Shown: positions 1 to 39,195 of the stretch, piece by piece
Numbering within the stretch: the stretch's first letter is position 1
Layout of the letters: the number at the start of each line of letters is the position of its first letter
Program-made: the position numbers and the translations under genes
Source: Escherichia phage JEP4
Length of the DNA: 39,195 bases
Sequence record: MT740315.1
Strand: one strand, 5' to 3'
The notes under the pieces: model-generated
What the model was told of the DNA's origin: nothing
What the model saw: the letters and a program-made list of their open reading frames with translations, nothing else
Database searches by the model: none

Positions 1-489
1 ATGGCAGCACCAAAGGGCAACCGATTTTGGGAGGCCCGCAGTAGTCATGGGCGAAACCCTAAATTCGAATCGCCTGAGGCGCTGTGGGCTGCTTGTTGTG
101 AATACTTCGAGTGGGTGGAAACTAACCCGCTATGGGAGATGAAGGCGTTCTCGTATCAGGGTGAAGTGATACAAGAGCCTATCGCCAAGATGCGAGCGAT
201 GACCATCACCGGACTCACTCTGTTCATTGATGTGACGCTTGAAACATGGCGCACATATCGCCTGCGAGAAGATTTATCTGAAGTCGTTACGCGAGCAGAG
301 CAGGTCATCTACGACCAGAAATTCTCTGGCGCAGCCGCTGACCTTCTCAACGCTAATATCATCGCCCGTGATTTGGGCCTCAAAGAGCAGTCGCAAGTTG
401 AAGACGTGACACCTGATAAGGGAGATCGCGATAAGCGACGCTCTCGTATCAAGGAGCTATTCAACCGTGGAACTGGACGCGATTCTTGA
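1..489 (+). CDS. Terminase small subunit (P22 gp3-like)
   Basis: 162-aa ORF directly upstream of and overlapping the large terminase ORF; size and position match P22-family TerS. Confidence 0.8.
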
Positions 490-1963
490 TAACCTGAGCG
501 ACGAAGAGCAAATCGAATTGCTCGAGCTACTCGAAGAAGAAGAAAACTACCGGAACACACACCTGCTATATGAATTTACGCCATACAGCAAACAGCGTGA
601 GTTCATCGACGCCGGGCATGACTATCCAGAGCGATGTTTTATGGCTGGTAACCAGCTTGGTAAGTCATTTACTGGTGCTGCTGAAGTCGCGTTTCACCTT
701 ACCGGGCGTTATCCGGGCACAAAAGGCTATCCTGCTGATGGTAAATATGGCGGTGAGTGGAAAGGTAAGCGTTTCTATGAGCCTGTTGTCTTCTGGATTG
801 GCGGCGAGACAAACGAGACGGTAACCAAAACGACTCAACGCATCCTGTGCGGTCGTATCGAAGAGAATGACGAGCCAGGCTACGGTTCCATACCGAAAGA
901 AGACATCATTAGCTGGAAGAAGTCTCCTTTCTTTCCGAACCTTGTTGATCACCTTCTGGTTAAGCATCACACGGCTGATGGCGTTGAAGATGGCATTTCA
1001 ATCTGCTACTTCAAACCATACTCGCAAGGCCGTGCTCGCTGGCAGGGTGACACAATCCACGGCGTGTGGTTTGACGAAGAGCCACCATACAGCATTTATG
1101 GCGAAGGTCTTACCCGTACCAACAAATACGGGCAATTCTCAATTCTGACGTTTACCCCGCTGATGGGGATGTCTGACGTTGTTACCAAGTTCCTGAAGAA
1201 TCCCAGCAAGTCGCAGAAAGTGGTCAACATGACCATCTATGACGCTGAGCACTATACCGACGAGCAGAAAGAGCAAATCATCGCATCCTATCCTGAGCAT
1301 GAGAGAGAGGCGCGTACTCGCGGTATTCCTACGATGGGTAGTGGTCGAATCTTCCAGATACCGGAAGAGACGATTAAGTGTCAGCCGTTCGAGTGTCCTG
1401 ATCACTTCTACGTCATCAATGCAATGGACTTCGGATGGGATCACCCACAGGCACATATCCAGCTTTGGTGGGATAAAGACGAGGACGTGATTTATCTTTC
1501 TCGCGTCTGGAAGGCCAAACAGAAGAAGGCGACAGAGGCATGGAGTGCTGTTAAAGCATGGAGCAAAAACACCCCTACGGCTTGGCCTCATGACGGGCAT
1601 CAGCACGAAAAGGGAGGCGGCGCTCAGCTCAAGGAACAATACGCCGACGCTGGGTTCGACATGTTGCCAGATCATGCAACATGGCCTGATGGAGGTAATG
1701 CGGTCGAACCCGGGATAGCAGAGATACGCGACATGATGCTCGACGGTCGTTTCAAGGTATTTAACACCTGCGAGCCATTCTTTGAAGAGTTTCGCCTGTA
1801 TCACCGCGATGAGAACGGGAAGATCGTCAAGCTAAATGACGACATCCTTTCTGCTGTTCGCTATGGCTACATGATGAGGCGTTTTGCAATACAGATGCGA
1901 GACATCAAAGATCCTAAAGAGATTGATTACTCAAGCTACAACATACCTTGCGGAGTTGGATGA
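467..1963 (+). CDS. Terminase large subunit (P22 gp2-like)
   Basis: 498 aa; overlaps TerS end and portal start; size and synteny typical of P22-type TerL. Confidence 0.85.
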
Positions 1964-4164
1964 TGGCTGATGATAGAAAGATGACTGACTGGCATCGCAA
2001 GGTGCTGTGCAACTTTGATAATGCCTGGTCAGCAACGCAGGATATGCGAGAGCAGATTATTGAGGCTCAACGTTTCGTCCGGGTGTCCGGCGCACAGTGG
2101 GAAGGCAGCACAAACGCTGGTTACTCATTTGATGAAGGCAGGTTTGAGCATTATCCGCGCTTTGAACTGAATAAGATTGCCCGTGAATGTGATCGCATCA
2201 TTGGCGAGTATCGACAGAATCGCATCAGCGTTAAATTCAGGCCGAAGGATGACAAGGCATCGGAAGCGTTAGCCGAAAAGATGAACGGCAAATTCCGCGC
2301 TGACTATCAGGAAACATCCGGTGGCGAAGCGTGTGATAACGCATTTGATGATGCTGTAACGGGCGGATTCGGTTGTTTCCGCATGTGTGCCGATTACGAA
2401 GATGAAATGGACCCAAGTAACGAGCAGCGACGCATCAGCCTTCTTCCTGTTTACGACCCAGCGACATGCGTTTTCTTCGATCAGGACAGCAAGCAATATG
2501 ACCGCTCTGATGCTATGTGGGCTATGGAAATGTTCTCCATGACGCCTAAAGCGTTCGAGGCTGAATACCCTGATTCCATCGCGGCAAGCCTTTCTCGTGA
2601 TGACACTGGCACTCAATATGACTGGTCAACGCCAGATGCCATCTATGTTGGTCGCTACTACGAAGTTCGCATAGAGAAGGTGAAGCTCACGGCATGGCGC
2701 AACCCTGTTAGCGGAGAAACGGCAATTTATGATGAAGAGCAAATCAAAGATATTGTCGACGAGCTGACCGATGGTGCATTCGAACTGATTGGCGAGCGAA
2801 CGGTGAAGAAGCGCCGCGTTTATTGCGGTCTTCTGTCTGGCGCTGAATGGCTGGAAGAACCGAAGCGTATTCCGGGCGAACATATTCCTCTCATCCCGGT
2901 ATATGGGCGTCGATCATTTGTTGATAATCAGGAGCGAATCGAAGGTCACGCAGCAAAAGCGATGGATGCACAGCGTCTTGAGAACCTGATGGTTTCCATG
3001 ATTGCAGATAACGCTACTCAGGCTGGCGGTGATGGCATTCCTGTAGTTGATGTTGACATGATTCCTGGTCCTCTCGCCACTCATTGGGCGGAGCGCAACA
3101 AAAAGCGCCCGGCGTTCCTGCCGATGGTCAGTCTGAAAAACAAAAACGGAGATATTACTGCGCAGGCTCAGGTCAGCAGTTATACACCTCCGACACAAAT
3201 GCCTCCTGCTCTTGCCGGGCTATTGCAGTACACCGGAACGGCTATTCAGCAAATTACAGGTGCGTCGCAGCTTGAGAATATGCCGAGCAACGTCGCTACC
3301 GATACCGTTGATAGCATCTTTAACCGGATGGACACGCAGTCCTATATCTACATGGACAACATGGCTAAATCCATGCGCCGCGCTGGCGTCGTGTGGCTTT
3401 CTATGGCGCGTGAAGTCTATGGCAGCGATACGCCAATGCGCATCGTTAATGAGGACGGCAGCGATGACGTGGCGCTGATGACTGGTGAAGTGGTTGACCG
3501 TCAGACAGGGCAGGTTATCGCGCTTAACGACCTTTCGCAGGGTAACTATGAAGTGACTGTCGATGTCGGTCAGTCGTTCGCTACTCGCCGTGATGCAACG
3601 GTTAAGTCGTTACTTTCCATGCTGGCACTTATCCCACCAGGAACGCCGAAGCACGACCTTGTATCGTCGATGATTCTCGACAATATGGACGGCGAAGGGA
3701 TGGACGACCTGAAAGAATACAACCGCAATCAGTTGCTTCTGTCTGGAGTTATCAAGCCGAGAACGCCTGAAGAACAGCAGATGGTTGAACAGGCGAAACA
3801 ACAACAGGCCAGTCAGCCAGATCCGGCTATGGTTGCAGCGCAAGGTCAGCTTCTTGCTGGTCAGGCTGAATTGCAGAAAGCGCAGAACGAACAGGCAGCC
3901 ATTCAGGTTAAAGCATTCCAGGCACAGACTGATGCTCAGGTTGCAGCGGCAAATGTTGTGAAAATCCTCGCATCTGCCGATAGCCAGCAGAAATCTGATA
4001 TCCGCGAGGCTCTGAAACTGCTCGGACAGTTCCAGCAACAGCAAGGAGATAATGCCCGTGCTGATGCAGAGCTTGTCCTGAAAAGTCAGGCACAGGGCCA
4101 TGCGCAGCGCATGGACATCAGCAGCATCCTGCAAAAATCAACTCAGCAACAACCACAGCAGTAA
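1960..4164 (+). CDS. Portal protein (P22 gp1-like)
   Basis: About 735 aa; C-terminal Q/A-rich helical barrel region (PEEQQMVEQAKQQQASQPDPAMVAAQGQLLAGQAELQKAQNEQ) as in P22 portal; ATGA overlap with TerL stop; ORF-track start 1948 is probably an upstream extension. Confidence 0.9.
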   Translation: MMADDRKMTDWHRKVLCNFDNAWSATQDMREQIIEAQRFVRVSGAQWEGSTNAGYSFDEGRFEHYPRFELNKIARECDRIIGEYRQNRISVKFRPKDDKASEALAEKMNGKFRADYQETSGGEACDNAFDDAVTGGFGCFRMCADYEDEMDPSNEQRRISLLPVYDPATCVFFDQDSKQYDRSDAMWAMEMFSMTPKAFEAEYPDSIAASLSRDDTGTQYDWSTPDAIYVGRYYEVRIEKVKLTAWRNPVSGETAIYDEEQIKDIVDELTDGAFELIGERTVKKRRVYCGLLSGAEWLEEPKRIPGEHIPLIPVYGRRSFVDNQERIEGHAAKAMDAQRLENLMVSMIADNATQAGGDGIPVVDVDMIPGPLATHWAERNKKRPAFLPMVSLKNKNGDITAQAQVSSYTPPTQMPPALAGLLQYTGTAIQQITGASQLENMPSNVATDTVDSIFNRMDTQSYIYMDNMAKSMRRAGVVWLSMAREVYGSDTPMRIVNEDGSDDVALMTGEVVDRQTGQVIALNDLSQGNYEVTVDVGQSFATRRDATVKSLLSMLALIPPGTPKHDLVSSMILDNMDGEGMDDLKEYNRNQLLLSGVIKPRTPEEQQMVEQAKQQQASQPDPAMVAAQGQLLAGQAELQKAQNEQAAIQVKAFQAQTDAQVAAANVVKILASADSQQKSDIREALKLLGQFQQQQGDNARADAELVLKSQAQGHAQRMDISSILQKSTQQQPQQ

Positions 4165-4254
4165 TTAACCCATAACGTGCAATGGCTGTCTTTATGAGGC
4201 CTGGCACCCTATTGCCTTCCGATGGGCTGAACATCGAGTAAACAGGGGTAACAA

Positions 4255-5148
4255 ATGGACCAGATGGCAGAAAACACACCAGAAGTTGAAATCGAAACCG
4301 ACGCGTCAGAGCAGATTCCTGATGATGTCGAACTGGCTGAAGAAGTCGAAACAGAAGATGGCAGTGAGTCCTCTGGCAATGATGCAGAGGAAGCTACTGA
4401 AACTGATGACGACGAATCAGAACAGGAATTCTACTTTGGTGACGAAAAGCTGGATTCGCCAACCAGCGAAGATAGCGCAGAGCATGGACTGGTAAAACAC
4501 CTGCGCAAGACGATTAAAGAGAAAGACCGCGAGCTGAAAGAGCTGATGCGTCAGTCTCAGAAACCCGTCGAGCAGCAGCCGGTAATCACTCAACCACCGC
4601 GAATGCCAAAACTGGATGATGAGGACATCGGTTTCGATGAAGAAATCTATCAGCAACGCATGGCTAAGTGGGCAGAGGATAACGGAAAGTACCAGCAACA
4701 GGAGATGGCTCGCAAGCAGAAGGAGCAGGAGCTTCAGGCTACCTATCAAGAGCGATTATCCAAATATCAGCAACGTGTTAAGGCTCTCAAGGTTCCTGGC
4801 TATCAGGAAGCAGAACAGGCCGTACTCGAGGAAATCCCCATCGAGACACAAAACGCGATCCTGTTTGAGTCAGAGAAGCCGGAAATCGTTGTTCTGGCGC
4901 TCGGTCGCAACGCTGAACTGCGCAAGCAACTGGCAGAAGCTACCAACCCCGTAGCAATTGGTCGTCTGCTGGAACGTATCGAATCGAAGGCCAGAATCAT
5001 GCCAAAAGCAAAAACCACGGCAGCCACAACCCCGACAGTTAAGGGGAGCAACGGCGCAGTAATCAACAACCTCGACAAATTGAAAGCCAAGGCGCTGGAA
5101 ACTGGTGACTGGACGCCGTATTTCGCCGCTAAAAAGGCAAAAAAATAA
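4255..5148 (+). CDS. Scaffolding protein (P22 gp8-like)
   Basis: 297 aa, highly acidic N-terminus, coiled-coil-like charged repeats, located between portal and coat. Confidence 0.7.
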   Translation: MDQMAENTPEVEIETDASEQIPDDVELAEEVETEDGSESSGNDAEEATETDDDESEQEFYFGDEKLDSPTSEDSAEHGLVKHLRKTIKEKDRELKELMRQSQKPVEQQPVITQPPRMPKLDDEDIGFDEEIYQQRMAKWAEDNGKYQQQEMARKQKEQELQATYQERLSKYQQRVKALKVPGYQEAEQAVLEEIPIETQNAILFESEKPEIVVLALGRNAELRKQLAEATNPVAIGRLLERIESKARIMPKAKTTAATTPTVKGSNGAVINNLDKLKAKALETGDWTPYFAAKKAKK

Positions 5149-5166
5149 CCTATCGGAGCATTAAGC

Positions 5167-6420
5167 ATGGCTAACCAATTAGCAAAAGACCTTGAAATCA
5201 TGTTCGAAAACTACGTTGAAGGCTTTGAGGCCGCCTGCGTAGTTTCCCGTAACGCTAAAAAATTCCGTCCCGGTGATACAGCAATGCAGCGAGCAGGTGA
5301 TGTTCTGTATCGTCCGCAGCATTACCACATGAACATTGAGGAAGGCCTAGACCTCAGCGGCAAAACGCCAACAGCACTGGTTCAGCGCCTTGTTCCTTCT
5401 GTGTTCAAGGAGCCGAAAAACATTCTGTACACTCTGGATGCGCGTGAAATGCGTGACCCGGAACATAAAACTGAAGCTGGTCGCGCCGCAGGTATGCGCC
5501 TTGCTGCACAGATTGACTCTGACCTGATTTCCATGGTCACGCAGCGTGCTACTAACGTGATCACAATGGCTGACTCAACCACTGGTTCACAGGGCCGTGA
5601 TTTGTGGAACTGTGCGGCAGGTATTGATGCCACCATGACGTCGATTGGTGTACCACAGGGTATCAACCGCCGCTCTTTCTGGAACCCCTTCAACTACAAA
5701 GACCTTGCTGGCGAGCTTGGCCACCGTGCCTATGCTCAGGGCGCAACCCTGACAGCATACGAAAAAGCGCAGATCCCTCCGGTTGCGTCCTTCGATAGCT
5801 ACAAGACGGATATTTCTGGTCGTGTTCCGAAGGGTACAGCAACTTCCCTGACGCTGGCGGCTGAACCTGCGCACAAGGTTGAAGCGAAAGATGCCAACGA
5901 TATGCCAGTGGATAACCGACAGGGGACTATTACGGTATCTGCATCTGGGTTGCAGGTTGGCGATGCGTTCACCATTGCTGGCGTGAATTCTGTACACCAG
6001 ATCACCAAAGACACCACCGGGCAGCCGCAGGTATTCCGCGTTCTGGCAGTAAGCGGAACGACAGTAACTATCTCCCCGAAAATTCTGCCGCCTGACAACT
6101 CGGATGTCGCCAGCCGTCCATATGCAAACGTTGATGCTAATGCGGCAAGTAGCGCAGCAATCACCATTCTCAACAAAAATGCCGCACCGGCTAACCTGTT
6201 CTGGGCTGATGGTTCTGTTGAACTGATGTACGGCAAACTGGCGTTCCCAACTGGTCAGGGTCCACAGGTAATGACAGCAACCACCGAGCAGGGCGCTACG
6301 CTGATCATGTCTTACGCCTTCGACCACATCAAAGGCGTAACCACTGCTCGTTTCACCACTCTGTACGGTTGCTCTGTACTTGTTCCTGAATATACGGGCA
6401 TCGTTATTGCCGGGCAGTAA
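5167..6420 (+). CDS. Major capsid (coat) protein
   Basis: 417 aa ORF immediately after scaffold, followed by a strong terminator; size and position of P22-family coat; differs from my recollection of P22 gp5 itself. Confidence 0.85.
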   Translation: MANQLAKDLEIMFENYVEGFEAACVVSRNAKKFRPGDTAMQRAGDVLYRPQHYHMNIEEGLDLSGKTPTALVQRLVPSVFKEPKNILYTLDAREMRDPEHKTEAGRAAGMRLAAQIDSDLISMVTQRATNVITMADSTTGSQGRDLWNCAAGIDATMTSIGVPQGINRRSFWNPFNYKDLAGELGHRAYAQGATLTAYEKAQIPPVASFDSYKTDISGRVPKGTATSLTLAAEPAHKVEAKDANDMPVDNRQGTITVSASGLQVGDAFTIAGVNSVHQITKDTTGQPQVFRVLAVSGTTVTISPKILPPDNSDVASRPYANVDANAASSAAITILNKNAAPANLFWADGSVELMYGKLAFPTGQGPQVMTATTEQGATLIMSYAFDHIKGVTTARFTTLYGCSVLVPEYTGIVIAGQ

Positions 6421-6427
6421 TTTTGGT

Positions 6428-6450
6428 GGGGCTTCGGCCCCATTTTTATT
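6428..6450 (+). terminator. Rho-independent terminator after coat gene
   Basis: GGGGC-ttcg-GCCCC hairpin followed by ATTTTTATT. Confidence 0.7.
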
Positions 6451-6461
6451 GGGAGAAGACA

Positions 6462-6650
6462 ATGGCACGAACAATGCTCTATAAGCCTGGCAACATGATC
6501 ACCTGTGGTCAGTTTGCTGTCGATTACATCATTGTTGATGACGAAGAAGTTAAATCTCACCTGAAAAAAGGTTGGGTAAAAACTCCTGAAGAAACCGCAA
6601 CGAAGCAAAAAGTGGCTAAGGCGGAAGAAGATGGCGAAAACGAAGGGTGA
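6462..6650 (+). CDS. Hypothetical small protein (62 aa) between coat and head-completion gene
   Basis: ATG at 6462 preceded by GGGAGAAG Shine-Dalgarno; ORF-track start 6423 lies inside the terminator hairpin. Confidence 0.5.
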   Translation: MARTMLYKPGNMITCGQFAVDYIIVDDEEVKSHLKKGWVKTPEETATKQKVAKAEEDGENEG

Positions 6651-7092
6651 TCTCGTTCTAAAGGCTTTACGAAAAGCCGGGCTGTATTCCAATGCCACGT
6701 TGACAGATGCCGACCCTCAGGCAATTGAAGATGCCATTAATGACCTCGAAGACATGATGGCAGCATGGCAGGCGAAAGGTATCGAGCTTGGATATCAGTT
6801 TGCTGATACAGAAAACGGCATCATGCCGTTACCTGACGATGATTCAGGTATCCCTGCATGGGCAAATGATGGCGTCGCTTTGAAACTCGCTGTGCAAGTG
6901 TGCATGGATAACGTCATTCAGCCGTCGGATGCTCTCCTTACCGCTGCTGACAGCGCATATCAGACAATCTGCATCGCTTTAACCAAAATACCACCACTTG
7001 AGCGGCGAAATGACATGCCTCGCGGTAGTGGTAACAAAAGCGCGTTTACGTGGAATCGGTTTTACATCGAGAAAGATGAACCGAGTACGTGA
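6631..7092 (+). CDS. Head completion / portal-binding protein (P22 gp4-like)
   Basis: 153 aa; assigned by conserved P22 gene order 5-4-10-26-14-7-20-16. Confidence 0.6.
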   Translation: MAKTKGDLVLKALRKAGLYSNATLTDADPQAIEDAINDLEDMMAAWQAKGIELGYQFADTENGIMPLPDDDSGIPAWANDGVALKLAVQVCMDNVIQPSDALLTAADSAYQTICIALTKIPPLERRNDMPRGSGNKSAFTWNRFYIEKDEPST

Positions 7093-7101
7093 GGTGAATA
7101 A

Positions 7102-8520
7102 ATGCCGATTCAGCAACTTCCGCTTATGAAAGGTGTCGGCAAAGACTTTCGAAACGCCGACTATATCGACTATCTGCCAGTGAATATGCTGGCTACACCC
7201 AAAGAAATACTCAACAGCAGCGGATATCTTCGCTCATTCCCGGGCATTGCCAAACGTTCTGATGTGAACGGCGTATCGCGCGGAGTCGAGTACAACATGG
7301 CGCAGAATGCTGTCTATCGTGTGTGTGGCGGCAAGCTCTACAAAGGCGAAAGCGAAGTCGGTGATGTTGCCGGAAGTGGTCGCGTATCAATGGCACACGG
7401 TAGGACATCACAGGCAGTAGGTGTTAATGGTCAACTGGTCGAGTATCGCTATGATGGCACGGTTAAAACCGTCTCAAACTGGCCTGCAGACAGCGGATTT
7501 ACGCAGTATGAGTTAGGTTCAGTCCGCGACATTACACGCTTACGTGGGCGTTATGCGTGGTCAAAAGACGGTACTGATTCATGGTTTATCACTGACCTTG
7601 AAGACGAATCACATCCTGACCGATACAGCGCACAATACCGCGCAGAATCACAGCCTGACGGCATCATCGGCATAGGTACATGGCGAGACTTCATCGTCTG
7701 CTTTGGTTCATCGACAATTGAATATTTCTCCCTGACTGGTGCAACCACCGTTGGTGCCGCTTTGTATGTCGCACAGCCATCGCTGATGGTGCAGAAAGGT
7801 ATTGCCGGGACTTACTGCAAAACGCCATTCGCTGATTCTTATGCGTTCATCAGCAATCCGGCAACAGGTGCGCCGTCTGTATACATCATCGGCTCCGGTC
7901 AGGTGTCACCAATCGCCAGCGCGAGCATTGAGAAAATTCTCCGCTCCTACACTGCTGATGAACTGGCTGATGGTGTGATGGAGTCTCTGCGATTTGATGC
8001 GCATGAGCTGCTGATTATCCACCTTCCGCGCCATGTTCTGGTGTACGACGCATCTTCAAGCGCCAATGGTCCGCAATGGTGTGTACTGAAAACAGGCCTG
8101 TATGACGATGTGTACCGCGCTATCGACTTCATTTACGAAGGCAATCAGATAACGTGCGGCGATAAGCTGGAGTCCGTGACCGGGAAATTGCAATTCGATA
8201 TCAGCAGCCAGTACGACAAGCAACAGGAACACCTGCTGTTTACTCCGTTGTTCAAAGCGGATAACGCCAGAGTTTTCGACCTTGAAGTTGAATCGTCAAC
8301 TGGAGTTGCGCAGTATGCTGACCGCCTTTTTCTCTCTGCAACCACTGACGGCATCAATTACGGGCGTGAGCAGATGATTGAGCAGAATGAACCGTTCGTT
8401 TACGACAAACGCGTTTTGTGGAAGCGGGTCGGACGCATCAGGAAAAATGTCGGCTTCAAATTGCGTGTTATCACTAAGTCACCTGTCACTCTGTCTGGCT
8501 GCCAGATAAGGATTGAGTAA
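7102..8520 (+). CDS. Tail hub protein (P22 gp10-like)
   Basis: 472 aa, same length as P22 gp10; synteny. Confidence 0.65.
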
Positions 8521-9473
8521 TGGCTGATTCGAATCTCAATGAGCCAGTAATCATCCAGGCTACGCGGCTCGATACATCAGTTCTTCCACGCAATATCTTC
8601 TCGCAGTCGTATCTGCTTTACGTTATCGCACAGGGCACTGATGTTGGTAACGTGGCGAATAAGGCCAACGAAGCAGGGAAGGGGGCTTATGATGCACAGG
8701 TGAAGAATGATGAGCAGGATGTCACCCTTGCAGACCATGAATCCAGAATTGAAGCTGCTGAAGCAACTCTCATCAATCATGAACATAGAATTGCAGCAGC
8801 GGAAAGCACTCTTGCAGATCATGAAACAAGGATTACGGCTGCTGAAACAGAGCTGGCTGATCACGAGACGCGAATTGCTGCCAATGAATCTGAGTTAGCA
8901 AACCATGATGCGCGCATAACTCAGAATACAACCGATATCGACGCACTTGATACCAGGCTCACAACGGCAGAAGGAAGTATTTCGACGCTACAAAGCACAG
9001 TTGGTGATCACTCAACAAGAATATCTGCGCTTGAGTATGCCACCACGCGCAAGAAATCAGAGGTTGTTTACTCAGGAGTATCTGTAACCATCCCGACAGC
9101 GCCGACCAACCTTGTTAGTCTGCTGAAAACGCTCACGCCGTCATCCGGCACATTGGCACCATTCTTCGACACCGTTAACAACAAGATGGTTGTGTTCAAC
9201 GAGAACAAAACCCTGTTCTTCAAACTGTCGATCGTCGGGACGTGGCCCAGCGGAACCGCAAACAGGTCAATGCAGCTAACCTTTTCCGGTTCTGTTCCTG
9301 ACACACTGGTAAGCAGTCGTAACTCGGCGACAACAACCGATAACATCCTGTTAGCTACGTTCTTCAGCGTGGATAAAGATGGCTTTCTTGCCTCAAATGG
9401 CAGTACGTTAACCATCCAGTCAAATGGTGCGGCGTTTACTGCCACAACCATCAAGATAATCGCGGAGCAGTGA
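8520..9473 (+). CDS. Tail needle protein (gp26-like) with C-terminal knob extension
   Basis: 317 aa; long heptad coiled coil with repeated ADHETRI motifs; extra C-terminal domain beyond P22 gp26 length; TAATG overlap with upstream gene. Confidence 0.8.
8724..8933 (+). repeat. Five imperfect tandem 42-bp (14-codon) repeats inside tail needle gene
   Basis: Protein repeats [14 protein letters not shown] / [14 protein letters not shown] / [14 protein letters not shown] / [14 protein letters not shown] / [14 protein letters not shown]. Confidence 0.7.
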
Positions 9474-9928
9474 TGATTCAGTTCAAACCAACGCGAAACA
9501 TCGACCTGATCGAAGCAGTAGGAAATCACCCTGACATTATCGCTGGTAGCAACAACGGTGATGGATACGACTACAAGCCTGAATGCCGTTACTTTGAGGT
9601 TAACGTGCACGGTCAGTTTGGCGGCATTGTTTACTATCAGGAGATTCAGCCGCTGACCTTTGATTGCCACGCCATGTACCTGCCAGAGATTCGCGGATTC
9701 AGCAAGGAAATAGGGCTGGCGTTCTGGCGATACATTTTGACCAACACCACCGTTCAGTGCGTCACATCGTTCGCTGCGCGCAAATTCCGCCACGGGCAGA
9801 TGTACTGCGCAATGATTGGCCTTAATCGTGTAGGAACCATCAAGAAATACTTCAAAGGCGTGGATGACGTAACTTTTTACAGCGCCACACGCGAAGAACT
9901 AATCGACTTCCTGAATCACGGGAGATAG
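9470..9928 (+). CDS. gp14-like head/ejection-associated protein
   Basis: 152 aa; assigned only by position between needle and ejection genes. Confidence 0.5.
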
Positions 9929-9930
9929 CC

Positions 9931-10626
9931 ATGTTATATGCATTTAAGCTGGGCAGAAAACTGCGCGGCGAGGAACCTTATTGCCCTGAAAAAGGCGGGA
10001 AAGGTGGCAGTTCTGATAAAAGCGCAAAGTATGCCGCAGAAGCCCAGAAGTATGCCGCAGACCTGCAAAATCAGCAGTTCAACACCATCATGAACAACCT
10101 GAAGCCGTTTACTCCTCTGGCTGATAAGTATGTCGGCAGCCTCGAAAACTTATCGTCTCTGGAAGGGCAAGGTCAGGCACTTAACCAGTATTACAACTCT
10201 CAGCAGTACAAAGATCTTGCTGGTCAGGCTCGCTATCAGAGTCTGGCGGCAGCGGAAGCAACAGGTGGATTGGGTTCCACTGCAACCGGTAATCAGTTAG
10301 CAACAATCGCACCAACGCTTGGTCAGCAATGGCTATCTGGTCAGATGAACAACTACCAGAATCTGGCAAATATTGGTCTTGGCGCTCTTCAGGGGCAGGC
10401 AAACGCCGGGCAAACATATGCCAACAACATGAGCCAGATTTCACAGCAAAGCGCGGCACTGGCGGCGGCAAACGCTAATAGACCTTCCGGCCTTCAATCT
10501 GCAATAGGCGGGGCTGCCTCTGGAGCAATTGCTGGAGCACAGCTTGGCAGCATTGTTCCCGGTATTGGTACTGGTATTGGTGCCGCTGTTGGCGGCGGTC
10601 TTGGTCTTCTTGGTTCACTGTTTTAA
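9931..10626 (+). CDS. Ejection (internal virion) protein, gp7-like
   Basis: 231 aa; Gly/Ala-rich hydrophobic C-terminus; synteny with P22 gp7 (229 aa). Confidence 0.6.
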   Translation: MLYAFKLGRKLRGEEPYCPEKGGKGGSSDKSAKYAAEAQKYAADLQNQQFNTIMNNLKPFTPLADKYVGSLENLSSLEGQGQALNQYYNSQQYKDLAGQARYQSLAAAEATGGLGSTATGNQLATIAPTLGQQWLSGQMNNYQNLANIGLGALQGQANAGQTYANNMSQISQQSAALAAANANRPSGLQSAIGGAASGAIAGAQLGSIVPGIGTGIGAAVGGGLGLLGSLF

Positions 10627-10636
10627 GGGTTAATCA

Positions 10637-12001
10637 ATGGCTACGTGGCAACAGGGTATTAATTCTGGTGGTTTTCTGGCTGGCATTGGTGCGCAAAATG
10701 AGAATGCACCAAAAGCAAGCGACATTAACGCAACGCTTGGTCTGATCCGCGAAAACAATGAATTGGCTCGCTCAGGTGCAAATAACGTTGGTCTGACCGC
10801 GTTACGTGGTCTGGCTGGAGTTGCTGATATTTATAAGCAGGAACAGCAACAGAAAGCGATTAATGCGTTCAATAAGGTTCACGCTGATGCATGGGCTTCT
10901 GGTGATCCATCGGGACTATTTAAGTTTGCCAAGGAAAATCCAGCGTTTGTTGCGCAGGCACAACAGGCGTTTTCCGGTCTTAATGAGCAGCAACGCAACG
11001 ATATGGGCGATTTAGCCATGAGGGCTAACGTCGCTCTTTCTCAGGGACCAGAAGCCTACAGTAAATTCATTACTGATAACAAGGACAGGTTAAATCGCGT
11101 GGGGGCGAATGCTGACTGGATGATTCAGACAGGTATTCAGAATCCAGAGCAGCTATCACACATGCTGACTACTATGTCTCTCGGTGCACTTGGGCCAGAA
11201 AAGGCGTTTGCTGTTCAGGACAAGATAGCTGGTCGTGAGATTGACCGAGGCAGACTGGCAGAGACAATCCGCAGCAATAAGGCTGGAGAGGCGCTAACAG
11301 CACGCGGTCAGAATATCACGATGCGCGGTCAGGATTTATCGATGCAGAGAGCATCAATGAAAGGGTCGGTTGGGAATAATGAGCGTACAGTTCAGTTAGC
11401 AGATGGCAGAACTGTAACGGTAGGCGGGAAGCTTCACGGCGCTGGGGCTAATGCGTTCTACGAAGGTATCGACAACGAGGGGAATATGGTTCGCGTTCCT
11501 GCTGGCTCTATTGCCGCTCCGGCTACATCGGCAGCAAGCGCGCAGAATTACGCAATGAAGAAAGATCTTGATGCAATTTCTGGTGCATCAATTGACGATC
11601 TTGGCTTCATGACTGGCATTACAGGCTCTTCAGGTTCTCCTGCTCTTGGTGCAGATATTCGTAGCCGTGCATCTGGTGGTGATCAGAGGAAACTATACAA
11701 CGCTGCACAGCGAATCCAAGGAAAGATGCAGAATCAGGGCATTGCAGCAGCCAGAGACATGGGGGCATCCGGTATCAACACCGTTGCAGAAGCAAAGATG
11801 TATTTTCAAGGTATGCCACAGGTTGATTTCTCAAGCCCTGAAGCACTGCAACAATCAATGCGCGACATTCAGCAATATACCGACAATTACAACCAACAAT
11901 ATAACGTTAATGTTGGTAAATCTCAGCGGCAGCAATCTCAACCTACACAGGTATCACAGCCAGCAGCCGGCAGTAACTTTTCTTCACTATGGGGTGATTA
12001 A
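10637..12001 (+). CDS. Ejection protein, gp20-like
   Basis: 454 aa; synteny. Confidence 0.6.
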
Positions 12002-13866
12002 TGGCTAAAGCATGGAAAGATGTTATCGCCTCTCCACAGTATCAGGCGTTAACTGAAGAACAGAAAGCACAGGCTCAAGCGCAATATTTTGATGAGGTTG
12101 TTGCCCCTAAGGCTGGTGACAAATGGGCTGAAGCAAGAGATCAGTTTTATGCAGCATACCCTCCACCTCAGCAGCAGAAAGAAGAACCATCATTGATGCA
12201 ACAAGCTGGCGATTGGCTCACTGGTGGTCAAAGTGCAGGGCAAATTGCAGAGCAGGCTGGTCGCGGTCTGGTAAACATACCATTTGACGTATTGCAGGGT
12301 GGCGCAAGTCTGATTAATGCAATCAGTCAGGGGCTTGGTGGGCCAAAAGTATTGGATGATGTTTATCGTCCAGTAGACAGACCGACAGACCCCTACGCGC
12401 AAGCTGGAGAAACAATTGGCGGGTATTTAGTTCCAGGAGTTGGAACGGCAGGAAGCATGGCTATTGGATCACTGGCAGAGGCCGCAAACCAGAAAGGTGA
12501 TTTCGCGCAAAATGCAGCCATAAATGCCGGAGTTAACCTTGCCGCTCAGGGGGTTCTTTCCGCAGCAGCAAAGGGAATAGGGCGTGGAATTACTGCTGTT
12601 CGTGGCGAAATATCACCAGCAGATCAGCAATTGCTCAAGCGTGCCGCTGCGGCAGATGTACCAGTTATGACATCGGATGTAGTTCCTCCAAAAACAAAAC
12701 TTGGCAATCAACTGCAGGGTTACTCAGAAGGAGTCATAGCTGGGACTGGACCAATGAGAGCCGCACAGCAGGATGCTAGAACCAAGCTTGTTAATCGCTT
12801 CACCGAAAAATACGGCGACTACGATCCATCTGTAGTCGTTGATAGTCTAAAGTCAGGCGTTGCAAGGGAAAAATCGTTAGCCAAGTCAAAACTAAACAAC
12901 CTGTCAGGAAGAATGGTTGGAAAGCCAGTTGATACAAGTGGCGCCATAAGAGCTATCGACGGAGCAGTAAACGAACTTGGGAAACTTAAAGGTGTTTCTG
13001 ACACCCAGACCATTTCTGCGCTTAATGATTATAAGAATGCCATTCAGGAGATAACAAATGGAGATGATGCCTTTGAGTTACTTGATAAGCTGAGAACTCA
13101 GTTCCGCATTGACGTAAAAGGCGATCGTACAGTTCTGCCATCAATGTCGCAAACAATGGTCGACAGGGTCTACAACTCGCTAACCAATAGCCTTAGTAAA
13201 TCTATAGCGAAAGGACTTAGCCCAAAAGATGCTTCAGCATGGAGAGCGGGAAAAGCTGATTATGCAAAAATGGCAACACATGCAACTCAAACGCGCCTTA
13301 AAAACGTTCTAAATAAAGGAGATTTAACTCCCGAGGCTGTAAATACCATTGTGTATGGACAATATGGGTCAGATATAGCTCGATTGTACGGGAAACTCGA
13401 TCAAAAAGGTAAAGACATGCTAAGGGCGGCATATATCAGCAAAATAGCTGACAAGGTAGGTGACAGCCCTCAGAAAATGATGACCGAGCTTGGCAAGCTG
13501 CAAAAACAAGCAAATGGTCAGGTGTTTAAAACTGTATTTGGTGGGAAGAACGGAAAAGAGATAGAGGGGATGTTATCTATTCTCGATGCTACCAAAAGAG
13601 CATCTGAGGCTAATGTTGTGACGAAGACTGGCATGACACTCGCGCCTTTGGTAAGGGTTATTGGTAACCTAAAAACCGGAGGCGCGCTATTGGCTGGGGA
13701 AACAGGGATTGGCCTTATGTCGAGGGTTTATGAAAGCCCTATGGCCAGGAATGCGCTCTTACGTCTGGCAAACACCAAAGCAGGAACGCCAGCCTATGAA
13801 AGAGCATTAAGTAACGCTGCAAATGCCATCAGACCGCTGCTTGCCACTGAGGCAACACAGCAGTGA
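12001..13866 (+). CDS. Ejection protein, gp16-like
   Basis: 621 aa; synteny; last gene of the virion block before the accessory island. Confidence 0.6.
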   Translation: MAKAWKDVIASPQYQALTEEQKAQAQAQYFDEVVAPKAGDKWAEARDQFYAAYPPPQQQKEEPSLMQQAGDWLTGGQSAGQIAEQAGRGLVNIPFDVLQGGASLINAISQGLGGPKVLDDVYRPVDRPTDPYAQAGETIGGYLVPGVGTAGSMAIGSLAEAANQKGDFAQNAAINAGVNLAAQGVLSAAAKGIGRGITAVRGEISPADQQLLKRAAAADVPVMTSDVVPPKTKLGNQLQGYSEGVIAGTGPMRAAQQDARTKLVNRFTEKYGDYDPSVVVDSLKSGVAREKSLAKSKLNNLSGRMVGKPVDTSGAIRAIDGAVNELGKLKGVSDTQTISALNDYKNAIQEITNGDDAFELLDKLRTQFRIDVKGDRTVLPSMSQTMVDRVYNSLTNSLSKSIAKGLSPKDASAWRAGKADYAKMATHATQTRLKNVLNKGDLTPEAVNTIVYGQYGSDIARLYGKLDQKGKDMLRAAYISKIADKVGDSPQKMMTELGKLQKQANGQVFKTVFGGKNGKEIEGMLSILDATKRASEANVVTKTGMTLAPLVRVIGNLKTGGALLAGETGIGLMSRVYESPMARNALLRLANTKAGTPAYERALSNAANAIRPLLATEATQQ

Positions 13867-13883
13867 CTAAATGCCATGGATGG

Positions 13884-14072
13884 TTATTTCCTTAGCACAT
13901 GAAACAATGTTTGCTTTAATTCCACCCATACAATTATGACCACTATAGACAGACAAAAGAAACTGAATGCATTGGCATCACGATCGAAACCTTCTCCGGC
14001 ACTAAATCCGTAAAAGGTCATAAAAAATATAAAAATTGCGCACTTTGCAACGTTTACAAATTTTTTCTTCAC
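13884..14072 (-). CDS. Small predicted 2-TM membrane protein (62 aa), GTG start
   Basis: GTG start preceded by AAGGAGGT Shine-Dalgarno at 5-nt spacing; two hydrophobic segments (VAKCAIFIFFMTFYGF and FSFFCLSIVVIIVWV); co-oriented downstream of the CI-like gene. Confidence 0.55.
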   Translation of the reverse strand: MKKKFVNVAKCAIFIFFMTFYGFSAGEGFDRDANAFSFFCLSIVVIIVWVELKQTLFHVLRK

Positions 14073-14132
14073 ACCAACCTCCTTAGTTTTGAGCAGGATA
14101 CCAGATGATAATGTGTCGCCTCCTAAAGGATA

Positions 14133-14774
14133 TCAAAGCAACGGGATTTCAAGGTAAACTGCGGTTGCCAAAATACTAACATCTTCATTTCTAACAAGAA
14201 TATTAGGATACATTGGGTTTAGGGATACTAGGTTTGTCTCTATTTCACCAATGTAAACCTGTTTGAAGCTCAATATTTGCTCTTTATCCAATGATGCTAT
14301 TACATAATCTTTGCTTTTAGCTTTTACTAGAGGGCTGAACGTGACAACCGATCCTCTGGGAAAGCTAATACCTGAACTTGTAGTCATAGCTTCACCTTCA
14401 ATAGTCAATGCAAATGCAGAGTCACCAACATTGTATATTGCAGGATGAAATCTAGACGATGAATGTTCACCTGTGTTTAGGTAATGCATAACTTCATCTA
14501 GTTTGAGAATTGGTATTTGCTTTACCAGAACGTCAGGCATGACGTTTTTTGTTCCCGGACCCTGACCTTCACCTAGAGCTAACCACTCAGCCGTAGTACC
14601 TAATGCGTTGGCTAATGCCTGCAATACCCGAAGCCGTGGTTTAGCCTCACCACCCTCGTATGCAGCTATTTGACGTTGAACAACACCAGCTAATTTTGAC
14701 AACTGCGCCTGCGTCATACCCCTGGACTGTCTTGCCAGAGATACTCTTGATGGGAATTGATCGTCAAAATTCAT
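14133..14774 (-). CDS. CI/LexA-like repressor: HTH_XRE N-domain plus degenerate S24 peptidase-like C-domain
   Basis: N-terminal HTH (GMTQAQLSKLAGVVQRQIAAYEGG); C-domain aligns to the c2 S24 domain in this window but has GEAM where c2 has GDSM, with Lys retained (SFKQ vs TFKK). Confidence 0.8.
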   Translation of the reverse strand: MNFDDQFPSRVSLARQSRGMTQAQLSKLAGVVQRQIAAYEGGEAKPRLRVLQALANALGTTAEWLALGEGQGPGTKNVMPDVLVKQIPILKLDEVMHYLNTGEHSSSRFHPAIYNVGDSAFALTIEGEAMTTSSGISFPRGSVVTFSPLVKAKSKDYVIASLDKEQILSFKQVYIGEIETNLVSLNPMYPNILVRNEDVSILATAVYLEIPLL

Positions 14775-14795
14775 TAGTTCACCATAAAAAATTCA

Positions 14796-14824
14796 TTGAC
14801 TCATACTGAGTGTGAGTGAATAAT
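14796..14824 (+). promoter_or_regulatory. Candidate sigma70 promoter for the Arc-like/antirepressor operon
   Basis: TTGACT, 17-nt spacer, AATAAT, about 50 nt upstream of Arc-like ATG. Confidence 0.35.
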
Positions 14825-14873
14825 CAAACTACAAAAAGTGAGATTATGAGTTTTTCAAAAACAGGAGTGCATA

Positions 14874-15047
14874 ATGACTGAAAAGATATCTTCCATCAAG
14901 CCGCGTCAGGTTCGTTTTACAGAAAAGGTTGATTCACATATCCGCGAATCAGCAAAAAGATGCCATAGGTCAATTCAGGCAGAGATAGCTTATCGAATGG
15001 AGTTATTAATGAAACTTGAGGCAAAGGGCGATGTTGTCATCCAATAA
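14874..15047 (+). CDS. Arc-like ribbon-helix-helix repressor (57 aa; below ORF-track cutoff)
   Basis: Read directly: MTEKISSIKPRQVRFTEKVDSHIRESAKRCHRSIQAEIAYRMELLMKLEAKGDVVIQ; AGGAG SD 6 nt upstream of ATG; beta-strand plus two helices pattern of Arc/Mnt RHH family; first gene of operon. Confidence 0.6.
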   Translation: MTEKISSIKPRQVRFTEKVDSHIRESAKRCHRSIQAEIAYRMELLMKLEAKGDVVIQ

Positions 15048-15120
15048 AAATAGTGAAGCCCGGCAGTGCGCGAACACAAACCGGGCCTCTATGTCAGTAA
15101 CCGTACTCAAGGAAACTAAC

Positions 15121-15759
15121 ATGAATATTGTAGCAAAATCAGATTATAACTTCCAAGGATTCACTTTTAACCCTGTAACAGAGGGCGGGTCTATCTGGTT
15201 TACCTCCACCGAACTAGCTAAGGCTCTCGGCTATAAAAAAACTGATGCCATCAGCCAAATTTATGCCCGTAATGCTGACGAATTTTCCGACTCAATGTCA
15301 TTGACCCTCAATATGAAGGTCAACGGAATAAACAATAGCTTACGTAACAAATCGGTCAGAGTTTACTCACTCCGAGGCGCTCACTTGGTGGCGATGTTTG
15401 CTTCTACGCCCAAGGCCAAAGAGTTCCGCCGCTGGGTGCTGGATATTTTGGATCGGCAGGCAGAATGCTCACCGATTGCAAAACAGTTCACTGACGAAGA
15501 GCTGGTTAATCTCTGCTACTTACAATTGTGGATGGAGAAGAGTCAACAAATGTGCAAACACATCTACCCAGGAATGAAGCAAATTGGTTCTGAGCTTTCA
15601 GGAAGGATTTACGATATTGCATATGAGACTCGCTACATGTCAGAAGAAACCAAGAAATCACTTCTTCGTGAAATGAAGAATCTTGATACCAACAATTTTG
15701 TCGTAAAGAACGCTCAGCCAATGCTGGCAAAACTTCGCGGCGAGGAATGGATTCATTGA
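15121..15759 (+). CDS. Antirepressor-family protein with Bro-N domain
   Basis: Begins MNIVAKSDYNFQGFTFNPVTEGGSIWFTSTELAKALGY (Bro-N-type); AAGGA SD; ORF-track start 15016 is an upstream extension overlapping the Arc-like gene. Confidence 0.75.
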   Translation: MNIVAKSDYNFQGFTFNPVTEGGSIWFTSTELAKALGYKKTDAISQIYARNADEFSDSMSLTLNMKVNGINNSLRNKSVRVYSLRGAHLVAMFASTPKAKEFRRWVLDILDRQAECSPIAKQFTDEELVNLCYLQLWMEKSQQMCKHIYPGMKQIGSELSGRIYDIAYETRYMSEETKKSLLREMKNLDTNNFVVKNAQPMLAKLRGEEWIH

Positions 15760-15846
15760 TTGGTGCGCCGGACTGCGCAAAAGAAAACCGCCAGTGTGCT
15801 GCTGGCGGCCTATGTCACACCCTTACTACCACATAAGGAATGCCTA

Positions 15847-16572
15847 ATGACTTTTAAGAATGTAGCAAACATCGGATCCGTTGTCACGGATAAAACCATT
15901 GACAGCCAAAGTCTTCTGATGATGGTTAATGAAGCTCGCAAGTTATGTGGAGAGCCATCAGTACGTAACAACAAATTCATCGAGAAAATTGAGGATGAAT
16001 TGGAAGGCGAGACCTACACAAAAAGTGTAGGTCGGAAAAACGGGGCTGACATTGATGTTATCTCCATGACTATCAAGCAGGCGCTTCGTGTTGCTGCTCG
16101 CGAATCTAAAGCAGTTCGCCGAACACTTGTAGACAAACTTGAAAGTATGCAGGAAGCGCACATTAAAAGCGGTAAATCAGCGAGTGGACTTGTTGAGTAT
16201 CGTCAAGCGCGAACATTGAAAATGACGGTTGAAGCTGTTACCAATCTGTTCGATCTGATGCCAAATCTTGCGCCGGAGGCAAAGCAGACAGCGGCAGCAA
16301 GTATAATCAACCCGCTCGTTGGTTTTAATGCAATACCTCTTCCGGCAATAGAAGAGCATTACTACTCAGCAGGGGAGGTTGCAGAGCAGCTTGGAGTAAC
16401 GGCCAACAAGATTGGTCGCATTGCTAACGCAAACAACCTCAAAACTGAGCAGTACGGGAAGTTCTTCCTGGATAAATCTGCGCATTCCAGCAAACAGGTG
16501 GAAGCGTTCCGCTACAATGAGGAAGGTGTTAAAGCACTACAACACCTTATTCATGGGAGTAATGTTGCATAA
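15847..16572 (+). CDS. Second antirepressor-like protein (Rha/ANT-like)
   Basis: 241 aa from ATG 15847 with AAGGAA SD; N-terminus resembles the Rha-type N-domain of the 33188 gene; domain call from recalled patterns only. Confidence 0.55.
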   Translation: MTFKNVANIGSVVTDKTIDSQSLLMMVNEARKLCGEPSVRNNKFIEKIEDELEGETYTKSVGRKNGADIDVISMTIKQALRVAARESKAVRRTLVDKLESMQEAHIKSGKSASGLVEYRQARTLKMTVEAVTNLFDLMPNLAPEAKQTAAASIINPLVGFNAIPLPAIEEHYYSAGEVAEQLGVTANKIGRIANANNLKTEQYGKFFLDKSAHSSKQVEAFRYNEEGVKALQHLIHGSNVA

Positions 16573-16793
16573 TGGCAAAGAAAAAATATGGCATTATGCC
16601 GCCAAGAATCAAAGGAAGAGCCAGGGTAAAAGGCGATGCTGGAAGGTATCACATTCTTGGAGTTCTGTGGCATGAGAGAGCTTTAATTTTAAGTAGGCCT
16701 CATGGGTACATTGAAAAGGTATCTATAGATAGAGTAGAGATTCTTCCCCTTACACCTGAAGAAGAAGAAACGTACGGACTTTTTGATAACTAA
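16572..16793 (+). CDS. Hypothetical protein (73 aa), last gene of antirepressor operon
   Basis: TAATG start/stop overlap with upstream gene; followed by terminator. Confidence 0.45.
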   Translation: MAKKKYGIMPPRIKGRARVKGDAGRYHILGVLWHERALILSRPHGYIEKVSIDRVEILPLTPEEEETYGLFDN

Positions 16794-16802
16794 CCAACTA
16801 AA

Positions 16803-16824
16803 CCCGCTTAATCGCGGGTTTTTT
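16803..16824 (+). terminator. Rho-independent terminator closing the antirepressor operon
   Basis: CCCGC-ttaatc-GCGGG followed by TTTTTT; hairpin overlaps the last codons of the convergent mnt homolog. Confidence 0.6.
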
Positions 16825-17065
16825 CTTTTCTAAGGATATCAGCCGCAACTTCTTTTACTCGTTCCGAGATTAATGAGTCCAGCCTCTCTTCTTCATCACG
16901 ATACCCGCTTACAGGTGATGGTTTGGAGAGTGATTCTTCCATCGTAGCCACAATTTCGGAATTGATAGACCTGTTATTCATTTTTGCACGCTGCTTAATC
17001 TTAGCGTGCAACTCGTGCGTAAGCCTCAAGTGGAACTGCGCCTCATCGTATTTGCTGTACATCAT
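16808..17065 (-). CDS. mnt: Mnt-like RHH repressor
   Basis: RHH core FHLRLTHELHAKIKQRAKMNNRSINSEIVATMEESL and tail SKPSPVSGYRDEEERL match recalled P22 Mnt (GRSMNSELLQIVQDALSKPSPVTGYRNDAERL); start at MMYSK with GGTGAGG SD; ORF-track 17146 start is an extension. Confidence 0.8.
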   Translation of the reverse strand: MMYSKYDEAQFHLRLTHELHAKIKQRAKMNNRSINSEIVATMEESLSKPSPVSGYRDEEERLDSLISERVKEVAADILRKEKTRD

Positions 17066-17481
17066 CAATGCCTCACCAAATGGGTGGAATGGCATCGTAA
17101 AACCTACTGTACAAATCAACAATCGTACCGTTTCGGTATGTAACAAATGCTCACCGTAGCCATGCTGCGGCGATTCCTTGTATCTGGAGCAAATTAAATG
17201 ACAGATATTATAAATAGGAATTGTTATTTAATAATGTTTGAAAATAAAAATCATGGACGATAGGAATAAAGGTATTACTTGTTTTTATTTTTGTAAGTGA
17301 CGCATTAAGCGCATAAATAATATGCCTGTTGATCAAGATTCTTGAGTATTGTAAAATAATCGTTTTGTTCATGTTGCATGGTTTTTAAATGAATAGAAGG
17401 TTATTTTTCAAAACAATTGCATCTTTGTCTGCAGTCATTCCGTTTTCTTCAATATCTAAATCTTCAAACAGGATGACTAAT

Positions 17482-19539
17482 ATGCCTGATATAACCCCAA
17501 ATGTTGTAATTGGGATGCCATCGCAACTCTTCACAATGGCTAGCTCTTTTAAAACCGTAGCAAATGGAAAAATTTATATCGGTAAGATTGACACAGATCC
17601 GGTAAATCCAGAAAACCAGATTCCAGTATATCTGGAACGAGAAGATGGTACTTATGTTCAGGTGCCACAGCCAATCGTTATCAATGCTGCTGGATACCCG
17701 GTATACAACGGACAGATTTCCAAATTCGTTACCGTGCAAGGCCATTCTATGGCTGTTTACGATGCATATGGTACGCAGCAGTTCTATTTTCCGAATGTGC
17801 TGAAATACGACCCGGATCAGTTAAGACAAGAGTTAGCAACAGAGGGTAATGAAATACTTGTTGACGACTCCCGTATTGCAGTTAAAAGTGTTCATGTAAA
17901 TTCAAAACTTAGAACACAGCACAATAAAAACGCAGAAATAATCACGCCAAATGATTTTATATCAAATTATGACATGATATCTGCAGCTATTAACTCTGGA
18001 GAGAGTGCCGCAGTATTTAATTCCAGGTATGCATTCACAATAACAGTTGGGGAATATGGTAATTTTAAATCTATTAGTGATGCTCTAAACTCAGCTGTTG
18101 CACTGCGTCCACTATGGAAAAATGGCATTGATTTTTGCATAATTAAAATTCTTTCCGGTTTTGTGCTCAATGAGCAAATAGAAATTTCAGCAGGATGTGA
18201 CTTATCATGGATTAAAATAATATCAGAAGACTCAGTGGTTTTCTCTGATACCAGTTTGTTTACTAAAACTGTTAGGACGTATTACGAATACAAATATTTA
18301 TTTTACATTTGCGATGCAGCAAAAAGTCCTGTATTTGCTATTCAGATTGAAGAAAATAGAGATGATAGCGATGTTTGTGCATTTATTGTAACTCAAAAAG
18401 CTGAACTTAATTTCTATCCGTATTCAGGTGCTCGAAAGTTCTACGTTGGAATTCATGGTAGTTTTGGTGCAAAAATTAGTGCATATCATACCGGATGTGC
18501 TCCTGATGAGGAAAGTGTTGCTGCATATATGCCAGAAGGGTATTACGTATGTGATTTTTCTTATAGCAGATACTCTTCCCTGCAACTGGTAAATAATGTC
18601 AAGGCATCAATGCCTGTAAGCAAGTTTGAACGGTGCACAGAGAGTACGGTTGCGTCAGTTAATTGTATTTATAATGTTAAAGCAGATTTTCAGGGGTCAA
18701 GTGCAAGCTATTGTTATATAGGATGGAATGTAAGAGATGGTTCAAATGTTAATATACGCGACCATAAAACTATACATTGCTCATATCGTGGATTAACCTG
18801 CATTCATACAGCATATGTTGATGCAAGACGACATGACGTTGAAGAAAGTGATGCAGAAACAAGTGGTAAAGTCCTTGAACCAAATATTGAAAAAGGTTTT
18901 TATGGATGTGCACTTGGTGTGCGTATTGATGGTGCGGGTTGTGTTGATGTTGCTGGTAATGATATGCGCAATTGTGGAACAGCCGTTAATGCAGACACTG
19001 GTGCTGTTATTTCAGGAAAAGCTGTAGATATCTCAGGGGCTGAGTTGGGATTTGATTGCCATGCAGGAGCATCTGTTAATTTTCCAAGGCTATGGGGTAC
19101 AGATATAAAAAAATTAATGCACCTCCAAGATGGTGTAAGGTTTAACTCTAATATTTGTCATGTATTTGGTGCAAATCCCACAAAAGATATTAGATGGATT
19201 GATGTAGAGAGATCTGAAGCTTCTTTTATGAATGCAACGCTGGATGCAGATTCAGGATTTATTGCTGACTGTGGTAGTAGGATAACCATTGAAGGAAGTA
19301 AAGTTAAAAACCAAACAATAAGAAGTTTTTTTGGATCACATGTGGCTATAAATAATACTGTTGCTGACAGAACTTATTCAGATATAGCCGATGTTCCGCA
19401 GTTGACTATTAGTGGAGGATCTTTTATTTCTGCTACAGGATATTCTAATTCTGACTCCAGCCCTCTTAGGTTGAGCACAACACGAAATACACTTGGAGTT
19501 GGAGGAGCCATATTTTCAACCAATGGGGAAGTTTCATGA
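17482..19539 (+). CDS. Tailspike protein: P22-family head-binding N-domain plus divergent receptor-binding domain
   Basis: N-terminus MPDITPNVVIGMPSQLFTMASSFKTVANGKIYIGKIDTDPVNPENQIPVY matches the P22 gp9 head-binding domain pattern; remainder is AT-rich and unrelated to my recollection of P22 gp9; ORF-track start 17389 is an extension. Confidence 0.85.
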   Translation: MPDITPNVVIGMPSQLFTMASSFKTVANGKIYIGKIDTDPVNPENQIPVYLEREDGTYVQVPQPIVINAAGYPVYNGQISKFVTVQGHSMAVYDAYGTQQFYFPNVLKYDPDQLRQELATEGNEILVDDSRIAVKSVHVNSKLRTQHNKNAEIITPNDFISNYDMISAAINSGESAAVFNSRYAFTITVGEYGNFKSISDALNSAVALRPLWKNGIDFCIIKILSGFVLNEQIEISAGCDLSWIKIISEDSVVFSDTSLFTKTVRTYYEYKYLFYICDAAKSPVFAIQIEENRDDSDVCAFIVTQKAELNFYPYSGARKFYVGIHGSFGAKISAYHTGCAPDEESVAAYMPEGYYVCDFSYSRYSSLQLVNNVKASMPVSKFERCTESTVASVNCIYNVKADFQGSSASYCYIGWNVRDGSNVNIRDHKTIHCSYRGLTCIHTAYVDARRHDVEESDAETSGKVLEPNIEKGFYGCALGVRIDGAGCVDVAGNDMRNCGTAVNADTGAVISGKAVDISGAELGFDCHAGASVNFPRLWGTDIKKLMHLQDGVRFNSNICHVFGANPTKDIRWIDVERSEASFMNATLDADSGFIADCGSRITIEGSKVKNQTIRSFFGSHVAINNTVADRTYSDIADVPQLTISGGSFISATGYSNSDSSPLRLSTTRNTLGVGGAIFSTNGEVS

Positions 19540-19835
19540 TTAAGAGCATTGATGTCACTCCATTTCTTCACTCGCTTTGCGCTTTTGCGGCTCAGGTACT
19601 GGTTGGTATTTTTACCGGAAACTGGGCTTACGGTGCGATAGCCGGTTGTACGTTCTTCATTGCGCGTGAACACACCCAGGCAGAATATCGCTGGATAGAA
19701 AAGTTTGGGAAAGGGAAACGTGTCAACATGCCGTGGTGGGGAGGTTTTGATCCACGCGTGTGGGATGTGGGAAGTTTGTTGGATTTTTCTTTCCCAATTA
19801 TCGGATGCTTATTGGTATGGATTCTTGCATCGTAG
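19536..19835 (+). CDS. Small membrane protein (99 aa) translationally coupled to tailspike; candidate lysogenic-conversion/superinfection-exclusion moron
   Basis: ATGA overlap with tailspike stop; hydrophobic segments AFAAQVLVGIFTGNWAYGAIAGCTFFIA and FSFPIIGCLLVWILAS; followed by terminator. Confidence 0.6.
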   Translation: MIKSIDVTPFLHSLCAFAAQVLVGIFTGNWAYGAIAGCTFFIAREHTQAEYRWIEKFGKGKRVNMPWWGGFDPRVWDVGSLLDFSFPIIGCLLVWILAS

Positions 19836-19923
19836 CGAACACATAATTACCTATGAGACAAAACTGAGACACACAAAGCTTTGCACTGGATTGCAAGGCT
19901 TTGTGCTCTTCGATAGTGGTTAA

Positions 19924-19943
19924 GGTGGATCACTCCACCTTTT
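19924..19943 (+). terminator. Rho-independent terminator after tailspike-moron unit
   Basis: GGTGGA-tcac-TCCACC followed by TTTT. Confidence 0.55.
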
Positions 19944-20034
19944 CATCAATCCAGTCCGCCCACCATTGCATCATTTCTCTGCGTTTATCGAGATACTGCG
20001 CGTGGTTGTAAATTCAGCAAACGACGTAATGTGT

Positions 20035-20079
20035 TTGACAAAAAATTAGCGCAAGAAGACAAAAAATCACCTTGCGCTA
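20035..20079 (-). terminator. tI/sib-like terminator hairpin downstream of int transcript
   Basis: Perfect 10-bp inverted repeat TTAGCGCAAG...CTTGCGCTAA followed on the minus strand by TTTTTTG; position beyond the attP P arm as in lambda. Confidence 0.6.
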
Positions 20080-20330
20080 ATGCCCTGTCTCAGGTCACTA
20101 ATACTATCTAAGTAGTTGATTTATAGTGACTGGATATGTTGTGTTTTGTCGCATTATGCAGTCTATTTTTTAGACTAAAGATAATGTAATGCATTGATAT
20201 TAATGGTTTTTAATGTTTCACGTTCAGCTTTTTTATACTAAGTAGGCATTATAAAAAAGCATTGCTTATCAATTTGTTGCAACGAACAGGTCACTATCAG
20301 TCAAAATAAAATCATTATTTGATTTCAATT
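20080..20330. other. attP: attP (lambda-type), core GCTTTTTTATACTAA at 20227-20241
   Basis: Lambda common core 15-mer present; P-arm arm-type site CAGGTCACTAATAC and P-prime arm CAGGTCACTATCAGTCAAAATAAAATCATTATTTG adjacent to int. Confidence 0.8.
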
Positions 20331-21385
20331 TTGTCCCACTCCCTGCCTCTGTCATCACGATACTGTGATGCCATGGTGTCCGACTTATGCCCGAGAAGAT
20401 GTTGAGCAAACTTATCGCTTATCTGCTTCTCATAGAGTCTTGCAGACAAACTGCGCAACTCGTGAAAGGTAGGCGGATCCCCTTCGAAGGAAAGACCTGA
20501 TGCTTTTCGTGCGCGCATAAAATACCTTGATACTGTGCCGGATGAAAGCGGTTCACGACGAGTAGATGCAATTATGGTTTCTCCGCCAAGAATCTCTTTG
20601 CATTTATCAAGTGTTTCCTTCATTGATATTCCGAGAGCATCAACATGCAATGTTGTAGGGATGGCAATTTTTACGCCTGTTTTGCTTTGCTCGACGTAAA
20701 GATATCCATCTACGATATCAGACCACTTCATTTCGCATAAATCACCAACTCGCTGCCCGGTAACAACAGCCAGTTCCATTGCAAGTCTTAACCAACATGG
20801 TGATGATTCTGCTGCTTGATAAATTTTCAGGTATTCGTCAGCCGTAAGTCTTGATCTCCTTACCTCTGATTTTGCTGCGCGAGTGGCAGCGACAGGGTTT
20901 GTTGTTATATGGCCTTCAGCTATTGCCTCTCGGAATGCATCGCTCAGTGTTGATCTGATTAACTTGGCTGACGCAGCCTTGCCCTCGTCTATGTATCCAT
21001 TGAGCATTGCCGCAATTTCTTTTGTGGTGATGTCTTCAAGTGGAGCATCAGGCAGACCCCTCCTTATTGCTTTAATTTTGCTCATGTAATTTATGAGTGT
21101 CTTCTGCTTGATTCCTCTGCTGGCGAGGATTTTTTCGTAGCGATCAAGCCATGAATGTAACGTAACAGAATTATCACTGTTGATTCTCGCTGTCAGAGGC
21201 TTGTGTTTGTGTCCTGAAAATAACTCAATGTTGGCCTGTATAGCTTCAGTGATTGCTATCCTCCTGTCTCGGCCTAATCCAAACTCTTTACCCGTCCTTG
21301 GGTCCCTGTAGCAGTAATATCCATTGTTTCTTATATAAAGGTTAGGGGGTAAATCCCGGCGCTCATGACTTCGCCTTCTTCCCAT
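20315..21385 (-). CDS. int: Integrase (tyrosine recombinase), lambda Int-type
   Basis: 356 aa beginning MGRRRSHERRDLPPNLYIRNNGYYCYRDPRTGKEFGLG, matching lambda Int essentially throughout as recalled. Confidence 0.95.
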   Translation of the reverse strand: MGRRRSHERRDLPPNLYIRNNGYYCYRDPRTGKEFGLGRDRRIAITEAIQANIELFSGHKHKPLTARINSDNSVTLHSWLDRYEKILASRGIKQKTLINYMSKIKAIRRGLPDAPLEDITTKEIAAMLNGYIDEGKAASAKLIRSTLSDAFREAIAEGHITTNPVAATRAAKSEVRRSRLTADEYLKIYQAAESSPCWLRLAMELAVVTGQRVGDLCEMKWSDIVDGYLYVEQSKTGVKIAIPTTLHVDALGISMKETLDKCKEILGGETIIASTRREPLSSGTVSRYFMRARKASGLSFEGDPPTFHELRSLSARLYEKQISDKFAQHLLGHKSDTMASQYRDDRGREWDKIEIK

Positions 21386-21581
21386 TTCTGATCCTCTTCA
21401 AAAGGCTACCTGTTACTGGTCGATTTAAGTCAACCTTTACCGCTGATTCGTGGAACAGATACTCTCTTCCATCCTTAACCGGAGGAGGGAATATCCTGCA
21501 TTCGCGCACCCATCGACGAACTGTTTCAAGGCTTCTTGGGCGTCGCTGGCGAGCGTTCCACTCCTGAAGTGTCAAGTACAT
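21363..21581 (-). CDS. xis: Excisionase, lambda Xis-type
   Basis: 72 aa MYLTLQEWNARQRRPRSLETVRRWVRECRIFPPPVKDGREYLF; 23-nt overlap with int as in lambda. Confidence 0.9.
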   Translation of the reverse strand: MYLTLQEWNARQRRPRSLETVRRWVRECRIFPPPVKDGREYLFHESAVKVDLNRPVTGSLLKRIRNGKKAKS

Positions 21582-21620
21582 CGCAAAGTCTCCGCAATTA
21601 CACGCAAGAAAAAACCGCCA

Positions 21621-21788
21621 TCAGGCGGCTTGGTGTTCTTTCAGTTCTTCAATTCGAATATTGGTTATGTCTGCATGTGCTATCTGCGCCCATATTATCC
21701 AGTGGTCATAGCAGTCGTTGATGTTCTCTGCTTCGATAACTCTGTTGAATGGCTCTCCATTCCATTCACCTGTGACTCTGAAGTGCAT
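21621..21788 (-). CDS. Small hypothetical protein (55 aa; below ORF-track cutoff)
   Basis: Read directly: MHFRVTGEWNGEPFNRVIEAENINDCYDHWIIWAQIAHADITNIRIEELKEHQAA; same position as the small ORF next to xis in lambda. Confidence 0.45.
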   Translation of the reverse strand: MHFRVTGEWNGEPFNRVIEAENINDCYDHWIIWAQIAHADITNIRIEELKEHQAA

Positions 21789-21946
21789 TTATCATCTACA
21801 TAAAACAAAACCCGCCGTAGCGAGTTCAGATAAAAGAAATCCCTGCGAGTGCGAGGAATGTTATTGTCTTTTCTTCGTGCATTTGTCGCACTTTCGGAAC
21901 CATCCAGATAGGCGCATCCGTCCGCGATTAACACATATAGGCCACA

Positions 21947-22228
21947 TCATTTTTCCTCTTTTGGTTTATGAATCTGAATGGTCATGCCGCTTTGAGTGGT
22001 GACTACAATGACAGAACTAGGCTGAAGGCTGTTAAGATTGAATGCTTCGTAAAACGAATCCAATGCCAGTGCTTTTTTATTCTTTCTGTTCCACCAACGC
22101 CATCCCTTGCTACAGGCCATGTTGACAATCCACTGCCCACTCCTGTAAGCCATATAAAACCAGATGAGCAAAACCTGAAGGAATGCTATCCAGTCAATAA
22201 TCGTATATTTCGCGAAGGAGTCCATCAT
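21947..22228 (-). CDS. Hypothetical membrane protein (93 aa), positional equivalent of lambda ea8.5
   Basis: Internal start MMDSFAKYTIIDWIAFLQVLLIWFYMAY with hydrophobic segment; 282 nt as lambda ea8.5; identity not verified. Confidence 0.45.
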   Translation of the reverse strand: MMDSFAKYTIIDWIAFLQVLLIWFYMAYRSGQWIVNMACSKGWRWWNRKNKKALALDSFYEAFNLNSLQPSSVIVVTTQSGMTIQIHKPKEEK

Positions 22229-23058
22229 TTCGCCTCCTGCGGCGGTTCTGGTAGCGGCATCCAGAACAAGGCGTTCCCTAACCACGATAAAGTGCCGTCG
22301 CTCAACTCCACGTATTCCCCTTGTACCTGTCCTGCCATATACTCGCCGTGCTTTGAATAAATTAAAATCCAATCATCTTGAGGGGGCATTCGCTCACTAC
22401 AGCTTATCCAACCATCCGGAGTTACCGGATAGTTGCCCGATAGTGCATTCTGCTCCAGTGATGCTTTTACAAACCACGCTGCCTGAACTATAACGCCATG
22501 AATCCAGCGCAAATCAGCATCGCGATCTTTCTTTTTCATCTTTTCGCCACTTAAGGCCTTGCTTATGTGGCTGCATACCAGGTCTTCATGTAATTCCTTC
22601 GCCTCCTCAATGGTGAAACCACCAGGCAGAAGAGCCGGAGTTACCGGAGAGCTGGTTGACGCTTCCGGGATTTTCCGAAAATTATTGGTTGACGAATCTT
22701 TATTTTCCCGAAAGTTTCCGGACTGAAGCATGGCTTCGCGGCAATCGTTCCAGCCTGTAGCGTATGCAGCCGCTTTGCTGCTGCCTTCAACTGGCGCATC
22801 CTGCCAATACATTTCTTCCGGCACTACCTGCACCTGAGGGGTGGCGTAGAGTGGAATTCCTCCCCCTCCACCAGAAAATTCATTGCGAGCGTTATACTCA
22901 CGACCATCTGCGTCATCACGCATCCACGCCACCGGTTCTGCTTCCAGCGATGCCAGGGCGATTTCATAAGCCCGGCGTTCAATATTGTCTCGAACGTCCA
23001 GGCTGCTGATACGCTCTTTGATTTCTTTAATCAGTTCTTTGTCGGTTAAAGTGGTCAT
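22225..23058 (-). CDS. Hypothetical protein with C-terminal DUF551-like domain
   Basis: 277 aa; C-terminal WISCSERMPPQDDWILIY motif typical of DUF551 in lambdoid early-left regions (recalled). Confidence 0.55.
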   Translation of the reverse strand: MTTLTDKELIKEIKERISSLDVRDNIERRAYEIALASLEAEPVAWMRDDADGREYNARNEFSGGGGGIPLYATPQVQVVPEEMYWQDAPVEGSSKAAAYATGWNDCREAMLQSGNFRENKDSSTNNFRKIPEASTSSPVTPALLPGGFTIEEAKELHEDLVCSHISKALSGEKMKKKDRDADLRWIHGVIVQAAWFVKASLEQNALSGNYPVTPDGWISCSERMPPQDDWILIYSKHGEYMAGQVQGEYVELSDGTLSWLGNALFWMPLPEPPQEAK

Positions 23059-23068
23059 AAATTATGCC

Positions 23069-23305
23069 TCAGTTGTATCCGATTGGATTAACCGCAACAA
23101 TAACGCCATCCGCGAACAAATCTTTAATGAGGTGTTCGCTCGGCTCGCCTTTTTCGTACTCTTCAATAAGGTAAGTGTCTCCATCCTCATTGATATAAAC
23201 TGGAAGAATGGAACCGTTGATGAAGTAGGTTCCGTTGTTATCGAGGATTTTTGCCTCGGCGATTTGTTTTTTGGTAAAACGATCTTCTTTTTTCAAAGTT
23301 GCCAT
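23069..23305 (-). CDS. Hypothetical protein (78 aa)
   Basis: ORF in leftward early operon, tightly packed with neighbours. Confidence 0.45.
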   Translation of the reverse strand: MATLKKEDRFTKKQIAEAKILDNNGTYFINGSILPVYINEDGDTYLIEEYEKGEPSEHLIKDLFADGVIVAVNPIGYN

Positions 23306-23306
23306 A

Positions 23307-24014
23307 TCACTCTCCTTTGATGCGAATGCCAGCGGCGCGGATTGCAGCGATGACTTCAGAAACTTTGTATGCCATTACCGTTTGGTAATCATCGTGAAAA
23401 TCTGTTCGATGAAGCATGCTGCTACGTTCCGGGAGCGATATTTCCCGAGCATCCAGTTCCTTAACGCGTTCCTCCAGTTCGTAGACCCTGCATTGTTCTC
23501 TATCATCAATCAGATATAACCCAAGACATTCGCTTTCTACCCAACCGCCAAAATCATGATCGTAACGCTCACATGAAAACTCACCGTCACCGTCCTTTGT
23601 TGGAATTGTGTAACTATCTAATGGGCCACCATATGTCGGCACATTCCCCAATGTTGGATGCTCAATCCACATGAAAAATGCACGTCCGGTTATTGGGCAA
23701 ATATCTGGCCGCCATTGGTTACGAACAGCCTTGGTTTCGGATAATTCTTCAGCGTGTTGTTTTACTTCCTCAAGCTCAACTCTCAGCTTCCCTACCGTTA
23801 GCGCAATATCCTCGTTCTCCTGGTCGCGGCGTTTGATGTATTGCTGGTTCCTTTCCCGTTCATCCAGCAATGCCCGCGCGATATCTGGCGAAAAGTGCTT
23901 CATAAAATCGTTAAGCGCATTAATTCGCTGATCGAAAGGCATTACAGGTGCTTCACCAGCAATTTTTGTTTTTTCAGCGATTTCACGAAGCTTTTGATAA
24001 TCAATCTTGCTCAC
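23307..24014 (-). CDS. Ead/Ea22-like protein
   Basis: 235 aa; N-terminus [16 protein letters not shown] resembles the Ead/Ea22 family signature as recalled; coiled-coil middle. Confidence 0.5.
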   Translation of the reverse strand: MSKIDYQKLREIAEKTKIAGEAPVMPFDQRINALNDFMKHFSPDIARALLDERERNQQYIKRRDQENEDIALTVGKLRVELEEVKQHAEELSETKAVRNQWRPDICPITGRAFFMWIEHPTLGNVPTYGGPLDSYTIPTKDGDGEFSCERYDHDFGGWVESECLGLYLIDDREQCRVYELEERVKELDAREISLPERSSMLHRTDFHDDYQTVMAYKVSEVIAAIRAAGIRIKGE

Positions 24015-24466
24015 TGGTTGCCTCCTTTGCGAAGCTCAGCGGCGAAGGCTACTGCGTGATCATGATGTTCAAGTGTGTATGCACACTCCGCAAACATCTC
24101 CACCCCCTGCGCCCGTACTTCAGCCAGAAAAGCATCGGTGGCTGGGGTTTTGATTTCGTTAAGCGCATCACTGAATCCACCACGCTCCATACCTAGCTCT
24201 GCTTCGTAATCGGCATCGAATGCAGCGTCTTTGCAGAACTTCTTCATCCCCGCACTCTCCGCTGCCAGCGCCGCGCACTTGGCCTCAAGGTTATCAATCG
24301 TGATTCCAGCAGAACGACACTCCCGCAACGCCGTTTCTAGTTTTGATTCAAGTTCACCGAACTTACGGACAAGATATTCAGCGTTTGTTTCGTTAACCTT
24401 TAAATCACTTGGGATGCATTTACCTTTCAGAAATCCATCCATCTCAATTAGTGTCATTTGTTTCAT
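24011..24466 (-). CDS. Hypothetical protein (about 151 aa)
   Basis: ORF with ATGA-type overlap to upstream gene if started at [12 protein letters not shown]. Confidence 0.45.
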
Positions 24467-24645
24467 TTCTTCCCACTCCGCCACATCGCATTCAGATATT
24501 TGTTTTGATTCACTGATGGAAAAGAATTTCTCTTAAGCAATTCCTCTCTCGATGGCATTGGCTTTACGCGTTGGCGAATAATCATTTCTGCTGGAAGAAT
24601 GCCGGGATTGTATGCAAGTCCTCTCATGGTAAATTCCTCAGTCAT
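24463..24645 (-). CDS. Hypothetical small protein (about 60 aa)
   Basis: Short ORF filling the gap between neighbours in the same operon; weak support. Confidence 0.3.
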
Positions 24646-24934
24646 TACTGATAGCGCCATAGCGTGATCGGTAATTACGCAGGCGCGGGTCGATATATTC
24701 AGGGAATTTGTCTATTGTCGCTTTTCGCAACGGTCTCATTGCTGTTTCGTTTGTTCGGTCCTTCTCCTGTTTTAGCGCGAGTTGTATATCGCGTCGGTAC
24801 ATCCGTTCTGCTTTTGTTTCTGGTGTCAGAGCAAGAAACGCGTCGAAATTGTTTTTGATATTTTCCAGCACCTCCGCCTTGGAGCTACCGGAGCAATTGC
24901 GCGGGTCATCCGCACCATACAGAGGCGCTGGCAT
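24638..24934 (-). CDS. Hypothetical protein (98 aa), downstream of recombination genes
   Basis: [36 protein letters not shown]...; sits where anti-RecBCD (abc) genes follow the recombinase in P22; function not established. Confidence 0.5.
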
Positions 24935-24957
24935 AATGGGAGCCTTATTTTCAATAA

Positions 24958-25545
24958 TCAGAAAGGAGGGTAATCGTTCTGGCTGTAACCATAATCATCT
25001 GCATGATTCTGGCTTACGTTTTTAGAGCGATTGTCTTTATCTTTGAGGCTGGCAACCATGTTGGCGATAGTTTCTGGTTGCTTGCCTTCCGCCTTTTCTT
25101 TAAGGGTTTGACCTGTTTGTGCAATAAACGGGATGCGTATTTCCATCTGGTAGCTGTCTGCGCCAGTCTTTTTGTTTGTGGTTAATACTTTCTGGAGCAC
25201 TAACCCGATTTTCTTTCCATGAAACTCAGGAGCAACAAATTTACTGGCGGAAACCATATGTTGCGTTAATTGTCCAATCCCGGCACACCCCATCATGGCG
25301 TGAACGACATTTGCGCCAAATTTGTTTTCCGTTCCGTCATTTTTCTGAACACAGACGCTAAGATATTGGATTTTACGTCCGTCGTCAGATTCGCCAGAAA
25401 ACTCAATAAATTTGGCTCCTTTTTCTGATTGCTTTAGTTCTGCTTCAGTAATGGTAATGATATGAGCACCAGTTTCGTTAATAAAACCACCTTGCCCTGC
25501 GGTCAGTGCTGCTTCTTCGTTATAAGTAAAAATCACGTTGCTCAT
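24958..25545 (-). CDS. Putative single-strand DNA-binding protein (atypical)
   Basis: 195 aa; C-terminal acidic/aromatic tail DDYGYSQNDYPPF resembling the SSB DDDIPF tail; adjacent to Sak4-like ATPase. Confidence 0.45.
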   Translation of the reverse strand: MSNVIFTYNEEAALTAGQGGFINETGAHIITITEAELKQSEKGAKFIEFSGESDDGRKIQYLSVCVQKNDGTENKFGANVVHAMMGCAGIGQLTQHMVSASKFVAPEFHGKKIGLVLQKVLTTNKKTGADSYQMEIRIPFIAQTGQTLKEKAEGKQPETIANMVASLKDKDNRSKNVSQNHADDYGYSQNDYPPF

Positions 25546-26222
25546 GCGGCGTTTTCCTTAATTTGATGAACATTATTGATGCCGTAGTAATCACAAACAG
25601 TGGCATCGACGAAAGAGAGATCGTTATCAATCTCATTAGAATCAAACATTCCCATTGGGGATTTAACAGTGTCTGCACCGTTGTTTTTCGTGGTGAAAAA
25701 GAACTGGTCATCGCGGGTAAGGGTGCGAAGAACTATAGTAAACATGCCTTCGACAGTGATTTTCTCGTCCAGCATTTTGCCGATAGTCTTCATTTTCACA
25801 CGCCCCATAGGGGTTTCTTCGGTGTGCGCAAGAAAATAGACTCTCAGGTCATCAGGTGCATCCTGTGCAGCCTTAATCACCTCCCATGCGTGGCGGCCTA
25901 TCTCAGTGAATTTATCAAACGATTTTTCTTCTGAGCGGCGCATAAACTCATTGCTCATCACATACTGGAAGTCATCAACAATAACGATTCTTTTCCCGTA
26001 TTCGTGAGCACGCTTAATTACGGCAACTATTACGTCCCATTTGTCAGTGGTAACTACGGTTCCTTTTTTTGCTCTGGCATCCCATGCCAGCCAGTCTTTT
26101 GATTTAAATGGAAGCGGCTTGCCTATTGGTTTTATAAGTATTGCTTCCTCTGGATTGATATTTCTCATGCTGGTTGATTTTCCGGTGCCAGATTCACCGA
26201 GTATTAATGTCGCAGTTCCCAT
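25542..26222 (-). CDS. Sak4-like RecA-fold ATPase (recombination)
   Basis: Walker A GESGTGKST near N-terminus, Walker B IVIVDDF; about 226 aa, size and location typical of phage Sak4. Confidence 0.7.
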   Translation of the reverse strand: MGTATLILGESGTGKSTSMRNINPEEAILIKPIGKPLPFKSKDWLAWDARAKKGTVVTTDKWDVIVAVIKRAHEYGKRIVIVDDFQYVMSNEFMRRSEEKSFDKFTEIGRHAWEVIKAAQDAPDDLRVYFLAHTEETPMGRVKMKTIGKMLDEKITVEGMFTIVLRTLTRDDQFFFTTKNNGADTVKSPMGMFDSNEIDNDLSFVDATVCDYYGINNVHQIKENAA

Positions 26223-26230
26223 AATTTGCC

Positions 26231-26419
26231 TCAGAATGGTAATTCGGATGGGGAGGAAAGAAACTCACGCTCATTCATGCGCTCTCTTTGTGCCTGCCAT
26301 AAGCAAAGTTGTTTCTTTGATTTATCTCCCGCTTTACGCCAGTAACGAGCCTCAGCAATGTGATATTCTCTTTTTAATCGACTTAATTCTGGAGTTTTCG
26401 CCAGTTCTACCGGAATCAT
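26231..26419 (-). CDS. Hypothetical protein (about 62 aa)
   Basis: Start MIPVELAKT preceded by GGAGG SD embedded in kil 3-prime end. Confidence 0.4.
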   Translation of the reverse strand: MIPVELAKTPELSRLKREYHIAEARYWRKAGDKSKKQLCLWQAQRERMNEREFLSSPSELPF

Positions 26420-26529
26420 TTTGACCTCCATTTTCTGTAGGCTTCGATGGCCTCACGAAACATCTTTTCATCGCCAATAAAAGTGGCGATAGTGAATTTA
26501 GTCTGGATAGCCATAAGTGTTTTATCCAT
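26416..26529 (-). CDS. kil: Kil-like host cell-division inhibitor (37 aa)
   Basis: MDKTLMAIQTKFTIATFIGDEKMFREAIEAYRKW matches recalled lambda Kil N-terminus; start overlaps cIII stop. Confidence 0.6.
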   Translation of the reverse strand: MDKTLMAIQTKFTIATFIGDEKMFREAIEAYRKWRSK

Positions 26530-26662
26530 TTTTGGGAACTCCTGGCTGATTAAGTACGTCGATGAGTCGTTTCCATCCGTCACGTAATTTACGGGTGATT
26601 CGTTCAAGTAAAGATTCGGAAGGGCAGCCAGCAACAGGCCACCCTGCAATGGCATATTGCAT
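26522..26662 (-). CDS. cIII: CIII-like protease inhibitor (46 aa)
   Basis: MQYAIAGWPVAGCPSESLLERITRKLRDGWKRLIDVLNQPGVPKNG matches lambda CIII; ORF-track 26722 start is an extension. Confidence 0.75.
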   Translation of the reverse strand: MQYAIAGWPVAGCPSESLLERITRKLRDGWKRLIDVLNQPGVPKNG

Positions 26663-26722
26663 GGTGTGCTCCTTATTTATACATAACGAAAACGCCTCGA
26701 GTGAAGCGTTATTGGTATGCAT

Positions 26723-26748
26723 ATAAAAAAGCCCTCACATCGGAGGGC
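26723..26748 (-). terminator. Rho-independent terminator in leftward operon (tL-like), upstream of cIII
   Basis: On minus strand GCCCTC-cgatgt-GAGGGC followed by TTTTTTATAT. Confidence 0.6.
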
Positions 26749-26884
26749 AAAGAAGATTTCCAATAATCAGAACAAGTCGGCTCCTGTTTAGTTACGAGCG
26801 ACATTGCTCCGTGTATTCACTCGTTGGAATGAATGCACAGTGCAGTGTTTATTCTGTTGTTTATGCTAAAAATAAAGGCCACCA

Positions 26885-27136
26885 TCAGGCAGCCTTGTTG
26901 TAAATGTTGCAGGTATCAAGTAAGTAATTAGATGGAGCGCCATAAATTATGAATTCATCGTTTGTCGGGTCCATCTCCATCTCTTGGCCTATTGCCATTC
27001 TTGCGTCAGTGTCGTCAGCGGCGAAGCATAAAACAGCCCACGCACCCATTGTTTTAAAAAGAACTGCAATTGGCTGTGGTTTTACTGAATTTGCGTTAGC
27101 GCGAAAATCACAAATCGCACTTTCATGAAACTCCAT
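26885..27136 (-). CDS. Hypothetical protein (83 aa)
   Basis: ORF in the ral/ea10 position of the PL operon; C-terminal NKAA weakly recalls Ral but is not sufficient. Confidence 0.45.
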   Translation of the reverse strand: MEFHESAICDFRANANSVKPQPIAVLFKTMGAWAVLCFAADDTDARMAIGQEMEMDPTNDEFIIYGAPSNYLLDTCNIYNKAA

Positions 27137-27198
27137 ATCTCACCTCAAATAAGTGGTTTGCTGCCAAAACAATGAACCATCCGGAAATTCCAGATAGT

Positions 27199-27426
27199 TC
27201 ATAATTCACTCTTCAATACTTCCAACTTACTAATCGCCGATAGATATCCGCGCTGATAGGGCATCATCATTCCTTCGAGCTTGCCACTTCTTAACTCCTT
27301 CCTGAGCAATTGTATTGCTTGATCAATAACCTCTGCCTTAGCGTCCTTTATGGCTTGCTTGCGGGGCTTTGCTTTCTGCTTTGGCAGATTTCTCAAGCAT
27401 GATGGAATGTATGTCTGATTCATCAC
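27199..27426 (-). CDS. Hypothetical basic protein (75 aa)
   Basis: ORF immediately downstream of the N-like gene. Confidence 0.45.
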   Translation of the reverse strand: MMNQTYIPSCLRNLPKQKAKPRKQAIKDAKAEVIDQAIQLLRKELRSGKLEGMMMPYQRGYLSAISKLEVLKSEL

Positions 27427-27699
27427 TTACCTCGCTGTCAGTTGTTTTGATTTCCGGTAGCCTGCCGCGTAAATGGCTACGTTTGGCAGGCAAATACTTC
27501 CACTGCATTCATCTGCCTTCTTGCAGCGAAGGCTTCCGAGTGATGCTGCTTTATCTGCCCTGACGCAACCAGAGAGCTTTAGCGCAATTTTTCGTGCCAA
27601 TCGCTGTTCTTGCATTGCCTGTTCACGTTGAGCCTGTCTGCGTGCTCTGCGGCGATTTCTGGCGTTATCGTCAGCCAGATATGTAATGACTACTGTCAT
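27427..27699 (-). CDS. N-like transcription antiterminator with arginine-rich motif
   Basis: N-terminal ARM NARNRRRARRQAQREQ; GGAGG SD; first gene leftward of PL; nut sites with matching boxB on both arms. Confidence 0.6.
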   Translation of the reverse strand: MTVVITYLADDNARNRRRARRQAQREQAMQEQRLARKIALKLSGCVRADKAASLGSLRCKKADECSGSICLPNVAIYAAGYRKSKQLTAR

Positions 27700-27788
27700 G
27701 TTGACCTCCGATGATTGACTTTGGCGGTGACGCGCCGGGTGCTTATCTTCCGGTTGCCGTCGTGCAGCTGCACTTCACGCCACCCCAA

Positions 27789-27832
27789 AGCCAACTACTC
27801 TTTGGTTCCCGCATTTCGGCGGGACAATCCCA
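27789..27832 (-). promoter_or_regulatory. nutL (boxA-like AGCTCTTTAAC plus boxB hairpin)
   Basis: On minus strand GCTCTTTAAC followed by TCCCGC-CGAAAT-GCGGGA hairpin; identical boxB downstream of cro. Confidence 0.5.
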
Positions 27833-27893
27833 TCAATGTTAAAGAGCTTGCCAACCTGTTCCGTTTGGCTACCAGCGTCCTGCTGATGGCTTA

Positions 27894-27922
27894 AATTTAA
27901 GATCTCTTTAATTAATGGTCAA
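27894..27922 (-). promoter_or_regulatory. PL promoter with overlapping c2-type operator
   Basis: Minus strand TTGACC, 16-17 nt, TTAAAT/TAAATT; palindromic operator-like ATTTAAGATCTCTTTAAT overlapping. Confidence 0.4.
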
Positions 27923-27998
27923 GAGTATTTTTGAAGAAAACTTAAATTTTCTTTCGTAACTTAAGTTTGGCTTTGATTTTTAAAGGAAATAAAAAAAA

Positions 27999-28013
27999 GG
28001 GGCGAATGCCCCC
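27999..28013 (-). terminator. Hairpin with T-run immediately after c2 stop
   Basis: GGGGC-gaat-GCCCC flanked by A8 on plus strand, giving a T-run on the minus strand. Confidence 0.45.
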
Positions 28014-28664
28014 TTATGGAAGGTTTGCTAGTTTTGCATCGACAACTACGCCGATGATTTTGCAGTTTCCGTTGATCTCGATCATCGGATATTGTGGGTT
28101 AAGTGGTTTTAGAAACTTCCTGCCTGCATCAATAACTAACTTCTTGAAAGTTGCCTCGTTTTCTCCTTCTAGCTTTGCAACTACCAGTTTCCCGTTACGC
28201 GGCTCTACTTCAGGATCGACGAGTATTATCATTCCTTCAGGGATACTGAGACCGGCCGGAGCCGTCATTGAGTCTCCCTTCACGTCCAACCAAAACGAAT
28301 CTTCTGAACAGTCTACGGTTGTATCGTACCAGTTATCTATTGCACGCTTATGATATGGTTCTACAGCTTCCATCCAGCATCCTGCGCTCACCCAGCTAAT
28401 CAGAGGGTATGACCCTCTTGGATCATGCCTACTGTGATAGGCAATGTTTGAAAGACTTTCCTCTCCTTTCATCAGATAGTCAGGGGAACACTTCAACGCA
28501 TTAGCCAGGGCGAGAAGATTCTCTCCATTTGGCTCTGTCTCAGAGCGTTCCCACTGAGATATGGCAACATTAGACACGCCGACCATCTTTCCAAGTGCGG
28601 CCTGCCTGATCTTGAGTTCTTTTCTCCGAGCGCGAATGCGCTCTCCCATCAATTGAGTTTTCAT
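28014..28664 (-). CDS. c2: Prophage repressor, P22 C2-type (HTH plus S24 peptidase)
   Basis: MKTQLMGERIRARRKELKIRQAALGKMVGVSNVAISQWERSETEPNGENLLAL matches P22 c2 as recalled; intact catalytic GDSM and FKK; Ala-Gly in linker. Confidence 0.95.
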   Translation of the reverse strand: MKTQLMGERIRARRKELKIRQAALGKMVGVSNVAISQWERSETEPNGENLLALANALKCSPDYLMKGEESLSNIAYHSRHDPRGSYPLISWVSAGCWMEAVEPYHKRAIDNWYDTTVDCSEDSFWLDVKGDSMTAPAGLSIPEGMIILVDPEVEPRNGKLVVAKLEGENEATFKKLVIDAGRKFLKPLNPQYPMIEINGNCKIIGVVVDAKLANLP

Positions 28665-28686
28665 AGTTAAGACATCTTAAATAAAC

Positions 28687-28714
28687 TTGACTTAAGATTC
28701 CTTTAGTGGATAAT
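28687..28714 (+). promoter_or_regulatory. PR promoter with OR operators
   Basis: TTGACT, 16 nt, GATAAT; flanked by operator-like repeats ATTTAAGTGTTCTTTAATT and AGTTAAGACATCTTAAAT. Confidence 0.55.
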
Positions 28715-28744
28715 TTAAGTGTTCTTTAATTTCGGAGCGAGTCT

Positions 28745-28930
28745 ATGTACAAGAAAGATGTTATCGACCACTTCGGAACCCAGCGTGCTGTAGCTAAAGC
28801 GTTAGGCATTAGCGACGCAGCAGTCTCTCAGTGGAAGGAAGTCATCCCAGAGAAAGACGCCTATCGACTGGAAGTCGTTACAGCTGGCGCCCTGAAGTAT
28901 CAAGAAAGCGCTTACCGCAAAGCGGCATAA
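28745..28930 (+). CDS. cro: Cro, P22-type
   Basis: 61 aa MYKKDVIDHFGTQRAVAKALGISDAAVSQWKEVIPEKDAYRLE matches P22 Cro as recalled. Confidence 0.9.
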   Translation: MYKKDVIDHFGTQRAVAKALGISDAAVSQWKEVIPEKDAYRLEVVTAGALKYQESAYRKAA

Positions 28931-28937
28931 GCAAATT

Positions 28938-28980
28938 GCTCTTTAACAGTCATGGTCCTCATTCCCGCCGAAATGCGGGA
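28938..28980 (+). promoter_or_regulatory. nutR (boxA-like TGCTCTTTAACA plus boxB hairpin)
   Basis: GCTCTTTAAC followed by TTCCCGC-CGAAAT-GCGGGAA; same boxB as nutL. Confidence 0.55.
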
Positions 28981-29038
28981 ATACAACGCGCATAAGTTGA
29001 TGCGCATAACTTCTTATTTGTTAAGGAAATACTTACAT

Positions 29039-29335
29039 ATGGTTCGTGCAAACAAACGCAACGAGGCTCTAAGAATCGAGAGTGCGTTGCTTAACAAAAT
29101 CGCAATGCTTGGAACTGAGAAGACAGCGGAAGCTGTGGGAGTTGATAAGTCGCAGATCAGCAGGTGGAAGAGGGACTGGATTCCAAAGTTCTCAATGCTG
29201 CTTGCTGTTCTTGAATGGGGTGTCGTTGACGACGACATGGCTCGATTGGCACGACAAGTTGCTTCGATTCTCACCAATAAAAAACGCCCGGTGTGCAAGA
29301 CCGAGCGTTCTGATCAAATACAAATGGAATTTTAA
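29039..29335 (+). CDS. c1: C1 (lambda CII-like) lysogeny activator
   Basis: MVRANKRNEALRIESALLNKIAMLGTEKTAEAVGVDKSQISRWKRDWIPKFSMLLAVLEWGVV matches P22 c1 as recalled; ORF-track start 28952 would place nutR inside the gene. Confidence 0.8.
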   Translation: MVRANKRNEALRIESALLNKIAMLGTEKTAEAVGVDKSQISRWKRDWIPKFSMLLAVLEWGVVDDDMARLARQVASILTNKKRPVCKTERSDQIQMEF

Positions 29336-29357
29336 CAACATCCAACGAGGTAATTAT

Positions 29358-29630
29358 ATGCGAAACAAAGGCTTTAATCCACCTGATACACACAAAGAAG
29401 CTAAGCGTTTGCGCTTCCTTCGTTCCATTGATGAAAGAACTCAAATCTCTTTTGTGAAAGTTGCCAGAACTGAGCTTCTGAAGGCTGAGGCGAGGGCGTT
29501 GCTCCCGTCTCTACCAAAAGAGGAGGGATATACGTTCATTCCAAACGCATTTCTGGAAAAGCTTCTCAAAGAAGACATATCCGTAAGTCAGTTTAACGAT
29601 GTTCTTAAGGTCTTTCGTCAAGGCAGGTAG
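29358..29630 (+). CDS. Hypothetical protein (90 aa) between c1 and replication initiator
   Basis: ATG 29358 with GAGG SD; MRNKGFNPPDTHKEAKRLRFLRSIDERTQISF. Confidence 0.5.
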   Translation: MRNKGFNPPDTHKEAKRLRFLRSIDERTQISFVKVARTELLKAEARALLPSLPKEEGYTFIPNAFLEKLLKEDISVSQFNDVLKVFRQGR

Positions 29631-29632
29631 TT

Positions 29633-30580
29633 ATGAGCAATACAGCAAAAATCTACGATTTCAGCGCCGCACACGAGCGCAGGAGCAACAGGATGGAGAA
29701 CCAGAAAACTGGTTACATTCCGTTGTACCGGAGCATTCTGAAACAGTCATGGGCGAAAGATGTTTATCTTCGCACCCTGTGGGAAAACCTTCTCCTGAAT
29801 GCCGCCAGAAAGCCATACAAAGCGAATTTCAAAGGTCATGAATGGCATCTGCAACCCGGTCAACTGGTTGTGACAGCAGCTGATTTAGGTCTTCAGTTAT
29901 GCGACAGGCATGGCAAGCCAGCAAGCCGCGATCAGGTTGAGCGGATGCTTCAGGTTTTTGTGAAAGAGGGGATGATCTCCATTGATGGAGAGAAGCAAAA
30001 AGGTCGTGTGATCACCATCACAAATTACCATGAATATGCTCAAAAAATGGACAATTCACCCGCACATGAATCCGCACAAACAACCGCACATGATGCCGCA
30101 CATGATGAAGCCAGTAATGGCGCGGCTTTCAGCGTACATGCCACACATGAAAGCGCACATGAAGCCGCACAAACAACCGCACATCATGAACAAGAAGGTA
30201 TTAACAAGAATATAAATAATACCCCCCTACCCCCCAATGGGGGAGGCGATGGGCAGGTTAAACCTGAACGTCGAAAGGCAGAACGCATCGACTACGAATC
30301 CTTCCTGAACGCCTACAACACCGAAGTCGGTGACAGACTTCCACATGCTGTTGCGGTCAACGAGAAACGCAAACGCCGCCTGAAGAAAATCATCCCGCAA
30401 CTGAAAACGCCAAACGTGGACGGTTTCAGAGCGTATGTCAGGGCGTTTGTGCATCAGGCCAAGCCGTTTTACTTCGGAGACAACGACACGGGCTGGACGG
30501 CAGATTTTGATTACCTGCTGAGGGAAGACTCGTTAACGGGAGTTCGGGAAGGGAAGTTTGCAGACAGGGGGATTGCATGA
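29633..30580 (+). CDS. Replication initiator, lambda O-like (P22 gene 18 position)
   Basis: 315 aa; gene contains the iteron array and AT-rich tract; repetitive AH-rich linker; followed by helicase. Confidence 0.8.
30058..30225. repeat. Origin of replication: iteron array (CCGCACATGATG-type repeats) plus AT-rich tract inside the initiator gene
   Basis: Tandem CCGCACATGATG x2; 24-mer CCGCACAAACAACCGCACAT(G/C)ATG present twice about 94 bp apart; followed by AACAAGAAGGTATTAACAAGAATATAAATAATA. Confidence 0.65.
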
Positions 30581-31953
30581 GACAGGATATCGAAGCGAGC
30601 GTTATCGGTGGCCTGCTGATTGGTGGATTAACACCAACCGCCAGCGACGTTCTGGCAACGCTGGAGCCGGAAGCGTTTTCAATTCCGCTCTACCGGAAAG
30701 CCTTCGAGGTTATCCGCAAGCAGGCGCGAAACAGAAACCTAATCGACGCGCTGATGGTTGCCGAGGCGTGCGGAGAGGAGCATTTCACGTCAATCCTGAT
30801 GACCAGCAAGAACTGCCCGAGTGCCGCAAACCTGAAGGGATATGCCGGAATGGTCGCGGATAACTATCACCGTCGTCTGGTGCTGGAAATCATGGATGAA
30901 ATGCGTGAACCAATTCAGAGCGGAACTATCGACGCATCGAGTCAGGCGATGGATGAACTTGTAAAGCGTCTTTCAGCCATCAGAAAGCCCCGTGACGAGG
31001 TAAAACCTGTACGGTTAGGGGAAATCATTACTGACTACACTGACACGCTTGACAGGCGTCTGAGGAACGGAGAAGAGTCAGATACCCTGAAGACCGGAAT
31101 CGAAGAACTTGACGCCATCACCGGAGGGATGAACGCAGAAGACCTGGTGATAATCGCTGCTCGTCCTGGTATGGGGAAAACCGAACTGGCTCTGAAGATT
31201 GCCGAAGGCGTTGCAAGCCGCGTTATTCCTGGTTCTGACGTCCGGCGCGGGGTATTGATTTTCTCGATGGAAATGAGCGCATTGCAGATTGCAGAGCGAA
31301 GCATTGCCAACGCCGGGAGGATGTCGGTTAGCGTACTGCGAAATCCTGCATCGATGGATGACGAGGGCTGGGCACGTGTTGCTAACGGCATGAGTCAGCT
31401 TGCAGATTTGGATGTATGGGTAGTCGATGCTTCGCGGTTATCGGTCGAAGAAATACGCTCAATCGCAGAACGGCATAAGCAGGAAAATCCAAACCTGTCA
31501 CTCATCATGGTGGATTATCTTGGCCTGATTGAGAAGCCGAAAGCAGATCGCAACGACCTCGCAATTGCTCACATCTCCGGAAGCCTGAAGGCGATGGCGA
31601 AAGACCTGAAAACACCGGTTATCTCCCTGAGTCAGCTTTCGCGCGATGTTGAGAAGCGACCAAACAAACGCCCGACAAACGCAGATTTGCGTGATTCAGG
31701 AAGCATTGAACAGGACGCAGACTCAATCATCATGCTCTATCGGGAAGCGGTATATGACGAGAACAGTAGCGCCGCGCCATTTGCTGAAATCATCGTGACG
31801 AAAAACCGTTTTGGCTCACTTGGTACGGTTTACCAGCGGTTCTGCAACGGACACTTTGTTGCATGTGACCAGGATGAAGCCAGACAGATTTGCACAGCAT
31901 CAAATGCACCTGCTGCGCGTGGCAGACGATATGCACAAGGGGCGGACGTATGA
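30577..31953 (+). CDS. Replicative DNA helicase, DnaB-like (P22 gene 12 position)
   Basis: 458 aa; Walker [13 protein letters not shown], Walker B-like IMVDYLGL, typical DnaB C-terminal domain motifs. Confidence 0.9.
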
Positions 31954-31978
31954 CCATCTACATCACTGAGCTAATAAC

Positions 31979-32010
31979 AGGCCTGCTGGTAATCGCAGGC
32001 CTTTTTATTT
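31979..32010 (+). terminator. Rho-independent terminator between helicase and nin region (tR2-like)
   Basis: AGGCCTGC-tggtaatc-GCAGGCCT followed by TTTTTATTT. Confidence 0.65.
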
Positions 32011-32026
32011 GGGGGAGAGGGAAGTC

Positions 32027-32467
32027 ATGAAAAAACTAACCTTTGAAATTCGATCTCCAGCACATCAGCAAAACGCTATTCACGCAGTACAGCAAATCCT
32101 TCCAGACCCAACCAAACCAATCGTAGTAACCATTCAGGAACGCAACCGCAGCTTAGACCAAAACCGAAAGCTTTGGGCTTGCTTAGGTGACGTCTCTCGT
32201 CAGGTTGAATGGCATGGTCGCTGGCTGGATGCAGAAAGCTGGAAGTGTGTGTTTACCGCAGCATTAAAGCAGCAGGATGTTGTTCCTAACCTTGCCGGGA
32301 ATGGCTTTGTGGTAATAGGCCAGTCAACCAGCAGGATGCGTGTAAGCGAATTTGCGGAGCTATTAGAGCTTATACAGGCATTCGGTACAGAGCGTGGCGT
32401 TAAGTGGTCAGACGAAGCGCGACTGGCTCTCGAATGGAAAGCGCGATGGGGAGACAGGGCGGCATGA
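32027..32467 (+). CDS. ninB: NinB (Orf recombination mediator)
   Basis: [55 protein letters not shown] matches lambda NinB as recalled; GGAGAGGGAAG SD. Confidence 0.9.
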
Positions 32468-32640
32468 GACGACAGCGACGAAGTATCACCGACATCATCT
32501 GCGAAAACTGCAAATACCTTCCAACGAAACGCTCCAGAAATAAACGCAAGCCAATCCCAAAAGAATCTGACGTAAAAACCTTCAACTACACGGCTCACCT
32601 GTGGGATATCCGGTGGCTAAGACATCGTGCGAGGAAATGA
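32464..32640 (+). CDS. ninD: NinD
   Basis: [58 protein letters not shown], lambda NinD-like; overlaps ninB stop. Confidence 0.8.
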
Positions 32641-33026
32641 CAATGGATTATTCACAGTTAAGTGATTTTGAAATTAACGTGGCGGTATTCGAAGCCATTC
32701 ATAACGGATCACCGGATTACAAAGAAGGTGAGAATGGCGATATGGTGTTTGTCTCATTTGAGGGAGACATTGTAAACGGAGACGCAGTTGAAGTAGAAGT
32801 TGAGCGCGGTTCCTTTAACCCATGCGCAAACCCAGCAGACGCATGGCCGATTATCACTGAAAACAACATCAGCATAATTTTAGACAATCCCTCAATGCCG
32901 TGCGCTACAGACAACGCAAGGGACTTGTTTGATGATGCCGGACCGAATGTTGGTGTCGCATATGACAATCCACTCCGTGCCGCCATGATTGTCTTTCTCA
33001 TGATGCAGGACGCCAATAATGCTTAG
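32637..33026 (+). CDS. Hypothetical nin-region protein (about 129 aa)
   Basis: ORF in the ninE slot but about twice the length of lambda NinE; ATGA overlap with ninD. Confidence 0.55.
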
Positions 33027-33195
33027 CCCATCCCAATCCCTTCAATACCAGAAAGAAAGCGTCGAGCGGGCTTTAACGTGCGCTAACTGCGGTCAGAAGC
33101 TGCATGTGCTGGAAGTTCACGTGTGTGAGCACTGCTGTGCAGAACTGATGAGCGATCCGAATAGCTCAATGTACGAGGAAGAAGACGATGAATGA
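33019..33195 (+). CDS. ninF: NinF (58 aa; below ORF-track cutoff)
   Basis: Read directly: [58 protein letters not shown], matching lambda NinF as recalled. Confidence 0.8.
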   Translation: MLSPSQSLQYQKESVERALTCANCGQKLHVLEVHVCEHCCAELMSDPNSSMYEEEDDE

Positions 33196-33913
33196 GTTAA
33201 TAAATGGCAACGCCATCAAAATGACAAGCATTGAAATCGCTGAGTTGGTAGAAAGCCGCCATAGCAATGTAAAAGTATCCATAGATAGATTGGTGAAACG
33301 TGGCGTTATCAAGCCTCCTGCATTGCAGCACACTAACATAATCAATGATTTAGGTGTTATTACCGGGAAGCGTTATTTCTACGTCTTCGAAGGCGAACAA
33401 GGTAAGCGCGACAGCATTATTGTCGTCGCTCAGTTGTCGCCGGAATTCACCGCTCGTCTTGTTGACCGTTGGCGAGAGCTTGAAGAAGCTGCGGTTAATA
33501 TCCCCAAAACGCTACCAGAAGCGTTGCGCCTTGCTGCTGATCTTGCTGAGCAGAAAATGCAACTGGAAAACCAGCTCGCAATTGCCGCACCTAAAGTTGA
33601 GTTTGCCGATCGCGTTGGCGAGGCCAGCGGAATTTTGATTGGAAACTTTGCAAAGGTTGTTGGAATTGGTCCAAACAAACTGTTTGCGTGGATGCGCGAT
33701 CACAAAATCCTTATTGCTTCAGGTTCCCGGCGCAATGTGCCAATGCAGGAATATATGGATCGCGGCTATTTCACAGTGAAAGAAACAGCGGTCAACACAA
33801 ATCACGGAATACAGATATCGTTCACCACAAAAATCACCGGGCGTGGTCAACAGTGGCTGACCAGAAAGCTGCTCGATAACGGAATGCTGAAAGTAACAGG
33901 GGAGGCTGCTTAA
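33188..33913 (+). CDS. Rha/ANT-type antirepressor-like regulatory protein (Roi-like) in nin region
   Basis: N-terminal Rha-like segment MTSIEIAELVESRHSNVKVSIDRLVKRG; C-terminal ANT-like segment; domain names from recalled family patterns. Confidence 0.7.
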   Translation: MNELINGNAIKMTSIEIAELVESRHSNVKVSIDRLVKRGVIKPPALQHTNIINDLGVITGKRYFYVFEGEQGKRDSIIVVAQLSPEFTARLVDRWRELEEAAVNIPKTLPEALRLAADLAEQKMQLENQLAIAAPKVEFADRVGEASGILIGNFAKVVGIGPNKLFAWMRDHKILIASGSRRNVPMQEYMDRGYFTVKETAVNTNHGIQISFTTKITGRGQQWLTRKLLDNGMLKVTGEAA

Positions 33914-34203
33914 TGGCTAACCTACGCAAAGAAGCGCGCGGCAGAGAATGCCAGGTTCGTATTTACGGCATATGCAATGGTAATCCTGAAACTACAGTTC
34001 TGGCACATTACCGGATGGCTGGAATTTGCGGAACGGGAATGAAGCCTGACGACCTGATCGGTGCATGGGCTTGTAGCGCGTGTCACGATGAAATCGACCG
34101 ACGCACCCATAACCTCGACAACAAAGACGCCAGACTTTACCACCTCGAAGGCGTGATCAGGACGCAGGCGATACTGCTGAAGGAGGGGAAGATTAAGTCA
34201 TGA
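33913..34203 (+). CDS. Cys-rich DUF1364/YbcO-like protein
   Basis: 96 aa with CQVRIYGIC...CGTG...CSACH cysteine pattern; common neighbour of rusA in lambdoid nin regions. Confidence 0.55.
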   Translation: MANLRKEARGRECQVRIYGICNGNPETTVLAHYRMAGICGTGMKPDDLIGAWACSACHDEIDRRTHNLDNKDARLYHLEGVIRTQAILLKEGKIKS

Positions 34204-34595
34204 AAACCTACCGAATAAAATTGCCGTGGCCTCCTTCAAACAACCGATATTGGCGACACTCAAGAGGGATCCACTACATCAGCGACTGGGGGAAGAGATA
34301 CCAAGAAGAAGTAATCGAATTAATCCAGCAACAACAGCTAGACATCAAAATCACACCTCGCATCAGAATAACCATCCACGCAGCACCTCCCGATAACCGC
34401 AAACGAGATTTGGACAATCTGCCAAAAGCCGTTTTTGACGCACTCACCAGTGCGGGCTTCTGGCTGGATGACGGTCAGATAGACGATATGCGCGTCATTC
34501 GCTATCAGGCGATTAAAGGCGGAATGCTTTTGTTGGTTGTGACTGAAACATGCGGCAGTTTGCCAATGATTACAGAGCTACTGGAGGCCGCATGA
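34200..34595 (+). CDS. rusA: RusA Holliday-junction resolvase
   Basis: MKTYRIKLPWPPSNNRYWRH...RKRDLDNLPKAVFDALTSAGFWLDDGQIDDMRV matches RusA motifs (PWPPS(N)NRY, DLDN, FWLDD). Confidence 0.85.
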   Translation: MKTYRIKLPWPPSNNRYWRHSRGIHYISDWGKRYQEEVIELIQQQQLDIKITPRIRITIHAAPPDNRKRDLDNLPKAVFDALTSAGFWLDDGQIDDMRVIRYQAIKGGMLLLVVTETCGSLPMITELLEAA

Positions 34596-34798
34596 CGTTC
34601 TCAGTAAAAAACATTCCAGACATGCTCGTTGAAGCATACGGAAACCAGACAGAAGTAGCACGCAGACTGAAATGTAGTCGCGGCACGGTCAGAAAATACG
34701 TTGATGATAAAGACGGGAAAATGCACGCCATCGTCAACGACGTTCTCATGGTTCATCGCGGATGGAGTGAAAGAGATGCGCTATTACGAAAGAATTGA
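34592..34798 (+). CDS. ninH: NinH
   Basis: [68 protein letters not shown], lambda NinH-like. Confidence 0.8.
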
Positions 34799-35447
34799 TG
34801 GCAGCAAATACCGGAATATTTGGGTAGTTGGCGATCTGCACGGATGCTACACGAACCTGATGAAAAAACTGGAGACGATAGGATTCGACATCAAAAAAGA
34901 CCTGCTTATCTCGGTTGGCGATTTGGTCGATCGCGGTACAGAGAACGTCGAATGCCTGGAATTAATCACATTCCCCTGGTTCAGAGCTGTACGTGGAAAC
35001 CATGAGCACATGATGATTGATGGCTTATCAGAGCGTGGAAACGTCAATCACTGGCTGCTTAATGGCGGTGTCTGGTTCTTTAATCTCGATTACGACAAAG
35101 AAATTCTGGCTAAAGCTCTTGCCCATAAAGCAGAAGAACTTCCGTTAATCATCGAACTGGTGAGCAAAGGTAAAAAATATGTCATCTGCCACGCCGATTA
35201 TCCTTGTGACGAATACGAATTTGGAAAGCCAGTTGATCATCAGCAGGTAATCTGGAACCGCGAACGAATCAGCAACTCACAAGACGGGATCGTGAAAGAA
35301 ATTAAAGGCGCGGACACGTTTATCTTTGGTCATACGCCAGCAGTGAAACCACTTAAATTTGCCAACCAAATGTATATCGATACCGGCGCAGTGTTCTGCG
35401 GAAACCTCACATTGATTCAGGTACAGGGAGAAGGCGCGTGGGCATAA
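34776..35447 (+). CDS. Ser/Thr protein phosphatase (lambda NinI/PPase-type)
   Basis: Metallophosphatase motifs GDLHGC, GDLVDRG, GNHE; matches lambda phosphatase as recalled. Confidence 0.9.
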
Positions 35448-35926
35448 GAGAACTAAACCTCACCAAAGAACAGCATGAGTGGCTGAATGGCTGGCTTGAA
35501 CTGTGGGGCGCATGGGTTTATTCAGGTCGTCTGGAAAAGCGCATGAGCAGCGTAATAGCGAAGTTCATGGAGAGCGTAGAGCCGGGAAGAGTTATGACAA
35601 GGCCAATGTGCAATGATGATGATGGAATGTTGATTTCTCAGGTCGTCGATTCCGTCATGTGCATTGACAAGAAAGCCTTTGGCATCCTCCTCAGCTACTA
35701 CGCCCACGGTTCTTCCAAGCACGCCATTGCATCTTACTATCATCGCGTCGCAAGACCTCGCAAGATGTTATGCCGGGGCGGCGGGCGCATTCAAAAACCA
35801 TCGCTCGCAACCTGTCGTCGGGAAGTTGACGAAATCCTCAATGCCTCGTTGTTTATGATTTACCCGGTTCTGGATAGTGCGTTTAAAAACCGGAAACGTG
35901 TAGAGAAAATTAAACATGTAGCGTAG
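35438..35926 (+). CDS. Late-gene antiterminator Q (non-lambda, phage-82/QuuD-like family)
   Basis: GTG start with GGGAGAAGG SD; WLELWGAWV and [10 protein letters not shown] resemble recalled QuuD (WGAW, RPQCCDDDAM); sits directly upstream of late promoter region and lysis genes. Confidence 0.65.
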
Positions 35927-36060
35927 AACGTGTTGACATCATTGAGCAAATGAGCAACACTATTCGCATAAGCTGCCGTTAGTGACTCTTAAGTTGCAAC
36001 GGTGGCTTTTTTTGTTTGCACAACAGGTAAGAGCATTGAACCCGCAGACCTCGCGGAATT
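35927..36060 (+). promoter_or_regulatory. Late promoter (PR-prime-like) and Q-utilisation region; exact -10/-35 not resolved
   Basis: TTGACA at 35933 directly after Q; weak hairpin with T7 run (TGGCTTTTTTTG) near 36000; position by analogy with lambdoid late control. Confidence 0.3.
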
Positions 36061-36298
36061 GGTGAAAGGTGCCGCGCAGTGCTCTTATCGTTGTGGTGAA
36101 TGCACAGGCTGATGTGTAAGGGCAAGAATCTTTCGCTGGATTCGGTATGGCCACGTAGCCAGCTGTAGGCAGTTGCAGCAAACCGGAGATCAGCACCGGT
36201 CGCCACAATCCAAACTGAGCCGTAGCCACTGGATGTCCTGAATTCATCAGTGATAGTTATGCTGCGGCCTTCTACACATGATCTTCGTGAAAGCGGGC

Positions 36299-36335
36299 GG
36301 CATGAGGTTGCGCTAACAACCTCATGCCGTTTTGC
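36299..36335 (+). terminator. Strong rho-independent terminator in Q-S intergenic region (tR-prime-like)
   Basis: 12-bp perfect stem GGCATGAGGTTG / CAACCTCATGCC with 6-nt loop, followed by GTTTTG. Confidence 0.6.
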
Positions 36336-36453
36336 CCGTGCATATCGGTCACGAACAAATCTGATTACTAAACACAGTAGCCTGGATTTGTTCTATCAGT
36401 AATCGACCTTATTCCTAATTAAATAGAGCAAATCCCCTTATTGTGGGTAAGAC

Positions 36454-36777
36454 ATGAAGATGACAGAAAAACATGACCTGTTAGCCGCCATTCTCGCGGC
36501 AAAGGAACAAGGCATCGGGGCAATCCTTGCGTTTGCAATGGCGTACCTTCGCGGCAGATATAATGGCGGTGCGTTTACAAAAACAGTAATCGACGCAACG
36601 ATGTGCGCCATTATCGCCTGGTTCATTCGTGACCTTCTCGACTTCGCCGGACTAAGTAGCAATCTCGCTTATATAACGAGCGTGTTCATCGGCTACATCG
36701 GTACTGACTCGATTGGTTCGCTTATCAAACGCTTCGCTGCTAAAAAAGCCGGAGTAGAAGATGGTGGAAATCAATAA
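36454..36777 (+). CDS. S: Holin, lambda S-type (dual start Met1/Met3)
   Basis: [67 protein letters not shown] matches lambda S as recalled. Confidence 0.95.
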
Positions 36778-37237
36778 TCAACGTAAGGCGTTCCTCGATA
36801 TGCTGGCGTGGTCAGAGGGAACTGATAACGGACATCAGAAAACCAGAAATCATGGTTATGACGTCATTGTTGGCGGAGAGCTATTTACTGATTACTCCGA
36901 TCACCCTCGCAAGCTTGTCACGCTAAACCTCAAACTCAAATCAACAGCAGCCGGTCGCTACCAGCTTCTTTCACGCTGGTGGGATGCCTACCGCAAGCAA
37001 CTTGGCCTGAAAGATTTTTCTCCAGAAAGCCAGGATGCTGTAGCGCTGCAGCAGATTAAAGAGCGTGGCGCTTTACCGATGATTGACCGCGGTGATATTC
37101 GTCAGGCAATTGACCGTTGCAGCAATATCTGGGCTTCACTGCCGGGCGCTGGTTATGGTCAGTTCGAGCATAAGGCTGACAGCCTGATTGCAAAATTCAA
37201 AGAAGCAGGCGGAACGGTCAGAGAGATTGAGGTATGA
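36761..37237 (+). CDS. R: Endolysin, lambda R-type lytic transglycosylase
   Basis: [24 protein letters not shown]...; matches lambda R as recalled. Confidence 0.95.
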
Positions 37238-37701
37238 GCAGAGTAACCGCGATTATCTCCGCTCTGATTATCTGCATCATCGTCTGCCTGTCATGGGCTG
37301 TTAATCATTACCGTGATAACGCCATCGCCTATAAAGAACAGCGCGATAACAAGGCCAGTGAACTGGAGAAGGCGAACGCCACCATTACTGACATGCAGCA
37401 GCGCCAGCGTGATGCTGATGCGCTCGATGCTAAATACACGAAGGAGTTAGCTGATGCGAAAGCTGAAAATGATGCTCTTCGGCGCAAGCTTGATAATGGT
37501 GGTCGGGTGTTCGTCAAAGGAAAATGCCCTATGCCATCCTCAGCCGAAACCTCCAGCGCCTCCGGCATGGGCAATGATGCCACCGTCGAACTCTCTCCAG
37601 TTGCTGGACGAAACGTTCTCGGTATCCGGGACGGAATCATCAGCGACCAAACAGCACTGAGAACGCTTCAGGAATACATCAGGACGCAATGCCTTCGATG
37701 A
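37234..37701 (+). CDS. Rz: Spanin inner-membrane subunit Rz (divergent C-terminal half)
   Basis: N-terminus [31 protein letters not shown] as lambda Rz; ATGA overlap with R; contains Rz1 in the +1 frame. Confidence 0.8.
37454..37660 (+). CDS. Rz1: Spanin outer-membrane lipoprotein Rz1 (embedded in Rz)
   Basis: [21 protein letters not shown] lipobox; proline-rich [16 protein letters not shown]. Confidence 0.75.
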
Positions 37702-37874
37702 TAGCGATAATTTTACTCATCATCCTTCACATCTGGCTCTGTAGACAGGGTGGTACTCACTTCTGGAGCGAATCCAGATTAAACATCTCATTGCTGATGC
37801 TTGAAGTTAAGCATCTGGCGCGCGGTAAGGGGCTGCGTTGAGATAAGAGCCAGTCATCACAAACACCTGGATTT

Positions 37875-37898
37875 AGCCTCGCATTCGCGGGGCTTTTT
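37875..37898 (+). terminator. Rho-independent terminator downstream of lysis cassette
   Basis: GCCTCGC-attc-GCGGGGC followed by TTTTTT. Confidence 0.6.
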
Positions 37899-38046
37899 TA
37901 CATCTGCAGTAAACCGCGCATCGCAGCGCGTAACAATCCCGAGTCTTTCAGAAAGCTGAGCCTGAGAACTGCCGTATATGGTGGCGACCATCTCGGGGCG
38001 GCTTTTCTGTGCGAACAGGCTCATCTTTCTAAAAGGTAAAGACGCT

Positions 38047-38565
38047 ATGAATCATCAATTGGCTAATCTCGATTTCCGGGACATGGTGGTTGTTTCTGGT
38101 GATCGCGTGATCACAACCTCCCGCAAGGTAGCAGCTTACTTCGACAAGCAGCATCACCACATCATTCAGAAAATCGAAAAGCTAGACTGTTCGGATGAAT
38201 TTCTAACCAGCAACTTTTCGCGGGTTACCTATGAACACAAGGGTAATCAGTATGTTGAATATGAAATTTCCAAAGACGGCGCGATGTACATCATCATGTC
38301 GTTTACCGGCAAAAAAGCTGCCGCCATCAAAGAGGCGTTTATCAAAGCATTTAATTGGATGCGTGACAGGCTGATGGAGATGGCTCACTCATACCAAAGA
38401 GAGCACAACGAGTTAATGCTGGAGTTCATGAAGGAAAAGGATGTTGCCAGTATGTCAGGACGCTTGCTGAACCGCTGGGGCAGGATCAAAAAACCGCAAC
38501 TCATAGCAAGAATCAAAAGGCTTGAGCAGCAGGCGCAAATATCGATCCCCGGACTGCCAAAGTGA
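38047..38565 (+). CDS. rha: Phage regulatory protein Rha
   Basis: Start MNHQLANLDFRDMVVVSGDRVITTSRKVAAYFDKQHHHIIQKIEKL (Rha N-domain pattern); position after lysis genes as in P22; ORF-track start 37978 is an extension. Confidence 0.7.
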   Translation: MNHQLANLDFRDMVVVSGDRVITTSRKVAAYFDKQHHHIIQKIEKLDCSDEFLTSNFSRVTYEHKGNQYVEYEISKDGAMYIIMSFTGKKAAAIKEAFIKAFNWMRDRLMEMAHSYQREHNELMLEFMKEKDVASMSGRLLNRWGRIKKPQLIARIKRLEQQAQISIPGLPK

Positions 38566-38917
38566 CCATTCCAAAGCCCATCTACGGGTGGGCTTGATAA
38601 TGAAACCGTGATTTACATCCCCACAATCCGGGTATGTAAAAGATAGTTCAGGCGAGAACAGATTTAACTAAATCTGTGCACCACCAGTTACGGCAGTACC
38701 ACGAAGCAACCCAAGCCAGTAAGTGGGGAAATAACACTGGCAGCCACTGAAAGATGAACCTCCAGCCTTATGGCAAAAAAGATTCTTTGTGGTGGCGGAC
38801 TGATGGAAAGACATCGGTTATTGCAGAGGCCATTCAATGAGTGGTCTCGACAATGGCTTATACCCTACACGGGATAACTTAACTGACATCCCTTTTAACG
38901 GATAAACGGAGCCAACA

Positions 38918-39160
38918 ATGGCAGAGATTATTCCCATGACTGAAGAACAGAAATTCCAGTTAGAGATTTATAAACTGGTCATGAACCAGAATGCAGCCGC
39001 AGAAGAAGCATTTCAATTCATTGGCACTGACGAACTGAAGCTTGAGCTATTCAAAATTCACTTCCAGTCAGGCGGCGCTAATTCAGATATCACGACCCGT
39101 ACTATCGAAGCGGTGCGTAAATCGAAGGAAGCGTTAGACCTGTTCACTACCGGAGCATGA
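38918..39160 (+). CDS. Hypothetical protein (80 aa) upstream of small terminase
   Basis: ORF with GGAG SD; last gene before the permutation point. Confidence 0.4.
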   Translation: MAEIIPMTEEQKFQLEIYKLVMNQNAAAEEAFQFIGTDELKLELFKIHFQSGGANSDITTRTIEAVRKSKEALDLFTTGA

Positions 39161-39195
39161 TGCTCAACCTGAAATAACAACTAAGTGAGATGAAT

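Follow-up and report, generated by a model that had tools for sequence, protein, structure and literature searches.

What role can be assigned to a small membrane protein whose gene begins on the stop codon of a phage tailspike gene? This question is raised by Escherichia phage JEP4 (MT740315.1), whose entire stretch of 39,195 nucleotides is referred to here as the window. The tailspike gene (17389..19539, + strand) is followed by a 99-aa open reading frame at 19536..19835 (+), starting by an ATGA overlap on the tailspike stop, as first noticed from the letters alone. At the joint, tcATGAtt, the ATG of the membrane-protein gene (19536-19538) shares letters with the tailspike TGA (19537-19539), giving a start/stop overlap at 19536..19539 (+). 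A Shine-Dalgarno-like run, GGGGAAG (19525..19531, +), is read within the end of the tailspike gene, 4 nt ahead of the ATG, and may serve the downstream start. Several IMG/VR prophage loci carrying this tailspike type (e.g., L015, L016, L017 and L023) have the same ATGA joint, and the first four codons of the JEP4 gene (MIKS) are specific to its tailspike joint.

Homology and selection both indicate that the 99-codon frame is a real gene encoding a genuine accessory membrane protein. The protein matches phrog_1443 over nearly its full length (hmmscan E 9.1e-54; residues 5-98 against profile positions 1-94 of 97), more than 400 homologues share its length, and comparison with 53 distinct E. coli prophage copies gives dN/dS values of 0.12-0.3 at dS up to ~1. 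Taken together, these results place the frame beyond chance, and the low dN/dS indicates that purifying selection keeps the gene intact. By its profile match and length (~95-110 aa in the family), the JEP4 protein is a full member of phrog_1443, which PHROGs v4 labels "unknown function" and UniRef names "Ybl63". Another member is the "putative membrane protein" CPT_21_24 of phage 21, with 77% identity and the same length, which is also located after a tail-fibre gene. The family comprises ~450 clusters at 50% identity. Of 5426 complete E. coli genomes, 1918 carry at least one member (median, 2 copies). An antisense 99-aa frame at 19374-19673 (-) was regarded as spurious; the homology and the selection signal belong to the + strand frame.

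The original prediction did not recognise the protein, which was fair, as no database gives it a named function. At E ≤ 1, Pfam returned no family for the JEP4 protein, and a scan of 31 diverse members was likewise without a family. The sole NCBIfam match was at chance level (E 0.15), PADLOC gave 0 families at E ≤ 10, and a profile search against PDB sequences gave nothing at E ≤ 10, so that none of these four resources links it to a characterised protein. In PHROGs, it matches unknown-function families alone (1443, 34165 and 9191) and no exclusion models. Across Pfam, PHROGs, NCBIfam and PADLOC, no similarity was found to the GtrA/B, Oac, Imm, SieA, Cor or HK97 gp15 families. Matches to PhoR, TctB and Phage_holin_8 were weak, confined to single members and at chance level. 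Literature searches under its identifiers and by concept yielded no paper on the family. Of the homology and structure searches that had been suggested, the former thus placed the protein in a family, whereas the latter yielded generic helical matches only.

The AlphaFold2 model (pLDDT 91.1) contains three helices, at residues 8-27, 30-58 and 78-98. Hydrophobic N- and C-terminal segments had been noticed and both are present, but the N-terminal one is a helical hairpin of two helices in the model. Residues H12, R44, E45, E50, W76 and P87 are invariant in a member set reaching down to 31% identity. They form part of the family motif H12 ... [AG]RExxQAEYRWI ... R-x-x-MPWWGGFD-x-R-x-W ... D-x3-P, of which every invariant column is present in the JEP4 protein. 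The invariant residues map to three places, namely where helix 1 begins, where the membrane part of helix 2 ends and where helix 3 begins; therefore, the invariant polar residues and P87 all lie at one membrane face. The charge signals conflict as to which face this is. Lysine and arginine counts across the family favour a cytoplasmic position for the conserved loop (5.1 K/R), whereas the K/R-rich C-tails and acidic N-termini of the family favour a periplasmic one. The JEP4 protein itself ends in ...WILAS, with no basic or charged tail, and has no lipobox.

The upstream partner of the gene is a P22-type tailspike gene. Its product carries a Pfam Head_binding domain (residues 32-144, E 1.8e-61), followed by a receptor-binding part encoded by AT-rich DNA, and it matches phrog_5662, annotated "tail fiber protein" in PHROGs; translation probably begins at M29 or M32. 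The tailspike gene is an outlier in base composition (G+C 37.6%, GC3 24.5%) relative to the membrane gene (47.0%, GC3 47%) and the whole window (47.1%), and the step falls at the ATGA joint. On this evidence, the AT-rich newcomer is the tailspike and not the membrane gene. Homology to phages with other receptor-binding proteins starts at ~19548-19563, and mosaic joints are found at the 5' end of the membrane gene and 25 nt past its stop codon. We propose that the head-binding domain forms the left flank, and the membrane gene the conserved right flank, of an exchangeable receptor-binding cassette. Such a flank role would be a second reason for the fixed place of the gene beside receptor-binding genes.

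This place is shared by the prophage members of the family. Where the host is of Entero-, Aeromonas- or Comamonas-type, the prophage gene lies directly downstream of a tail fibre or tailspike gene, often overlapping it, and this neighbour occurs with podo-, sipho- and myovirus-type tails. The cases include P22-like phages (JEP4, Gally and 611R6), lambda-like ones (phage 21, BL21, Comamonas GpJ and L009) and a P2-like Aeromonas prophage with a 4-nt overlap. In all 81 E. coli prophage loci examined, a same-strand frame ends no more than 240 nt upstream. Among the 25 PHROG families commonest as upstream neighbours (78 species), each annotated one is a tail or tail fibre family. The coupling to a receptor-binding gene and the position between tailspike and attP, both part of the original prediction, are thus supported.

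The description of the gene as a moron does not hold in the strict sense. It has no promoter of its own: the start codon overlapping the tailspike stop leaves no room for one, and no sigma-70-like site was found on the + strand in 18208-19536. Moreover, its G+C content equals that of the phage backbone. What does fit the term is its distribution, as the gene is present in the related phages HZ41, Gally and 611R6 and missing from the same slot in Kapi1. In 611R6, an OafA-type O-antigen acetylase shares the slot with the membrane gene. The experimentally tested hyp24 of Kapi1, which caused no LPS change, is not informative here, being a different 34-aa frame on the opposite strand. Coupling to a late gene points to late lytic expression, and lysogenic conversion fits less well. 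The Q-antiterminated late transcript would yield both the tailspike and the membrane protein, with ribosomes that finish the tailspike restarting on the membrane gene through the ATGA overlap.

A terminator hairpin had been noted after the gene. Two stable hairpins are indeed predicted by folding: one at 19872..19905 (+), with a 14-bp perfect stem and a 6-nt loop, and a second at 19922..19941 (+), with an 8-bp stem and a 4-nt loop, with UUCAUC after it. The predicted folding energy of the region is -40.7 kcal/mol (z = -3.9), and none of 200 shuffles was as stable. However, a simple terminator and consensus scan picks up neither hairpin because their T-runs are weak; the second is a plausible candidate for a weak intrinsic terminator. 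Both belong to a segment common to phage 434 that begins at 19861. The stop codon of an integrase remnant falls in the loop of the second hairpin. This remnant (19933..20013, -) retains the final 27 codons of an integrase gene of the CPS-53/argW type and is identical to the 611R6 integrase C-terminus at 25 of 27 residues. Past the hairpins, the order is a lambda-type sib-attP-int-xis, and the att-int block is 97% identical to the phage 434/HK97 module. The lambda-type attP core GCTTTTTTATACTAA (20227..20241, +), known from the HK97 annotation, is an exact match with 0 expected by chance. It is followed by int (20315..21385, -; Pfam Phage_integrase and lambda Arm-DNA-bind_1; 97-98% nucleotide identity to 434 and HK97) and xis (21363..21581, -; Pfam Exc, E 3.9e-41).

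A different setting is found in Alphaproteobacteria, where the family members are chromosomal. Kdo or capsule markers lie within 5 kb in 22 of 48 species loci, and in 13 of the 48 a KpsS-like or Poly_export gene is immediately upstream, in several different arrangements. The upstream neighbours include 8 Capsule_synth and 7 Poly_export genes, and Epimerase, KdsA and KdsB genes are found downstream. Called-gene maps place the gene in capsule context in Porphyrobacter and on a Novosphingobium pentaromativorans plasmid. Other alphaproteobacterial copies are in a housekeeping context (PPIase, GluRS) or on a P4-like island. The capsule synteny is seen in Alphaproteobacteria only and may reflect few independent events.

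The cell-surface function suggested originally is plausible from these two gene contexts, receptor genes in three morphotypes and Kdo/capsule (kps/rkp-like) loci on chromosomes. Our best guess, offered tentatively, is a late-expressed inner-membrane factor acting on surface-glycolipid assembly. From the inner membrane, it would influence how lipid-anchored surface glycans are assembled, exported or modified, with a Kdo-linked glycolipid or capsule as the best lead for its target. The change in glycan would alter the receptor layer recognised by the neighbouring receptor-binding protein, and could thereby reduce superinfection or the number of progeny lost to cell debris. High conservation of the protein contrasts with great diversity of the adjacent receptor-binding proteins; therefore, its action cannot be receptor-specific. 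A broader version of this proposal is considerably more speculative. The family may serve Kdo-anchored (kps/rkp-type) surface-glycan assembly as a small inner-membrane enzyme or subunit that has so far escaped recognition, and may have been captured by temperate phages of three tail morphotypes. It would then be held at receptor-binding genes for serotype-independent glycolipid remodelling, and would also provide a universal homology flank moving receptor-binding cassettes among podo-, sipho- and myoviruses.

Known conversion systems offer partial parallels. The conversion cargo of P22-like phages (gtrABC of P22, oac of Sf6 and Sf101) occupies the same slot between tailspike and att, and the JEP4 protein is also membrane-embedded, and it may plausibly be linked to surface polysaccharide. 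However, it has no sequence relationship to these proteins and is far smaller (99 aa, three helices); its gene runs on the strand of the late genes and is coupled to the tailspike, no promoter that could drive it in the prophage was found, and its family reaches beyond O-antigen-specific podoviruses. A second parallel is provided by T5, where llp adjoins oad/pb5, and by phi80, N15 and HK022, where cor adjoins the tail-fibre genes. Llp and Cor are outer-membrane lipoproteins masking one specific receptor, FhuA, matched to the receptor-binding protein. The likeness consists of a small envelope protein encoded right beside a receptor-binding gene. In contrast to Llp and Cor, the JEP4 protein lacks the lipobox, is predicted to be integral to the inner membrane, and is conserved whichever receptor-binding protein precedes it.

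Among the alternatives, superinfection exclusion at the inner membrane deserves the most attention, even if we consider it unlikely. Here, the protein would block incoming phage DNA without touching surface glycans, as T4 Imm, P22 SieA and HK97 gp15 do. Like these, it is a small polytopic inner-membrane protein, in this case of temperate phages, and it is common, multi-copy and intact under purifying selection in E. coli prophages. In Gally, a terminator precedes the gene and makes it a separate unit that the prophage could express; its promoter match is at chance level only. However, Pfam, PHROGs and PADLOC show no resemblance between the protein and any known exclusion family. Imm is the product of an early gene, and SieA and gp15 are expressed by the prophage, whereas the JEP4 gene is coupled to a late gene with no promoter found. 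The Imm, SieA and gp15 families are not known to occur in capsule loci. Non-phage chromosomal members of the present family keep the invariant residues in capsule and housekeeping loci, which would be unexpected for an anti-phage blocker.

It is somewhat more doubtful that the gene is a passenger, a generic membrane protein unrelated to the receptor-binding protein and kept as a homology flank at a late-operon end that tolerates insertions. The mosaic joints on both sides are consistent with this, as are the many prophages in which no further gene lies between it and the prophage end and the heterogeneity of its downstream neighbours; the place after the tail fibre could be merely a permissive operon end. 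However, the dN/dS values and the residues invariant across Proteobacteria classes indicate selection on the protein and not on the DNA alone. In addition, the gene lies mid-operon in the P2-like prophage and in Aeromonas phage 4_4512.

A holin- or antiholin-like tuner of lysis timing is improbable. The protein resembles class I holins (lambda S, Phage_holin_3_1) in its ~100 aa, three transmembrane helices and possible N-out/C-in topology; some members have basic C-tails, and one weakly matches Phage_holin_8 (E 0.0036). In metagenomic phage L012 and a Comamonas prophage, the gene lies directly upstream of a holin-endolysin-spanin cassette. However, JEP4 already has an S-R-Rz cassette 17 kb away (36454-37701), comprising the S holin (36454-36777, Pfam Phage_holin_3_1), a frame at the endolysin position with no Pfam match, and Rz. 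The JEP4 protein has no adjacent endolysin and lacks the charged C-terminal tail; holins do not typically have such a strongly conserved polar motif, and its homologues extend to non-phage capsule and housekeeping loci. Finally, a role as a membrane-anchored helper that folds or attaches the tail fibre or tailspike is very improbable: the gene does take the usual tfa position (e.g., in BL21, between the distal fibre gene and a tfa remnant), but it follows receptor-binding proteins of unrelated folds, some with their own Peptidase_S74 chaperone, is missing from close P22-like relatives such as Kapi1 and has non-phage members, and P22-type tailspikes fold without helpers.

Roughly one in three complete E. 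coli genomes carries the gene, mostly more than once, but annotations call it nothing more than a "hypothetical protein". If the proposed glycolipid remodelling is correct, it would represent a generic, serotype-independent form of conversion or exclusion, one that every homology-based survey of prophage cargo would have overlooked. For Alphaproteobacteria, the gene could likewise lead to an unrecognised component of Kdo-linked capsule assembly. Whatever its function, the gene marks the right boundary of the exchangeable receptor-binding cassette, which helps to predict and engineer host-range modules.

The small ORF (19536–19835, + strand, 99 aa) is joined directly to the end of the upstream 716-codon ORF (17389–19539, + strand). 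In gtttcATGAttaag, the ATG at 19536–19538 overlaps the TGA at 19537–19539, and an SD-like run, GGGGAAG, lies at 19525–19531 on the same strand. Since no promoter for the small ORF was found in the window, and the overlap and SD-like run both indicate coupling, the simplest account for JEP4 is that the late transcript expresses tailspike and small gene together. The original prediction of a membrane protein coupled to the tailspike was right, with the overlap readable in the sequence. Its description as a moron is unsupported as stated, because the gene lacks its own promoter and has the G+C content of the window mean; the same applies to lysogenic conversion, given the coupling to a late tailspike gene. 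An antisense 99-aa ORF (19374–19673, − strand), overlapping the tailspike end and the small-ORF start, is most likely spurious.

A P22-type Head_binding domain at residues 32–144 (E = 1.8e-61) and a full-length match to phrog_5662 identify the upstream ORF as the tailspike. Its 5′ end (17389–17482) is likely over-extended. Translation probably begins at M29 or M32, because Head_binding begins at residue 32 and MTNMPDITPNVV in this region resembles the P22 gp9 N-terminus. At the ATGA, the G+C content steps from 37.6% in the tailspike (GC3 24.5%) to 47% in the small ORF (GC3 47%; window mean 47.1%). Megablast alignments to phages whose receptor-binding proteins differ start at about 19548–19563, corresponding to codons 5–10 of the small ORF. 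Thus, the small ORF resembles the phage backbone, and it is the tailspike that arrived later, with a receptor-binding part that looks recently imported. Recombination joined the two genes at the ATGA overlap, and the small gene is the conserved right-hand flank of a receptor-binding cassette whose other conserved flank is the head-binding domain.

Two hairpins follow the small ORF, one of 14 bp (19872–19905) and one of 8 bp followed by UUCAUC (19922–19941), in a region far stabler than shuffled sequence (z = −3.9). The original observation holds; a consensus scan called neither hairpin, and terminator action is downgraded to plausible. The lambda attP core is a unique exact match at 20227–20241, beyond which lie a lambda-type integrase and then an excisionase. 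The block 19861–21600 is 97–98% identical to phages 434 and HK97, the 434-type sequence starting 25 nt past the small-ORF stop codon. On its − strand, this segment keeps the final 27 codons of an integrase of the CPS-53/argW type (IYNHAQYLDKRREMMQWWADWIDEKVE; 19933–20013); 25 of the 27 residues equal those of the integrase of phage 611R6, and the stop codon falls within the loop of the second hairpin. Phage 434 carries the same remnant immediately left of sib/attP, which marks it as a scar left when integration modules were swapped. The remnant dates from an older layout in which the small gene faced a CPS-53/argW-type integrase, as in 611R6.

The small protein aligns with phrog_1443 ("unknown function") over its entire length (E = 9e-54), and the UniRef name of the exact protein is "Ybl63"; we found no paper that mentions the family. 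By tblastn it occurs in 66 phage records. A search of 5.8 billion proteins returned 424 relatives, nearly all of 95–105 aa and all "hypothetical", and an exhaustive profile search gave about 450 clusters at 50% identity. The gene is carried by 1918 of 5426 complete E. coli genomes (blastn), with a median of two copies. Between the window copy and 53 distinct E. coli prophage alleles, dN/dS is 0.12–0.3 at dS up to about 1. The small ORF is a real gene. Variants of 140–142 aa (P0147, P0202) have about 45 extra residues inserted in the loop that separates the RExxQAEYRWI helix from the MPWWGGFD segment. In virulent coliphages of 47 kb and 72 kb (HC6, ZCEC08, ST1UNAM, PBM-2/3; BFVD A0A6B9XIW9), ORFs that are unannotated or of 42–46 aa match the C-terminal half only (residues ~45–99; phrog_34165); they could be remnants of truncation or a split version of the family.

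Whatever the tail type, the gene sits behind a receptor-binding gene. Among P22-like phages, Gally has a 240-nt gap with a good terminator ahead of it, and 611R6 has the order tailspike, OafA acetylase, fibre remnant, small gene, convergent integrase. Lambda-like arrangements include stf, a 92-aa protein and the small gene in phage 21; distal fibre, small gene and tfa remnant in E. coli B; GpJ, a 72-aa protein, small gene and lysis cassette in Comamonas; and, at locus L009, a GpJ-like tail protein followed by a Peptidase_S74 fibre overlapping the small gene by 8 nt. In a P2-like Aeromonas prophage, the fibre overlaps it by 4 nt. At each of 81 E. coli prophage loci, the preceding gene lies on the same strand and ends no more than 240 nt away, gaps of 10 and 42 nt being commonest and the −4 overlap being specific to the JEP4 tailspike type. 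Across 78 species genomes, all annotated PHROG families upstream are tail or tail fibre, among the 25 most often matched families. Downstream neighbors vary (prophage end, att-int, cargo or lysis cassette). The 92–93-aa acidic soluble protein (phrog_1361/phrog_18574; L001 3710–3988 in phage 21, L006 3995–4276 in BL21) recurs in lambda-type side-tail-fibre loci, where either the distal fibre gene or the membrane gene follows it closely. A clear intrinsic terminator separates tailspike and small gene in the P22-like prophages L002 (Gally, 3789–3809) and L020 (4950–4969); the transcriptional arrangement therefore varies among phages with the same gene, and prophage expression is possible where the two genes are so parted.

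AlphaFold2, run on a 40-sequence alignment (pLDDT 91), predicts three helices (8–27, 30–58 and 78–98). The first two helices form a hairpin, the second leaves the membrane as an amphipathic stretch, and the Trp-rich loop MPWWGGFD returns to helix 3. Across an alignment of diverse members reaching down to 31% identity, H12, R44, E45, E50, W76 and P87 are invariant and Q48, A49, R52, I54 and R62 nearly so. All lie at helix ends on one membrane face of the model, which points to a single functional site. The roughly five K/R of the loop favor a cytoplasmic position for it by charge count; the very basic C-tails and acidic N-termini of alphaproteobacterial members favor N-out/C-in with a periplasmic loop. 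Searches of Pfam, NCBIfam, PADLOC and PDB sequences gave no relative, and structure searches returned generic helical matches only.

Alphaproteobacterial copies (mostly in Sphingomonadales, also in Aureimonas and Devosia) reside on chromosomes or plasmids, and no phage genes lie close to them. Pfam scans of the neighbors identified eight Capsule_synth (KpsS/KpsC-type) and seven Poly_export genes upstream, and NAD-epimerase, KdsA and CMP-Kdo synthetase genes downstream. In Porphyrobacter (L175), the called genes run KdsA ... sulfatase-family, Capsule_synth, small gene, epimerase, UDP-glucose dehydrogenase, PhyH; on an N. pentaromativorans plasmid (L184), they run Wzx, GT4, GT2, OMP, small gene, CsgG-like ... 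PhyH, LpxO-like, KdsA, KdsD, KdsB. Kdo/capsule-linked homologues also include L126–L169. At least one Kdo/capsule marker lies within 5 kb at 22 of 48 alphaproteobacterial species loci (phmmer), and at 13 of the 48 the gene immediately preceding the family member, in the same orientation, is KpsS-like or Poly_export; these loci show several different layouts. Other copies lie between PPIase and GluRS or a DsbA-like gene, and one in a small P4-like island of Erythrobacter sp. sf7 (L178; integrase, HTH, Toprim primase, AAA_25 helicase, as in P4-like satellites), overlapping the helicase by 4 nt. Because invariant residues are kept between phage and cellular members at 45–50% identity, sequence conservation argues for one conserved biochemical activity in both.

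The predicted function tied to the cell surface thus gains circumstantial support from the receptor-binding and Kdo/capsule neighborhoods. Exclusion of DNA entry is an unlikely reading, and a role only as passenger or homology flank is somewhat less likely still. A lysis accessory (holin) is improbable, as JEP4 has its own S/Rz cassette. A fibre maturation factor is the least credible, since Kapi1 lacks the small gene and non-phage members exist. The JEP4 gene is an accessory membrane gene of uncharacterised type that neighbors the receptor-binding gene, and its family, phrog_1443, is already catalogued but unnamed. Because the family accompanies receptor-binding genes in phages and Kdo/capsule loci in cells, a function in envelope glycolipids is the best lead, albeit a tentative one.

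Follow-up and report, generated by a model that had tools for sequence, protein, structure and literature searches.

What does the tailspike of Escherichia phage JEP4 recognise, and how did its gene come to join a familiar anchor to an unfamiliar receptor-binding part? We addressed both questions in one stretch of 39,195 nucleotides from this phage (sequence record MT740315.1; hereafter, the window). A first reading made from the letters alone, the sequence-only reading, had proposed a chimera of a P22-family head-binding domain and an AT-rich, unrecognised receptor-binding domain of horizontal origin. We followed it up with sequence and profile searches, mosaic mapping, structure prediction, and the O-antigen clusters of the bacteria that carry the same domain.

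Tailspike gene and genome setting

The window represents a P22-like coliphage of the genus Lederbergvirus, whose morphogenesis genes are 94-96% identical to those of phiv205-1, E212, CUS-3, Sf101, and others. On the 5' side of the tailspike, an immI-like region encodes an Arc-like regulator and an antirepressor (Pfam matches Arc, Bro-N, and P22_AR_C). The FORC_082 and E100341 prophages present the same gene layout, with the tailspike after immI. By its anchor and genomic position, the gene is one of the P22-type tailspikes:

17470..17473, + strand: Shine-Dalgarno AGGA, 8 nt 5' of ATG 17482, read from the sequence
17482..19539, + strand: tailspike gene, 685 aa plus stop; intact ORF in the ORF list, at the position of P22 gene 9 and 3' of the immI-like region

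In-frame ATGs also lie upstream, at 17389 and 17473. We took ATG 17482 as the start because of the spacing of the AGGA and because the 685-aa protein in NCBI starts there. The 716-aa ORF from ATG 17389, which has a Tat-signal-like N terminus, was rejected since the Shine-Dalgarno serves 17482 and the homologues start at that codon too. NCBI has an identical 685-aa entry, named 'bifunctional tail protein' or 'phage head-binding domain-containing protein', and a search with the complete protein hit PHROG 5662 ('tail fiber protein').

Head-binding domain and neck

The N-terminal part is the conserved one, and comprises the following features:

17482..17820, + strand: head-binding (tail-hub docking) domain, residues 1-113, from Pfam PF09008 and PDB matches
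17821..17961, + strand: neck or linker, residues 114-160, from the extent of the Sf6 gp14 alignment and the family profile
17911-17958, + strand: conserved neck motif LRTQHNKNAEIITPNDF, common to the Sf6 and CBA120 tailspikes and to family members with other anchors

Residues 1-113 matched PF09008 (Head_binding) over model positions 1-113 of 113 (Pfam, E 1.5e-61), and the PDB chains of Sf6 gp14 and P22 gp9 aligned to the N terminus with E values from 1e-63 to 1e-42. The first 120 or so residues thus follow the P22 gp9 head-binding pattern, as the sequence-only reading had it. That reading also held that the rest is unlike P22 gp9, and both phmmer and profile searches agreed, matching P22 gp9 only within residues 1-116. 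Sf6 gp14 was 83% identical in the head-binding part and its alignment reached residue 160. At the DNA level, homology with E212 and other P22-like tailspikes ends at 17820; for E212 it picks up again at 19853.

When run on PDB sequences, the profile of the receptor-domain family found Sf6 and CBA120 TSP3 solely in the neck segment. The neck had a low pLDDT of 53-56 in the AlphaFold2 model.

Recombination and base composition

Two prophages locate the junction. Against the E. coli E100341 prophage, window positions 12389-17836 are 99.8% identical, with zero mismatches up to 17801 and the first at 17802; its tailspike is an unrelated 862-aa protein that shares the anchor. Compared with the FORC_082 prophage, the window has 55 mismatches, every one of them 5' of 17774 (the last at 17773), and 17774-20050 is 100% identical. 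The mismatch-free match to E100341 up to 17801, together with the FORC_082 identity from 17774, places the latest crossover within 28 nt, in the conserved end of the head-binding domain:

17774..17801, + strand: latest crossover interval, codons 98-107; 5' side E100341-like, 3' side FORC_082/HZ41-like

These mosaic breakpoints, and copies 98-99% identical behind other anchors, uphold the proposed chimera with a horizontally acquired receptor module. Horizontal acquisition therefore follows from the mosaic mapping and not from composition alone. From these alignments, the gene is a modular chimera whose receptor domain was joined by recombination.

Base composition changes at almost the same place. 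Residues 1-120 presented a GC of 0.42 and a GC3 of 0.38 (0.38-0.40), and residues 121-685 a GC of 0.37 and a GC3 of 0.214. The other 29 long ORFs of the window have a GC3 of 0.486 +/- 0.063, so the receptor-binding part stands at z = -4.3, and 1.6% of equal-length windows are as AT-rich. GC is thus far from uniform along the gene, GC3 falling from 0.38 to 0.214. The sequence-only reading had placed the drop at about 17900 and extended it through a downstream moron; the step is real and starts slightly earlier, at about codon 110-125 (nt ~17810-17860), but the downstream part did not hold, as the ORF at 19536-19835 has a GC of 0.47 and a GC3 of 0.47.

Low GC could also be a general property of tailspike receptor domains and no sign of foreign origin. 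AT-rich receptor domains are in fact usual at the tailspike gene position: the unrelated tailspikes of E212 and the E100341 prophage have a GC3 of 0.28-0.30 in the same gene part. However, the GC3 of 0.21 observed here is below both and equal to that of phi92-like genes, and the foreign origin is shown independently by the breakpoints, together with copies in two other genera that are 98-99% identical. We regard composition as a mere general property as very improbable, and retain horizontal acquisition.

Downstream ORF and attP

The exchanged segment continues past the tailspike stop, into a second gene:

19536..19835, + strand: 99-aa predicted membrane protein (phrog_1443, PHROG E 9e-54); its start overlaps the tailspike stop (ATGA)

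This ORF matched no Pfam family and gave no PADLOC match. It lies 3' of the receptor domain in HZ41, FORC_082, HEMP4, and 118UI, but also follows the unrelated E100341 tailspike (87.6% nt identity) and lambdoid side-tail-fibre genes, and over 424 protein clusters make up the phrog_1443 family. As a 3' flank, the ORF is widely conserved and does not pair exclusively with this receptor domain. The idea of an AT-rich moron or O-antigen modification gene was set aside on this lack of specificity and on its GC content.

The next AT-rich patch, at 20000-20300, is a lambda-type attP with the exact core GCTTTTTTATACTAA at 20227-20241. A lambda-type integrase adjoins it, downstream of the tailspike.

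Fold and conserved residues of the receptor domain

Past the neck, the protein is described by the following features:

17962..19536, + strand: receptor-binding domain, residues 161-685, predicted right-handed parallel beta-helix of a rare family
18550-18564, + strand: C357-D358-F359-S360-Y361 (CDFSY); D358, F359, and S360 invariant or near-invariant in the family
18733-18828, + strand: block R418/D419...R426/H428...H442...R449, conserved in the family

The AlphaFold2 model (monomer, 25 homologues) had a mean pLDDT of 88, above 90 across nearly all of residues 180-685, and displayed regular rungs of short strands. Residues ~161-685 are, as modelled, a right-handed parallel beta-helix from a small family, which is the fold that the sequence-only reading had suggested looking for.

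Sequence searches placed the domain outside known families. Past residue ~160, no solved PDB chain was matched by single-sequence phmmer or by a 25-sequence profile, and similarity to the P22 gp9 endorhamnosidase over residues ~120-666 was not found by phmmer or profile. Pfam matched no family beyond the anchor in the 685-aa protein, including no CAZy-type family, no SGNH/GDSL hydrolase domain, no PF12708 (Pectate-lyase-3), and no PF13884 (C-terminal S74 chaperone). A search for a catalytic family in the protein and all 25 family members (Pfam, PDB sequences) returned, beyond anchor and neck, only a generic Beta_helix in four members. The Peptidase_S74 match that we observed belongs to a lambdoid tail-fibre gene and not to the tailspike protein.

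Hence the C-terminal domain has no sequence resemblance to any characterised tailspike, much less near-identity. The description 'unrecognised' stands in this sense, but uncharacterised, near-identical copies do exist in HZ41, 92CQ, and HEMP4.

In the family alignment, the polar residues that are conserved cluster between positions 185 and 540. Among them are D240, E291, D297, R318/K319, H336, D358, R418/D419, and R426/H428, followed by H442, R449, D494/R496, and D516. Their spacing of ~23-24 residues suggests that they stack on successive rungs, and together they probably form a candidate substrate groove.

The beta-helix could instead be a non-enzymatic adhesin, which binds its receptor without cleaving or modifying it. 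Against this, D358, R418/D419, R426, H442, and R449, conserved on successive rungs, resemble an active-site groove more than a structural core, and CDFSY is conserved even in gp15 of the distant phage Andhra. Moreover, for P22-like virions (P22, Sf6, HK620), access to the membrane generally requires an activity that destroys the receptor. We find an adhesin unlikely, and a groove acting on its glycan the better reading of the conserved residues.

Rarity and spread of the receptor domain

The domain is rare. It was found in 16 of 5,426 complete E. coli genomes, and seven of 50,697 phage records matched, corresponding to five phages with the following amino acid identities:

HZ41: 100%
92CQ: 99.6%
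HEMP4: 91%
VEc3: 48%
Aeromonas phage ZPAH34: 30%, partial

With phmmer, 1.84 billion representative proteins yielded 189 matches at E <=1e-3 and 15 at E <=1e-30, and a word-indexed search of 5.8 billion sequences yielded 25 clusters. Within this small family, the domain stands behind at least four kinds of anchor (PF09008, PF18668, PF12571, and PF03906). Two distant members have an extra C-terminal SGNH esterase domain (PF13472/PF00657).

The closest copies belong to different phage types. 92CQ is a phi92-like Justusliebigvirus (myovirus), in which the receptor domain occupies the gene slot after gp142; in phi92, this slot holds the endosialidase. Its DNA is 99.3% identical to the window from nt 17910, at the conserved neck motif. 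HEMP4 and the prophages of 118UI type belong to the Uetakeviruses and are phiV10/phiv142-3-like, with a DNA identity of 97.9% from nt 18167 (HEMP4/118UI) and protein-level homology across the whole domain. As judged from these alignments, in which DNA identity is 98-99%, the domain moves among Lederbergvirus, Uetakevirus, and a phi92-like myovirus.

Regarding the donor, the genes neighbouring the domain in 92CQ have a GC3 of 0.22-0.27, like the receptor domain itself (0.21). This match in base composition makes a low-GC virulent phi92-like phage a plausible source, and the direction from a phi92-like phage to a temperate phage, read from composition, is likewise plausible.

Probable relationship to Andhra gp15

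The closest structure was gp15 of Andhra (PDB 8egr), a picovirus of Staphylococcus epidermidis, with a structural identity of 16% and a fold similarity clearly above the generic beta-helix background. Phmmer and hmmsearch on PDB sequences did not report gp15, and hhalign of the family profile against it gave a probability of 90.7% (E 1.3e-6) over 322 columns. The motifs TVGxxGxF, ITSE(D/N), and CDFSY are common to the family and to gp15. The receptor domain is thus probably a distant relative of Andhra gp15. In the Andhra paper, gp15 is described as a beta-helix of 19 layers, akin to alginate lyases as well as to the gp12 appendage of phi29, and no activity is demonstrated (PMC9710869).

Host O antigens and the receptor

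For Salmonella P22-like prophages, a rule of one receptor domain to one O antigen has been reported (quoted in PMC10408124). We looked at the hosts of the domain and typed the carriers by the names that PGAP gives to wzx and wzy within the O-antigen cluster; for five carriers, this cluster was located by walking along the chromosome:

FORC_082, Lederbergvirus-type prophage: O5
PCP07083, Lederbergvirus-type prophage: O7
MS 198-1, Lederbergvirus-type prophage: O11
EC332, Lederbergvirus-type prophage: unnamed rfbBDAC + glf cluster
118UI, ECO_1_S, ECO_2_R, EECO1006, and MSB1_7C, Uetakevirus-type prophages: O15

The receptor domains of the four Lederbergvirus-type carriers are at least 99.6% identical to that of the window, and the copies of the O15 carriers ~98%. 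With at least five different O-antigen clusters among the carriers, the receptor is not inferable from lysogen serotype. The sequence-only reading had considered glycan specificity and enzymatic activity as not identifiable from the letters; this proved accurate here too, since no catalytic family was matched and the lysogen O types give no assignment.

Could the tailspike still be a classical O-antigen-specific endoglycosidase of one E. coli serogroup, like those of P22, Sf6, and HK620, with the spread of O types reflecting later switching or unreliable typing? The P22-like genome and the gene 9 position fit this reading, as does the beta-helix fold, which known endoglycosidase tailspikes share. 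In addition, the link between tailspike and O antigen has been reported as the rule for Lederbergvirus (PMC10408124), and O15 accounts for five of the nine carriers with a Uetakevirus-type prophage. However, these five may be one clone, and carriers are few within each O type (1 of 35 O5 genomes, at least 1 of 97 O7, and at least 5 of 100 O15). Four Lederbergvirus-type lysogens with nearly identical domains also have four different O clusters: such identity argues that the domain spread recently, and four separate switches of O antigen would hardly fit into that time. The substrate may thus not be a single O serogroup, and the classical endoglycosidase reading is uncertain; we judge it possible but rather unlikely.

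Alternatively, the receptor may be a glycan independent of serogroup, or a sub-structure common to several O antigens, such as enterobacterial common antigen, colanic acid, or the LPS core. The five distinct O-antigen clusters among the carriers suggest it, and the 92CQ domain sits in a multivalent adsorption apparatus of phi92 type. In three of the five typed carriers, the O-antigen cluster has IS elements on its promoter-proximal (galF) side, which could lower O-antigen expression. Cross-serogroup E. coli phage receptor proteins have also been described, with non-O-antigen receptors proposed for them (PMC10408124). On the other hand, the rarity of the domain is unexpected for a module that would open all E. 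coli to infection. We hold this alternative tentatively, giving it no more than limited credence.

Other sources added little. The literature on HZ41, HEMP4, 92CQ, VEc3, and strains 118UI and FORC_082 held nothing usable on host serotype or receptor. The O5, O7, O11, and O15 repeats may share a beta-Gal-(1->3)-HexNAc element, which we did not use as evidence. The main text of PMC10408124 does not place this receptor-domain subtype among the serogroup-assigned ones, nor does it mention HZ41 or HEMP4. Overall, the receptor may be independent of serogroup or an element that several O antigens have in common; it may also be that the lysogen heuristic fails here.

A further proposal combines these observations: a small family, with a distant homologue in Andhra, that recognises an O-serogroup-independent or shared glycan and shuttles nearly unchanged between temperate podoviruses and a virulent phi92-like myovirus. 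We consider this combination doubtful at present.

Proposed mechanism

Taken together, we think it likely that the gene encodes a functional P22-type tailspike built by homologous recombination from interchangeable modules. The head-binding domain docks the spike onto the tail hub, as in P22-like podoviruses, and its conserved end and the small downstream ORF are available as homology arms for exchange. The receptor domain entered this backbone through the crossover at 17774-17801, with the rest, to at least 20050 and including the membrane-protein gene, identical to FORC_082.

By likeness to other beta-helix tailspikes, the receptor domain would trimerise and bind an E. coli surface polysaccharide along the groove containing D240, E291, D297, D358, R418/D419, R426, H442, and R449. 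By the same analogy, the polysaccharide is probably cleaved or modified so that the virion reaches the outer membrane.

Significance and comparison with known systems

That receptor domains are exchanged as modules across genera is already well documented (PMC10408124), and the general picture of tailspikes is unchanged by this case. What it adds is a precisely mapped and very recent swap, and a rare domain common to temperate and virulent phages of three genera. It is also a case where the shortcut that a prophage tailspike tells the host O antigen fails. The probable relative in a picovirus of a Gram-positive host and the multi-serogroup carriers make it mildly notable.

Tailspike receptor domains set which bacteria can be infected, and they are swapped to re-target phages, tailocins, and diagnostic reporters. 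The practical value of this one depends on experimental identification of its receptor. If the reading of a serogroup-independent or shared glycan were true, the depolymerase or adhesin specificity of the domain would be new, and it would serve as a portable module with which host range could be broadened.

Among known systems, the P22 gp9, Sf6 gp14, and HK620 tailspikes share the anchor, the gene position after immI, and the plan of anchor, neck, and right-handed beta-helix. The receptor-domain sequence family of P22 gp9, however, does not include that of this tailspike. The same receptor domain is found in the uncharacterised 92CQ tail fibre XVC02409, where the anchor fits a phi92-type myovirus baseplate, and in the tail proteins of HEMP4 and 118UI-type prophages, likewise uncharacterised, where it fits an epsilon15/phiV10-type podovirus.

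In the case of Andhra, gp15 is anchored by a loop and a coiled coil that bind the picovirus portal/collar (PMC9710869), whereas the anchor here is a P22-type head-binding domain. The Andhra host is Gram-positive, with wall teichoic acid as the receptor, and its cell envelope differs from that of E. coli.

Finally, E. coli phage receptor proteins have been described as a conserved anchor plus an exchangeable domain, with transfer across genera and flanking sequences proposed as recombination hotspots (Pas et al. 2023, PMC10408124). That study found conserved flanking motifs in lytic genera and not in Lederbergvirus or Uetakevirus; here, both of these genera and the lytic Justusliebigvirus share one domain at 98-99% identity. 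The carriers also depart from the correlation between prophage tailspike and host O antigen reported there for Lederbergvirus.

Genomic neighbourhood of the tailspike

At the level of the anchor, we found that the same head-binding domain also carries an entirely different protein in the E100341 prophage, the nearest backbone relative of the window (99.8% over 5.4 kb).
L020 (E100341 prophage), 5094-7679: unrelated tailspike, 862 aa, with the same head-binding domain as the window

We compared the anchor hit list with the O7 wzy list, and the strains common to both showed that several O7 strains (E100341, AST205, and H1827/12) have prophages bearing the window's anchor.

Four features flank the tailspike gene in the window.
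17389-17481, + strand: in-frame extension 5' of the tailspike, beginning MNRRLFFKTIASLSAVIPFSS, resembling a twin-arginine signal peptide
19536-19835, + strand: 99-aa predicted membrane protein (phrog_1443), its start overlapping the tailspike stop codon
20227-20241: exact lambda attP core, GCTTTTTTATACTAA, adjoining the integrase gene
20315-21385, - strand: lambda-type integrase (Arm-DNA-binding domain)

The extension lies within an AT-rich leader, lacks a ribosome-binding site of its own, and is most likely not translated. The 99-aa protein had no match in Pfam or PADLOC. Its homologues form more than 424 clusters. In Lederbergvirus and Uetakevirus prophages they are encoded immediately 3' of the final receptor-binding gene, and they also follow lambdoid side-tail-fibre genes.

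The AT-rich patch 3' of the tailspike is a lambda-type attP. Since the exact core adjoins the integrase gene, the form represented by the window is un-integrated or circular. In FORC_082, by comparison, the near-identical prophage occupies the gal-bio attB, with ybhB and bioA as neighbours.

Within the immI region, a repressor gene with a GC3 of only 0.32 has the DNA-transfer genes on one side and the antirepressor on the other.
14133-14774, - strand: CI/LexA-like repressor (HTH_3 and Peptidase_S24), 213 aa

A Panacea-domain gene pair takes the place of this repressor in the FORC_082 prophage, so this is a variable slot.

Carriers of the receptor domain

In three of the five typed carriers, the promoter-proximal (galF) end of the O-antigen cluster harbours IS elements, which could influence O-antigen expression.
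L007 (FORC_082), 2763-3460: IS1, galF end
L012 (118UI), 8956-11189: two copies of ISAs1, galF end
L019 (MS 198-1), 45658-47004: IS4 within galF

Finally, the receptor domain is also found in a phi92-like myovirus, phage 92CQ.
L001 (92CQ), 5786-7630: same receptor domain as the window tailspike

The neighbouring genes in 92CQ have a GC3 of 0.22-0.27, as low as that of the receptor domain. Within the multivalent adsorption apparatus of this phage, the domain fills the gene slot that follows the gp142 homologue.

Follow-up and report, generated by a model that had tools for sequence, protein, structure and literature searches.

The segment at 20092-20318 of the Escherichia phage JEP4 genome most probably constitutes a functional lambda-type attP (POP′) within a lambda integration cassette that is complete and has a P22-like podovirus as its carrier, a reading to which we assign a probability of roughly 93%. 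The window analyzed here is the whole 39,195-nucleotide stretch of record MT740315.1. Directly seen are the sequence anatomy of the site, the near-identity of Int and Xis to the lambda proteins, and the occurrence of the same allele as attL and attR at attB in Escherichia coli genomes.

Anatomy of the attachment site

The 15-bp lambda common core, GCTTTTTTATACTAA, occurs in the window as a single exact copy (20227-20241, 0 mismatches), in a search that allowed up to 2 mismatches and for which 0.10 chance matches were expected. Sequence comparison places two inverted core-type sites, C and C′, on either side of the overlap, as in a lambda-type attP. Alignment of the window with lambda (J02459 26500-29500, attP being J02459 27583-27854) shows that the two phages are alike in the core, the overlap, C, P1, H1, P2, X1, H′, P′1 to P′3, the pI cII box and the sib/tI hairpin, but differ in the T that lambda has at +10 and in the carrier, which is a lambda-like siphovirus in one case and a P22-like podovirus in the other. 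When the sites were compared one by one, P1, P2, P′1, P′2 and P′3 proved identical to those of lambda in both sequence and spacing, and the three IHF motifs (H1, H2 and H′) were all present and fitted WATCAANNNNTTR. The P′ arm from +11 to +95 is identical to lambda at 85/85 positions, and P′3 overlaps the int stop codon, as it does in lambda (Table 1).

An initial annotation, made from the letters alone, had described an intact lambda-type attP in the non-integrated configuration, with the lambda core and the P′ arm adjacent to int both present, and all of this holds: the site has the POP′ form, it is bordered left and right by phage DNA (tailspike gene and int, respectively), and attB flank sequence is found nowhere in the window.

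Table 1. Features of the JEP4 integration region. Coordinates refer to the window; positions in brackets are relative to the center of the core, and fractions are identical positions over positions compared.
Feature	Sequence	Coordinates	Strand	Comparison or basis
Scar of an older integration module, outside the lambda attP		19857..20010	-	translation, tblastn, HK633 DNA alignment
tI terminator / sib retroregulatory hairpin	stem UUAGCGCAAGG...CUUGCGCUAA, then U6	~20040..20083	- (int-sense)	fold and homology
P1 arm-type Int site (-142..-133)	AGGTCACTAA	20092..20101	+	= lambda; invariant in 10 natural alleles; inside lambda feature 'int 1'
H1 IHF site	reverse complement AATCAACTACTTA	20109..20121	-	= lambda; fits WATCAANNNNTTR
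P2 arm-type Int site	reverse complement CAGTCACTAT	20123..20132	-	= lambda; invariant in 10 alleles; inside lambda feature 'int 2'
X1 Xis site	TATGTTGTGTTTT	20135..20147	+	= lambda; invariant in 10 alleles
Variable core-proximal P arm (X1.5, X2, Fis core, H2, spacers)		20148..20224 (-86..-10)	.	alignments
X1.5		20148-20154		3/7 vs lambda
X2	TATGCAGTCTATT	20155-20167		11/13 vs lambda
Fis core		20161-20175		12/15 vs lambda; outer G and C retained
H2 IHF site	TAATGCATTGATA	20187-20199		differs from lambda at two N positions of the consensus only
C core-type Int site	CAGCTTTTT	20225..20233	+	= lambda; invariant across 10 natural alleles
7-bp overlap O (place of strand exchange)	TTTATAC	20232..20238	.	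= lambda; = FORC_082 attL/attR junctions
C′ core-type Int site	top ACTAAGTAG, bottom CTACTTAGT	20237..20245	-	lambda CAACTTAGT; 8/9 match
H′ IHF site	TATCAATTTGTTG	20267..20279	+	fits consensus; = lambda
P′1, P′2, P′3 arm-type Int sites	AGGTCACTAT, CAGTCAAAAT, AAATCATTAT	20288..20318	+	= lambda; invariant in 9 alleles
int, lambda-type tyrosine integrase, 356 aa		20315..21385	-	353/356 vs lambda Int (99.2%)
xis, excisionase, 72 aa		21363..21581	-	71/72 vs lambda Xis (98.6%); G59S common to 434 and HK97
pI promoter cII box, directly upstream of xis	TTGCGTGTAATTGC	21594..21607	-	= lambda and 434; annotated in 434 as CII binding site / pI

The sequence immediately right of the core reads GTAGGCATT in JEP4 and GTTGGCATT in lambda (lambda 27739-27747), the sole substitution there being T>A at 20244 (GTAGG as opposed to GTTGG). 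In the Landy numbering, with the central T of the core as 0 and the overlap TTTATAC at -2 to +4, this position is +10. The change is the only one in C′, where it affects the second-outermost base pair of the 9-bp site. Because it lies outside the overlap, it would create no heteroduplex mismatch with attB and would stay on the prophage side, in attL, after integration. The numbering, the core-type consensus and the residues that separate HK022 from lambda specificity are classical background (Ross & Landy 1983; Landy 1989; Dorgai/Yagil/Weisberg 1995); searches of the open-access literature for the core-type consensus string and for the phage 434 attP yielded nothing useful.

The P arm differs from lambda by 28 substitutions, of which 22 fall within the 77 bases of 20148-20224 (55/77 identical, 71%); the block formed by P1, H1, P2 and X1 matches at 58/64 positions. 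Within the variable stretch, X1.5, X2 and the Fis core carry 2-4 changes each relative to lambda, and the same variants are found in 434, HK97 and HK106. Only the bases at 20084 and 20122 have no counterpart in the phage set, and E. coli FORC_082 has both. In the pairwise alignment the site is thus not identical to lambda attP and the difference is real, as the initial annotation had suspected: it had given the lambda sequence right of the core correctly, had assigned the substitution to the C′ core-type Int site, and had found the P arm noticeably unlike lambda between P1/P2 and the core.

The HK022-type core and overlap (…CTTTAGGTGAA…) are absent, the core block matching HK022 and Gally at 11/21 positions and the P′ arm at 57-60/85. 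A tRNA search over the whole window found none, and the site is therefore not an att site of the tRNA type.

Natural alleles of attP

Phage alleles were compared in an alignment of 12 sequences, and conservation was assessed site by site over 10 natural alleles. The best match to the P arm over 181 bp is HK106 (95% identity), followed by HK97 and ev099 (94%), Huey (93%), 434 (91%) and lambda (84%), and the core-proximal part (20148-20224) ranks in the same way for HK106 (74/77), HK97 (69/77), 434 (66/77) and lambda (55/77). Among the 10 natural alleles, the variable columns lie mostly in the spacers between the Fis site and H2 and between H2 and C, together with X1.5, while no variation is seen in the Int arm sites, X1, C or the overlap. 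Judged from these alignments, the part of the P arm that diverges from lambda is a region of spacers and accessory sites that is hypervariable in nature, and JEP4 has the HK106/HK97 allele of it.

HK106 (JQ086369) and HK97 (AF069529), which carry the closest P-arm alleles, also share the whole P′ arm (85/85) and have an annotated lambda-like attP or core, but retain the lambda base T at +10, and the HK97 Int lacks A245T. The 434 attP (M60848; OL657226 24869-25104), by contrast, has the same T>A at +10 and an identical core block (21/21), as well as Int substitutions H164P, A245T and I248V and an Sf6-type integrase scar left of sib; it departs from JEP4 by an additional A>C at +14 (GTAGGCCTT), by N129S in Int, and in the proximal P arm. 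The differences between JEP4 and lambda, both at +10 and in the P arm, are already known in natural phages and prophages and are not peculiar to JEP4. Record MW057783.1 ('Campylobacter phage CJLB-4', 48,361 bp) matched the query with the same identity and at nearly the same coordinates as lambda, and looks like lambda DNA under a Campylobacter phage name.

The integration cassette

JEP4 Int differs from lambda Int by H164P, A245T and I248V. The catalytic residues R212, K235, H308, R311, H333 and Y342 are all present, and lambda-type residues occupy positions 99, 282, 283, 287 and 319, the positions of HK022/lambda specificity. The allele with these three substitutions corresponds to WP_000533643.1, found in the prophages of FORC_082 and 'numer 3'. 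A245T accompanies the A at +10 of C′ in JEP4, 434, FORC_082 and 'numer 3', and is missing from 22KM0354; co-evolution of the two was considered and rejected, since 22KM0354 has +10A without A245T and the positions are only ~400 bp apart, which points to linkage rather than co-adaptation.

Folded as minus-strand RNA, the tI/sib hairpin has a dG of -28.9 kcal/mol (z -4.8), with 0/200 shuffles as good. It agrees with lambda in 42/44 columns of 20040-20083, one difference being an extra loop A and the other a gap at 20040 that is an artefact of a lambda slice beginning one base inside the A run, and with HK97, Huey and 434 in 43-44/44; the homologous place is annotated as 'sib retroregulation site' in HK97 and as 'terminator' in 434. 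A tI/sib-like hairpin beyond the P arm had been noted at the outset, and the fold supports it, but the span first given for it (20035-20079) was displaced relative to the one in Table 1. The long, bulged stem of tI caused it to escape a simple terminator scanner, which picked up a hairpin upstream of xis instead; direct folding was decisive. In Rfam, a search of 19500-21700 at E<=1 returned a chance sRNA match only, and there is no family for sib.

A GC-rich hairpin followed by a T run (21612-21631, minus strand) is found directly upstream of the pI cII box and xis; it is kept in lambda, and the HK97 and 434 records have a terminator annotated at the corresponding place. As sib/tI, attP, int, xis and pI are all found, JEP4 has the full lambda cassette.

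Genome context and an older integrase scar

The window (1-39195) starts at the ATG of the small terminase gene and comprises a complete, mosaic P22-like (Lederbergvirus-like) genome, the left half of which has P22-like podovirus matches (portal, coat, DNA-transfer proteins and tailspike) and the right half lambdoid early regions. Neither half is covered to 80% or more by any record in the phage collection; partial relatedness is greatest to phiv205-1, EC.P3 and E212 for the left half, and to Gally and CUS-3 for the right.

Directly left of sib, 19930-20010 (minus strand) corresponds to the C-terminal 26 codons of an integrase of the Sf6/HK633 type (NHAQYLDKRREMMQWWADWIDEKVE*), with 96% identity to the integrase C-termini of Sf6, HK633 and IME10 by tblastn, and alignment with HK633 DNA adds ~70 nt of sequence from downstream of the integrase gene. 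PGAP annotates this region as a pseudogene fragment in FORC_082, and 434, ev099, Huey, PDP110P1 and Salmonella phage 29485 have the same scar to the left of their sib. It is what remains of an earlier integration module, whose place the lambda sib-attP-int-xis cassette has taken. The possibility that a relic of a second attP is present left of sib was considered and rejected: homology to HK633 ends just before the annotated attP of that phage, and the scar is therefore only partial. Within it, 19881-19904 (plus strand) contains two overlapping matches to TTGY-N6-TTGY, and the homologous bases are annotated as CII binding sites in the 434 record. The pair could equally be read as relic arm-type repeats of a lost Sf6/HK633-type attP; over the whole window this motif occurs 14 times against 10.7 expected, which is not above chance.

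Occurrence as attL and attR in E. coli

In E. coli FORC_082 (NZ_CP026641, 3149296-3178010), a P22-like prophage is inserted with ybhC on one side and ybhB-bioA on the other, in the order ybhC, attL (GTAGGCATT...), int ... tailspike, attR, ybhB-bioA. Its attL reads ...GAATCCGTTGAAGCCT, GCTTTTTTATACTAA, GTAGGCATTATAAAAAAGC..., and in its attR the JEP4 P arm is followed by CTTGAGCGAAACGGG. Compared over 120 bp on each side, neither arm differs from JEP4, so that rejoining them gives the exact JEP4 attP, and identity on the P-arm side extends to 100% over 392 bp. By this comparison, with the arms of JEP4 found as attL and attR at ybhC-ybhB, the site integrates at the canonical lambda attB. The FORC_082 prophage resembles JEP4 in being P22-like and in its identical Int protein, but it is integrated, with attP split, is ~10 kb shorter, and has a different tailspike. 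It measures ~28.7 kb, is missing the region for immunity, replication and lysis, and includes several pseudogenes (locus 3149000-3186000); it is a decayed relative of JEP4 and is probably not inducible.

The same attL, that is the same C′/P′ allele, adjoins ybhC in 'numer 3' and 22KM0354; the 'numer 3' prophage measures ~39.8 kb and appears to be intact. A 74-nt query covering the core, C′ and the P′ arm was run against 5,426 complete E. coli genomes, 1,927 of which have a lambda-type site; the exact JEP4 allele is present in 3, in every case adjoining ybhC, and the 434-type allele in 6, so that +10A accounts for ~0.5% of lambda-type attL/attP sites in complete E. coli genomes. In IMG/VR, at least 5 attL sites have +10A (3 JEP4-type and 2 434-type) compared with at least 105 that have the lambda base, and among the matches listed all attL sites with +10A carry the attB left flank. 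By these counts, the +10A allele is rare, yet repeatedly used at the canonical attB.

Alternative interpretations

Some observations count against a functional attP. The rarity of +10A (3 exact and 6 434-type among ~1,927 sites) is what a variant with a mild disadvantage would show; departures from lambda exist in X1.5, X2 and the Fis core, as described above; and the FORC_082 prophage is deleted and may be stuck, proving integration but not excision. In a further interpretation, compatible with the main one, the attP works but the T>A at +10, the HK106-type proximal P arm, or both would quantitatively tune the efficiency or directionality of integration and excision, for instance through weaker binding of Int at C′ or altered cooperativity of Xis and Fis. 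We regard such tuning as possible, though doubtful. C′ does depart at position 2 from the core-type consensus, CAACTTNNT, and both the low frequency of the allele and the changes in X1.5, X2 and the Fis site would agree with it. However, the B site of lambda itself, CTGCTTTTT, also has T at the position changed in C′ (CAACTTAGT to CTACTTAGT), several unrelated prophages, as well as the laboratory phage 434, retain +10A, the P-arm changes lie mainly in spacers that vary in all natural alleles, and descent alone can account for the rarity.

Relatedness breaks sharply at the core, the P′ arm, int and xis being ~99-100% identical to lambda, as opposed to 71% for the proximal P arm, which is 96% identical to HK106; moreover, the C′/P′ allele is joined to different P arms in other lysogens. 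We tentatively raise, as an unlikely but conceivable origin, that this break might have been left by an Int-mediated exchange in which attL and attR came from different prophages sharing attB.

A change in target specificity, with integration away from the lambda attB, is highly improbable. Bases of the core-type sites outside the overlap contribute to specificity in the lambda/HK022 pair, which offers a precedent for an effect of a +10 substitution. Against this, 9/9 E. coli genome matches checked or listed carry the attB left flank ...GAATCCGTTGAAGCCT, as do the +10A attL sites among the IMG/VR matches listed; the overlap is that of lambda; Int has lambda residues at the positions known for specificity; and HK022-type cores are quite unlike that of JEP4 (11/21). 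Altered specificity was consequently rejected, given the canonical attB flank on all +10A attL sites. It is equally improbable that, in place of a true attP, the site represents an attL or attR junction of a prophage or an artefact of assembly or circularization: the window does begin exactly at a gene start, suggesting a rearranged record, but the two arms are of phage type and adjoin without interruption, the window is free of attB flank sequence, and the arrangement of tailspike left and int right is the exact product of joining the FORC_082 attR to attL.

Proposed mechanism

The preferred reading, a functional lambda-type attP, has a ready mechanistic model in lambda, where Int bridges arm and core sites on DNA bent by IHF, and excision additionally involves Xis, with or without Fis (PMC4880445). 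By analogy with lambda, from which we infer protein binding, the order of exchange, rates, retroregulation and RNase III processing, the N-terminal domain of Int would occupy the arm-type sites of the circularized JEP4 genome and the C-terminal domains C and C′. IHF would bend the DNA at H1, H2 and H′, and the resulting intasome would capture attB between ybhC and ybhB, in the gal-bio interval. Strands would then be exchanged at the edges of TTTATAC, in two ordered pairs, to produce attL (B-O-C′-P′-int) and attR (sib-P-C-O-B′), and excision would be the reverse reaction, requiring Int, Xis (at X1, X1.5 and X2) and IHF, and optionally Fis.

The tI/sib hairpin would terminate transcripts from pI, and in read-through transcripts from pL it would form an RNase III target leading to destruction of int mRNA, only while attP is unsplit. 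Because sib/tI lies beyond the P arm, integration shifts it to the far end of the prophage, which is the basis of lambda retroregulation; in the FORC_082 prophage sib is indeed at the attR end, far from int.

Significance

The JEP4 attP is already known as a natural allele of a textbook element, and its description carries little weight beyond annotation, where it fixes the ybhC-ybhB (gal-bio) site and the integration and excision logic of a P22-like phage. The natural alleles can be used as a list of tolerated changes in the engineering of lambda att sites, for example for Gateway-type cloning. If the break at the core does reflect exchange between prophages, site-specific recombination would itself shuffle whole phage halves, here a P22-like virion module and a lambda-like early region, and the rare +10A C′ would mark a lineage and might, in addition, tune the affinity of C′. 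For lambda-type attP sites as such, the alleles compared indicate that nature tolerates T>A at +10 of C′, and that the stretch from X1.5 to the flank of C is the freely varying part of the element.

Follow-up and report, generated by a model that had tools for sequence, protein, structure and literature searches.

Three consecutive open reading frames (ORFs) on the minus strand span positions 24638–26222 of the 39,195-nucleotide sequence of Escherichia phage JEP4 (MT740315.1), the whole of which we call the window. They encode proteins of 226, 195, and 98 amino acids (aa). In the direction of transcription they are sak4 (25542–26222), whose product is a core-only RecA-fold ATPase and putative single-strand annealing protein corresponding to HkaL/Sak4 of phage HK620; ssb (24958–25545), for a non-canonical single-strand DNA-binding protein (SSB; DUF669-type, 'SSB-2') with an NDYPPF tip, corresponding to HkaK of HK620; and abc2 (24638–24934), for an anti-RecBCD protein 2 of the allele type found in phage ST104. 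An initial annotation of the region had listed these ORFs with Walker motifs in the first product and an acidic, SSB-like tail in the second, and all of these were present as described. The stop codon of sak4 and the start codon of ssb share an ATGA overlap, which suggests that the two genes are translationally coupled, and a Shine-Dalgarno-like site, TAAGG, precedes abc2. A fourth minus-strand gene, hkaM (26231–26419), lies ahead of sak4 as the first gene of the module and encodes a protein of 62 aa, predicted to form a helical hairpin, with a tail ending in ELPF. The region also has antisense ORFs on its plus strand. We did not accept these as genes, given the overwhelming family support for the ORFs of the minus strand and the absence of any RNA family match there. 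No tRNA gene turned up in a scan.

The module is flanked by conserved genes that run in the same direction. Downstream, on the minus strand at 24463–24627, lies a DUF2737 gene (Pfam DUF2737, E=2.6e-31), the equivalent of hkaI in HK620 and orf56 in P22. Upstream are kil (26416–26529, minus; Pfam Lambda_Kil) and cIII (26522–26662, minus), both 100% identical to their HK620 counterparts, and the lambda cIII thermoregulator RNA was recognized at 26617–26675 (Rfam Lambda_thermo, 88.5 bits). The PL operon begins with the gene for the N antiterminator, at 27427–27699 on the minus strand (Pfam N_peptide, E=1.1e-15), a promoter-like site was predicted on the same strand at 27922–27894, and a C2/LexA-type repressor gene at 28014–28664 has a divergent cro beside it. 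These features bear out the placement of the genes in a PL operon, as had been proposed. A terminase-like ORF opens the JEP4 sequence, which has a full P22-like set of structural, integration, immunity, and replication genes, with structural genes about 95% identical to those of the P22-like coliphages CUS-3, Sf101, and Kapi1. Judged by this gene content, the sequence reads as a complete P22-like genome.

The 226-aa protein matched the PHROG family phrog_2872, 'Sak4-like ssDNA annealing protein', over residues 1–220 (E=3.9e-108), and the Pfam family AAA_24 with 30.2 bits, the gathering score being 27. Its Walker A motif, GESGTGKST, occupies residues 9–17 and its Walker B motif, IVIVDDF, residues 79–85, and at only 226 aa the protein is without the C-terminal domain of RecA. 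A sequence search of the PDB gave no match to it. Alignment with HkaL/Sak4 of HK620 showed 225 of 226 residues to be identical (99.6%), and in JEP4 the cognate ssb gene adjoins sak4. The HK620 protein has been purified and shown to bind ssDNA and to anneal complementary strands in an ATP-dependent manner (Hutinet et al. 2018, PMC5928155). By its near-identity to this characterized protein, the JEP4 ATPase is a Sak4, in agreement with the initial annotation.

The 195-aa protein matched phrog_743, 'single strand DNA binding protein' (E=1.8e-66), and is identical to HkaK of HK620 at 194 of 195 residues (99.5%). [quoted passage not shown] 2018, PMC5928155), and this stimulation requires its last six residues, NDYPPF (PMC5928155). 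The C-terminal end of the JEP4 protein, residues 183–195, is DDYGYSQNDYPPF, and its last residues, SQNDYPPF, include the same six residues that are needed in the HK620 SSB. Among 42 homologues, drawn from a search of 5.8 billion proteins, the terminal phenylalanine is present in at least 90% and the consensus end is PF. The SSB-like protein with an acidic tail in the initial annotation thus has a near-identical relative in which the tail is known to work.

The family relationship of this SSB was visible in fold comparison. The HMM searches proposed with the initial annotation gave the AAA_24 match and the PHROG Sak4 and SSB matches, but a Pfam scan of the 195-aa protein, even at E≤10, returned neither the SSB model (PF00436) nor the DUF669 model nor any other. 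Close relatives are named 'DUF669 domain-containing protein' by NCBI, a label that is therefore not reproducible with the Pfam model. A profile made from the 42 sequences likewise had no match among PDB chains at E≤10. In an AlphaFold2 model with a mean pLDDT of 82, the core forms a beta-barrel and residues 177–195 make up a disordered tail. Foldseek comparison of this model with models of viral proteins retrieved DUF669 proteins and proteins named as SSBs (E 5.7e-14 to 4.8e-9), the latter from Roseobacter phage RD-1410W1-01 and Vibrio phage phi50-12. Sequence identity between the JEP4 SSB and the proteins found by fold, PrgE of plasmid pCF10 (PDB 8S4S) and the DUF669-type and phage-annotated SSBs, is only 12–24%. 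HkaK has been described as remotely related to the SSBs of phages N4, Lc-Nu, and PhiAT3 (Hutinet et al., PMC5928155), and a 2025 survey names this type 'SSB-2' and does not regard it as a homologue of bacterial SSB (PMC12315714). By prediction, then, the JEP4 protein has an OB-type core; the reading as an SSB presupposes such a fold and is left standing by the predicted barrel. By homology to HkaK it works as an SSB that lies, at the sequence level, outside the canonical PF00436 family.

The 98-aa protein aligned along its whole length with the Pfam family PF11043 (Anti-RecBCD_p2; residues 1–98 on profile positions 1–97, 121.7 bits with a cutoff of 25, E=1.5e-35) and with the chain of P22 Abc2 in PDB entry 8B1T (8b1t_A; residues 1–98 on 1–97, E=3.7e-32). 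It also matched the PHROG abc2 family, phrog_656 (E=5.1e-45), and in RefSeq it bears the name 'phage anti-RecBCD protein'. The matches identify the 98-aa protein as a full-length Abc2. P22 Abc2 binds RecC, and cryo-EM structures of it on RecBCD have been determined (8B1T and 8B1U; PMC9836394).

The JEP4 Abc2 is 87% identical to Abc2 of ST104, 62% to that of P22, and 61% to that of HK620, and copies 100% identical to it occur in phage TL-2011a and many Stx2a phages. The JEP4 and HK620 DNA sequences are 96–100% identical over about 24294–26854, apart from a patch inside abc2, at about 24694–24900, in which only 25 to 36 of every 50 nucleotides are the same. This patch spans the helices by which P22 Abc2 binds RecC in its cryo-EM structure. 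We placed the list of RecC contacts (Figure 4 source data of PMC9836394) on an alignment of the alleles. The contact positions A3, C14, S15, G16, L36, E39, K41, and R47 are kept, C14-S15-G16 being the stretch of backbone contacts; K44R and H48R are conservative changes; and R13N and Y30F lose two mapped side-chain contacts with RecC. R67-P68 is conserved, and P68 is the residue that engages host PpiB and is thought to sit in the PpiB active site (PMC9836394).

These data bear on how the 98-aa protein should be understood. The initial annotation had noted that the gene sits where anti-RecBCD genes are found in relatives, and had suggested that its product could be an anti-nuclease or anti-defence factor not yet characterised. 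The position in an early-left operon does suit such genes, and when eight proteins of the module and its flanks were compared with NCBIfam there was no meaningful match, so that no NCBIfam model covers the 98-aa protein. However, since Pfam, PHROG, the 8B1T chain, and RefSeq all give Abc2 or anti-RecBCD, and the protein is 87% identical to ST104 Abc2, it is neither unknown nor uncharacterised as a family. The annotation was right that the factor is anti-RecBCD in kind, but it is a known one, and we give next to no credence to a new type of factor, a reading that homology has already refuted. A less extreme idea is that the ST104-type protein is a true Abc2 that acts unlike P22 Abc2, in its RecC contacts, its strength, or its escape from a host sensor, and that the central divergence reflects selection on the RecBCD interface and not neutral mosaicism. 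The patch does lie within the gene and over the RecC-binding helices, between nearly identical flanks, and two mapped contacts are removed. Moreover, both allele classes are present in phages of both E. coli and Salmonella, and host species alone is therefore no explanation. Nonetheless, changes at most of the contact positions are conservative or absent, Pro68 is kept, and the swapping of ancient alleles at conserved flanks is normal lambdoid mosaicism, which makes this idea unlikely. We take the JEP4 Abc2 to be a functional protein of a second, old allele class, one that would have been brought in by ordinary lambdoid mosaic exchange.

It could also be supposed that the whole module is a decaying, non-functional relic in a defective prophage, and in some E. 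coli genomes of the O26 type related copies of the module are indeed interrupted by IS600. In JEP4, however, all four ORFs are intact, they have start and ribosome-binding signals, and they are near-identical to functional genes of HK620; the terminase-like ORF at the start of the sequence and the full P22-like gene set argue in the same direction. Intact genes throughout and an apparently complete phage genome led us to reject the defective-prophage reading as highly improbable.

The fourth module protein, HkaM, stands apart from the three with assigned functions. The JEP4 protein is identical to HkaM of HK620 at 61 of 62 residues (98.4%) and matches phrog_1723. It is small and basic, and an AF2 model shows helices at residues 10–30 and 33–49 followed by a low-confidence tail. 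In E. coli SSB, the C-terminal tip is DDDIPF. The C-terminal Pro-Phe of HkaM resembles both this tip and the NDYPPF of the HK620 SSB. The full-length homologues from a first search all have [L/I/M]-P-F as their C-terminus, with preceding residues that vary and carry indels. When 1.84 billion cluster representatives were searched exhaustively with a profile, 11 of 14 representatives, each from a different 50%-identity cluster, ended in FLG-x(1-3)-PF-COOH; the three without this end look frameshifted or fused. Tips in the family include ELPF, EPPF, DLPF, EMPF, ETPF, and PAPF. Genes like hkaM lie directly upstream of an annealase gene in modules of several kinds: those with Sak4, those that pair Erf with an SSB, and those that pair a longer AAA_24 protein with a PF00436 SSB. 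Arf of P22, which is encoded at the same position as HkaM, ends in FAGYYS and has no motif in common with it.

HkaM has been described as an orphan that is dispensable for recombineering (Hutinet et al., PMC5928155), and a literature search on HkaM and on SSB-tip mimics in phages found nothing relevant beyond that 2018 study. As a tentative suggestion from the conserved ends, HkaM may have a tail that imitates the C-terminal tip of SSB in function and docks into pockets of the phage annealase or of the host SSB interactome, either recruiting these proteins or competing with host SSB for them. The Pro-Phe motif gives a modest but testable clue to the way in which accessory proteins join networks of SSB-tip interactions.

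Taken together, these data make it very probable that JEP4, a P22-like (Lederbergvirus-type) coliphage, has here a homologous-recombination (Rec) module of the HK620 type, hkaM-sak4-ssb-abc2, which is transcribed leftward from PL under N antitermination and acts as an Abc2/SSB/Sak4 pathway. The mechanism that we propose is drawn from characterized proteins that are near-identical or homologous to those of JEP4. Abc2 would bind RecC and block the response to Chi and the loading of RecA while leaving the helicase and nuclease activities of RecBCD largely intact. Binding to RecC has been shown for P22 Abc2 (PMC9836394), and RecBCD binding and loss of the Chi response have been shown for P22 Abc2 only; by analogy, we infer RecC binding and a block of the Chi response for the JEP4 allele. 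Host RecBCD would then resect phage DNA ends for the phage pathway rather than destroy them. The non-canonical OB-fold SSB would coat the resulting 3' single strand and expose its NDYPPF tip, and the tip would recruit Sak4, as shown for the HK620 proteins, each of which differs from its JEP4 counterpart by one residue (PMC5928155). Sak4, as a RecA-core-only ATPase, would use ATP to anneal complementary strands covered with SSB, which has likewise been shown for HK620. Because co-expression of abc2 did not raise oligo recombineering by Sak4 (Hutinet et al., PMC5928155), the hand-off from Abc2 to Sak4 on double-strand ends is a step that we infer.

By analogy with erf of P22, this annealing probably serves circularization of the genome and recombination-dependent formation of concatemers and replication without RecA, in a phage that packages terminally redundant DNA by the headful mechanism. 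Among lambdoid phages with headful packaging, a Rec module is nearly universal (PMC12315714). The JEP4 module encodes an anti-RecBCD protein, an SSB, and a single-strand annealing protein and lacks a nuclease. This gene content fits functional class C, of which HK75 is the prototype, an assignment made here on the scheme in Table 1 of PMC12315714 and not by that paper. Across both strands of JEP4 the only Chi site is on the plus strand, a count in keeping with class C and with what is expected of a phage that makes an anti-RecBCD protein (PMC12315714, Table 1).

The module is widespread. Searches with its 2.3-kb region recovered it, at a coverage of at least 80%, from 63 phage records, including HK629 and Stx1a and Stx2a phages, and from 180 of the 5,426 complete genomes of E. 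coli; 2,363 E. coli genomes matched some part of the query. HK629 is about 95% identical to JEP4 over the shared sequence and has a gene for an HNH endonuclease inserted just downstream of abc2, and the Sak4 of APC_JM3.2 is identical to that of JEP4. The Sak4-SSB pair, Abc2, and their arrangement are already known, having been described for HK620 between 2001 and 2018. The structure of Abc2 on RecBCD followed in 2022 (PMC9836394), and the Rec modules of lambdoid phages were surveyed across 325 phages in 2025 (PMC12315714). The finding itself changes very little, and the module is common in E. coli genomes and many Stx phages. Its practical value lies in correct annotation, in that JEP4 can be recorded as a phage that relies on hijacked RecBCD and an ATP-dependent annealase and has no exonuclease of its own. 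In addition, the Abc2 that it carries is of the less-studied ST104 type.

The closest known system is the Rec module of HK620, hkaM-hkaL/sak4-hkaK/ssb-hkaJ/abc2, and the window is syntenic here with HK620, HK629, and P22. The HK620 module is reportedly treated in Clark 2001 and Lopes 2010. HK620 and JEP4 have the same gene order, the same flanks and overlaps, and the same NDYPPF tail; all 54 residues of HkaI are identical in the DUF2737 protein of JEP4, and 88 of 90 residues are identical between the N proteins. HK620 differs in its abc2 allele, which is only 61% identical, the central segment in JEP4 being ST104-type sequence, and in the genes between N and cIII, which are unlike those in JEP4.

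In P22 the corresponding order is c3-kil-arf-erf-abc1-abc2-orf56, whereas in HK620 and JEP4 it is cIII-kil-hkaM-sak4-ssb-abc2-hkaI. Both kinds of module are placed between kil and the DUF2737/orf56 gene, share a homologous, full-length Abc2, and rely on hijacked RecBCD with no phage exonuclease. P22 differs in having the Rad52-fold Erf with Arf and Abc1, and JEP4 in having the RecA-fold Sak4 with HkaM and an SSB; the P22 genes and their HK620-type replacements have no sequence relationship (PMC5928155). The initial annotation had described the JEP4 genes as standing in place of erf/abc of P22. This applies to arf-erf-abc1, but abc2, kil, and the DUF2737/orf56 gene were kept, as the comparison with P22 and HK620 indicates. 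Relative to P22, then, the alignment of gene orders indicates that only arf-erf-abc1 is swapped for hkaM-sak4-ssb, a replacement for which mosaic exchange, bounded by the conserved flanks kil and abc2, would account.

The likeness to the Red system of lambda (gam-bet-exo) is one of plan. Both are PL-operon cassettes that join a RecBCD antagonist to a single-strand annealing protein. The antagonists differ, in that Gam is a DNA mimic that blocks the DNA-binding site of RecBCD, whereas Abc2 is a modifier that binds RecC. Lambda also has its own exonuclease and no SSB, and its annealing protein, Beta, is Rad52-like and independent of ATP, in contrast to the ATP-dependent, RecA-fold Sak4 of the HK620-type module.

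The first gene of the Rec module (window 26231-26419, minus strand) encodes the 62-aa protein HkaM, and HkaM-like genes are also present in three loci with related Rec modules, L006 (3001-3183), L007 (3001-3183) and L010 (2333-2515). Proteins of this family, about 60 aa long, share a conserved C-terminus, ...FLG-x(1-3)-Pro-Phe, with variants including ELPF, DLPF and EPPF. In amino acid sequence this C-terminus resembles the tip of SSB (DDDIPF; NDYPPF in the HK620 SSB), and the Pro-Phe end is predicted to sit on a flexible tail. The PF00436-type phage SSBs encoded in L006 (4284-4808) and L010 (3400-3903) lack the canonical IPF tip, ending in ...HAIHSI and ...HSIHAI, but in both loci the adjoining HkaM-like protein does terminate in LPF. 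The L007 SSB has a normal tip (...DDTDIPF). The gene directly downstream of the hkaM-like gene is always the annealase gene, regardless of whether the annealase is Sak4, a longer AAA_24 protein or Erf. In PHROG the HkaM family bears the label 'recombinase', for which there is no evident basis.

The abc2 gene at the other end of the module (24638-24934, minus strand) shows intragenic mosaicism. A divergent patch at approximately 24694-24900, the central two-thirds of the gene, which encodes the RecC-binding helices, has only 25 to 36 of 50 nucleotides identical to HK620 in each 50-nt stretch, whereas identity to HK620 is 96-100% at both ends of abc2 and in the genes next to it. The central segment is a different, old allele, of the ST104 type. 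Two of the residues with which P22 Abc2 contacts RecC, R13 and Y30, are N and F in the window protein. The only Chi octamer (GCTGGTGG) in the 39-kb window lies at 36975 on the plus strand; the minus strand has none. This agrees with the report that Chi is scarce in those lambdoid phages that encode an anti-RecBCD protein (PMC12315714).

A 65-aa DUF2737 ORF from the mechanical ORF list (24463-24660, minus strand), which starts inside abc2, was rejected as an over-extension because the conserved protein begins at an internal ATG at 24627; this protein is identical to HK620 HkaI at 54 of 54 residues. On the other flank, Rfam RF01804, the lambda cIII thermoregulator, was matched at 26617-26675 on the minus strand (88.5 bits); this RNA element overlaps the cIII start and is the only Rfam family with a match in the window.

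Between N and cIII (26854-27427, minus strand) the window has no similarity to HK620. In HK620 the interval holds hkaQ and hkaP, the latter a putative superinfection-exclusion gene; in the window it contains two small minus-strand ORFs, one of 83 aa at 26885-27136 and one of 75 aa at 27199-27426, assigned to phrog_2471 and phrog_5305, each with a terminator-like hairpin on its 3' side. The slot is a plausible site for host-takeover or anti-defence genes.

Follow-up and report, generated by a model that had tools for sequence, protein, structure and literature searches.

Proteins of the N type have been described as built of three modules, of which the arginine-rich motif (ARM) binds the boxB hairpin, the central one NusA and the C-terminal one RNA polymerase (RNAP) near the RNA exit channel (PMC3526286), and swapping of the C-terminal module has been noted among the P22-like gp24 proteins (PMC8022706). 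The closest described system to the one analyzed here is that of phage HK620, whose GenBank record AF335538 corresponds to Clark et al., 2001, as given in the record itself and in the reference list of PMC2629481. Its N protein has 90 amino acids, like that of Escherichia phage JEP4, occupies the same place after PL and is 97.8% identical, with two differences (L57I and D63E). The record also annotates a 'putative N-utilization leftward' site (nutL), 98.5% identical to JEP4 over 66 nt, and a 'putative N-utilization rightward' site (nutR) that is base-for-base that of JEP4, the identity extending through tR1 to the ribosome-binding site of cII. In contrast, the immunity regions between the nut sites are unrelated, HK620 carrying its own cI, cro and hkaS and JEP4 a C2 of the CUS-3/N7 type plus cro; behind N, HK620 has hkaQ, whereas JEP4 has a different small ORF.

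Another close relative is CUS-3 (CP000711), in which residues 1-62 of N (ARM and central region) and the boxB of both nutL and nutR are identical to those of JEP4, and cI-cro-cII are 99% identical. However, CUS-3 N has 99 amino acids and ends in a tail of the phage 21/lambda type (...RIYYRKPRSEMGVTCVGRQKMKLGSKPLI) instead of the P22-type tail present in JEP4.

The window analyzed in this work is the whole 39,195-nt sequence of JEP4 (record MT740315.1). It is a mosaic P22-like (Lederbergvirus-type) genome, with virion genes ~95% identical to those of phiv205-1, E212 and CUS-3, and an immunity region 99% identical to those of CUS-3, N7 and Gally. A mosaic junction lies near 27508, inside N, where the megablast match to CUS-3 ends, the DNA leftward of it being 98.3% HK620/HK629-like. 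The idea that JEP4 N is a new chimera arising from this junction at ~27508 was rejected, as HK620, HK630, mEp213 and a Stx1a phage carry the same full-length combination.

The N gene and the early operons of JEP4

The N gene (27427-27699, minus strand) encodes a protein of 90 amino acids (MTVVITYLADDNARNRRRARRQAQREQAMQEQRLARKIALKLSGCVRADKAASLGSLRCKKADECSGSICLPNVAIYAAGYRKSKQLTAR) followed by a stop codon. It is the first ORF after PL and the first gene of the PL operon, with PL at 27922-27894, nutL at 27847-27807 and the start of N at 27699, and was assigned from the ORF list and Pfam, PHROG and tblastn searches. The first-pass annotation had called it an N-type antiterminator, and this is borne out by a profile match of residues 11-90 to Pfam N_peptide (PF25694; 58.4 bits over a cutoff of 27.9, E = 1.1e-15), by the match to PHROG 271 'anti-termination protein N-like' (E = 4e-34), and by the identity in tblastn to proteins annotated as N, which reaches 98.9% with mEp213 N and, as with HK620, 97.8% with HK630 N. 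N of the Stx1a-converting phage LC744178 is 100% identical in the same type of search, and hundreds of E. coli prophages carry this protein. No model in NCBIfam matched N or the ORF after it, and a search of PDB sequences with JEP4 N returned no structure of an N protein, the only matches being chance ones to RNF168 (E = 0.35).

A consensus scan located PL (TTGACC and TAAATT, separated by a 17-nt spacer; minus strand), from which transcription would start near 27887, judging by the homologous pL start annotated in phage 21. Between boxB-L and the ribosome-binding site of N, the minimum free energy fold gives a structured leader (27714-27795, minus strand), with a long-range stem of ~20 bp that encloses two small hairpins (z = -2.6 for the 198-nt leader). 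This stem may have a function; it recalls the hairpin that RNase III processes in the leader of lambda N, which is involved in N autoregulation.

Behind N, a small ORF (27199-27426, minus strand; 74-75 amino acids) shows translational coupling with the stop codon of N (TAAGTGATG). Its match is to PHROG 5305, of unknown function, with E = 1.6e-37; it has no Pfam or NCBIfam match and is immediately followed by a strong terminator-like hairpin. In an Enterobacter prophage, the gene located directly after N (L012, 3273-3572) matches Pfam PF26859 'Phage_N_antitermin', and the JEP4 ORF in that place is unrelated to it. The hairpin behind the small ORF, an intrinsic-terminator-like, tL1-like element (27172-27202, minus strand), has a folding energy of -20.3 kcal/mol and z = -5.9, and a second terminator-like hairpin of the PL operon is found upstream of cIII (26875-26896, minus strand; z = -3.3). 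Downstream of both, Rfam identifies the cIII thermoregulator RF01804 (26617-26675, minus strand; 88.5 bits). In this stretch (26522-26675, minus strand), the cIII frame itself, which begins MQYAIAGWPV..., stops after 46 amino acids, being shorter than lambda CIII, as the HK620 record likewise notes for its own cIII.

To the right of PL there are a LexA-type repressor gene (28014-28664, with Peptidase_S24 and HTH_3 domains), a P22-type cro (28745-28930) and a lambda-type cII. The earlier remark that the start of this last gene (c1 by its P22 name), placed at 28952 in the ORF track, was too far upstream proved correct: ATG 28952 sits between boxA-R and boxB-R, and the true ATG is at 29039, so that cII corresponds to 29039-29335 (plus strand). 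Read from there, residue 1 aligns with position 1 of the Pfam Phage_CII profile and the protein is 95% identical to lambda CII; HK620 annotates cII at the equivalent of this ATG, and lambda also starts downstream. In the CUS-3 record (CP000711), cII (locus L001, 3152-3532) is given as 381 nt, beginning at the ATG inside nutR, which equals the over-long JEP4 28952-29335; deposited records with cII annotated in this way, such as that of CUS-3, should be corrected. Between nutR and cII there is also a hairpin (GCGCAU-AAGUUG-AUGCGC, 28988-29005, plus strand) with a U-rich sequence behind it, which HK620 has in identical form. This hairpin, not flagged by the terminator scan, may be part of tR1.

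The nut sites and the arginine-rich motif

Exact copies of the boxA decamer GCTCTTTAAC are present in nutL (27838-27847, minus strand) and in nutR (28938-28947, plus strand). The same decamer is the annotated boxA-L of phage 21 and is part of the nutL that the HK620 record annotates, while the copy in nutR, 8 nt past the cro stop codon, is identical to that of the annotated HK620 nutR. With one mismatch allowed, occurrences of the boxA 10-mer alone are within chance, and significance comes from its pairing with boxB, which follows after spacers of 13 and 15 nt. The boxB of nutL, UCCCGC-CGAAAU-GCGGGA (27807-27824, minus strand), was defined by its fold and by the near identity of this nutL with that of HK620; the boxB of nutR, AUUCCCGC-CGAAAU-GCGGGAAU (28961-28982, plus strand), has an 8-bp stem whose core (28963-28980) is the same as boxB-L. 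This 18-mer, TCCCGCCGAAATGCGGGA, exists in exactly two copies in the 39 kb, both on the transcribed strands; with up to three mismatches allowed, 0.02 occurrences are expected by chance, and no shuffled sequence gave two. The two hairpins are the dominant local folds (-10.5 and -12.5 kcal/mol, z = -3.4 and -4.7). At gathering thresholds Rfam gave no match for the nut sites, its sole hit in the whole window being the cIII thermoregulator. The presence of one and the same boxB in nutL and nutR, each behind GCTCTTTAAC, was reproduced. The hairpins and motifs were as the first-pass annotation had described them, but the limits it gave to nutL (27789-27832), and to the feature as a whole, leave out boxA-L.

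The canonical ARM that had been quoted for N is found in the translation, and corresponds to DNARNRRRARRQAQREQ, of the HK620/CUS-3 type (codons 11-27; 27619-27669, minus strand), as delimited by alignment and by an AlphaFold2 (AF2) model. Alignment with N family members, which had been proposed as a check of the N assignment, was done with eleven N proteins, including the translated N genes of CUS-3 and phage 21 (alignment A1). The Ala and Arg positions of the motif are kept across lambda, phage 21 and P22-like N proteins: A13, R16, R20 and R21 do not vary at all or reach at least 90% conservation among the lambda, phage 21, P22-like, HK620-type, Pantoea, Erwinia and Yersinia proteins. The HK620-type ARM is kept in 115-119 of 120 database homologues. 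The AF2 model, for which 25 homologues were used as input, predicts with moderate confidence a helix over the motif (pLDDT 81-86 for residues 11-40). At what we take to be the position matching W18 of lambda, the ARM of JEP4 N has no Trp.

When 14 phages and prophages with five ARM classes were compared, each class was found to have its own boxB loop, whatever the C-terminal module attached. The ARM of phage 21 occurs with a phage 21-type tail in phage 21 itself and with a P22-type tail in VT1-Sakai, HK629 and a Cronobacter prophage, in all cases with the boxB loop CUAACC. The HK620 ARM occurs with a phage 21-type tail in CUS-3 and with a P22-type tail in HK620, HK630, JEP4 and Enterobacter and Cedecea prophages, and the loop is CGAAAU in all of them. 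More widely, an ARM of the form DNARNRRRA(R/K)R goes together with a CGAAAU-loop boxB in HK620, CUS-3, JEP4 and the Enterobacter, Cedecea, Pantoea and Erwinia phages, the motif being DTAKNRRRARR in Pantoea PA-1 and DNARNRRRAKR in Erwinia 49, both with that loop. In Yersinia 29.18, where the ARM is of another kind, the loops are A(U/A)AGU; the loop of ST104 is that of P22 (GACAA), and that of lambda is GAAGA. The fact that boxB follows the type of ARM regardless of the tail supports cognate recognition between the two, and the natural two-by-two recombinants (HK620 or phage 21 ARM with phage 21 or P22 tail) show cleanly that the predicted boxB specificity lies in the first ~33 residues of N.

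The CGAAAU loop is invariant in eight distinct sites, in which three pairs of the stem have changed on both sides in a compensatory way (G-C to A-U, U-A to C-G and A-U to G-C) and 87.5% of the cells are paired, as opposed to 34-58% when the partner columns are slid. Since these eight sites, although distinct, are related, we consider that this covariation modestly supports the hairpin; the co-segregation of ARM and boxB is a stronger argument for matching nut sites. A simple GNRA tetraloop, with a C.U mismatch as its closing pair, could form in this loop, which is also kept in the nutR boxB of Pantoea PA-1 (L008, ~1005, minus strand), Erwinia 49 (L009, ~668, minus strand) and the Cedecea prophage (L014, ~1631, minus strand). 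Counting from the loop, the third pair of these three boxB elements is a C.A or C.C mismatch, and those of Erwinia 49 and Cedecea also show a compensatory change from G-C to A-U at the second pair; this conserved, nutR-specific mismatch might be functional.

Modules, cysteines and alternative readings of the locus

Translations and the alignment of the eleven N proteins divide JEP4 N into an ARM module (residues ~1-33), a central module (34-62) and a tail (63-90). The central segment LARKIALKLSGCVRADKAASLGSLRCKKA (codons 34-62; 27514-27600, minus strand), which contains C45 and C59, is identical to that of phage 21 N and is also common to CUS-3, VT1-Sakai and HK629 N in alignment A1. A role in NusA binding would correspond to it solely by the place that it occupies among the three modules described for N proteins (PMC3526286). 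The tail DECSGSICLPNVAIYAAGYRKSKQLTAR (codons 63-90; 27430-27513, minus strand), which contains C65 and C70 and ends in ...SICLPNVAIYAAGYRKSKQLTAR, is a module of the P22 gp24 type according to tblastn and alignment A3, where its CLP motif and final GxRKSKQxTAR are nearly invariant. Residues 47-90 are 57-59% identical to P22/ST104 gp24, and residues 37-90 are 100% identical to VT1-Sakai N (tblastn). No similarity to the mapped NusA- and RNAP-binding segments of lambda N was detectable in JEP4 N.

The cysteines had been pointed out as an unusual trait of the C-terminal half. The peptide string quoted is indeed there, with cysteines at residues 45, 59, 65 and 70, but they do not distinguish JEP4 N from the N proteins already known: phage 21 N contains exactly the cysteine segment CVRADKAASLGSLRCKK, and cysteines are present in ST104 gp24 (two) and lambda N (one) as well. 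Four cysteines within 26 residues could nevertheless form a metal-binding or redox-sensitive module and make JEP4 N a new, regulated N variant, and two of them are indeed widely conserved: C45, at times one column off, is kept in ~116 of 120 homologues, and C70 in 63 of the ~69 that have a P22-type tail, reaching at least 90% in alignment A3. The other two are not, C59 being present in 60 and C65 in only 9 of the 120, with a Tyr at position 59 in the representative of a 491-member cluster. Moreover, the N proteins of phage 21 and CUS-3, with a different tail, do without C65 and C70, P22-like gp24 has a Leu at the position of C70, and the AF2 model gives residues 41-90 a pLDDT of 47-59, with helix or coil only and no compact fold that would bring the cysteines together. 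With four-cysteine conservation and a confident compact fold both lacking, a Cys4 zinc-binding module was rejected, and we regard any metal- or redox-dependent variant as very improbable. The low confidence over residues 41-90 fits an N protein that would be disordered until it binds its partners.

The two identical hairpins could likewise be read as something other than N targets, that is, as terminators or as processing or stability elements, their identity being due to recent recombination only. They are GC-rich, they are sited in a 5' leader and in intergenic DNA, and lambdoid genomes are highly mosaic. However, neither has a U tract behind it (the sequences there are ACCAAAGAG and AUACAACGC), for which reason intrinsic terminators were rejected, and the terminator scan flags neither of them. 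Both are located 13-15 nt past a boxA decamer, an arrangement also seen in phage 21, lambda and P22-like phages, and the type of hairpin switches along with the type of ARM in natural recombinants of six genera, all of which leaves this alternative with a probability close to nil. A further possibility is that N is a decaying, inactive remnant in a defective prophage, given that truncated or frameshifted relatives do exist in databases (P0059, P0063, P0067). Against it, the JEP4 ORF is intact and 100% identical to the copy in another phage record, it is 98-99% identical to the N proteins of the plaque-forming phages mEp213, HK620 and HK630, and both nut sites, PL, PR, cI, cro and cII are all intact; decay of this gene seems to us most unlikely. 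The reading that we favor, and which is very probably right, is that in this ORF a mosaic P22-like E. coli phage encodes a functional N antiterminator of the lambda type, belonging to the HK620 specificity class.

Proposed working and comparison with known systems

As a functional N protein of the HK620 class, JEP4 N would act on the PL and PR transcripts, each of which carries a nut site with boxA GCUCUUUAAC, a spacer of 13-15 nt and boxB UCCCGC-CGAAAU-GCGGGA. Its arginine-rich helix (~residues 11-33) would bind boxB on the nascent RNA, while the central segment and the P22 gp24-type tail would hold the complex onto NusA and RNAP, and boxA would recruit NusB/NusE, the modified polymerase becoming resistant to termination. 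Leftward, read-through of the hairpins at 27202-27172 and 26896-26875 would then allow expression of cIII and the recombination genes and, rightward, read-through of tR1 would allow that of cII-O-P. These binding partners and the antitermination activity are those expected from the paradigm of lambda, P22, phage 21 and H-19B, and the contacts with NusA and RNAP are assumed from N proteins that have a different sequence in these regions.

The HK620-class ARM/boxB pair is widespread, being found in prophages of Escherichia, Enterobacter, Cedecea, Pantoea and Erwinia. There is, in our estimation, an even chance that, next to the pairs of lambda, P22 and phage 21, it constitutes a fourth code of N-boxB recognition, different from those three and orthogonal to them, made up of the Trp-less ARM and a six-nucleotide C-GAAA-U loop, and apparently never characterized biochemically or structurally. 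In open-access full text we found no paper printing the ARM or the boxB sequence of this class, and the literature on HK620 with boxB or nut yielded only comparative-genomics remarks and no experiments dealing with this specificity class. If its specificity were measured, the pair could be useful as an orthogonal RNA-tethering module.

With regard to the systems described so far, phage 21 (N, OL657228) has in common with JEP4 the central segment of N, including both of its cysteines, the boxA decamer and the layout of the site, and differs in the ARM (GTAKSRYKARRAELIAERR), in the boxB (CUCAAC-CUAACC-GUUGAG, plus a nutR variant) and in the C-terminal tail. The gene 24 protein of P22, in its ST104 orthologue, shares with JEP4 N the MTVITY N terminus, the GGSVLLPxVALYAAGxRKSKQITAR module and the Pfam family, along with boxA, whereas its ARM (GNAKTRRHERRRKLA) and boxB (GCGCUGACAAAGCGC) are different and its middle part is unrelated, with two cysteines of its own. 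Lambda N resembles JEP4 N in being built of three parts and encoded after PL and in the conserved Ala and Arg positions of the ARM, and its nut sites likewise consist of boxA, spacer and boxB; the proteins are ~22% identical, with different C-terminal tails, and the lambda boxB loop (GAAAA/GAAGA) has five nucleotides and that of JEP4 six, both containing GAAA. In the lambda RefSeq record (NC_001416), N is annotated with 133 amino acids (538-939 of locus L011), an extension (MCQSRGVFVQDY...) preceding the canonical MDAQTRRRERR start.

The closest match remains HK620. Because its record annotates N, nutL and nutR in nearly identical form, the gene, both of its targets and their interpretation are already public, and the discovery value of the JEP4 locus is small, N and nut sites having been publicly annotated since the HK620 genome (2001). 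Judged by its sequence, what JEP4 carries in its N gene and two nut sites is an ordinary early antiterminator system of P22-like E. coli phages, already known from the annotation of HK620.

Follow-up and report, generated by a model that had tools for sequence, protein, structure and literature searches.

Gene organization of the locus

JEP4 is a P22-like (Lederbergvirus) lambdoid phage of Escherichia coli, and across the immunity and replication region it is essentially identical to phage CUS-3. The window analysed here is the whole stretch of 39,195 nucleotides (MT740315.1), and all positions refer to it. Between a lambda-type cII gene and an O-type replication initiator gene lies a 90-amino-acid (aa) open reading frame (ORF) that starts with ATG at 29358-29360, ends with TAG at 29628-29630 and encodes a protein beginning MRNKGFNPPDTHKEAKRLRFLRSID (Table 1). 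The start lies 22 nt past the cII stop (29335), a distance of 22-23 nt in most homologous loci, and 2 nt separate the ORF stop from the ATG of O (29633). A previous sequence-only reading of this DNA had reported an ORF with a GAGG Shine-Dalgarno sequence and an ATG at 29358, which the sequence confirms, and it was right to place the gene in the early operon that runs rightward, with cII before it and the initiator after it. The Shine-Dalgarno sequence is kept as GAGG or AGG in homologous loci, and the string comprising it, the spacer and the ATG, GAGGTnAATTATATG, is conserved across loci.

Table 1. Positions of genes and sequence features in the immunity and replication region of JEP4.
Feature	Position	Strand	Basis
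cI	28014-28664	-	
cro	28745-28930		
Lambda-type cII	29039..29335	+	Pfam Phage_CII (3.8e-48); 3' end near-identical to lambda
oop-terminator-like (tO-like) hairpin and T-run, inside the cII 3' end	29281..29311	-	Terminator scan, conservation, fold
Shine-Dalgarno sequence GAGG of the 90-aa ORF	29347..29350	+	Read from sequence; 7 nt before the ATG
Candidate pO-like promoter	29353..29381	-	Sequence read
90-aa ORF (family phrog_2519)	29358..29630	+	PHROG match, dN/dS, AF2 model, O-like match
AGG, last sense codon (Arg90) of the 90-aa ORF	29625..29627	+	5 nt before the O ATG
O-type initiator, 315 aa	29633..30580	+	PF04492 (3.4e-15); phrog_345 (1.6e-100)
DnaB-type helicase	30577-31953		

Coding status and selection

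The ORF list of the same stretch contains many spurious ORFs of 60-130 aa nearby, so the length of the ORF is no proof of coding. The comparative data are more telling. Pairwise NG86 dN/dS values range from 0.03 to 0.18 among seven diverged DNA copies (67-89% nucleotide identity), in which synonymous divergence is often saturated, and the variable columns of the seven-copy alignment are distributed as 30, 29 and 78 over codon positions 1, 2 and 3. The full-length relatives have the start MRNK, the end FRQGR and their length in common, and 13 columns are invariant down to 41% identity. Based on the low dN/dS, the third-position variation and the shared start, end and length, we conclude that the ORF is a real protein-coding gene under purifying selection. 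The comparative data thus bear out the view of the sequence-only reading that this is a genuine, well-initiated gene.

Family, distribution and annotation

The protein matches the family phrog_2519 over its entire length (E = 1.9e-57, residues 1-90 on profile positions 1-90 of 90), as do all 18 aligned relatives. The sequence-only reading could not recognise the product and proposed homology and structure searches. Indeed, no database gives a function: Pfam, NCBIfam and the PDB make no assignment, and the full-length family recovered by the homology search is listed in the PHROG catalogue with 'unknown function'. PDB sequence searches with the protein and with the family profile returned no match, and literature searches found no paper discussing the gene.

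Relatives were sought in three protein searches. One was word-seeded and covered 5.8 billion proteins, another compared a profile exhaustively with 1.84 billion representatives, and the third was a profile search based on a broader alignment. Two very large searches yielded 63 and 15 relatives. All relatives are 59-93 aa long, or are fragments or frameshifted copies, and they come from E. coli, Salmonella, Scandinavium, Serratia, Cronobacter, Klebsiella, Providencia and Proteus, in prophages of Enterobacterales. The exhaustive profile search revealed no full-length 'parent' initiator that carries the family sequence as a domain among the 1.84 billion representatives, and tblastn with the C-terminal peptide against phage records retrieved family members only. 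Two very long profile matches (1975 and 2536 aa) cover the helical segment only and were taken as coiled-coil noise.

The gene is carried by the K1 phage CUS-3, the gut phage Kapi1 and at least 48 sequenced Stx2a-converting phages. Its annotation is patchy. In RefSeq it bears the label 'hypothetical protein' in 279 of 5,426 complete E. coli genomes (~5%), and one Salmonella entry of the family was named 'replication protein' by its source. CUS-3 (CP000711, 31674-31946) and about 48 records of Stx2a-converting phages (LC616031-LC616078) contain the gene at 99-100% identity and have no CDS feature for it. A Salmonella-type copy also occurs at 2265-2507 of OR850084.1, a 2,692-bp record labelled 'Staphylococcus phage SA 1298 Kay'. 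The tblastn statistics of this copy equal those of Salmonella phage S.Inf 5-2 (74.1% identity, E = 9e-34), and the record is probably mislabelled or contaminated.

A probably retained oop unit upstream of the ORF

According to the sequence-only reading, the ORF occupies the place of oop, in the spacer downstream of cII. Locating oop in the spacer is imprecise, as lambda oop is made leftward from pO and overlaps the last 52 nt of cII (PMC5869508), a part that is conserved in JEP4 upstream of the ORF. The 3' end of JEP4 cII is nearly identical to that of lambda up to the stop codon, where homology to lambda ends. The ORF has not taken the place of oop either: the tO-like hairpin is kept within the cII 3' end, and a perfect minus-strand TATAAT overlaps the ORF ATG. 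The hairpin is conserved in seven loci and in lambda, with a compensatory double change in locus L005. The TATAAT (29358..29353) would form the -10 element of the candidate pO, together with a weak -35 element TGGATT (29381..29376) across a 17-nt spacer, and CATATAAT of this region is invariant in seven loci. A consensus promoter scan missed this candidate, whose -35 element matches at only three of six positions.

A 78-nt RNA spanning ~29347 to 29270 folds as two hairpins (z = -2.1). An Rfam scan of 27500-31000 at E <= 1 returned no family, and oop is apparently not modelled in Rfam. The lambda sequence shows a corresponding overlap between the -10 element of pO (CATAAT) and the ATG of O. Judging from this arrangement, a lambda-like oop unit was most likely retained rather than displaced, along with the candidate pO. 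By the same comparison, with cII, oop and pO as landmarks, the 90-aa ORF starts where O starts in lambda. The probable retention of oop is described here for the first time.

Predicted structure

A first AF2 run with 12 close sequences gave a poor model (pLDDT 57.6), which became usable after distant members were added to the alignment (pLDDT 83.8, with residues 31-80 as the confident core). The predicted elements are a long helix (residues 10-51), a short beta turn at ~G57-Y58 and two short helices (63-71 and 76-86). The protein would thus be mostly helical, with a core (~residues 33-88) in which one helix packs on the beta turn and the two short helices. Short family members (59-72 aa) match residues ~26-33 to 90 of the JEP4 protein, which identifies this part, by alignment, as the conserved core. 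Fold searches with the model, which the sequence-only reading had suggested, returned generic helical matches only.

In a Proteus prophage (L019), a 58-aa ORF at 3332-3508 lies just upstream of a short (59-aa) family member. It weakly resembles the N-terminal part of the JEP4 protein (hhalign E = 0.008, residues 3-25). The N-terminal and core halves of the 90-aa protein may be separate genes in this prophage.

Probable partial homology to the O N-terminal domain

The C-terminal third of the protein resembles replication initiators. Residues 54-88 of the JEP4 protein match Phage_rep_O (PF04492) with 14.6 bits (E = 0.048) and an O-like PHROG with E = 0.009. PF04492 is matched by 16 of 18 members in a single register (protein 54/55-88 against profile 5/6-39 of 95), with a best E of 5.2e-5. 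When members were scanned singly, the O-like phrog_678 was also matched by 16 of 18, the O-like phrog_2365 by 10 of 18 and the DnaD-like phrog_16826 by 7 of 18. In hhalign, residues 54-88 (KEEGYTFIPNAFLEKLLKEDISVSQFNDVLKVFRQ) align with residues 25-59 of lambda O (LDDGYARLSNMLLEAYSGADLTKRQFKVLLAILRK) at E = 7.9e-5 when the lambda-type O profile is composed of lambda O and the O proteins encoded next to the family members in Providencia and Proteus. Against the O family that adjoins the ORF in JEP4, the register is unchanged and the score is weak (E = 0.17). We consider it likely that the last 35 residues are homologous to the start of the Phage_rep_O N-terminal domain. This partial homology to an initiator N-terminus is new here.

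Nevertheless, the homology reaches no further than the first third of the O N-terminal domain. The PF04492 scores of the protein lie below the gathering threshold of 28.7 bits, with other members at 12.6-20.9 bits in one scan and the best at ~21-24 bits. Profile positions 35-39 mark the end of every match, two residues before the end of the protein. The protein thus comes without profile positions 40-95, which comprise the later helices and the wing, and without the helicase- or loader-recruiting C-terminal domain present in the neighbouring O proteins. There are no origin repeats within 29358-29630. The protein does not qualify as a member of the initiator family and should not be called one. 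Helices 63-71 and 76-86 would correspond by homology to the first two helices of the origin-binding domain in lambda-O-type initiators. Because the protein ends before the recognition helix and the wing, it should not bind origin repeats alone.

These features also bear on whether the product could be a small DNA-binding or regulatory protein, with the three-helix core (35-51, 63-71 and 76-86) acting as a minimal helix-turn-helix (HTH) at the origin or in the pO/cII-O region. A tri-helical HTH could accommodate the helix lengths of the model and the four-residue turn that separates helices 63-71 and 76-86. Furthermore, close members show little or no change at the polar residues S75, Q78 and N80 and at the basic R87, and the N-terminal helix is basic. 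However, Pfam, PHROGs and NCBIfam assign no HTH family, the significant fold matches include no HTH proteins, and no repeated candidate operator occurs in or around the ORF. In O-type domains, moreover, both helices precede the DNA-reading helix, and the alignment ends at profile position 39 of 95. We regard a DNA-binding role of this kind as unlikely.

The adjoining O gene has several features of its own. It contains repeats with a 12-nt period, of the type CCGCACATGA, in two blocks at 30048-30202 followed by an AT-rich stretch, and this is the expected position of the replication origin inside O. A further repeat-like copy, GCCGCACACGA, lies at 29666-29676, near the 5' end of O. The O N-terminus (29633-29665), with the leader MSNTAK, is close to MTNTAKILNFG of lambda O. 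The sole PDB sequence match of the O profile is an Arc fusion with the lambda O N-terminal tag (9pio_G), which we take to be a ClpX recognition signal. Since the leader resembles this tag, JEP4 O may also be a ClpXP substrate.

Gene context and linkage to O

An O-type initiator gene lies directly downstream of the family member in all 11 distinct contexts examined, JEP4 and 10 others, at a stop-to-start distance of -8 to +2 nt. In close relatives the junction reads TAGnnATG. The two genes overlap by 4 nt in L015 and by 8 nt in Klebsiella (L016), Proteus (L019) and Providencia (L020 and L021). This adjacency spans two families of O N-domain, the 'ENQKTGY / ENQKQGH' type of JEP4 and the true lambda-O type of Proteus and Providencia. 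It also spans three partners of O, namely a DnaB-type helicase, a lambda-P-type loader (L009) and a Toprim/AAA primase-helicase (L020). What lies upstream varies: most loci have cII, Proteus has another small ORF, and Providencia (L020 and L021) has a cro-like gene and no cII. The invariant place before O-type genes, irrespective of cII, has not been described previously.

The last sense codon of the ORF, AGG, is likely the ribosome-binding site of O, and the Providencia copy has GGGAGGG at the equivalent position. The conserved C-terminal Gly-Arg of the protein is therefore probably dual-coded. One could imagine that the ORF is a leader for translational coupling or mRNA-level control of O, in which the peptide itself matters little. 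The close spacing of stop and start in every context and the likely O ribosome-binding site within the last codons of the ORF are in line with this idea. The amino-acid sequence, however, is strongly conserved along the core, as the low dN/dS and the 13 invariant columns attest, and O genes of the same type occur elsewhere without the ORF. A mere leader is thus quite improbable, and translational coupling may well exist in addition to a function of the protein.

A frameshift fusion of the ORF to O was considered and rejected. The O frame is closed by a stop codon at 29606-29608, the remaining 19 nt contain no slippery heptamer, and the junction geometry varies between loci. A further observation concerns the annotation of O itself. 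In loci L004, L005, L008, L009, L011 and L013, gene callers often start O at an internal methionine (MENQK...), ~62 nt after the small ORF. Yet all loci conserve the O ATG located 2 nt past the small ORF stop, along with the next 20 codons, and O is probably mis-started in many records. In an alignment of JEP4, L004, L008, L009, L011 and lambda, the O C-terminal domain switches with the partner gene, being lambda-O-like before the lambda-P-type loader (L009) and different before the DnaB-type helicase. Judged by this alignment, the switch is a clean case of domain-level mosaicism.

Among close relatives, pairwise divergence of the ORF tracks that of cII (Spearman 0.70) rather than that of the O N-domain (0.19). 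The ORF of L013 is 93% identical to that of L008, yet it precedes a different O subtype. Because divergence tracks cII and L013 swaps the O subtype, these alignments point to recombination at the conserved O 5' end, and the pairwise divergences show no sign of allele-specific co-evolution of the ORF with the O N-domain.

Of 68 phage records with this O N-domain, 56 contain the 90-aa gene. Klebsiella and Yersinia phages have the same O type without it and carry unrelated genes in its place, so the cII-O interval is a variable slot. As the same O type occurs without it, the gene is accessory: dispensable for that O type and no core part of initiation. This invites the suggestion that it is generic cargo, for example for superinfection exclusion, anti-defence or host takeover, that merely fills the slot upstream of O. 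The variety of occupants (a ParB-like gene, or a KilAC antirepressor with a 59-aa ORF) before the same O type agrees with cargo, as does a dispensable family without assigned function. On the other hand, no plus-strand promoter-like or terminator-like site flanks the gene and the gaps on its two sides are 22 nt and 2 nt, which is not the arrangement of a moron, an autonomous cargo gene. PADLOC defence models gave one marginal match in the JEP4 protein (JetB, E = 0.021) and none in two distant members. Homology to O and strict adjacency to O across O families and partners would also be unexpected for generic cargo. We therefore consider cargo improbable, if a little less so than a DNA-binding protein.

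The leading idea of the sequence-only reading was a modulator of the lysis-lysogeny decision. Such a modulator would act on cII, for example through its stability, its activity or oop pairing. The gene is co-transcribed with cII, 22-23 nt past it in most loci, its start overlaps the likely -10 element of pO, and its divergence correlates with that of cII. This correlation is expected from physical linkage among close relatives, however. In Providencia the gene directly follows the cro-like gene and there is no cII, and in Proteus an ORF separates it from cII. Neither cIII nor known cII/FtsH modulators show similarity to the protein, for which a Pfam scan at E <= 1 returned Phage_rep_O only. 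JEP4 furthermore encodes a lambda-type cIII reading frame (…MQYAIAGWPVAGCPSESLLERITRKLRDGWKRLIDVLNQPGVPKNG) on the minus strand at 26522-26722, so the classical cII-protecting factor is already in the phage. An action on cII thus seems to us about as doubtful as a mere leader function.

A possible accessory role in replication

The O-type initiator is the only invariant neighbour of the gene, Providencia has it without cII, and the C-terminal third of the product is O-like. For these reasons, we suggest DNA replication as the most likely process served by the gene, in preference to the lysis-lysogeny switch. The sequence-only reading had left both open in proposing that the gene may modulate the decision or replication. 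Its replication half gains support from O adjacency and the O-like tail, whereas its decision half is weakened by the lack of cII in Providencia.

Our preferred reading, held tentatively and at somewhat less than even chances, is that the 90-aa protein is an accessory of the replication module that is co-produced with O and acts through protein contact with the initiator or the origin complex. The gene would share a PR transcript with cII, O and the helicase gene, and its translation would directly precede that of O. Because only 2 nt lie between its stop and the O start in JEP4, and the two overlap in distant relatives, we infer that the protein is made together with O. It would then contact the initiator or its assembly at the origin and could, for example, mimic or cap the O N-terminal surface, thereby adjusting how O-somes form or how O is turned over. 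An interaction with O, any effect on replication and co-translation of the two proteins are proposed from the sequence comparisons, and operon adjacency in phages can reflect modular inheritance rather than function.

A more specific form of the accessory role, which we consider rather unlikely as it stands, is a third dedicated replication component. Here, a mini-protein made from the first two helices of the initiator would bind the initiator and set the timing, stoichiometry or ClpXP turnover of the origin complex. Binding could occur via a homotypic contact, or by completing or capping the initiator N-terminal domain. If this is true, a third component besides the initiator and the helicase or loader would be present in many lambdoid replication modules across Enterobacterales, among them the modules of Stx2a-converting phages.

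Three features suit a derivation of the ORF from the 5' portion of an O-type gene: its start geometry, its O-like tail and the leader resembling lambda O on the current O. The gene could have been partly duplicated, or the ORF could be what remained of an allele that was replaced. As no parent is detectable, this event must be old. One might go further and view the ORF as a non-functional relic, a 5' remnant of an older O allele that the present O replaced through recombination. The O-like C-terminal third, the ORF start at the lambda O start position relative to cII, oop and pO, and the MSNTAK leader still borne by the present O would all be accounted for. Strong purifying selection with saturated synonymous divergence speaks against a relic, as do a length and stop conserved across genera and the lack of a full-length parent among the 1.84 billion representatives. 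We give this reading hardly any credence. A stump is plausible as the history of the gene and not as its present status, and the conservation indicates that the product has been kept by selection since the origin event.

The gene is real, conserved and under-annotated, and catalogues had so far listed it as no more than a hypothetical family. A part of an initiator domain that selection maintains as a separate protein beside the complete initiator would be a neat example of a target giving rise to its own regulator. In Stx phages, the toxin gene dosage reached after induction is driven by phage replication, and an accessory factor of the initiator could thus influence Stx toxin output. Should the protein prove inert for replication, an annotation gap is still fixed and the oop/pO unit appears intact in this phage group.

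Comparison with known systems

The family phrog_2519 is the same as the 90-aa protein, without any difference, and its catalogue entry gives no function, link to O or context. Other occupants of the cII-O slot are of a different kind. Klebsiella phage 2b LV-2017 (L017, 1704-2501) has a ParB-like gene before the same O type, and Yersinia phage vB_YenM_210.17 (L018, 1568-2501) has a 59-aa ORF and the KilAC antirepressor. The KilAC and ParB-like products (226 and 265 aa, respectively) have no similarity to the phrog_2519 family.

Lambda cIII and similar small early regulators resemble the 90-aa protein in being small, helical, co-expressed early and encoded beside a lysis-lysogeny regulator. The 90-aa protein differs from lambda cIII in that it has no sequence similarity to it and is linked to O instead of cII. 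A further likeness is to lambda O and the PF04492 initiators, which the protein shows in residues 54-88, in the operon and in the adjoining O gene. It has 35 of the 95 domain positions of these initiators, without the recognition helix, the wing, the linker and the C-terminal partner domain. In their stead, it brings a feature of its own, a unique N-terminal helix of ~40 residues.

Follow-up and report, generated by a model that had tools for sequence, protein, structure and literature searches.

The terminator tR2 of phage lambda has been a textbook case for decades and is among the most studied intrinsic terminators, and N-mediated antitermination is known to override it. The small ORF ninA has carried its name since the early 1980s (Kröger & Hobom 1982, according to the citations in PMC4824070 and PMC8022706). 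In lambda, the ninA-tR2 cassette is placed between ren, which ends at 40570, and NinB, which starts at 40644, and the RefSeq record of this phage leaves ninA unannotated. In P22 (X78401, 2346-2426; BK000583, 34673-34753), the ORF is annotated as ninA and the hairpin as a terminator, labelled 'terminator tR2' in X78401, and the genes follow the order gene 12 helicase, ninA and ninB, joined by ATGA overlaps. We found no published function of NinA in the literature, and a full-text literature search for the peptide string 'MTIYITEL' returned no paper.

We analysed a window of 39,195 nucleotides from Escherichia phage JEP4 (MT740315.1). Judged by its sequence, the feature at 31950-32030 is the lambdoid ninA-tR2 cassette, which has already been described for lambda and P22, and no discovery is made here. 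The order of the pR operon in the window is O-like gene, DnaB helicase, cassette and NinB, and the relevant features are the following.

27427-27699, minus strand: homologue of N-type antiterminators (Pfam N_peptide, E=1.1e-15)
29633-30580: O-like gene
30577-31953, plus strand: DnaB-type replicative helicase of the P22 gene 12 type, from the ORF list (Pfam DnaB_C, E=8.7e-79; DnaB, E=4.5e-13)
31937-31942, plus strand: Shine-Dalgarno-like AAGGGG inside the helicase CDS, 7 nt 5' of the ninA ATG
31950-32030, plus strand: ninA, a 26-codon ORF with an ATGA overlap at each end, read directly from the sequence
31979-32002, plus strand: tR2 hairpin, with the 5' arm at 31979-31986, the loop at 31987-31994 and the 3' arm at 31995-32002
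32003-32010, plus strand: tR2 U-tract TTTTATTT, which together with T32002 gives TTTTTATTT
32011-32021, plus strand: ninB Shine-Dalgarno region GGGGGAGAGGG, which doubles as ninA codons 21-24
32027-32467, plus strand: ninB, the recombination mediator Orf/NinB (Pfam NinB, E=1.1e-54)

The helicase ORF ends with GTA TGA, and its stop codon (31951-31953) overlaps the ATG of ninA in the first ATGA (31950-31953). The second ATGA (32027-32030) joins the ninA stop (TGA, 32028-32030) to the ATG of ninB, which begins at 32027. Overlaps of this type at both ends of ninA are present also in P22 and lambda. An earlier note on this DNA had described a 26-codon ORF that opens at the helicase stop and runs through a hairpin, and an 8-bp hairpin with a T-run separating the replication genes from ninB. 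Both descriptions are confirmed, the former by the coordinates 31950-32030 and the ATGA overlap, the latter by the terminator scan (31979-32002) and the Pfam assignments of the flanking genes. The note was right that the mini-ORF exists and failed to recognise in it the named P22/lambda gene ninA.

The alignment of 31950-32030 with lambda 40567-40647 showed 80 of 81 nucleotides to be the same and the peptide to be identical. The lone mismatch is in codon 5 (ATC/ATT) and is synonymous. The two phages share the peptide, the hairpin, the U-tract, the ninB Shine-Dalgarno sequence, both ATGA overlaps and the position in the pR operon. They differ in the upstream gene (ren in lambda, a DnaB-type helicase in the window) and in the four nucleotides before the ATGA together with the Shine-Dalgarno sequence (TATGGAG... 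in lambda and CAAGGGG... here). P22 has the same hairpin and T-run but differs at 6 nucleotides in the ORF, 4 synonymous and 2 replacing (Ile9Val and Ser26Thr), so that 24 of 26 residues of the peptide are the same. When the window, lambda, P22 and ST104 were aligned, the run from the ATGA through the hairpin, the T-run and the Shine-Dalgarno sequence into ninB was invariant.

The peptide matched phrog_5907 (E=1.6e-19), residues 1-26 aligning with profile positions 1-26 of 27, and the Pfam search gave no family for any form of NinA. We recovered the cassette from 411 phage records and from 2059 of 5426 complete E. coli genomes, and 80 viral contigs carry ninB copies that are 100% identical. 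In E. coli prophages, identical copies of the helicase bear the RefSeq name 'replicative DNA helicase'.

The hairpin recognised by the terminator scan, AGGCCTGC/TGGTAATC/GCAGGCCT, consists of 8 pairs, 6 of them G-C, and a loop of 8; the U-tract given above comes next. A 45-nt piece containing it folds at -16.7 kcal/mol (z = -3.08), and 2 of 200 shuffles were equally stable. A simple terminator pattern found 8 sites in the 7-kb region where 7.2 are expected, which is not above chance; we take the site as real because it matches lambda tR2 and is conserved across hundreds of phages. Since hairpin and T-run are identical to those of lambda, the wording 'tR2-like' in the earlier note was correct regarding the terminator and understated the relationship: on the evidence of the alignment, the hairpin and U-tract are lambda tR2 itself, the intrinsic terminator of the early rightward (pR) operon. 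That E. coli RNA polymerase would terminate here is taken from the literature on the identical lambda sequence. Termination at lambda tR2 is reported at U7/U8 (bioRxiv 10.64898/2026.05.29.728758); by lambda numbering, these release sites would correspond to 32008-32009, in codon 20 of ninA. When 31930-32050 was folded, the MFE and centroid structures alike contained the terminator hairpin.

The comparative set comprised 326 cassette copies from phages and prophages. These were gathered by DNA patterns, which for part of the sample fixed some of the positions. Among the 326 copies, the terminator stem comes out as the most constrained part of the cassette. In the copies whose collection pattern left the stem open to variation, its 16 positions showed a single variant, the synonymous GGC>GGT, in which a G-U pair is retained; for comparison, the 27 nt of codons 2-10 contained 10 variants. 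It is at 32011-32021, the Shine-Dalgarno region of ninB, that the various downstream modules are attached to the cassette.

HK97 gp56 and the 'ninA' of CUS-3 represent an alternative allele, with which the lambda/P22 type shares the first 10 codons, the upstream contexts and the PHROG family. A hairpin and T-run fill the corresponding 22-nt slot without closing the frame. However, the stem-loop is different (GGGCTATT/TACAC/AGTAGCCC), the ORF has 26-32 codons and another tail, and the next gene is gp60-like, not ninB. The HK97-type hairpin folds at -17.2 kcal/mol (z = -4.9), and one variant contains a compensatory change from U-A to C-G. Because the two types of hairpin are offset by one position, which precludes column-wise scoring of covariation, we report them as a functional replacement. 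Some ninB loci seemed to be without the cassette; these turned out to be HK97-type, with the order type-B cassette, gp60, ninB.

Regarding the role of the cassette, we consider it probable that ninA acts as a translated linker which hands ribosomes to ninB. In our reading ninA is translated, as suggested by the conserved Shine-Dalgarno sequence, start and frame, by the synonymous bias and by the activity of the lambda-sequence start in a reporter. In this scheme, tR2 would halt RNA polymerase unmodified by the N-type antiterminator, so that neither the nin genes nor the late-gene activator would be expressed before N acts. On antiterminated mRNA, ribosomes that have completed the helicase, or that bind at the nearby Shine-Dalgarno sequence, would cross the terminator sequence. 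In the nin region, where ATGA chaining is typical (PMC8022706), ninA is the first link of a 'chain of interlinked genes'. The ninA ribosomes would stop right on the ninB start, so translation could be passed over an otherwise untranslated, structured spacer. Coupling via ninA may nevertheless be dispensable for the expression of ninB, because ninB owns a strong Shine-Dalgarno sequence, GGGGGAGAGGG. Transcripts ending at tR2, in codon 20, would carry a ninA without a stop codon; such RNAs would be non-stop messages, dependent on ribosome rescue and less stable. We infer both the hand-over (coupling) role and the non-stop consequences in a real infection.

For the native lambda sequence, Li et al. 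(NAR 2016, PMC4824070) describe the NinA initiation site as 'not weak', and on NinA translation the same paper cites a lambda ribosome-profiling study (Liu et al. 2013). In their reporter, the NinA start halved the upstream output, mutation of the RBS or of the AUG restored it, and the authors ascribed the loss to non-stop mRNA. This result could also mean that the ORF mainly loads ribosomes on tR2-ended RNAs, which would then be passed to tmRNA-SmpB and degraded faster, so that the output of the replication genes from transcripts made without N would be lowered. The putative release sites in codon 20 of 26 agree with such a function, and lambda-P22 hybrid phages need rescue by trans-translation for reasons 'not understood' (PMC2862035). 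We find this explanation quite unlikely, as a reporter does not reproduce an infection, only the immP22 hybrid shows the tmRNA dependence, whose link to ninA is conjecture, and the position of the ORF stop at the start of the next gene is left unexplained. Moreover, lambda has the same cassette and is not reported to need tmRNA. In a broader version, ninA would be a selected small coding gene that co-evolved with the terminator embedded in its own codons and has a dual output. The N-antiterminated mRNA would yield the 26-residue hydrophobic peptide and hand ribosomes to ninB, and the tR2-terminated RNA would present a non-stop ORF to tmRNA and thus give a shorter-lived early replication transcript. 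This would link N antitermination, trans-translation and the dosage of replication genes, and we regard it as distinctly improbable.

The earlier note called the ORF 'probably incidental'. If this were so, selection would act only on the terminator and perhaps on a conserved recombination 'linker' sequence at a module boundary; the open frame, the hydrophobic peptide and the ATGA ends would be by-products, and translation would be irrelevant. Several observations agree with an accident. The cassette is near-identical in nucleotides between otherwise unrelated neighbours, as predicted for a recombination linker, and much of the peptide follows from the stem and T-run (GGC CTG..., GCA GGC C, and CTT TTT ATT, which reads Leu-Phe-Ile). 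Changes in the loop are non-synonymous, including Leu13-to-Gln in 14 copies, located inside the hydrophobic stretch. RefSeq/PGAP leaves the ORF unannotated in lambda and E. coli, and frameshifts or early stops occasionally break the frame (about 10 of 326 copies; e.g. a ...GSHEKTNL tail, TGG>TGA at codon 21, or TAG in HK97-type copies).

However, other comparative observations speak against an accident. Each upstream gene tail among the 326 copies contains a GGAG, GGAGG or AGGGG core 6-8 nt 5' of the ATG despite unrelated coding sequences, and at least seven different upstream genes supply this core together with the overlapping stop. The frame is open over 20-34 codons in nearly all copies. 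In 15 of the 16 downstream gene classes, the ninA stop lies between 23 nt inside and 6 nt before the next start, and nine classes display classic overlaps (ATGA, GTGA, GTGGCTGA, ATGGTTAA and TAAATG). When the junction variants, whose classes are not fully independent, were examined in all three frames, a stop near the start was present in 34 of 37 for the ninA frame and in 18 of 37 and 11 of 37 for the other two. Because the copies are very similar and were surely spread by recombination, there are few independent evolutionary events behind these statistics.

The substitutions also have a third-position periodicity. In codons 2-10, where the test of synonymous changes was restricted to loci not selected on the ninA region, we counted 8 changes that were synonymous and 5 that were conservative, while every second position was unchanged (P about 0.007-0.017). 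The whole ORF gave 12 synonymous to 8 non-synonymous changes, a count that is partly biased by the way the sample was collected. The HK97-type allele keeps the frame with a different hairpin, and the NinA start is active in the published reporter (PMC4824070). With start, RBS, open frame and stop placement kept across many flanking genes, an accidental origin of the ORF seems rather improbable to us, and the comparison does not bear out the label 'probably incidental'. A contig scan with an N-terminal pattern added little to the sample, since it returned mostly random matches and lambda contamination, and only few informative prophages (Escherichia sp. E1V33, E. albertii and Shimwellia).

Conservation of the frame could reflect the peptide itself, which would then be a functional small membrane peptide with one short hydrophobic helix, its sequence being important to the phage or the lysogen. 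The changes in codons 2-10 are mostly synonymous or conservative, residues I3-W21 are hydrophobic and are followed by a basic tail, and the peptide has its own PHROG family spanning the lambda/P22 and HK97 types. The HK97-type allele is still uncharged and hydrophobic and keeps Gly11, Leu18, Phe19 and Trp21. On the other hand, the stem and T-run account for half of the hydrophobic sequence, and the conserved C-terminal residues follow from the G-rich start of the stem, the U-tract and the TGG after the U-tract. The change Leu13Gln is common, and the tails vary freely with the downstream junction (GRGKS, GRVNRG, GRGKCG, GRVIGGFKK, GGEK). The literature describes the nin region as not required for growth, and HK022-type phages have an interrupted ninA. 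We therefore judge a sequence-dependent membrane function to be unlikely.

The situation in HK022-type phages deserves a separate description. Their 34-codon form looked like an independent hydrophobic NinA allele lacking a terminator, which would have favoured a function of the peptide, but it is really a ninA cut by an HNH endonuclease gene, with an intact tR2 hairpin just downstream. Where uninterrupted, the ninA/tR2 sequence reads …GAGCTAATAACAGGCCTGCTGG…, and the HK022 counterpart carries the HNH gene. Phages with the split ninA are viable, which, together with the roughly 10 broken frames among the 326 copies, speaks against ninA as a translated linker.

As a discovery, the cassette matters little. 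The comparative data favour ninA as a translated linker over noise, and automated pipelines (PGAP/RefSeq) miss the ORF even though more than two thousand complete E. coli genomes contain the cassette. The result concerns anyone who builds with tR2 as a 'part' and leaves the native flanks on, since a translation start in those flanks is active.

Among the known systems, leader-peptide attenuators such as pyrBI and trp share with the cassette a short translated ORF that is physically tied to an intrinsic terminator. The earlier note had accordingly suggested a 'translation-coupled attenuator', in which ribosomes on ninA, following the polymerase, would block the tR2 hairpin, and the level of translation would tune read-through into the nin genes. 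The geometry permits this, with the hairpin inside the ORF and its first base 29 nt downstream of the A of the start codon. Since the helicase gene upstream spans 1.4 kb, the polymerase might reach the site with the leading ribosome not far behind. Ribosomes near tR2 do repress it strongly when a stop codon is placed a few bp upstream (PMC4824070). However, in the test on the lambda sequence, silencing of the NinA RBS or AUG changed the efficiency of tR2 by only ~10%, and the helicase stop precedes the hairpin by 25 nt, which is close to the spacing of >27 nt at which a terminating ribosome ceases to interfere (PMC4824070). Neither the MFE nor the centroid fold of 31930-32050 contained a competing antiterminator helix using the hairpin arms, and runs of regulatory codons are absent from the peptide. 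The sole Rfam match, Trp_leader, scored 17.3 bits where 41 are required (E = 0.91) and is at the level of chance. The suggestion is thus weakly supported at best, and we consider attenuation very unlikely. Compared with pyrBI and trp, the cassette has no alternative antiterminator, regulatory codons or sensing logic, translation of NinA had only a small measured influence on tR2, and the known control of tR2 is antitermination by N.

Sequence reading and a consensus terminator scan showed the hairpin that the earlier note described, an 8-bp stem plus T-run before ninB, exactly as claimed. The 26-codon frame from an ATG overlapping the helicase stop and through the hairpin was confirmed by sequence reading. 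The features concerned, from Pfam searches and a direct reading of 31700-32300, are as follows.

30577-31953, + strand: DnaB-type helicase ORF, 458 aa, ending ...GAC GTA TGA (Pfam)
31950-32030, + strand: ninA mini-ORF, 26 codons (direct reading)
31979-32002, + strand: inverted repeat inside ninA, AGGCCTGC-TGGTAATC-GCAGGCCT, then TTTTATTT
27427-27699, - strand: N-type antiterminator (Pfam)

The ninA ATG (31950) shares TG with the helicase stop, forming ATGA, and its TGA (32028-32030) makes a second ATGA with the start codon at 32027, where the next gene begins, again through a common TG. The hairpin has 8 pairs, 6 of them G-C, and a loop of 8 in the consensus scan, and the 45-nt piece containing it folds at -16.7 kcal/mol (z = -3.08). 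The scan returned 8 terminator-like sites in 29000-36000 vs 7.2 in shuffles, with no excess, so the terminator pattern alone is weak evidence and the case depends on identity with lambda and P22 and on the comparative data.

By Pfam, ninA is flanked by the helicase and NinB genes, an O-like initiator lies upstream of the helicase, and NinX, an antirepressor-type protein, RusA and a phosphoesterase are encoded downstream. Similarity of the window is highest to E. coli P22-like/lambdoid phages, e.g. CUS-3 and Gally. The only Rfam family over threshold in the whole window was Lambda_thermo, the cIII mRNA thermoregulator, at 26617-26675 (-) with 88.5 bits (gathering score 50). [quoted passage not shown]

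Using megablast, 31850-32130 matched 411 phage records. In P22 the counterpart 81-nt ORF is annotated as ninA, and the hairpin as 'inverted repeat; terminator tR2' (X78401) or 'terminator, L2; similar to phage lambda' (BK000583). The lambda record has 73 nt without an annotated gene from the end of ren (40570) to the NinB start (40644). Aligning the window, P22, lambda and ST104, we found that homology begins exactly at the ATGA and continues across the hairpin, T-run and Shine-Dalgarno (SD) element into ninB; therefore lambda has a ninA ORF whose start overlaps the end of ren (40567-40647). One synonymous base separates it from the window ORF, and peptide, hairpin and U-tract are identical. 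Judged by this sequence identity, the hairpin is lambda tR2 proper and the mini-ORF is ninA; 'tR2-like' was correct as to the kind of terminator and understated the relationship.

The NinA peptide matches PHROGs phrog_5907, a family of unknown function (E=1.6e-19), and Pfam has no family for it. The ORF has an annotation in the P22, CUS-3, HK97 and HK022 records; RefSeq/PGAP has no annotation at ninA in the lambda record (NC_001416 40567-40647) or in E. coli genomes. The cassette, i.e. the ORF with its embedded hairpin and U-tract, occurs in 2059 of the 5426 complete E. coli genomes. Contigs of unrelated taxa also contain the ren-ninA-ninB junction of lambda, recognisable by ATT at codon 5, which is specific to lambda; these taxa include Pseudomonas, Oceanobacillus, Bradyrhizobium, Psychrobacter, Pseudoxanthomonas, Shewanella, Nocardioides, Paenibacillus and Chromatium (comparison loci L206, L220, L222, L223, L226, L227, L229, L231, L232, L234, L235, L245, L247 and L249). 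Coverage is ~1x in many of them, and they are almost certainly lambda DNA contamination of assemblies.

Loci for comparison were sampled by NinB, by the hairpin with the loop left free, by ninA codons 1-7 with any base allowed at third positions (in species-representative genomes), and by the ninA N-terminus plus any sequence except the canonical stem. A fuzzy search across the loci of all four routes gave 326 ninA copies. The frame is open over 20-34 codons in nearly all of them; a frameshift or premature stop occurs in about 10, and in one copy ninA continues in frame into the next gene as a fusion. Upstream of the cassette we found at least seven different gene tails, including ren, two helicase variants and ST104 orf30, which represent fewer than seven independent cases because some tails look distantly related. 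[quoted passage not shown] Downstream there are 16 different genes, joined via several junction sequences. In 15 of these 16 classes the position of the ninA stop ranges from 23 nt inside the next gene to 6 nt ahead of its start; nine classes have classic overlaps (ATGA, GTGA, GTGGCTGA, ATGGTTAA, TAAATG). Among 37 junction variants, stops near the next start number 34 in the ninA frame vs 18 and 11 in the other frames.

Changes in codons 2-10, counted solely in loci whose sampling did not use that region, were 8 synonymous and 5 conservative (I/V, L/I, I/M, T/A), with none at a second position. The expected synonymous share is ~26-30% (P ~0.007-0.017); scored in the frame of the helicase, they would be 1 synonymous and 12 non-synonymous.

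The most constrained part of the cassette is the terminator. The 16 stem positions show a single variant, GGC>GGT, with pairing preserved as G-U; apart from it, third-codon positions in the stem do not vary. There are two non-synonymous variants in the loop, Leu13Gln (14 copies) and Val14Ile, and the ninA tail and SD vary freely. NinA could possibly be a membrane peptide with a function of its own. The stem and U-tract dictate much of its hydrophobic C-terminal half, Leu13Gln is common among copies, and the tail differs with each downstream junction.

Many phages carry an alternative allele, in which codons 1-10 are kept and the next 22 nt are replaced, and others an interrupted ninA.

L372 (HK97) 1201-1299 and L029 2223-2321: alternative allele; also many loci sampled by the ninA N-terminus with a non-canonical stem
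L371 (HK022, AF069308) 1501-2220: interrupted ninA; also Stx2a phages, PA28 and SH2026Stx1

HK97 (gp56) and CUS-3 (annotated ninA) are carriers of the alternative allele. Its unrelated hairpin, GGGCTATT-TACAC-AGTAGCCC followed by TTTTTTATT, folds at -17.2 kcal/mol (z = -4.9), and the frame stays open, encoding an uncharged, hydrophobic peptide; therefore hairpin function and frame are both kept despite the different sequence. In one variant (L257) the stem has a compensatory change from U-A to C-G, and ninA is fused in frame with a 109-aa ORF downstream. HK022_56 and several Stx phages were rejected as a terminator-free hydrophobic allele, as their ninA is interrupted by an endonuclease insert. 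In this HK022-type form, ~660 nt encoding a 203-aa HNH_3 + AP2 endonuclease follow about codon 10; the truncated ninA frame extends 23 nt into the endonuclease start, and the endonuclease TAA directly abuts an intact tR2 hairpin. Because it is an interrupted ninA, this form is uninformative on peptide function. The insert has the appearance of a homing endonuclease gene of the free-standing kind, targeting the ultra-conserved ninA/tR2 sequence.

Lambda tR2 terminates efficiently, with an efficiency in vivo set by how near a translating ribosome can approach: it is almost fully repressed with a stop codon a few bp upstream and maximal beyond ~27-30 nt (PMC4824070). In the window the helicase stop lies 25 nt 5′ of the hairpin; ribosomes that terminate at this stop are expected to have little effect on tR2. 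The NinA initiation site within the native lambda upstream sequence is 'not weak', and this start halves the output of an upstream reporter, which the authors explain by non-stop mRNA; mutating the NinA RBS or AUG restored output and altered tR2 efficiency by only ~10% (PMC4824070). Considering the conserved SD, start, frame and stop placement and the start active in the reporter, the earlier view of the mini-ORF as probably incidental is probably wrong. The other proposal, a translation-coupled attenuator, is disfavoured: the published ~10% effect of silencing the NinA start in lambda sequence (PMC4824070) is largely negative for it, folding gave no structure competing with the terminator hairpin, and the Rfam Trp_leader match at 31937-32008 (+) is at chance level (17.3 bits against a threshold of 41, E = 0.91), reflects only a generic 'short ORF plus terminator' shape and is not attenuator evidence.

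From the published reporter results and the comparative data, we propose that tR2 blocks unmodified polymerase. In lambda, an N-type antiterminator overrides tR2. In this account ninA would be translated, and on read-through mRNA it would take ribosomes over the terminator sequence and let them go on the ninB start. On terminated RNA, the geometry makes ninA a non-stop ORF, which may have consequences in infection. The tmRNA dependence of lambda-immP22 hybrids is unexplained (PMC2862035). A link to ninA is tempting. However, lambda shares the cassette and is not known to have this dependence.

As cited in PMC4824070 and PMC8022706, Kröger and Hobom (1982) placed ninA first in a 'chain of interlinked genes'. 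The tR2 hairpin string is present in the methods of 15 papers, e.g. in a transcription template (PMC7430646), and work on lambda tR2 continues, where it is called 'the classic' terminator and its release sites are U7/U8 (bioRxiv 10.64898/2026.05.29.728758); by identity, these sites would correspond to 32008-32009 in the window, within ninA codon 20. The feature is real but already known, and is annotated in P22 as ninA and tR2.

Follow-up and report, generated by a model that had tools for sequence, protein, structure and literature searches.

The late control region of Escherichia phage JEP4 (sequence record MT740315.1) was analysed within a window of 39,195 nucleotides, that is, the whole stretch of DNA under study, and its features are collected in Table 1; the sequence identities, element positions and predicted folds given here were observed directly. 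The last of the nin genes overlaps the start of Q with its 3' end, and Q is followed by a spacer and a set of lysis genes in the lambda-type order, comprising a class I dual-start holin, a transglycosylase R and an Rz gene with embedded Rz1. The product of S is identical to lambda S at 105 of 107 residues, and the DNA on both sides of the Q region is lambda-like: positions 35352-35440 are 95.5% identical to lambda 43800-43888, the likeness stopping at about 35440, and positions 36204-37481 are 94.4% identical to lambda, with the homology ending inside Rz at 37481. This bears out an earlier sequence-only reading of the region, in which the nin genes upstream and S and R downstream were said to match lambda. 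The remainder of the window resembles a complete P22-like genome. Two open reading frames are present on the minus strand of the spacer, 35960-36247 (95 aa) and 35979-36206 (75 aa), both of which had been regarded as probably not genes; we agree, as the Pfam search gave no matches for either of them and the similarity found in divergent relatives fragments into different frames.

Table 1. Genes, control elements and predicted RNA structures in the late control region of phage JEP4.
Feature	Position	Strand	Basis or detail
ninI/orf221-type Ser/Thr phosphatase gene, last nin gene	34779-35447	+	Pfam Metallophos, 2.8e-16
Q antiterminator, phage 21 type	35438-35926	+	162 aa, GTG start
paQ-type antisense promoter inside Q	35731-35763	-	phage 21 annotation mapped via alignment
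paQ -10, TAAGAT	35731-35736	-	sequence confirmed
paQ CII-type site, TTGCN6TTGC	35750-35763	-	sequence confirmed
Late promoter PR', phage 21 type	35933-35961	+	identical to phage 21; features as annotated in OL657228
PR' -35, TTGACA, perfect	35933-35938	+	identity with phage 21
Q binding element (QBE), two 8-bp direct repeats, ATTGAGCA+AATGAGCA	35941-35956 (-27 to -12)	+	identical to phage 21
PR' -10, AACACT, poor, 17-bp spacer from -35	35956-35961	+	identity with phage 21
Transcription start, A	35968	+	mapped from phage 21 annotation
Sigma-dependent pause element, TAAGCTG, -10-like	35969-35975 (+2 to +8)	+	identical to annotated phage 21 element
tR' late leader terminator	35970-36013 (+3 to +46)	+	fold and identity with phage 21 tR'
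Long leader hairpin, CACAACAGGUAAGAGCA ... UGCUCUUAUCGUUGUG, optional 'domain 1' ahead of the RNA motif	36019-36095	+	fold
Pseudoknotted three-way-junction RNA motif, 120 nt	36090-36209	+	covariation, loop-loop changes, distribution
Motif P1, 9 bp	36090-36098 with 36201-36209	+	predicted fold
Motif AA	36099-36100	+	predicted fold
Motif P2 hairpin, loop GGCUGA	36101-36118	+	predicted fold
Motif variable insert	36119-36181	+	predicted fold
Motif P3 hairpin, loop AGAUCAGCA	36182-36200	+	predicted fold
Conserved lambda-type S leader hairpin	36293-36339	+	12-bp stem, homologous to lambda about 45031-45067
Stem-loop just 5' of S start	36434-36447	+	alignments
Holin/antiholin S, lambda-type dual start Met1-Lys2-Met3	36454-36777	+	PF05106, 4.5e-30
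Endolysin R, lambda-type transglycosylase	36761-37237	+	153/158 identical to lambda R
Rz i-spanin	37234-37701	+	PF03245, 2e-29; 94/155 identical to lambda Rz
Rz1, embedded in Rz, +1 frame	37454-37660	+	ORF list

The sequence-only reading had proposed that a Q of non-lambda type feeds the lambda-type lysis genes, and had named comparison of Q with the known Q families and alignment of the spacer with the late regions of other phages as ways to examine this. No similarity was found between JEP4 Q and lambda Q (BLASTP E = 4), and the Pfam search gave no match of JEP4 Q to PF03589, the family of which lambda Q itself is a member (193 bits). The protein scores 87.2 bits on PF06530 (cut-off 26; E = 1e-24) and is identical to the Q21 chains 6JNX_P and 6P18_P at 161 of 162 residues (E = 3e-108), the sole change from the crystallised protein being Y75C. 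The DNA from 35425 to 36018 is likewise 98.5% identical to the phage 21 record OL657228. Judged by these alignments JEP4 Q is the Q of phage 21 itself, not a phage-82-type protein, and the mosaic nature of the junction is upheld. The length of Q and its GTG start with a Shine-Dalgarno sequence, here GGAG at 8-9 nt 5' of the start codon, were correctly described; the DNA alignment shows that the homologous codon of phage 21 is ATG, and the substitution of GTG could reduce the translation of Q.

Not one base differs between JEP4 and phage 21 from 35927, just past the stop codon of Q, to 36013, where the U7 run stops; the promoter with its -10 and QBE, the start, the pause element and the terminator are shared base for base, as is the paQ/CII site inside Q. 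The repeat sequence of the QBE is that given in PMC8022706 and agrees with the preprint on the Q21 structure (bioRxiv 10.1101/651190). The promoter and qut element had been expected to be of a non-lambda type, which they are; the accompanying statement that no convincing -35/-10 pair could be resolved does not hold, the pair being present and identifiable by its identity with that of phage 21. A consensus scan for promoters and terminators called neither PR' nor tR'. It misses the -35/-10 pair because the -10 matches at three of six positions only, and this explains the failure of the sequence-only reading to find it; the scan is too strict both for such a -10 and for a bulged stem, and PR' and tR' were therefore placed by their identity with phage 21. 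The hairpin with a T7 run that had been noted near 36000 is present (T7 at 36007-36013), but it is not weak as had been supposed: the stem at 35970-36008 has 17 pairs with one bulge and a folding energy of -20.2 kcal/mol (z = -5.3), which no shuffle out of 200 equalled. By its identity with the phage 21 element this hairpin is tR', the terminator that functions in the late leader of that phage, and an RNA ending there, when unmodified, is predicted to be about 44-47 nt long.

Further downstream, the lambda-type S leader contains a very stable hairpin in which 36299-36310 pairs with 36317-36328, followed by a G and by UUUU at 36330-36333, with a possible outer helix formed by 36293-36298 and 36334-36339. 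Its local fold reaches -31.6 kcal/mol (z = -6.1), and one pair of the stem is compensatory, being U-A in JEP4 and G-C in lambda. The sequence-only reading had called this structure (36299-36335) a strong terminator; the 12-bp stem exists and recurs in lambda, but this G+C-rich stem is followed by just four U residues and the terminator scan makes no call. The hairpin is a conserved element of the S leader of lambda type, and its U tract is poor. Immediately 5' of S, at what we take to be the sdi position of lambda, is a smaller stem-loop that has GTGGG in JEP4 versus GGGGG in lambda, HK75, Sf6 and CUS-3, and whose local fold is no better than that of shuffles. Overall, the sequence features described in the sequence-only reading were all confirmed at the positions given there, and its interpretation is partly supported.

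The region is very probably the late switch of a P22-like temperate coliphage, in which that of phage 21 has been joined by recombination to lysis genes of lambda type. Such a switch would have been built by recombination from three known modules: the phage 21 late cassette of Q21, PR'21, QBE, pause element and tR' (35425-36018), a structured leader segment which travels independently of the Q type (36019-36209), and the lambda-type S leader together with S, R and the 5' half of Rz (36204-37481). Promoter activity, pausing, the loading of Q and the nozzle mechanism are those to be expected from published work on phage 21. Without Q, a polymerase starting at 35968 would pause and then terminate at the U7 run to give a short RNA of about 45 nt. 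With Q present, two protomers would bind the QBE and load on to the sigma-70-containing paused complex, and one of them would remain with the enzyme, forming a ring ('nozzle') at its RNA exit channel, where it would block the formation of terminator hairpins and so permit read-through of tR' and all later hairpins into the late genes; the loading and nozzle mechanism of Q21 is described in bioRxiv 10.1101/651190.

In lambdoid and P22-like phages it is common, and well documented, for Q alleles and lysis cassettes to meet at mosaic joints, and a Q21-type cassette ahead of lambda-type lysis genes is already described in Sf6, HK75, CUS-3 and HK629. These phages, together with phage L, have a Q21-like cassette (gene 59 in Sf6, gene 23 in L) at the same genome position as JEP4, share the leader from +2 including tR', and carry lambda-type S, R and Rz downstream. 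Their Q proteins are of 172 aa and 85% identical overall to JEP4 Q, diverging after residue 94, and their QBE repeats are AATTATCC/ATTTAGCC as compared with ATTGAGCA/AATGAGCA in JEP4 (PMC8022706); in contrast to these phages, JEP4 has the true phage 21 allele of both the protein and its site. Apart from the start codon and Y75C, the differences from phage 21 lie on either side of the cassette. Upstream of Q there is a full ninI in JEP4 and a ninH fragment in phage 21, whilst downstream of tR' the structured leader and lambda-type S and R of JEP4 stand in the place of the tRNA-Asn, tRNA-Thr, S21 pinholin and SAR endolysin of phage 21. Lambda is alike in its logic, with a Q gene, a constitutive promoter, an early terminator and lysis genes, and JEP4 shares 94% identity with it over the S leader (from the point equivalent to 36204), S, R and the N-terminal half of Rz. 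However, the Q of lambda (PF03589) is unrelated, its promoter, QBE and 194-nt 6S leader are missing from JEP4, and the C-terminal half of Rz and Rz1 are present in JEP4 as another allele. At least 80% of the 1.1-kb junction is present in 451 of 5426 complete E. coli genomes, and at least 80% of the 191-nt middle segment of the window in just 34 of them; E. coli strain 7/2 (NZ_CP023820.1) is 100% identical over this middle segment.

The segment at 36019-36209 is predicted to form a structured RNA, in which a pseudoknotted three-way-junction motif, with complementary P2 and P3 loops (GCUGA/UCAGC), is preceded by a long hairpin. The latter folds at -36 kcal/mol (z = -3.1) and is also intact in lambda; its stem recurs in other phages with a different apical part, and this 'domain 1' hairpin accompanies 68 of 207 copies of the motif. 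Among 150 distinct cores, changes on both sides were found in 17 of the 24 proposed pairs, a value reached by none of 500 shuffles, and the loop-loop pairing between P2 and P3 shows compensatory changes among copies. Phage and prophage contigs that bear the motif number in the hundreds and come from several bacterial phyla, a 23-base core being identical in 102 species-representative genomes that also span several phyla. In its minimal form the insert is reduced to 6 nt and the whole core is kept, and a degenerate copy occurs in the late leader of lambda. Copies are placed either downstream of Q/PR'/tR' or in the interval that separates a cI-like repressor gene from an N gene, in both cases within the leader of an antiterminated operon, and the motif often occupies the slot otherwise held by phage tRNA genes; phage 21 and Sf6 have tRNA-Asn and tRNA-Thr at this position of the spacer. 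Where tRNAs lie within 400 nt they are co-oriented with the motif: a same-strand tRNA precedes 16 of the 218 copies and follows 21, with one case on the opposite strand.

In its outline the motif is similar to a tRNA or to the tRNA-like domain of tmRNA, in that it combines a closing helix with two hairpins that interact through their loops (compare the D and T loops of the tRNA elbow). It differs from a tRNA in having no anticodon arm, a loop contact of five to six Watson-Crick pairs and a P1 of 9 bp. The HK75-type variant carries a canonical T-loop, GGTTCGATTCC; its similarity to the tmRNA domain, the sole suggestive hit in Rfam, is weak and falls short of the gathering score (20 bits, E = 6.6e-5). 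ARAGORN called no tRNA or tmRNA in the JEP4 window, and tRNAs are also absent from the close relatives of the spacer. A strict reading with an encoded 3' CCA acceptor end was dropped, since CCA lies within 6 nt in just 70 of 218 copies of the motif and P1 reaches 9 bp. The motif does not correspond to a hammerhead ribozyme, its GAA and CUGAUG standing in the wrong order for such a core and with too little distance between them, and the Rfam hammerhead models gave no match. Nor does it correspond to the put RNA of HK022, in which neither half of the motif was matched, with up to seven mismatches, over positions 22000-40751, a region that we assume spans the put sites. Searching Rfam 15 with a 206-nt stretch gave no family match to the motif even at E <= 10. 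The P1 c4 RNA and the T4 species 1 and 2 RNAs, small phage RNAs processed by RNase P, are to be grouped with these tRNA-like molecules as the closest systems. The motif was matched by no Rfam model. A literature search by motif sequence returned no match, and the motif is not described in the accessible parts of work on prophage sRNAs (Pas sRNAs) or of a catalogue of viral structured RNAs.

Several other explanations of the region have to be weighed against these findings. Motifs noted in the sequence-only reading had placed Q in a phage-82/QuuD family, in which case an 82-type qut site and a pause further downstream would be expected. The likeness to QuuD of prophage DLP12 holds at the family level only, QuuD being itself a PF06530 protein that is 29% identical to JEP4 Q, whilst Q82 is assigned to another family, PF06323 (PMC9388147), to which JEP4 Q gave no match at E <= 0.01 in the Pfam search. 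With the protein one residue away from Q21, and the QBE, pause element and terminator all the same as in phage 21, we attach virtually no weight to an 82-type switch. It is also conceivable that the cassette is decaying, the GTG that replaces the ATG of phage 21 and the Y75C substitution leaving Q weak or non-functional and the late operon silent or dependent on a helper. This we consider very improbable: GTG starts are common in bacteria, the open reading frame is intact, its Shine-Dalgarno sequence is kept, every cis element is identical to that of phage 21 and, outside this region, the window has the appearance of a complete P22-like genome. Moreover, contact with the QBE is made by the divergent C-terminal part of Q, which begins at residue 94 (PMC8022706), and residue 75 lies outside this part. 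Rather more can be said for the 12-bp hairpin of the S leader as a second intrinsic terminator, in tandem with tR', which would tighten the block on the lysis genes when Q is lacking; the stem is very stable, UUUU follows, and the structure is kept from lambda to the P22-like phages with its one compensatory pair. However, the four U residues are succeeded by a G, the scan makes no call, the minimum-energy fold places the U residues in a bulge within a longer helix, and the stem has one mismatch each in HK75 and Sf6. No paper on tandem late terminators in lambda came up in the accessible literature, and on balance a terminator role for this hairpin seems unlikely.

As for the structured segment, its position is exactly that of the tRNA genes in phage 21 and Sf6, phage L also has tRNA genes there, and the T-loop and weak tmRNA-domain match of the HK75-type variant would be in keeping with a decayed remnant of a tRNA gene that has no function of its own. 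Such a remnant would not be expected to show an identical core across so many genomes and several phyla, changes on both sides of most of its proposed pairs or compensation between its loops, and the minimal form, in which the full core is retained, is unlike a decaying pseudogene; we therefore regard this origin as quite improbable. The reading that we prefer is that the motif is cut from the leader as a stable tRNA-like RNA which acts in trans. More generally, we put forward as a serious but still tentative possibility that 36090-36209, with the optional hairpin at 36019-36095, represents a widespread and undescribed class of phage-borne RNA with kissing loops and the shape of a tRNA 'top half'. 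The near-invariance of the 23-base core across the Gamma-, Beta- and Alphaproteobacteria and several other phyla suggests a universally conserved binding partner in the host, candidates for which are RNase P or another tRNA-handling enzyme, the ribosome and RNA polymerase.

The Q21 switch, whose structures have been solved, is textbook material and the mosaic itself adds nothing new; what has been gained is that every late-control element of JEP4 is now placed to the base. The motif, if functional, would be a new component of operon leaders in temperate phages, those of late operons and sometimes of early-left ones, an RNA fold which is conserved far beyond the enterobacterial phages and is small enough for direct biochemistry.

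The Q protein of the late-control region lies in a 162-aa open reading frame with a GTG start, as a sequence-only reading of this DNA had proposed, together with the view that Q is not of the lambda type. Both points stand. When compared with all PDB chains, the product is identical at 161 of 162 residues to the phage 21 "Q protein" (entries 6JNX/6JNY and 6P18-6P1C), Y75C being the sole residue difference, and it falls in Pfam family PF06530 (87 bits; cut-off 26), whereas lambda Q is itself a PF03589 protein to which no similarity was found (E = 4). Three Q families are distinguished, Q21 (PF06530), Q-lambda (PF03589) and Q82 (PF06323) (PMC9388147). The suggested affinity to a phage-82/QuuD family was half correct: QuuD, encoded by the DLP12 prophage of K-12, also belongs to PF06530 (179 bits) and is thus related at family level only (29% identical), but a phage 82-type Q is ruled out by the identity to Q21 and by the lack of a PF06323 match for this protein in the Pfam search. 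On its sequence, the window Q is that of phage 21. The homologous phage 21 codon to the GTG at 35438-35440 is ATG, and apart from this and Y75C there is no notable difference from the studied Q21.

Features of the late-control region (positions in the window; promoter elements numbered from the start site)
Feature	Position	Strand	Remarks
Lambda-like ninI, left flank	up to 35440	+	homology to lambda
Phage 21 Q module	35425-36018	+	98.5% to phage 21
Q ORF	35438-35926	+	GTG start, 162 aa, GGAG upstream
paQ-type antisense promoter	35731-35763	-	inside Q; identical to phage 21 annotation
-10 of paQ, TAAGAT	35731-35736	-	as in phage 21
CII-type site of paQ, TTGCN6TTGC	35750-35763	-	kept from phage 21
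-35 TTGACA	35933-35938	+	-35 to -30, phage 21 annotation
QBE, ATTGAGCA + AATGAGCA	35941-35956	+	-27 to -12, phage 21 annotation
-10 AACACT	35956-35961	+	-12 to -7, phage 21 annotation
Start site A	35968	+	+1, phage 21 annotation
Pause element TAAGCTG	35969-35975	+	+2 to +8, phage 21 annotation
tR'	35970-36017	+	+3 to +50, phage 21 annotation
U7 run of tR'	36007-36013	+	3' of hairpin
Segment right of tR'	36007-36039		matches lambda 44775-44807
Middle segment	36010-36297		98.6% to HK629 and E212; ~79% to HK75 and S.Inf 5-2
P1	36090-36098 with 36201-36209	+	GUUGUGGUG pairs with CGCCACAAU
AA after P1 5' strand	36099-36100	+
P2 hairpin	36101-36118	+	loop GGCUGA
Variable insert	36119-36181	+	between P2 and P3
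P3 hairpin	36182-36200	+	loop AGAUCAGCA
Lysis side	36204-37481	+	94.4% to lambda
12-bp stem	36299-36310 with 36317-36328	+	-31.6 kcal/mol, z = -6.1

The elements of the late promoter PR' were placed by carrying over, through alignment, the annotation of the complete phage 21 genome (OL657228), window coordinates being equal to those of the phage 21 locus (L004) + 33638. Over the Q module the two sequences align without gaps, and the stretch 35927-36013, which begins at the first base 3' of the Q stop codon and closes with the U7 run, has zero differences. The Q binding element (QBE) is consistent with the sequence described in PMC8022706 and matches the pair of 8-bp direct-repeat subsites in the Q21 structure preprint (bioRxiv 10.1101/651190). 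A promoter and qut element of non-lambda type had been expected correctly, but the -35/-10 pair, which had not been resolved then, is placed by this alignment; as the -10 has just 3/6 consensus bases, PR' was overlooked at that stage and was not called by our consensus promoter scan.

The hairpin preceding the U7 run, first described as weak, is the late leader terminator tR': the RNA of 35968-36016 forms a stem of 17 pairs, interrupted by one bulge (-20.2 kcal/mol, z = -5.3), and none of 200 shuffles folded as well. With this stable stem and the U7 run, transcription by unmodified polymerase is expected to end in the release of a ~44-47-nt RNA. The 12-bp stem, taken earlier for a strong terminator, is present and stable, but it is followed by UUUU only, was not called terminator-like in the terminator scan, and in the minimum-energy fold these U's sit in a bulge within a longer helix; a terminator role is possible, though less likely than not, and Q-modified polymerase would pass this hairpin in any case. 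It lies in a stretch homologous to lambda ~45031-45067. At one pair of the stem the window and CUS-3 have U-A, lambda has G-C, and HK75 and Sf6 each have a mismatch.

The switch is expected to follow the mechanism demonstrated for Q21 (bioRxiv 10.1101/651190), every functional statement here being drawn from sequence identity to phage 21. The sigma-70 holoenzyme would initiate at PR' and pause at the -10-like element, the paused complex would be docked by two Q protomers sitting on the QBE repeats, and Q would pass to the elongation complex as a torus, narrowing and extending the RNA exit channel, as a result of which terminator hairpins are proposed to be unable to form. The late operon would then be transcribed, S, R and Rz/Rz1 first, followed by the genes for packaging and the head, which lie at the opposite end of the window.

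The whole window is a P22-like mosaic, with CUS-3, HK620, E212 and Huey as relatives, and a phage 21 Q cassette before lambda-type lysis genes in such phages is an already known and common arrangement. The lambda-like character of the nin genes upstream and of S and R downstream had been recognised from the outset (identity to lambda 105/107 for S and 153/158 for R, with 94/155 for Rz). The left flank and the phage 21 module overlap in a short shared junction near the Q start, and lambda homology ends at 37481, inside Rz (37234-37701). Rz in its C-terminal half, together with the embedded Rz1, is a different allele from that of lambda; Sf6 likewise has an annotated boundary sequence within Rz. 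Of 5426 complete E. coli genomes, 451 cover at least 80% of the 1.1-kb junction, and just 34 cover the window's own variant of the middle segment to the same extent. HK75, Sf6 and CUS-3 encode a Q of 172 aa, 85% identical to the window Q and divergent past residue 94, and their QBE repeats also differ, whereas the leader is common from +2 onward, which places a recombination joint at the start site (35968-35969). Q and its binding site travel together, a pairing of alleles already discussed in PMC8022706. In HK629, PR' is followed by another short leader with its own terminator, an HNH endonuclease gene and then the phage 21-type tR' hairpin, so that PR' is separated from the shared leader by two terminators and an inserted gene. 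Just 5' of the S start, at the lambda sdi position, the stem-loop at 36434-36447 (CCCCTTATTGTGGG) differs from that of lambda, HK75, Sf6 and CUS-3, which ends in GGGGG; a weaker stem is to be expected from this change, and the S start-codon ratio, hence lysis timing, could shift.

Two minus-strand ORFs (35960-36247 and 35979-36206) overlap tR' and the structured leader. Neither has a Pfam match, and they are trivially preserved in the near-identical HK629 and E212, while in HK75, CUS-3, S.Inf 5-2, ep3 and a Klebsiella phage similarity is limited to fragments in differing frames; these are not genes, as had been thought probable.

RNA running from 35968 up to the S start has a much more stable predicted fold than its shuffled versions (z = -6.1), and when the middle segment is aligned from eleven phages its ends are conserved and its centre is variable, with indels. 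The predicted core of this RNA motif (36090-36209) is a pseudoknotted three-way junction in which the P2 and P3 loops are complementary (GCUGA/UCAGC); across the family the insert measures 6-166 nt (median 74), the minimal member having 6 nt only. In a core alignment, A7, of 150 distinct sequences with the insert taken out, 94.9% of cells are paired, against 26-50% with partners slid by 1-3 columns; both sides have changed in 17 of 24 pairs (shuffles 6.8 +/- 1.3, 0/500 reaching the observed value), and the covariation score is 0.155 versus 0.073. The seeds of A7 held one motif half fixed at a time, which depresses variation, chiefly in the loops. A scan for loop-1 variants gave 11 loci, two of the same sequence: loop 2 has a compensating change in four (GUUGAU/AUCAAC in L321; GCCGA/UCGGC in L324, L325 and L326), one is wobble-compatible and six, representing five distinct sequences, show no compensation. 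The motif has no match among the Rfam 15 families, also when the segment is searched alone at E <= 10; ARAGORN finds no tRNA in the window, RefSeq annotates nothing at the motif, and a literature search for its core sequences gave no match.

Scans of viral contigs with either motif half gave at least 120 matches each, and phage and prophage contigs with the motif number in the hundreds, across several bacterial phyla. In a collection of species-representative genomes, 102 contigs contain the 23-mer GGTGAATGCGCAGGCTGATGCGC without mismatch (one Pantoea genome supplies three of them), among them contigs of Gamma-, Beta- and Alphaproteobacteria and of MAGs labelled Geobacteraceae, Acidobacteriota, Phycisphaerales and Coriobacteriia. 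The 218 distinct copies are co-oriented with their neighbours. Holins, from seven families, are the commonest product of the first same-strand ORF downstream (~26 of 140), with lysozyme in 3 and N antiterminator peptide in 4; the nearest upstream ORF is a Q protein of one of the three families in 8 + 4 + 3 of 119 cases and an S24/HTH repressor in 10. These neighbours place the motif in leaders of antiterminated operons, whatever the type of antiterminator. An accessory hairpin, as at 36019-36095, precedes it in 68 of 207 copies. In lambda (~44784-44949, 3' of tR') this hairpin is intact (CACAACAGGTAAGAGCA...TGCTCTTTCCGTTGTG) and is followed by a degenerate core without P2. Both parts also occur in the unrelated myovirus Jilinvirus vB_EcoM-ep3 outside a Q/lysis context, and the module thus moves independently.

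The motif fills the slot in which phage 21, Sf6 and L have tRNA genes, and a same-strand tRNA gene lies within 400 nt upstream of 16 and downstream of 21 of the 218 copies (opposite strand, 1 only). The HK75-type variant carries a canonical T-loop (GGTTCGATTCC) and matches the tRNA-like domain of tmRNA, though below threshold (20 bits, E = 6.6e-5), which hints at a tRNA-like ancestry of the family. A tRNA relic without function is the less likely explanation, as the conservation of the motif speaks against it. Identity with the put RNA of HK022 is not favoured either, since the motif is absent from HK022 22000-40751. The motif could be a cis-acting leader element for processing or stabilisation. 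The likeliest reading, though still tentative and somewhat short of probable, is that a tRNA-shaped RNA may be cut from the leader, its kissing loops mimicking the tRNA elbow and a conserved host factor being its target. The Q/lysis mosaic itself is of low interest, and it is this RNA motif of the spacer that is the one lead worth passing on.
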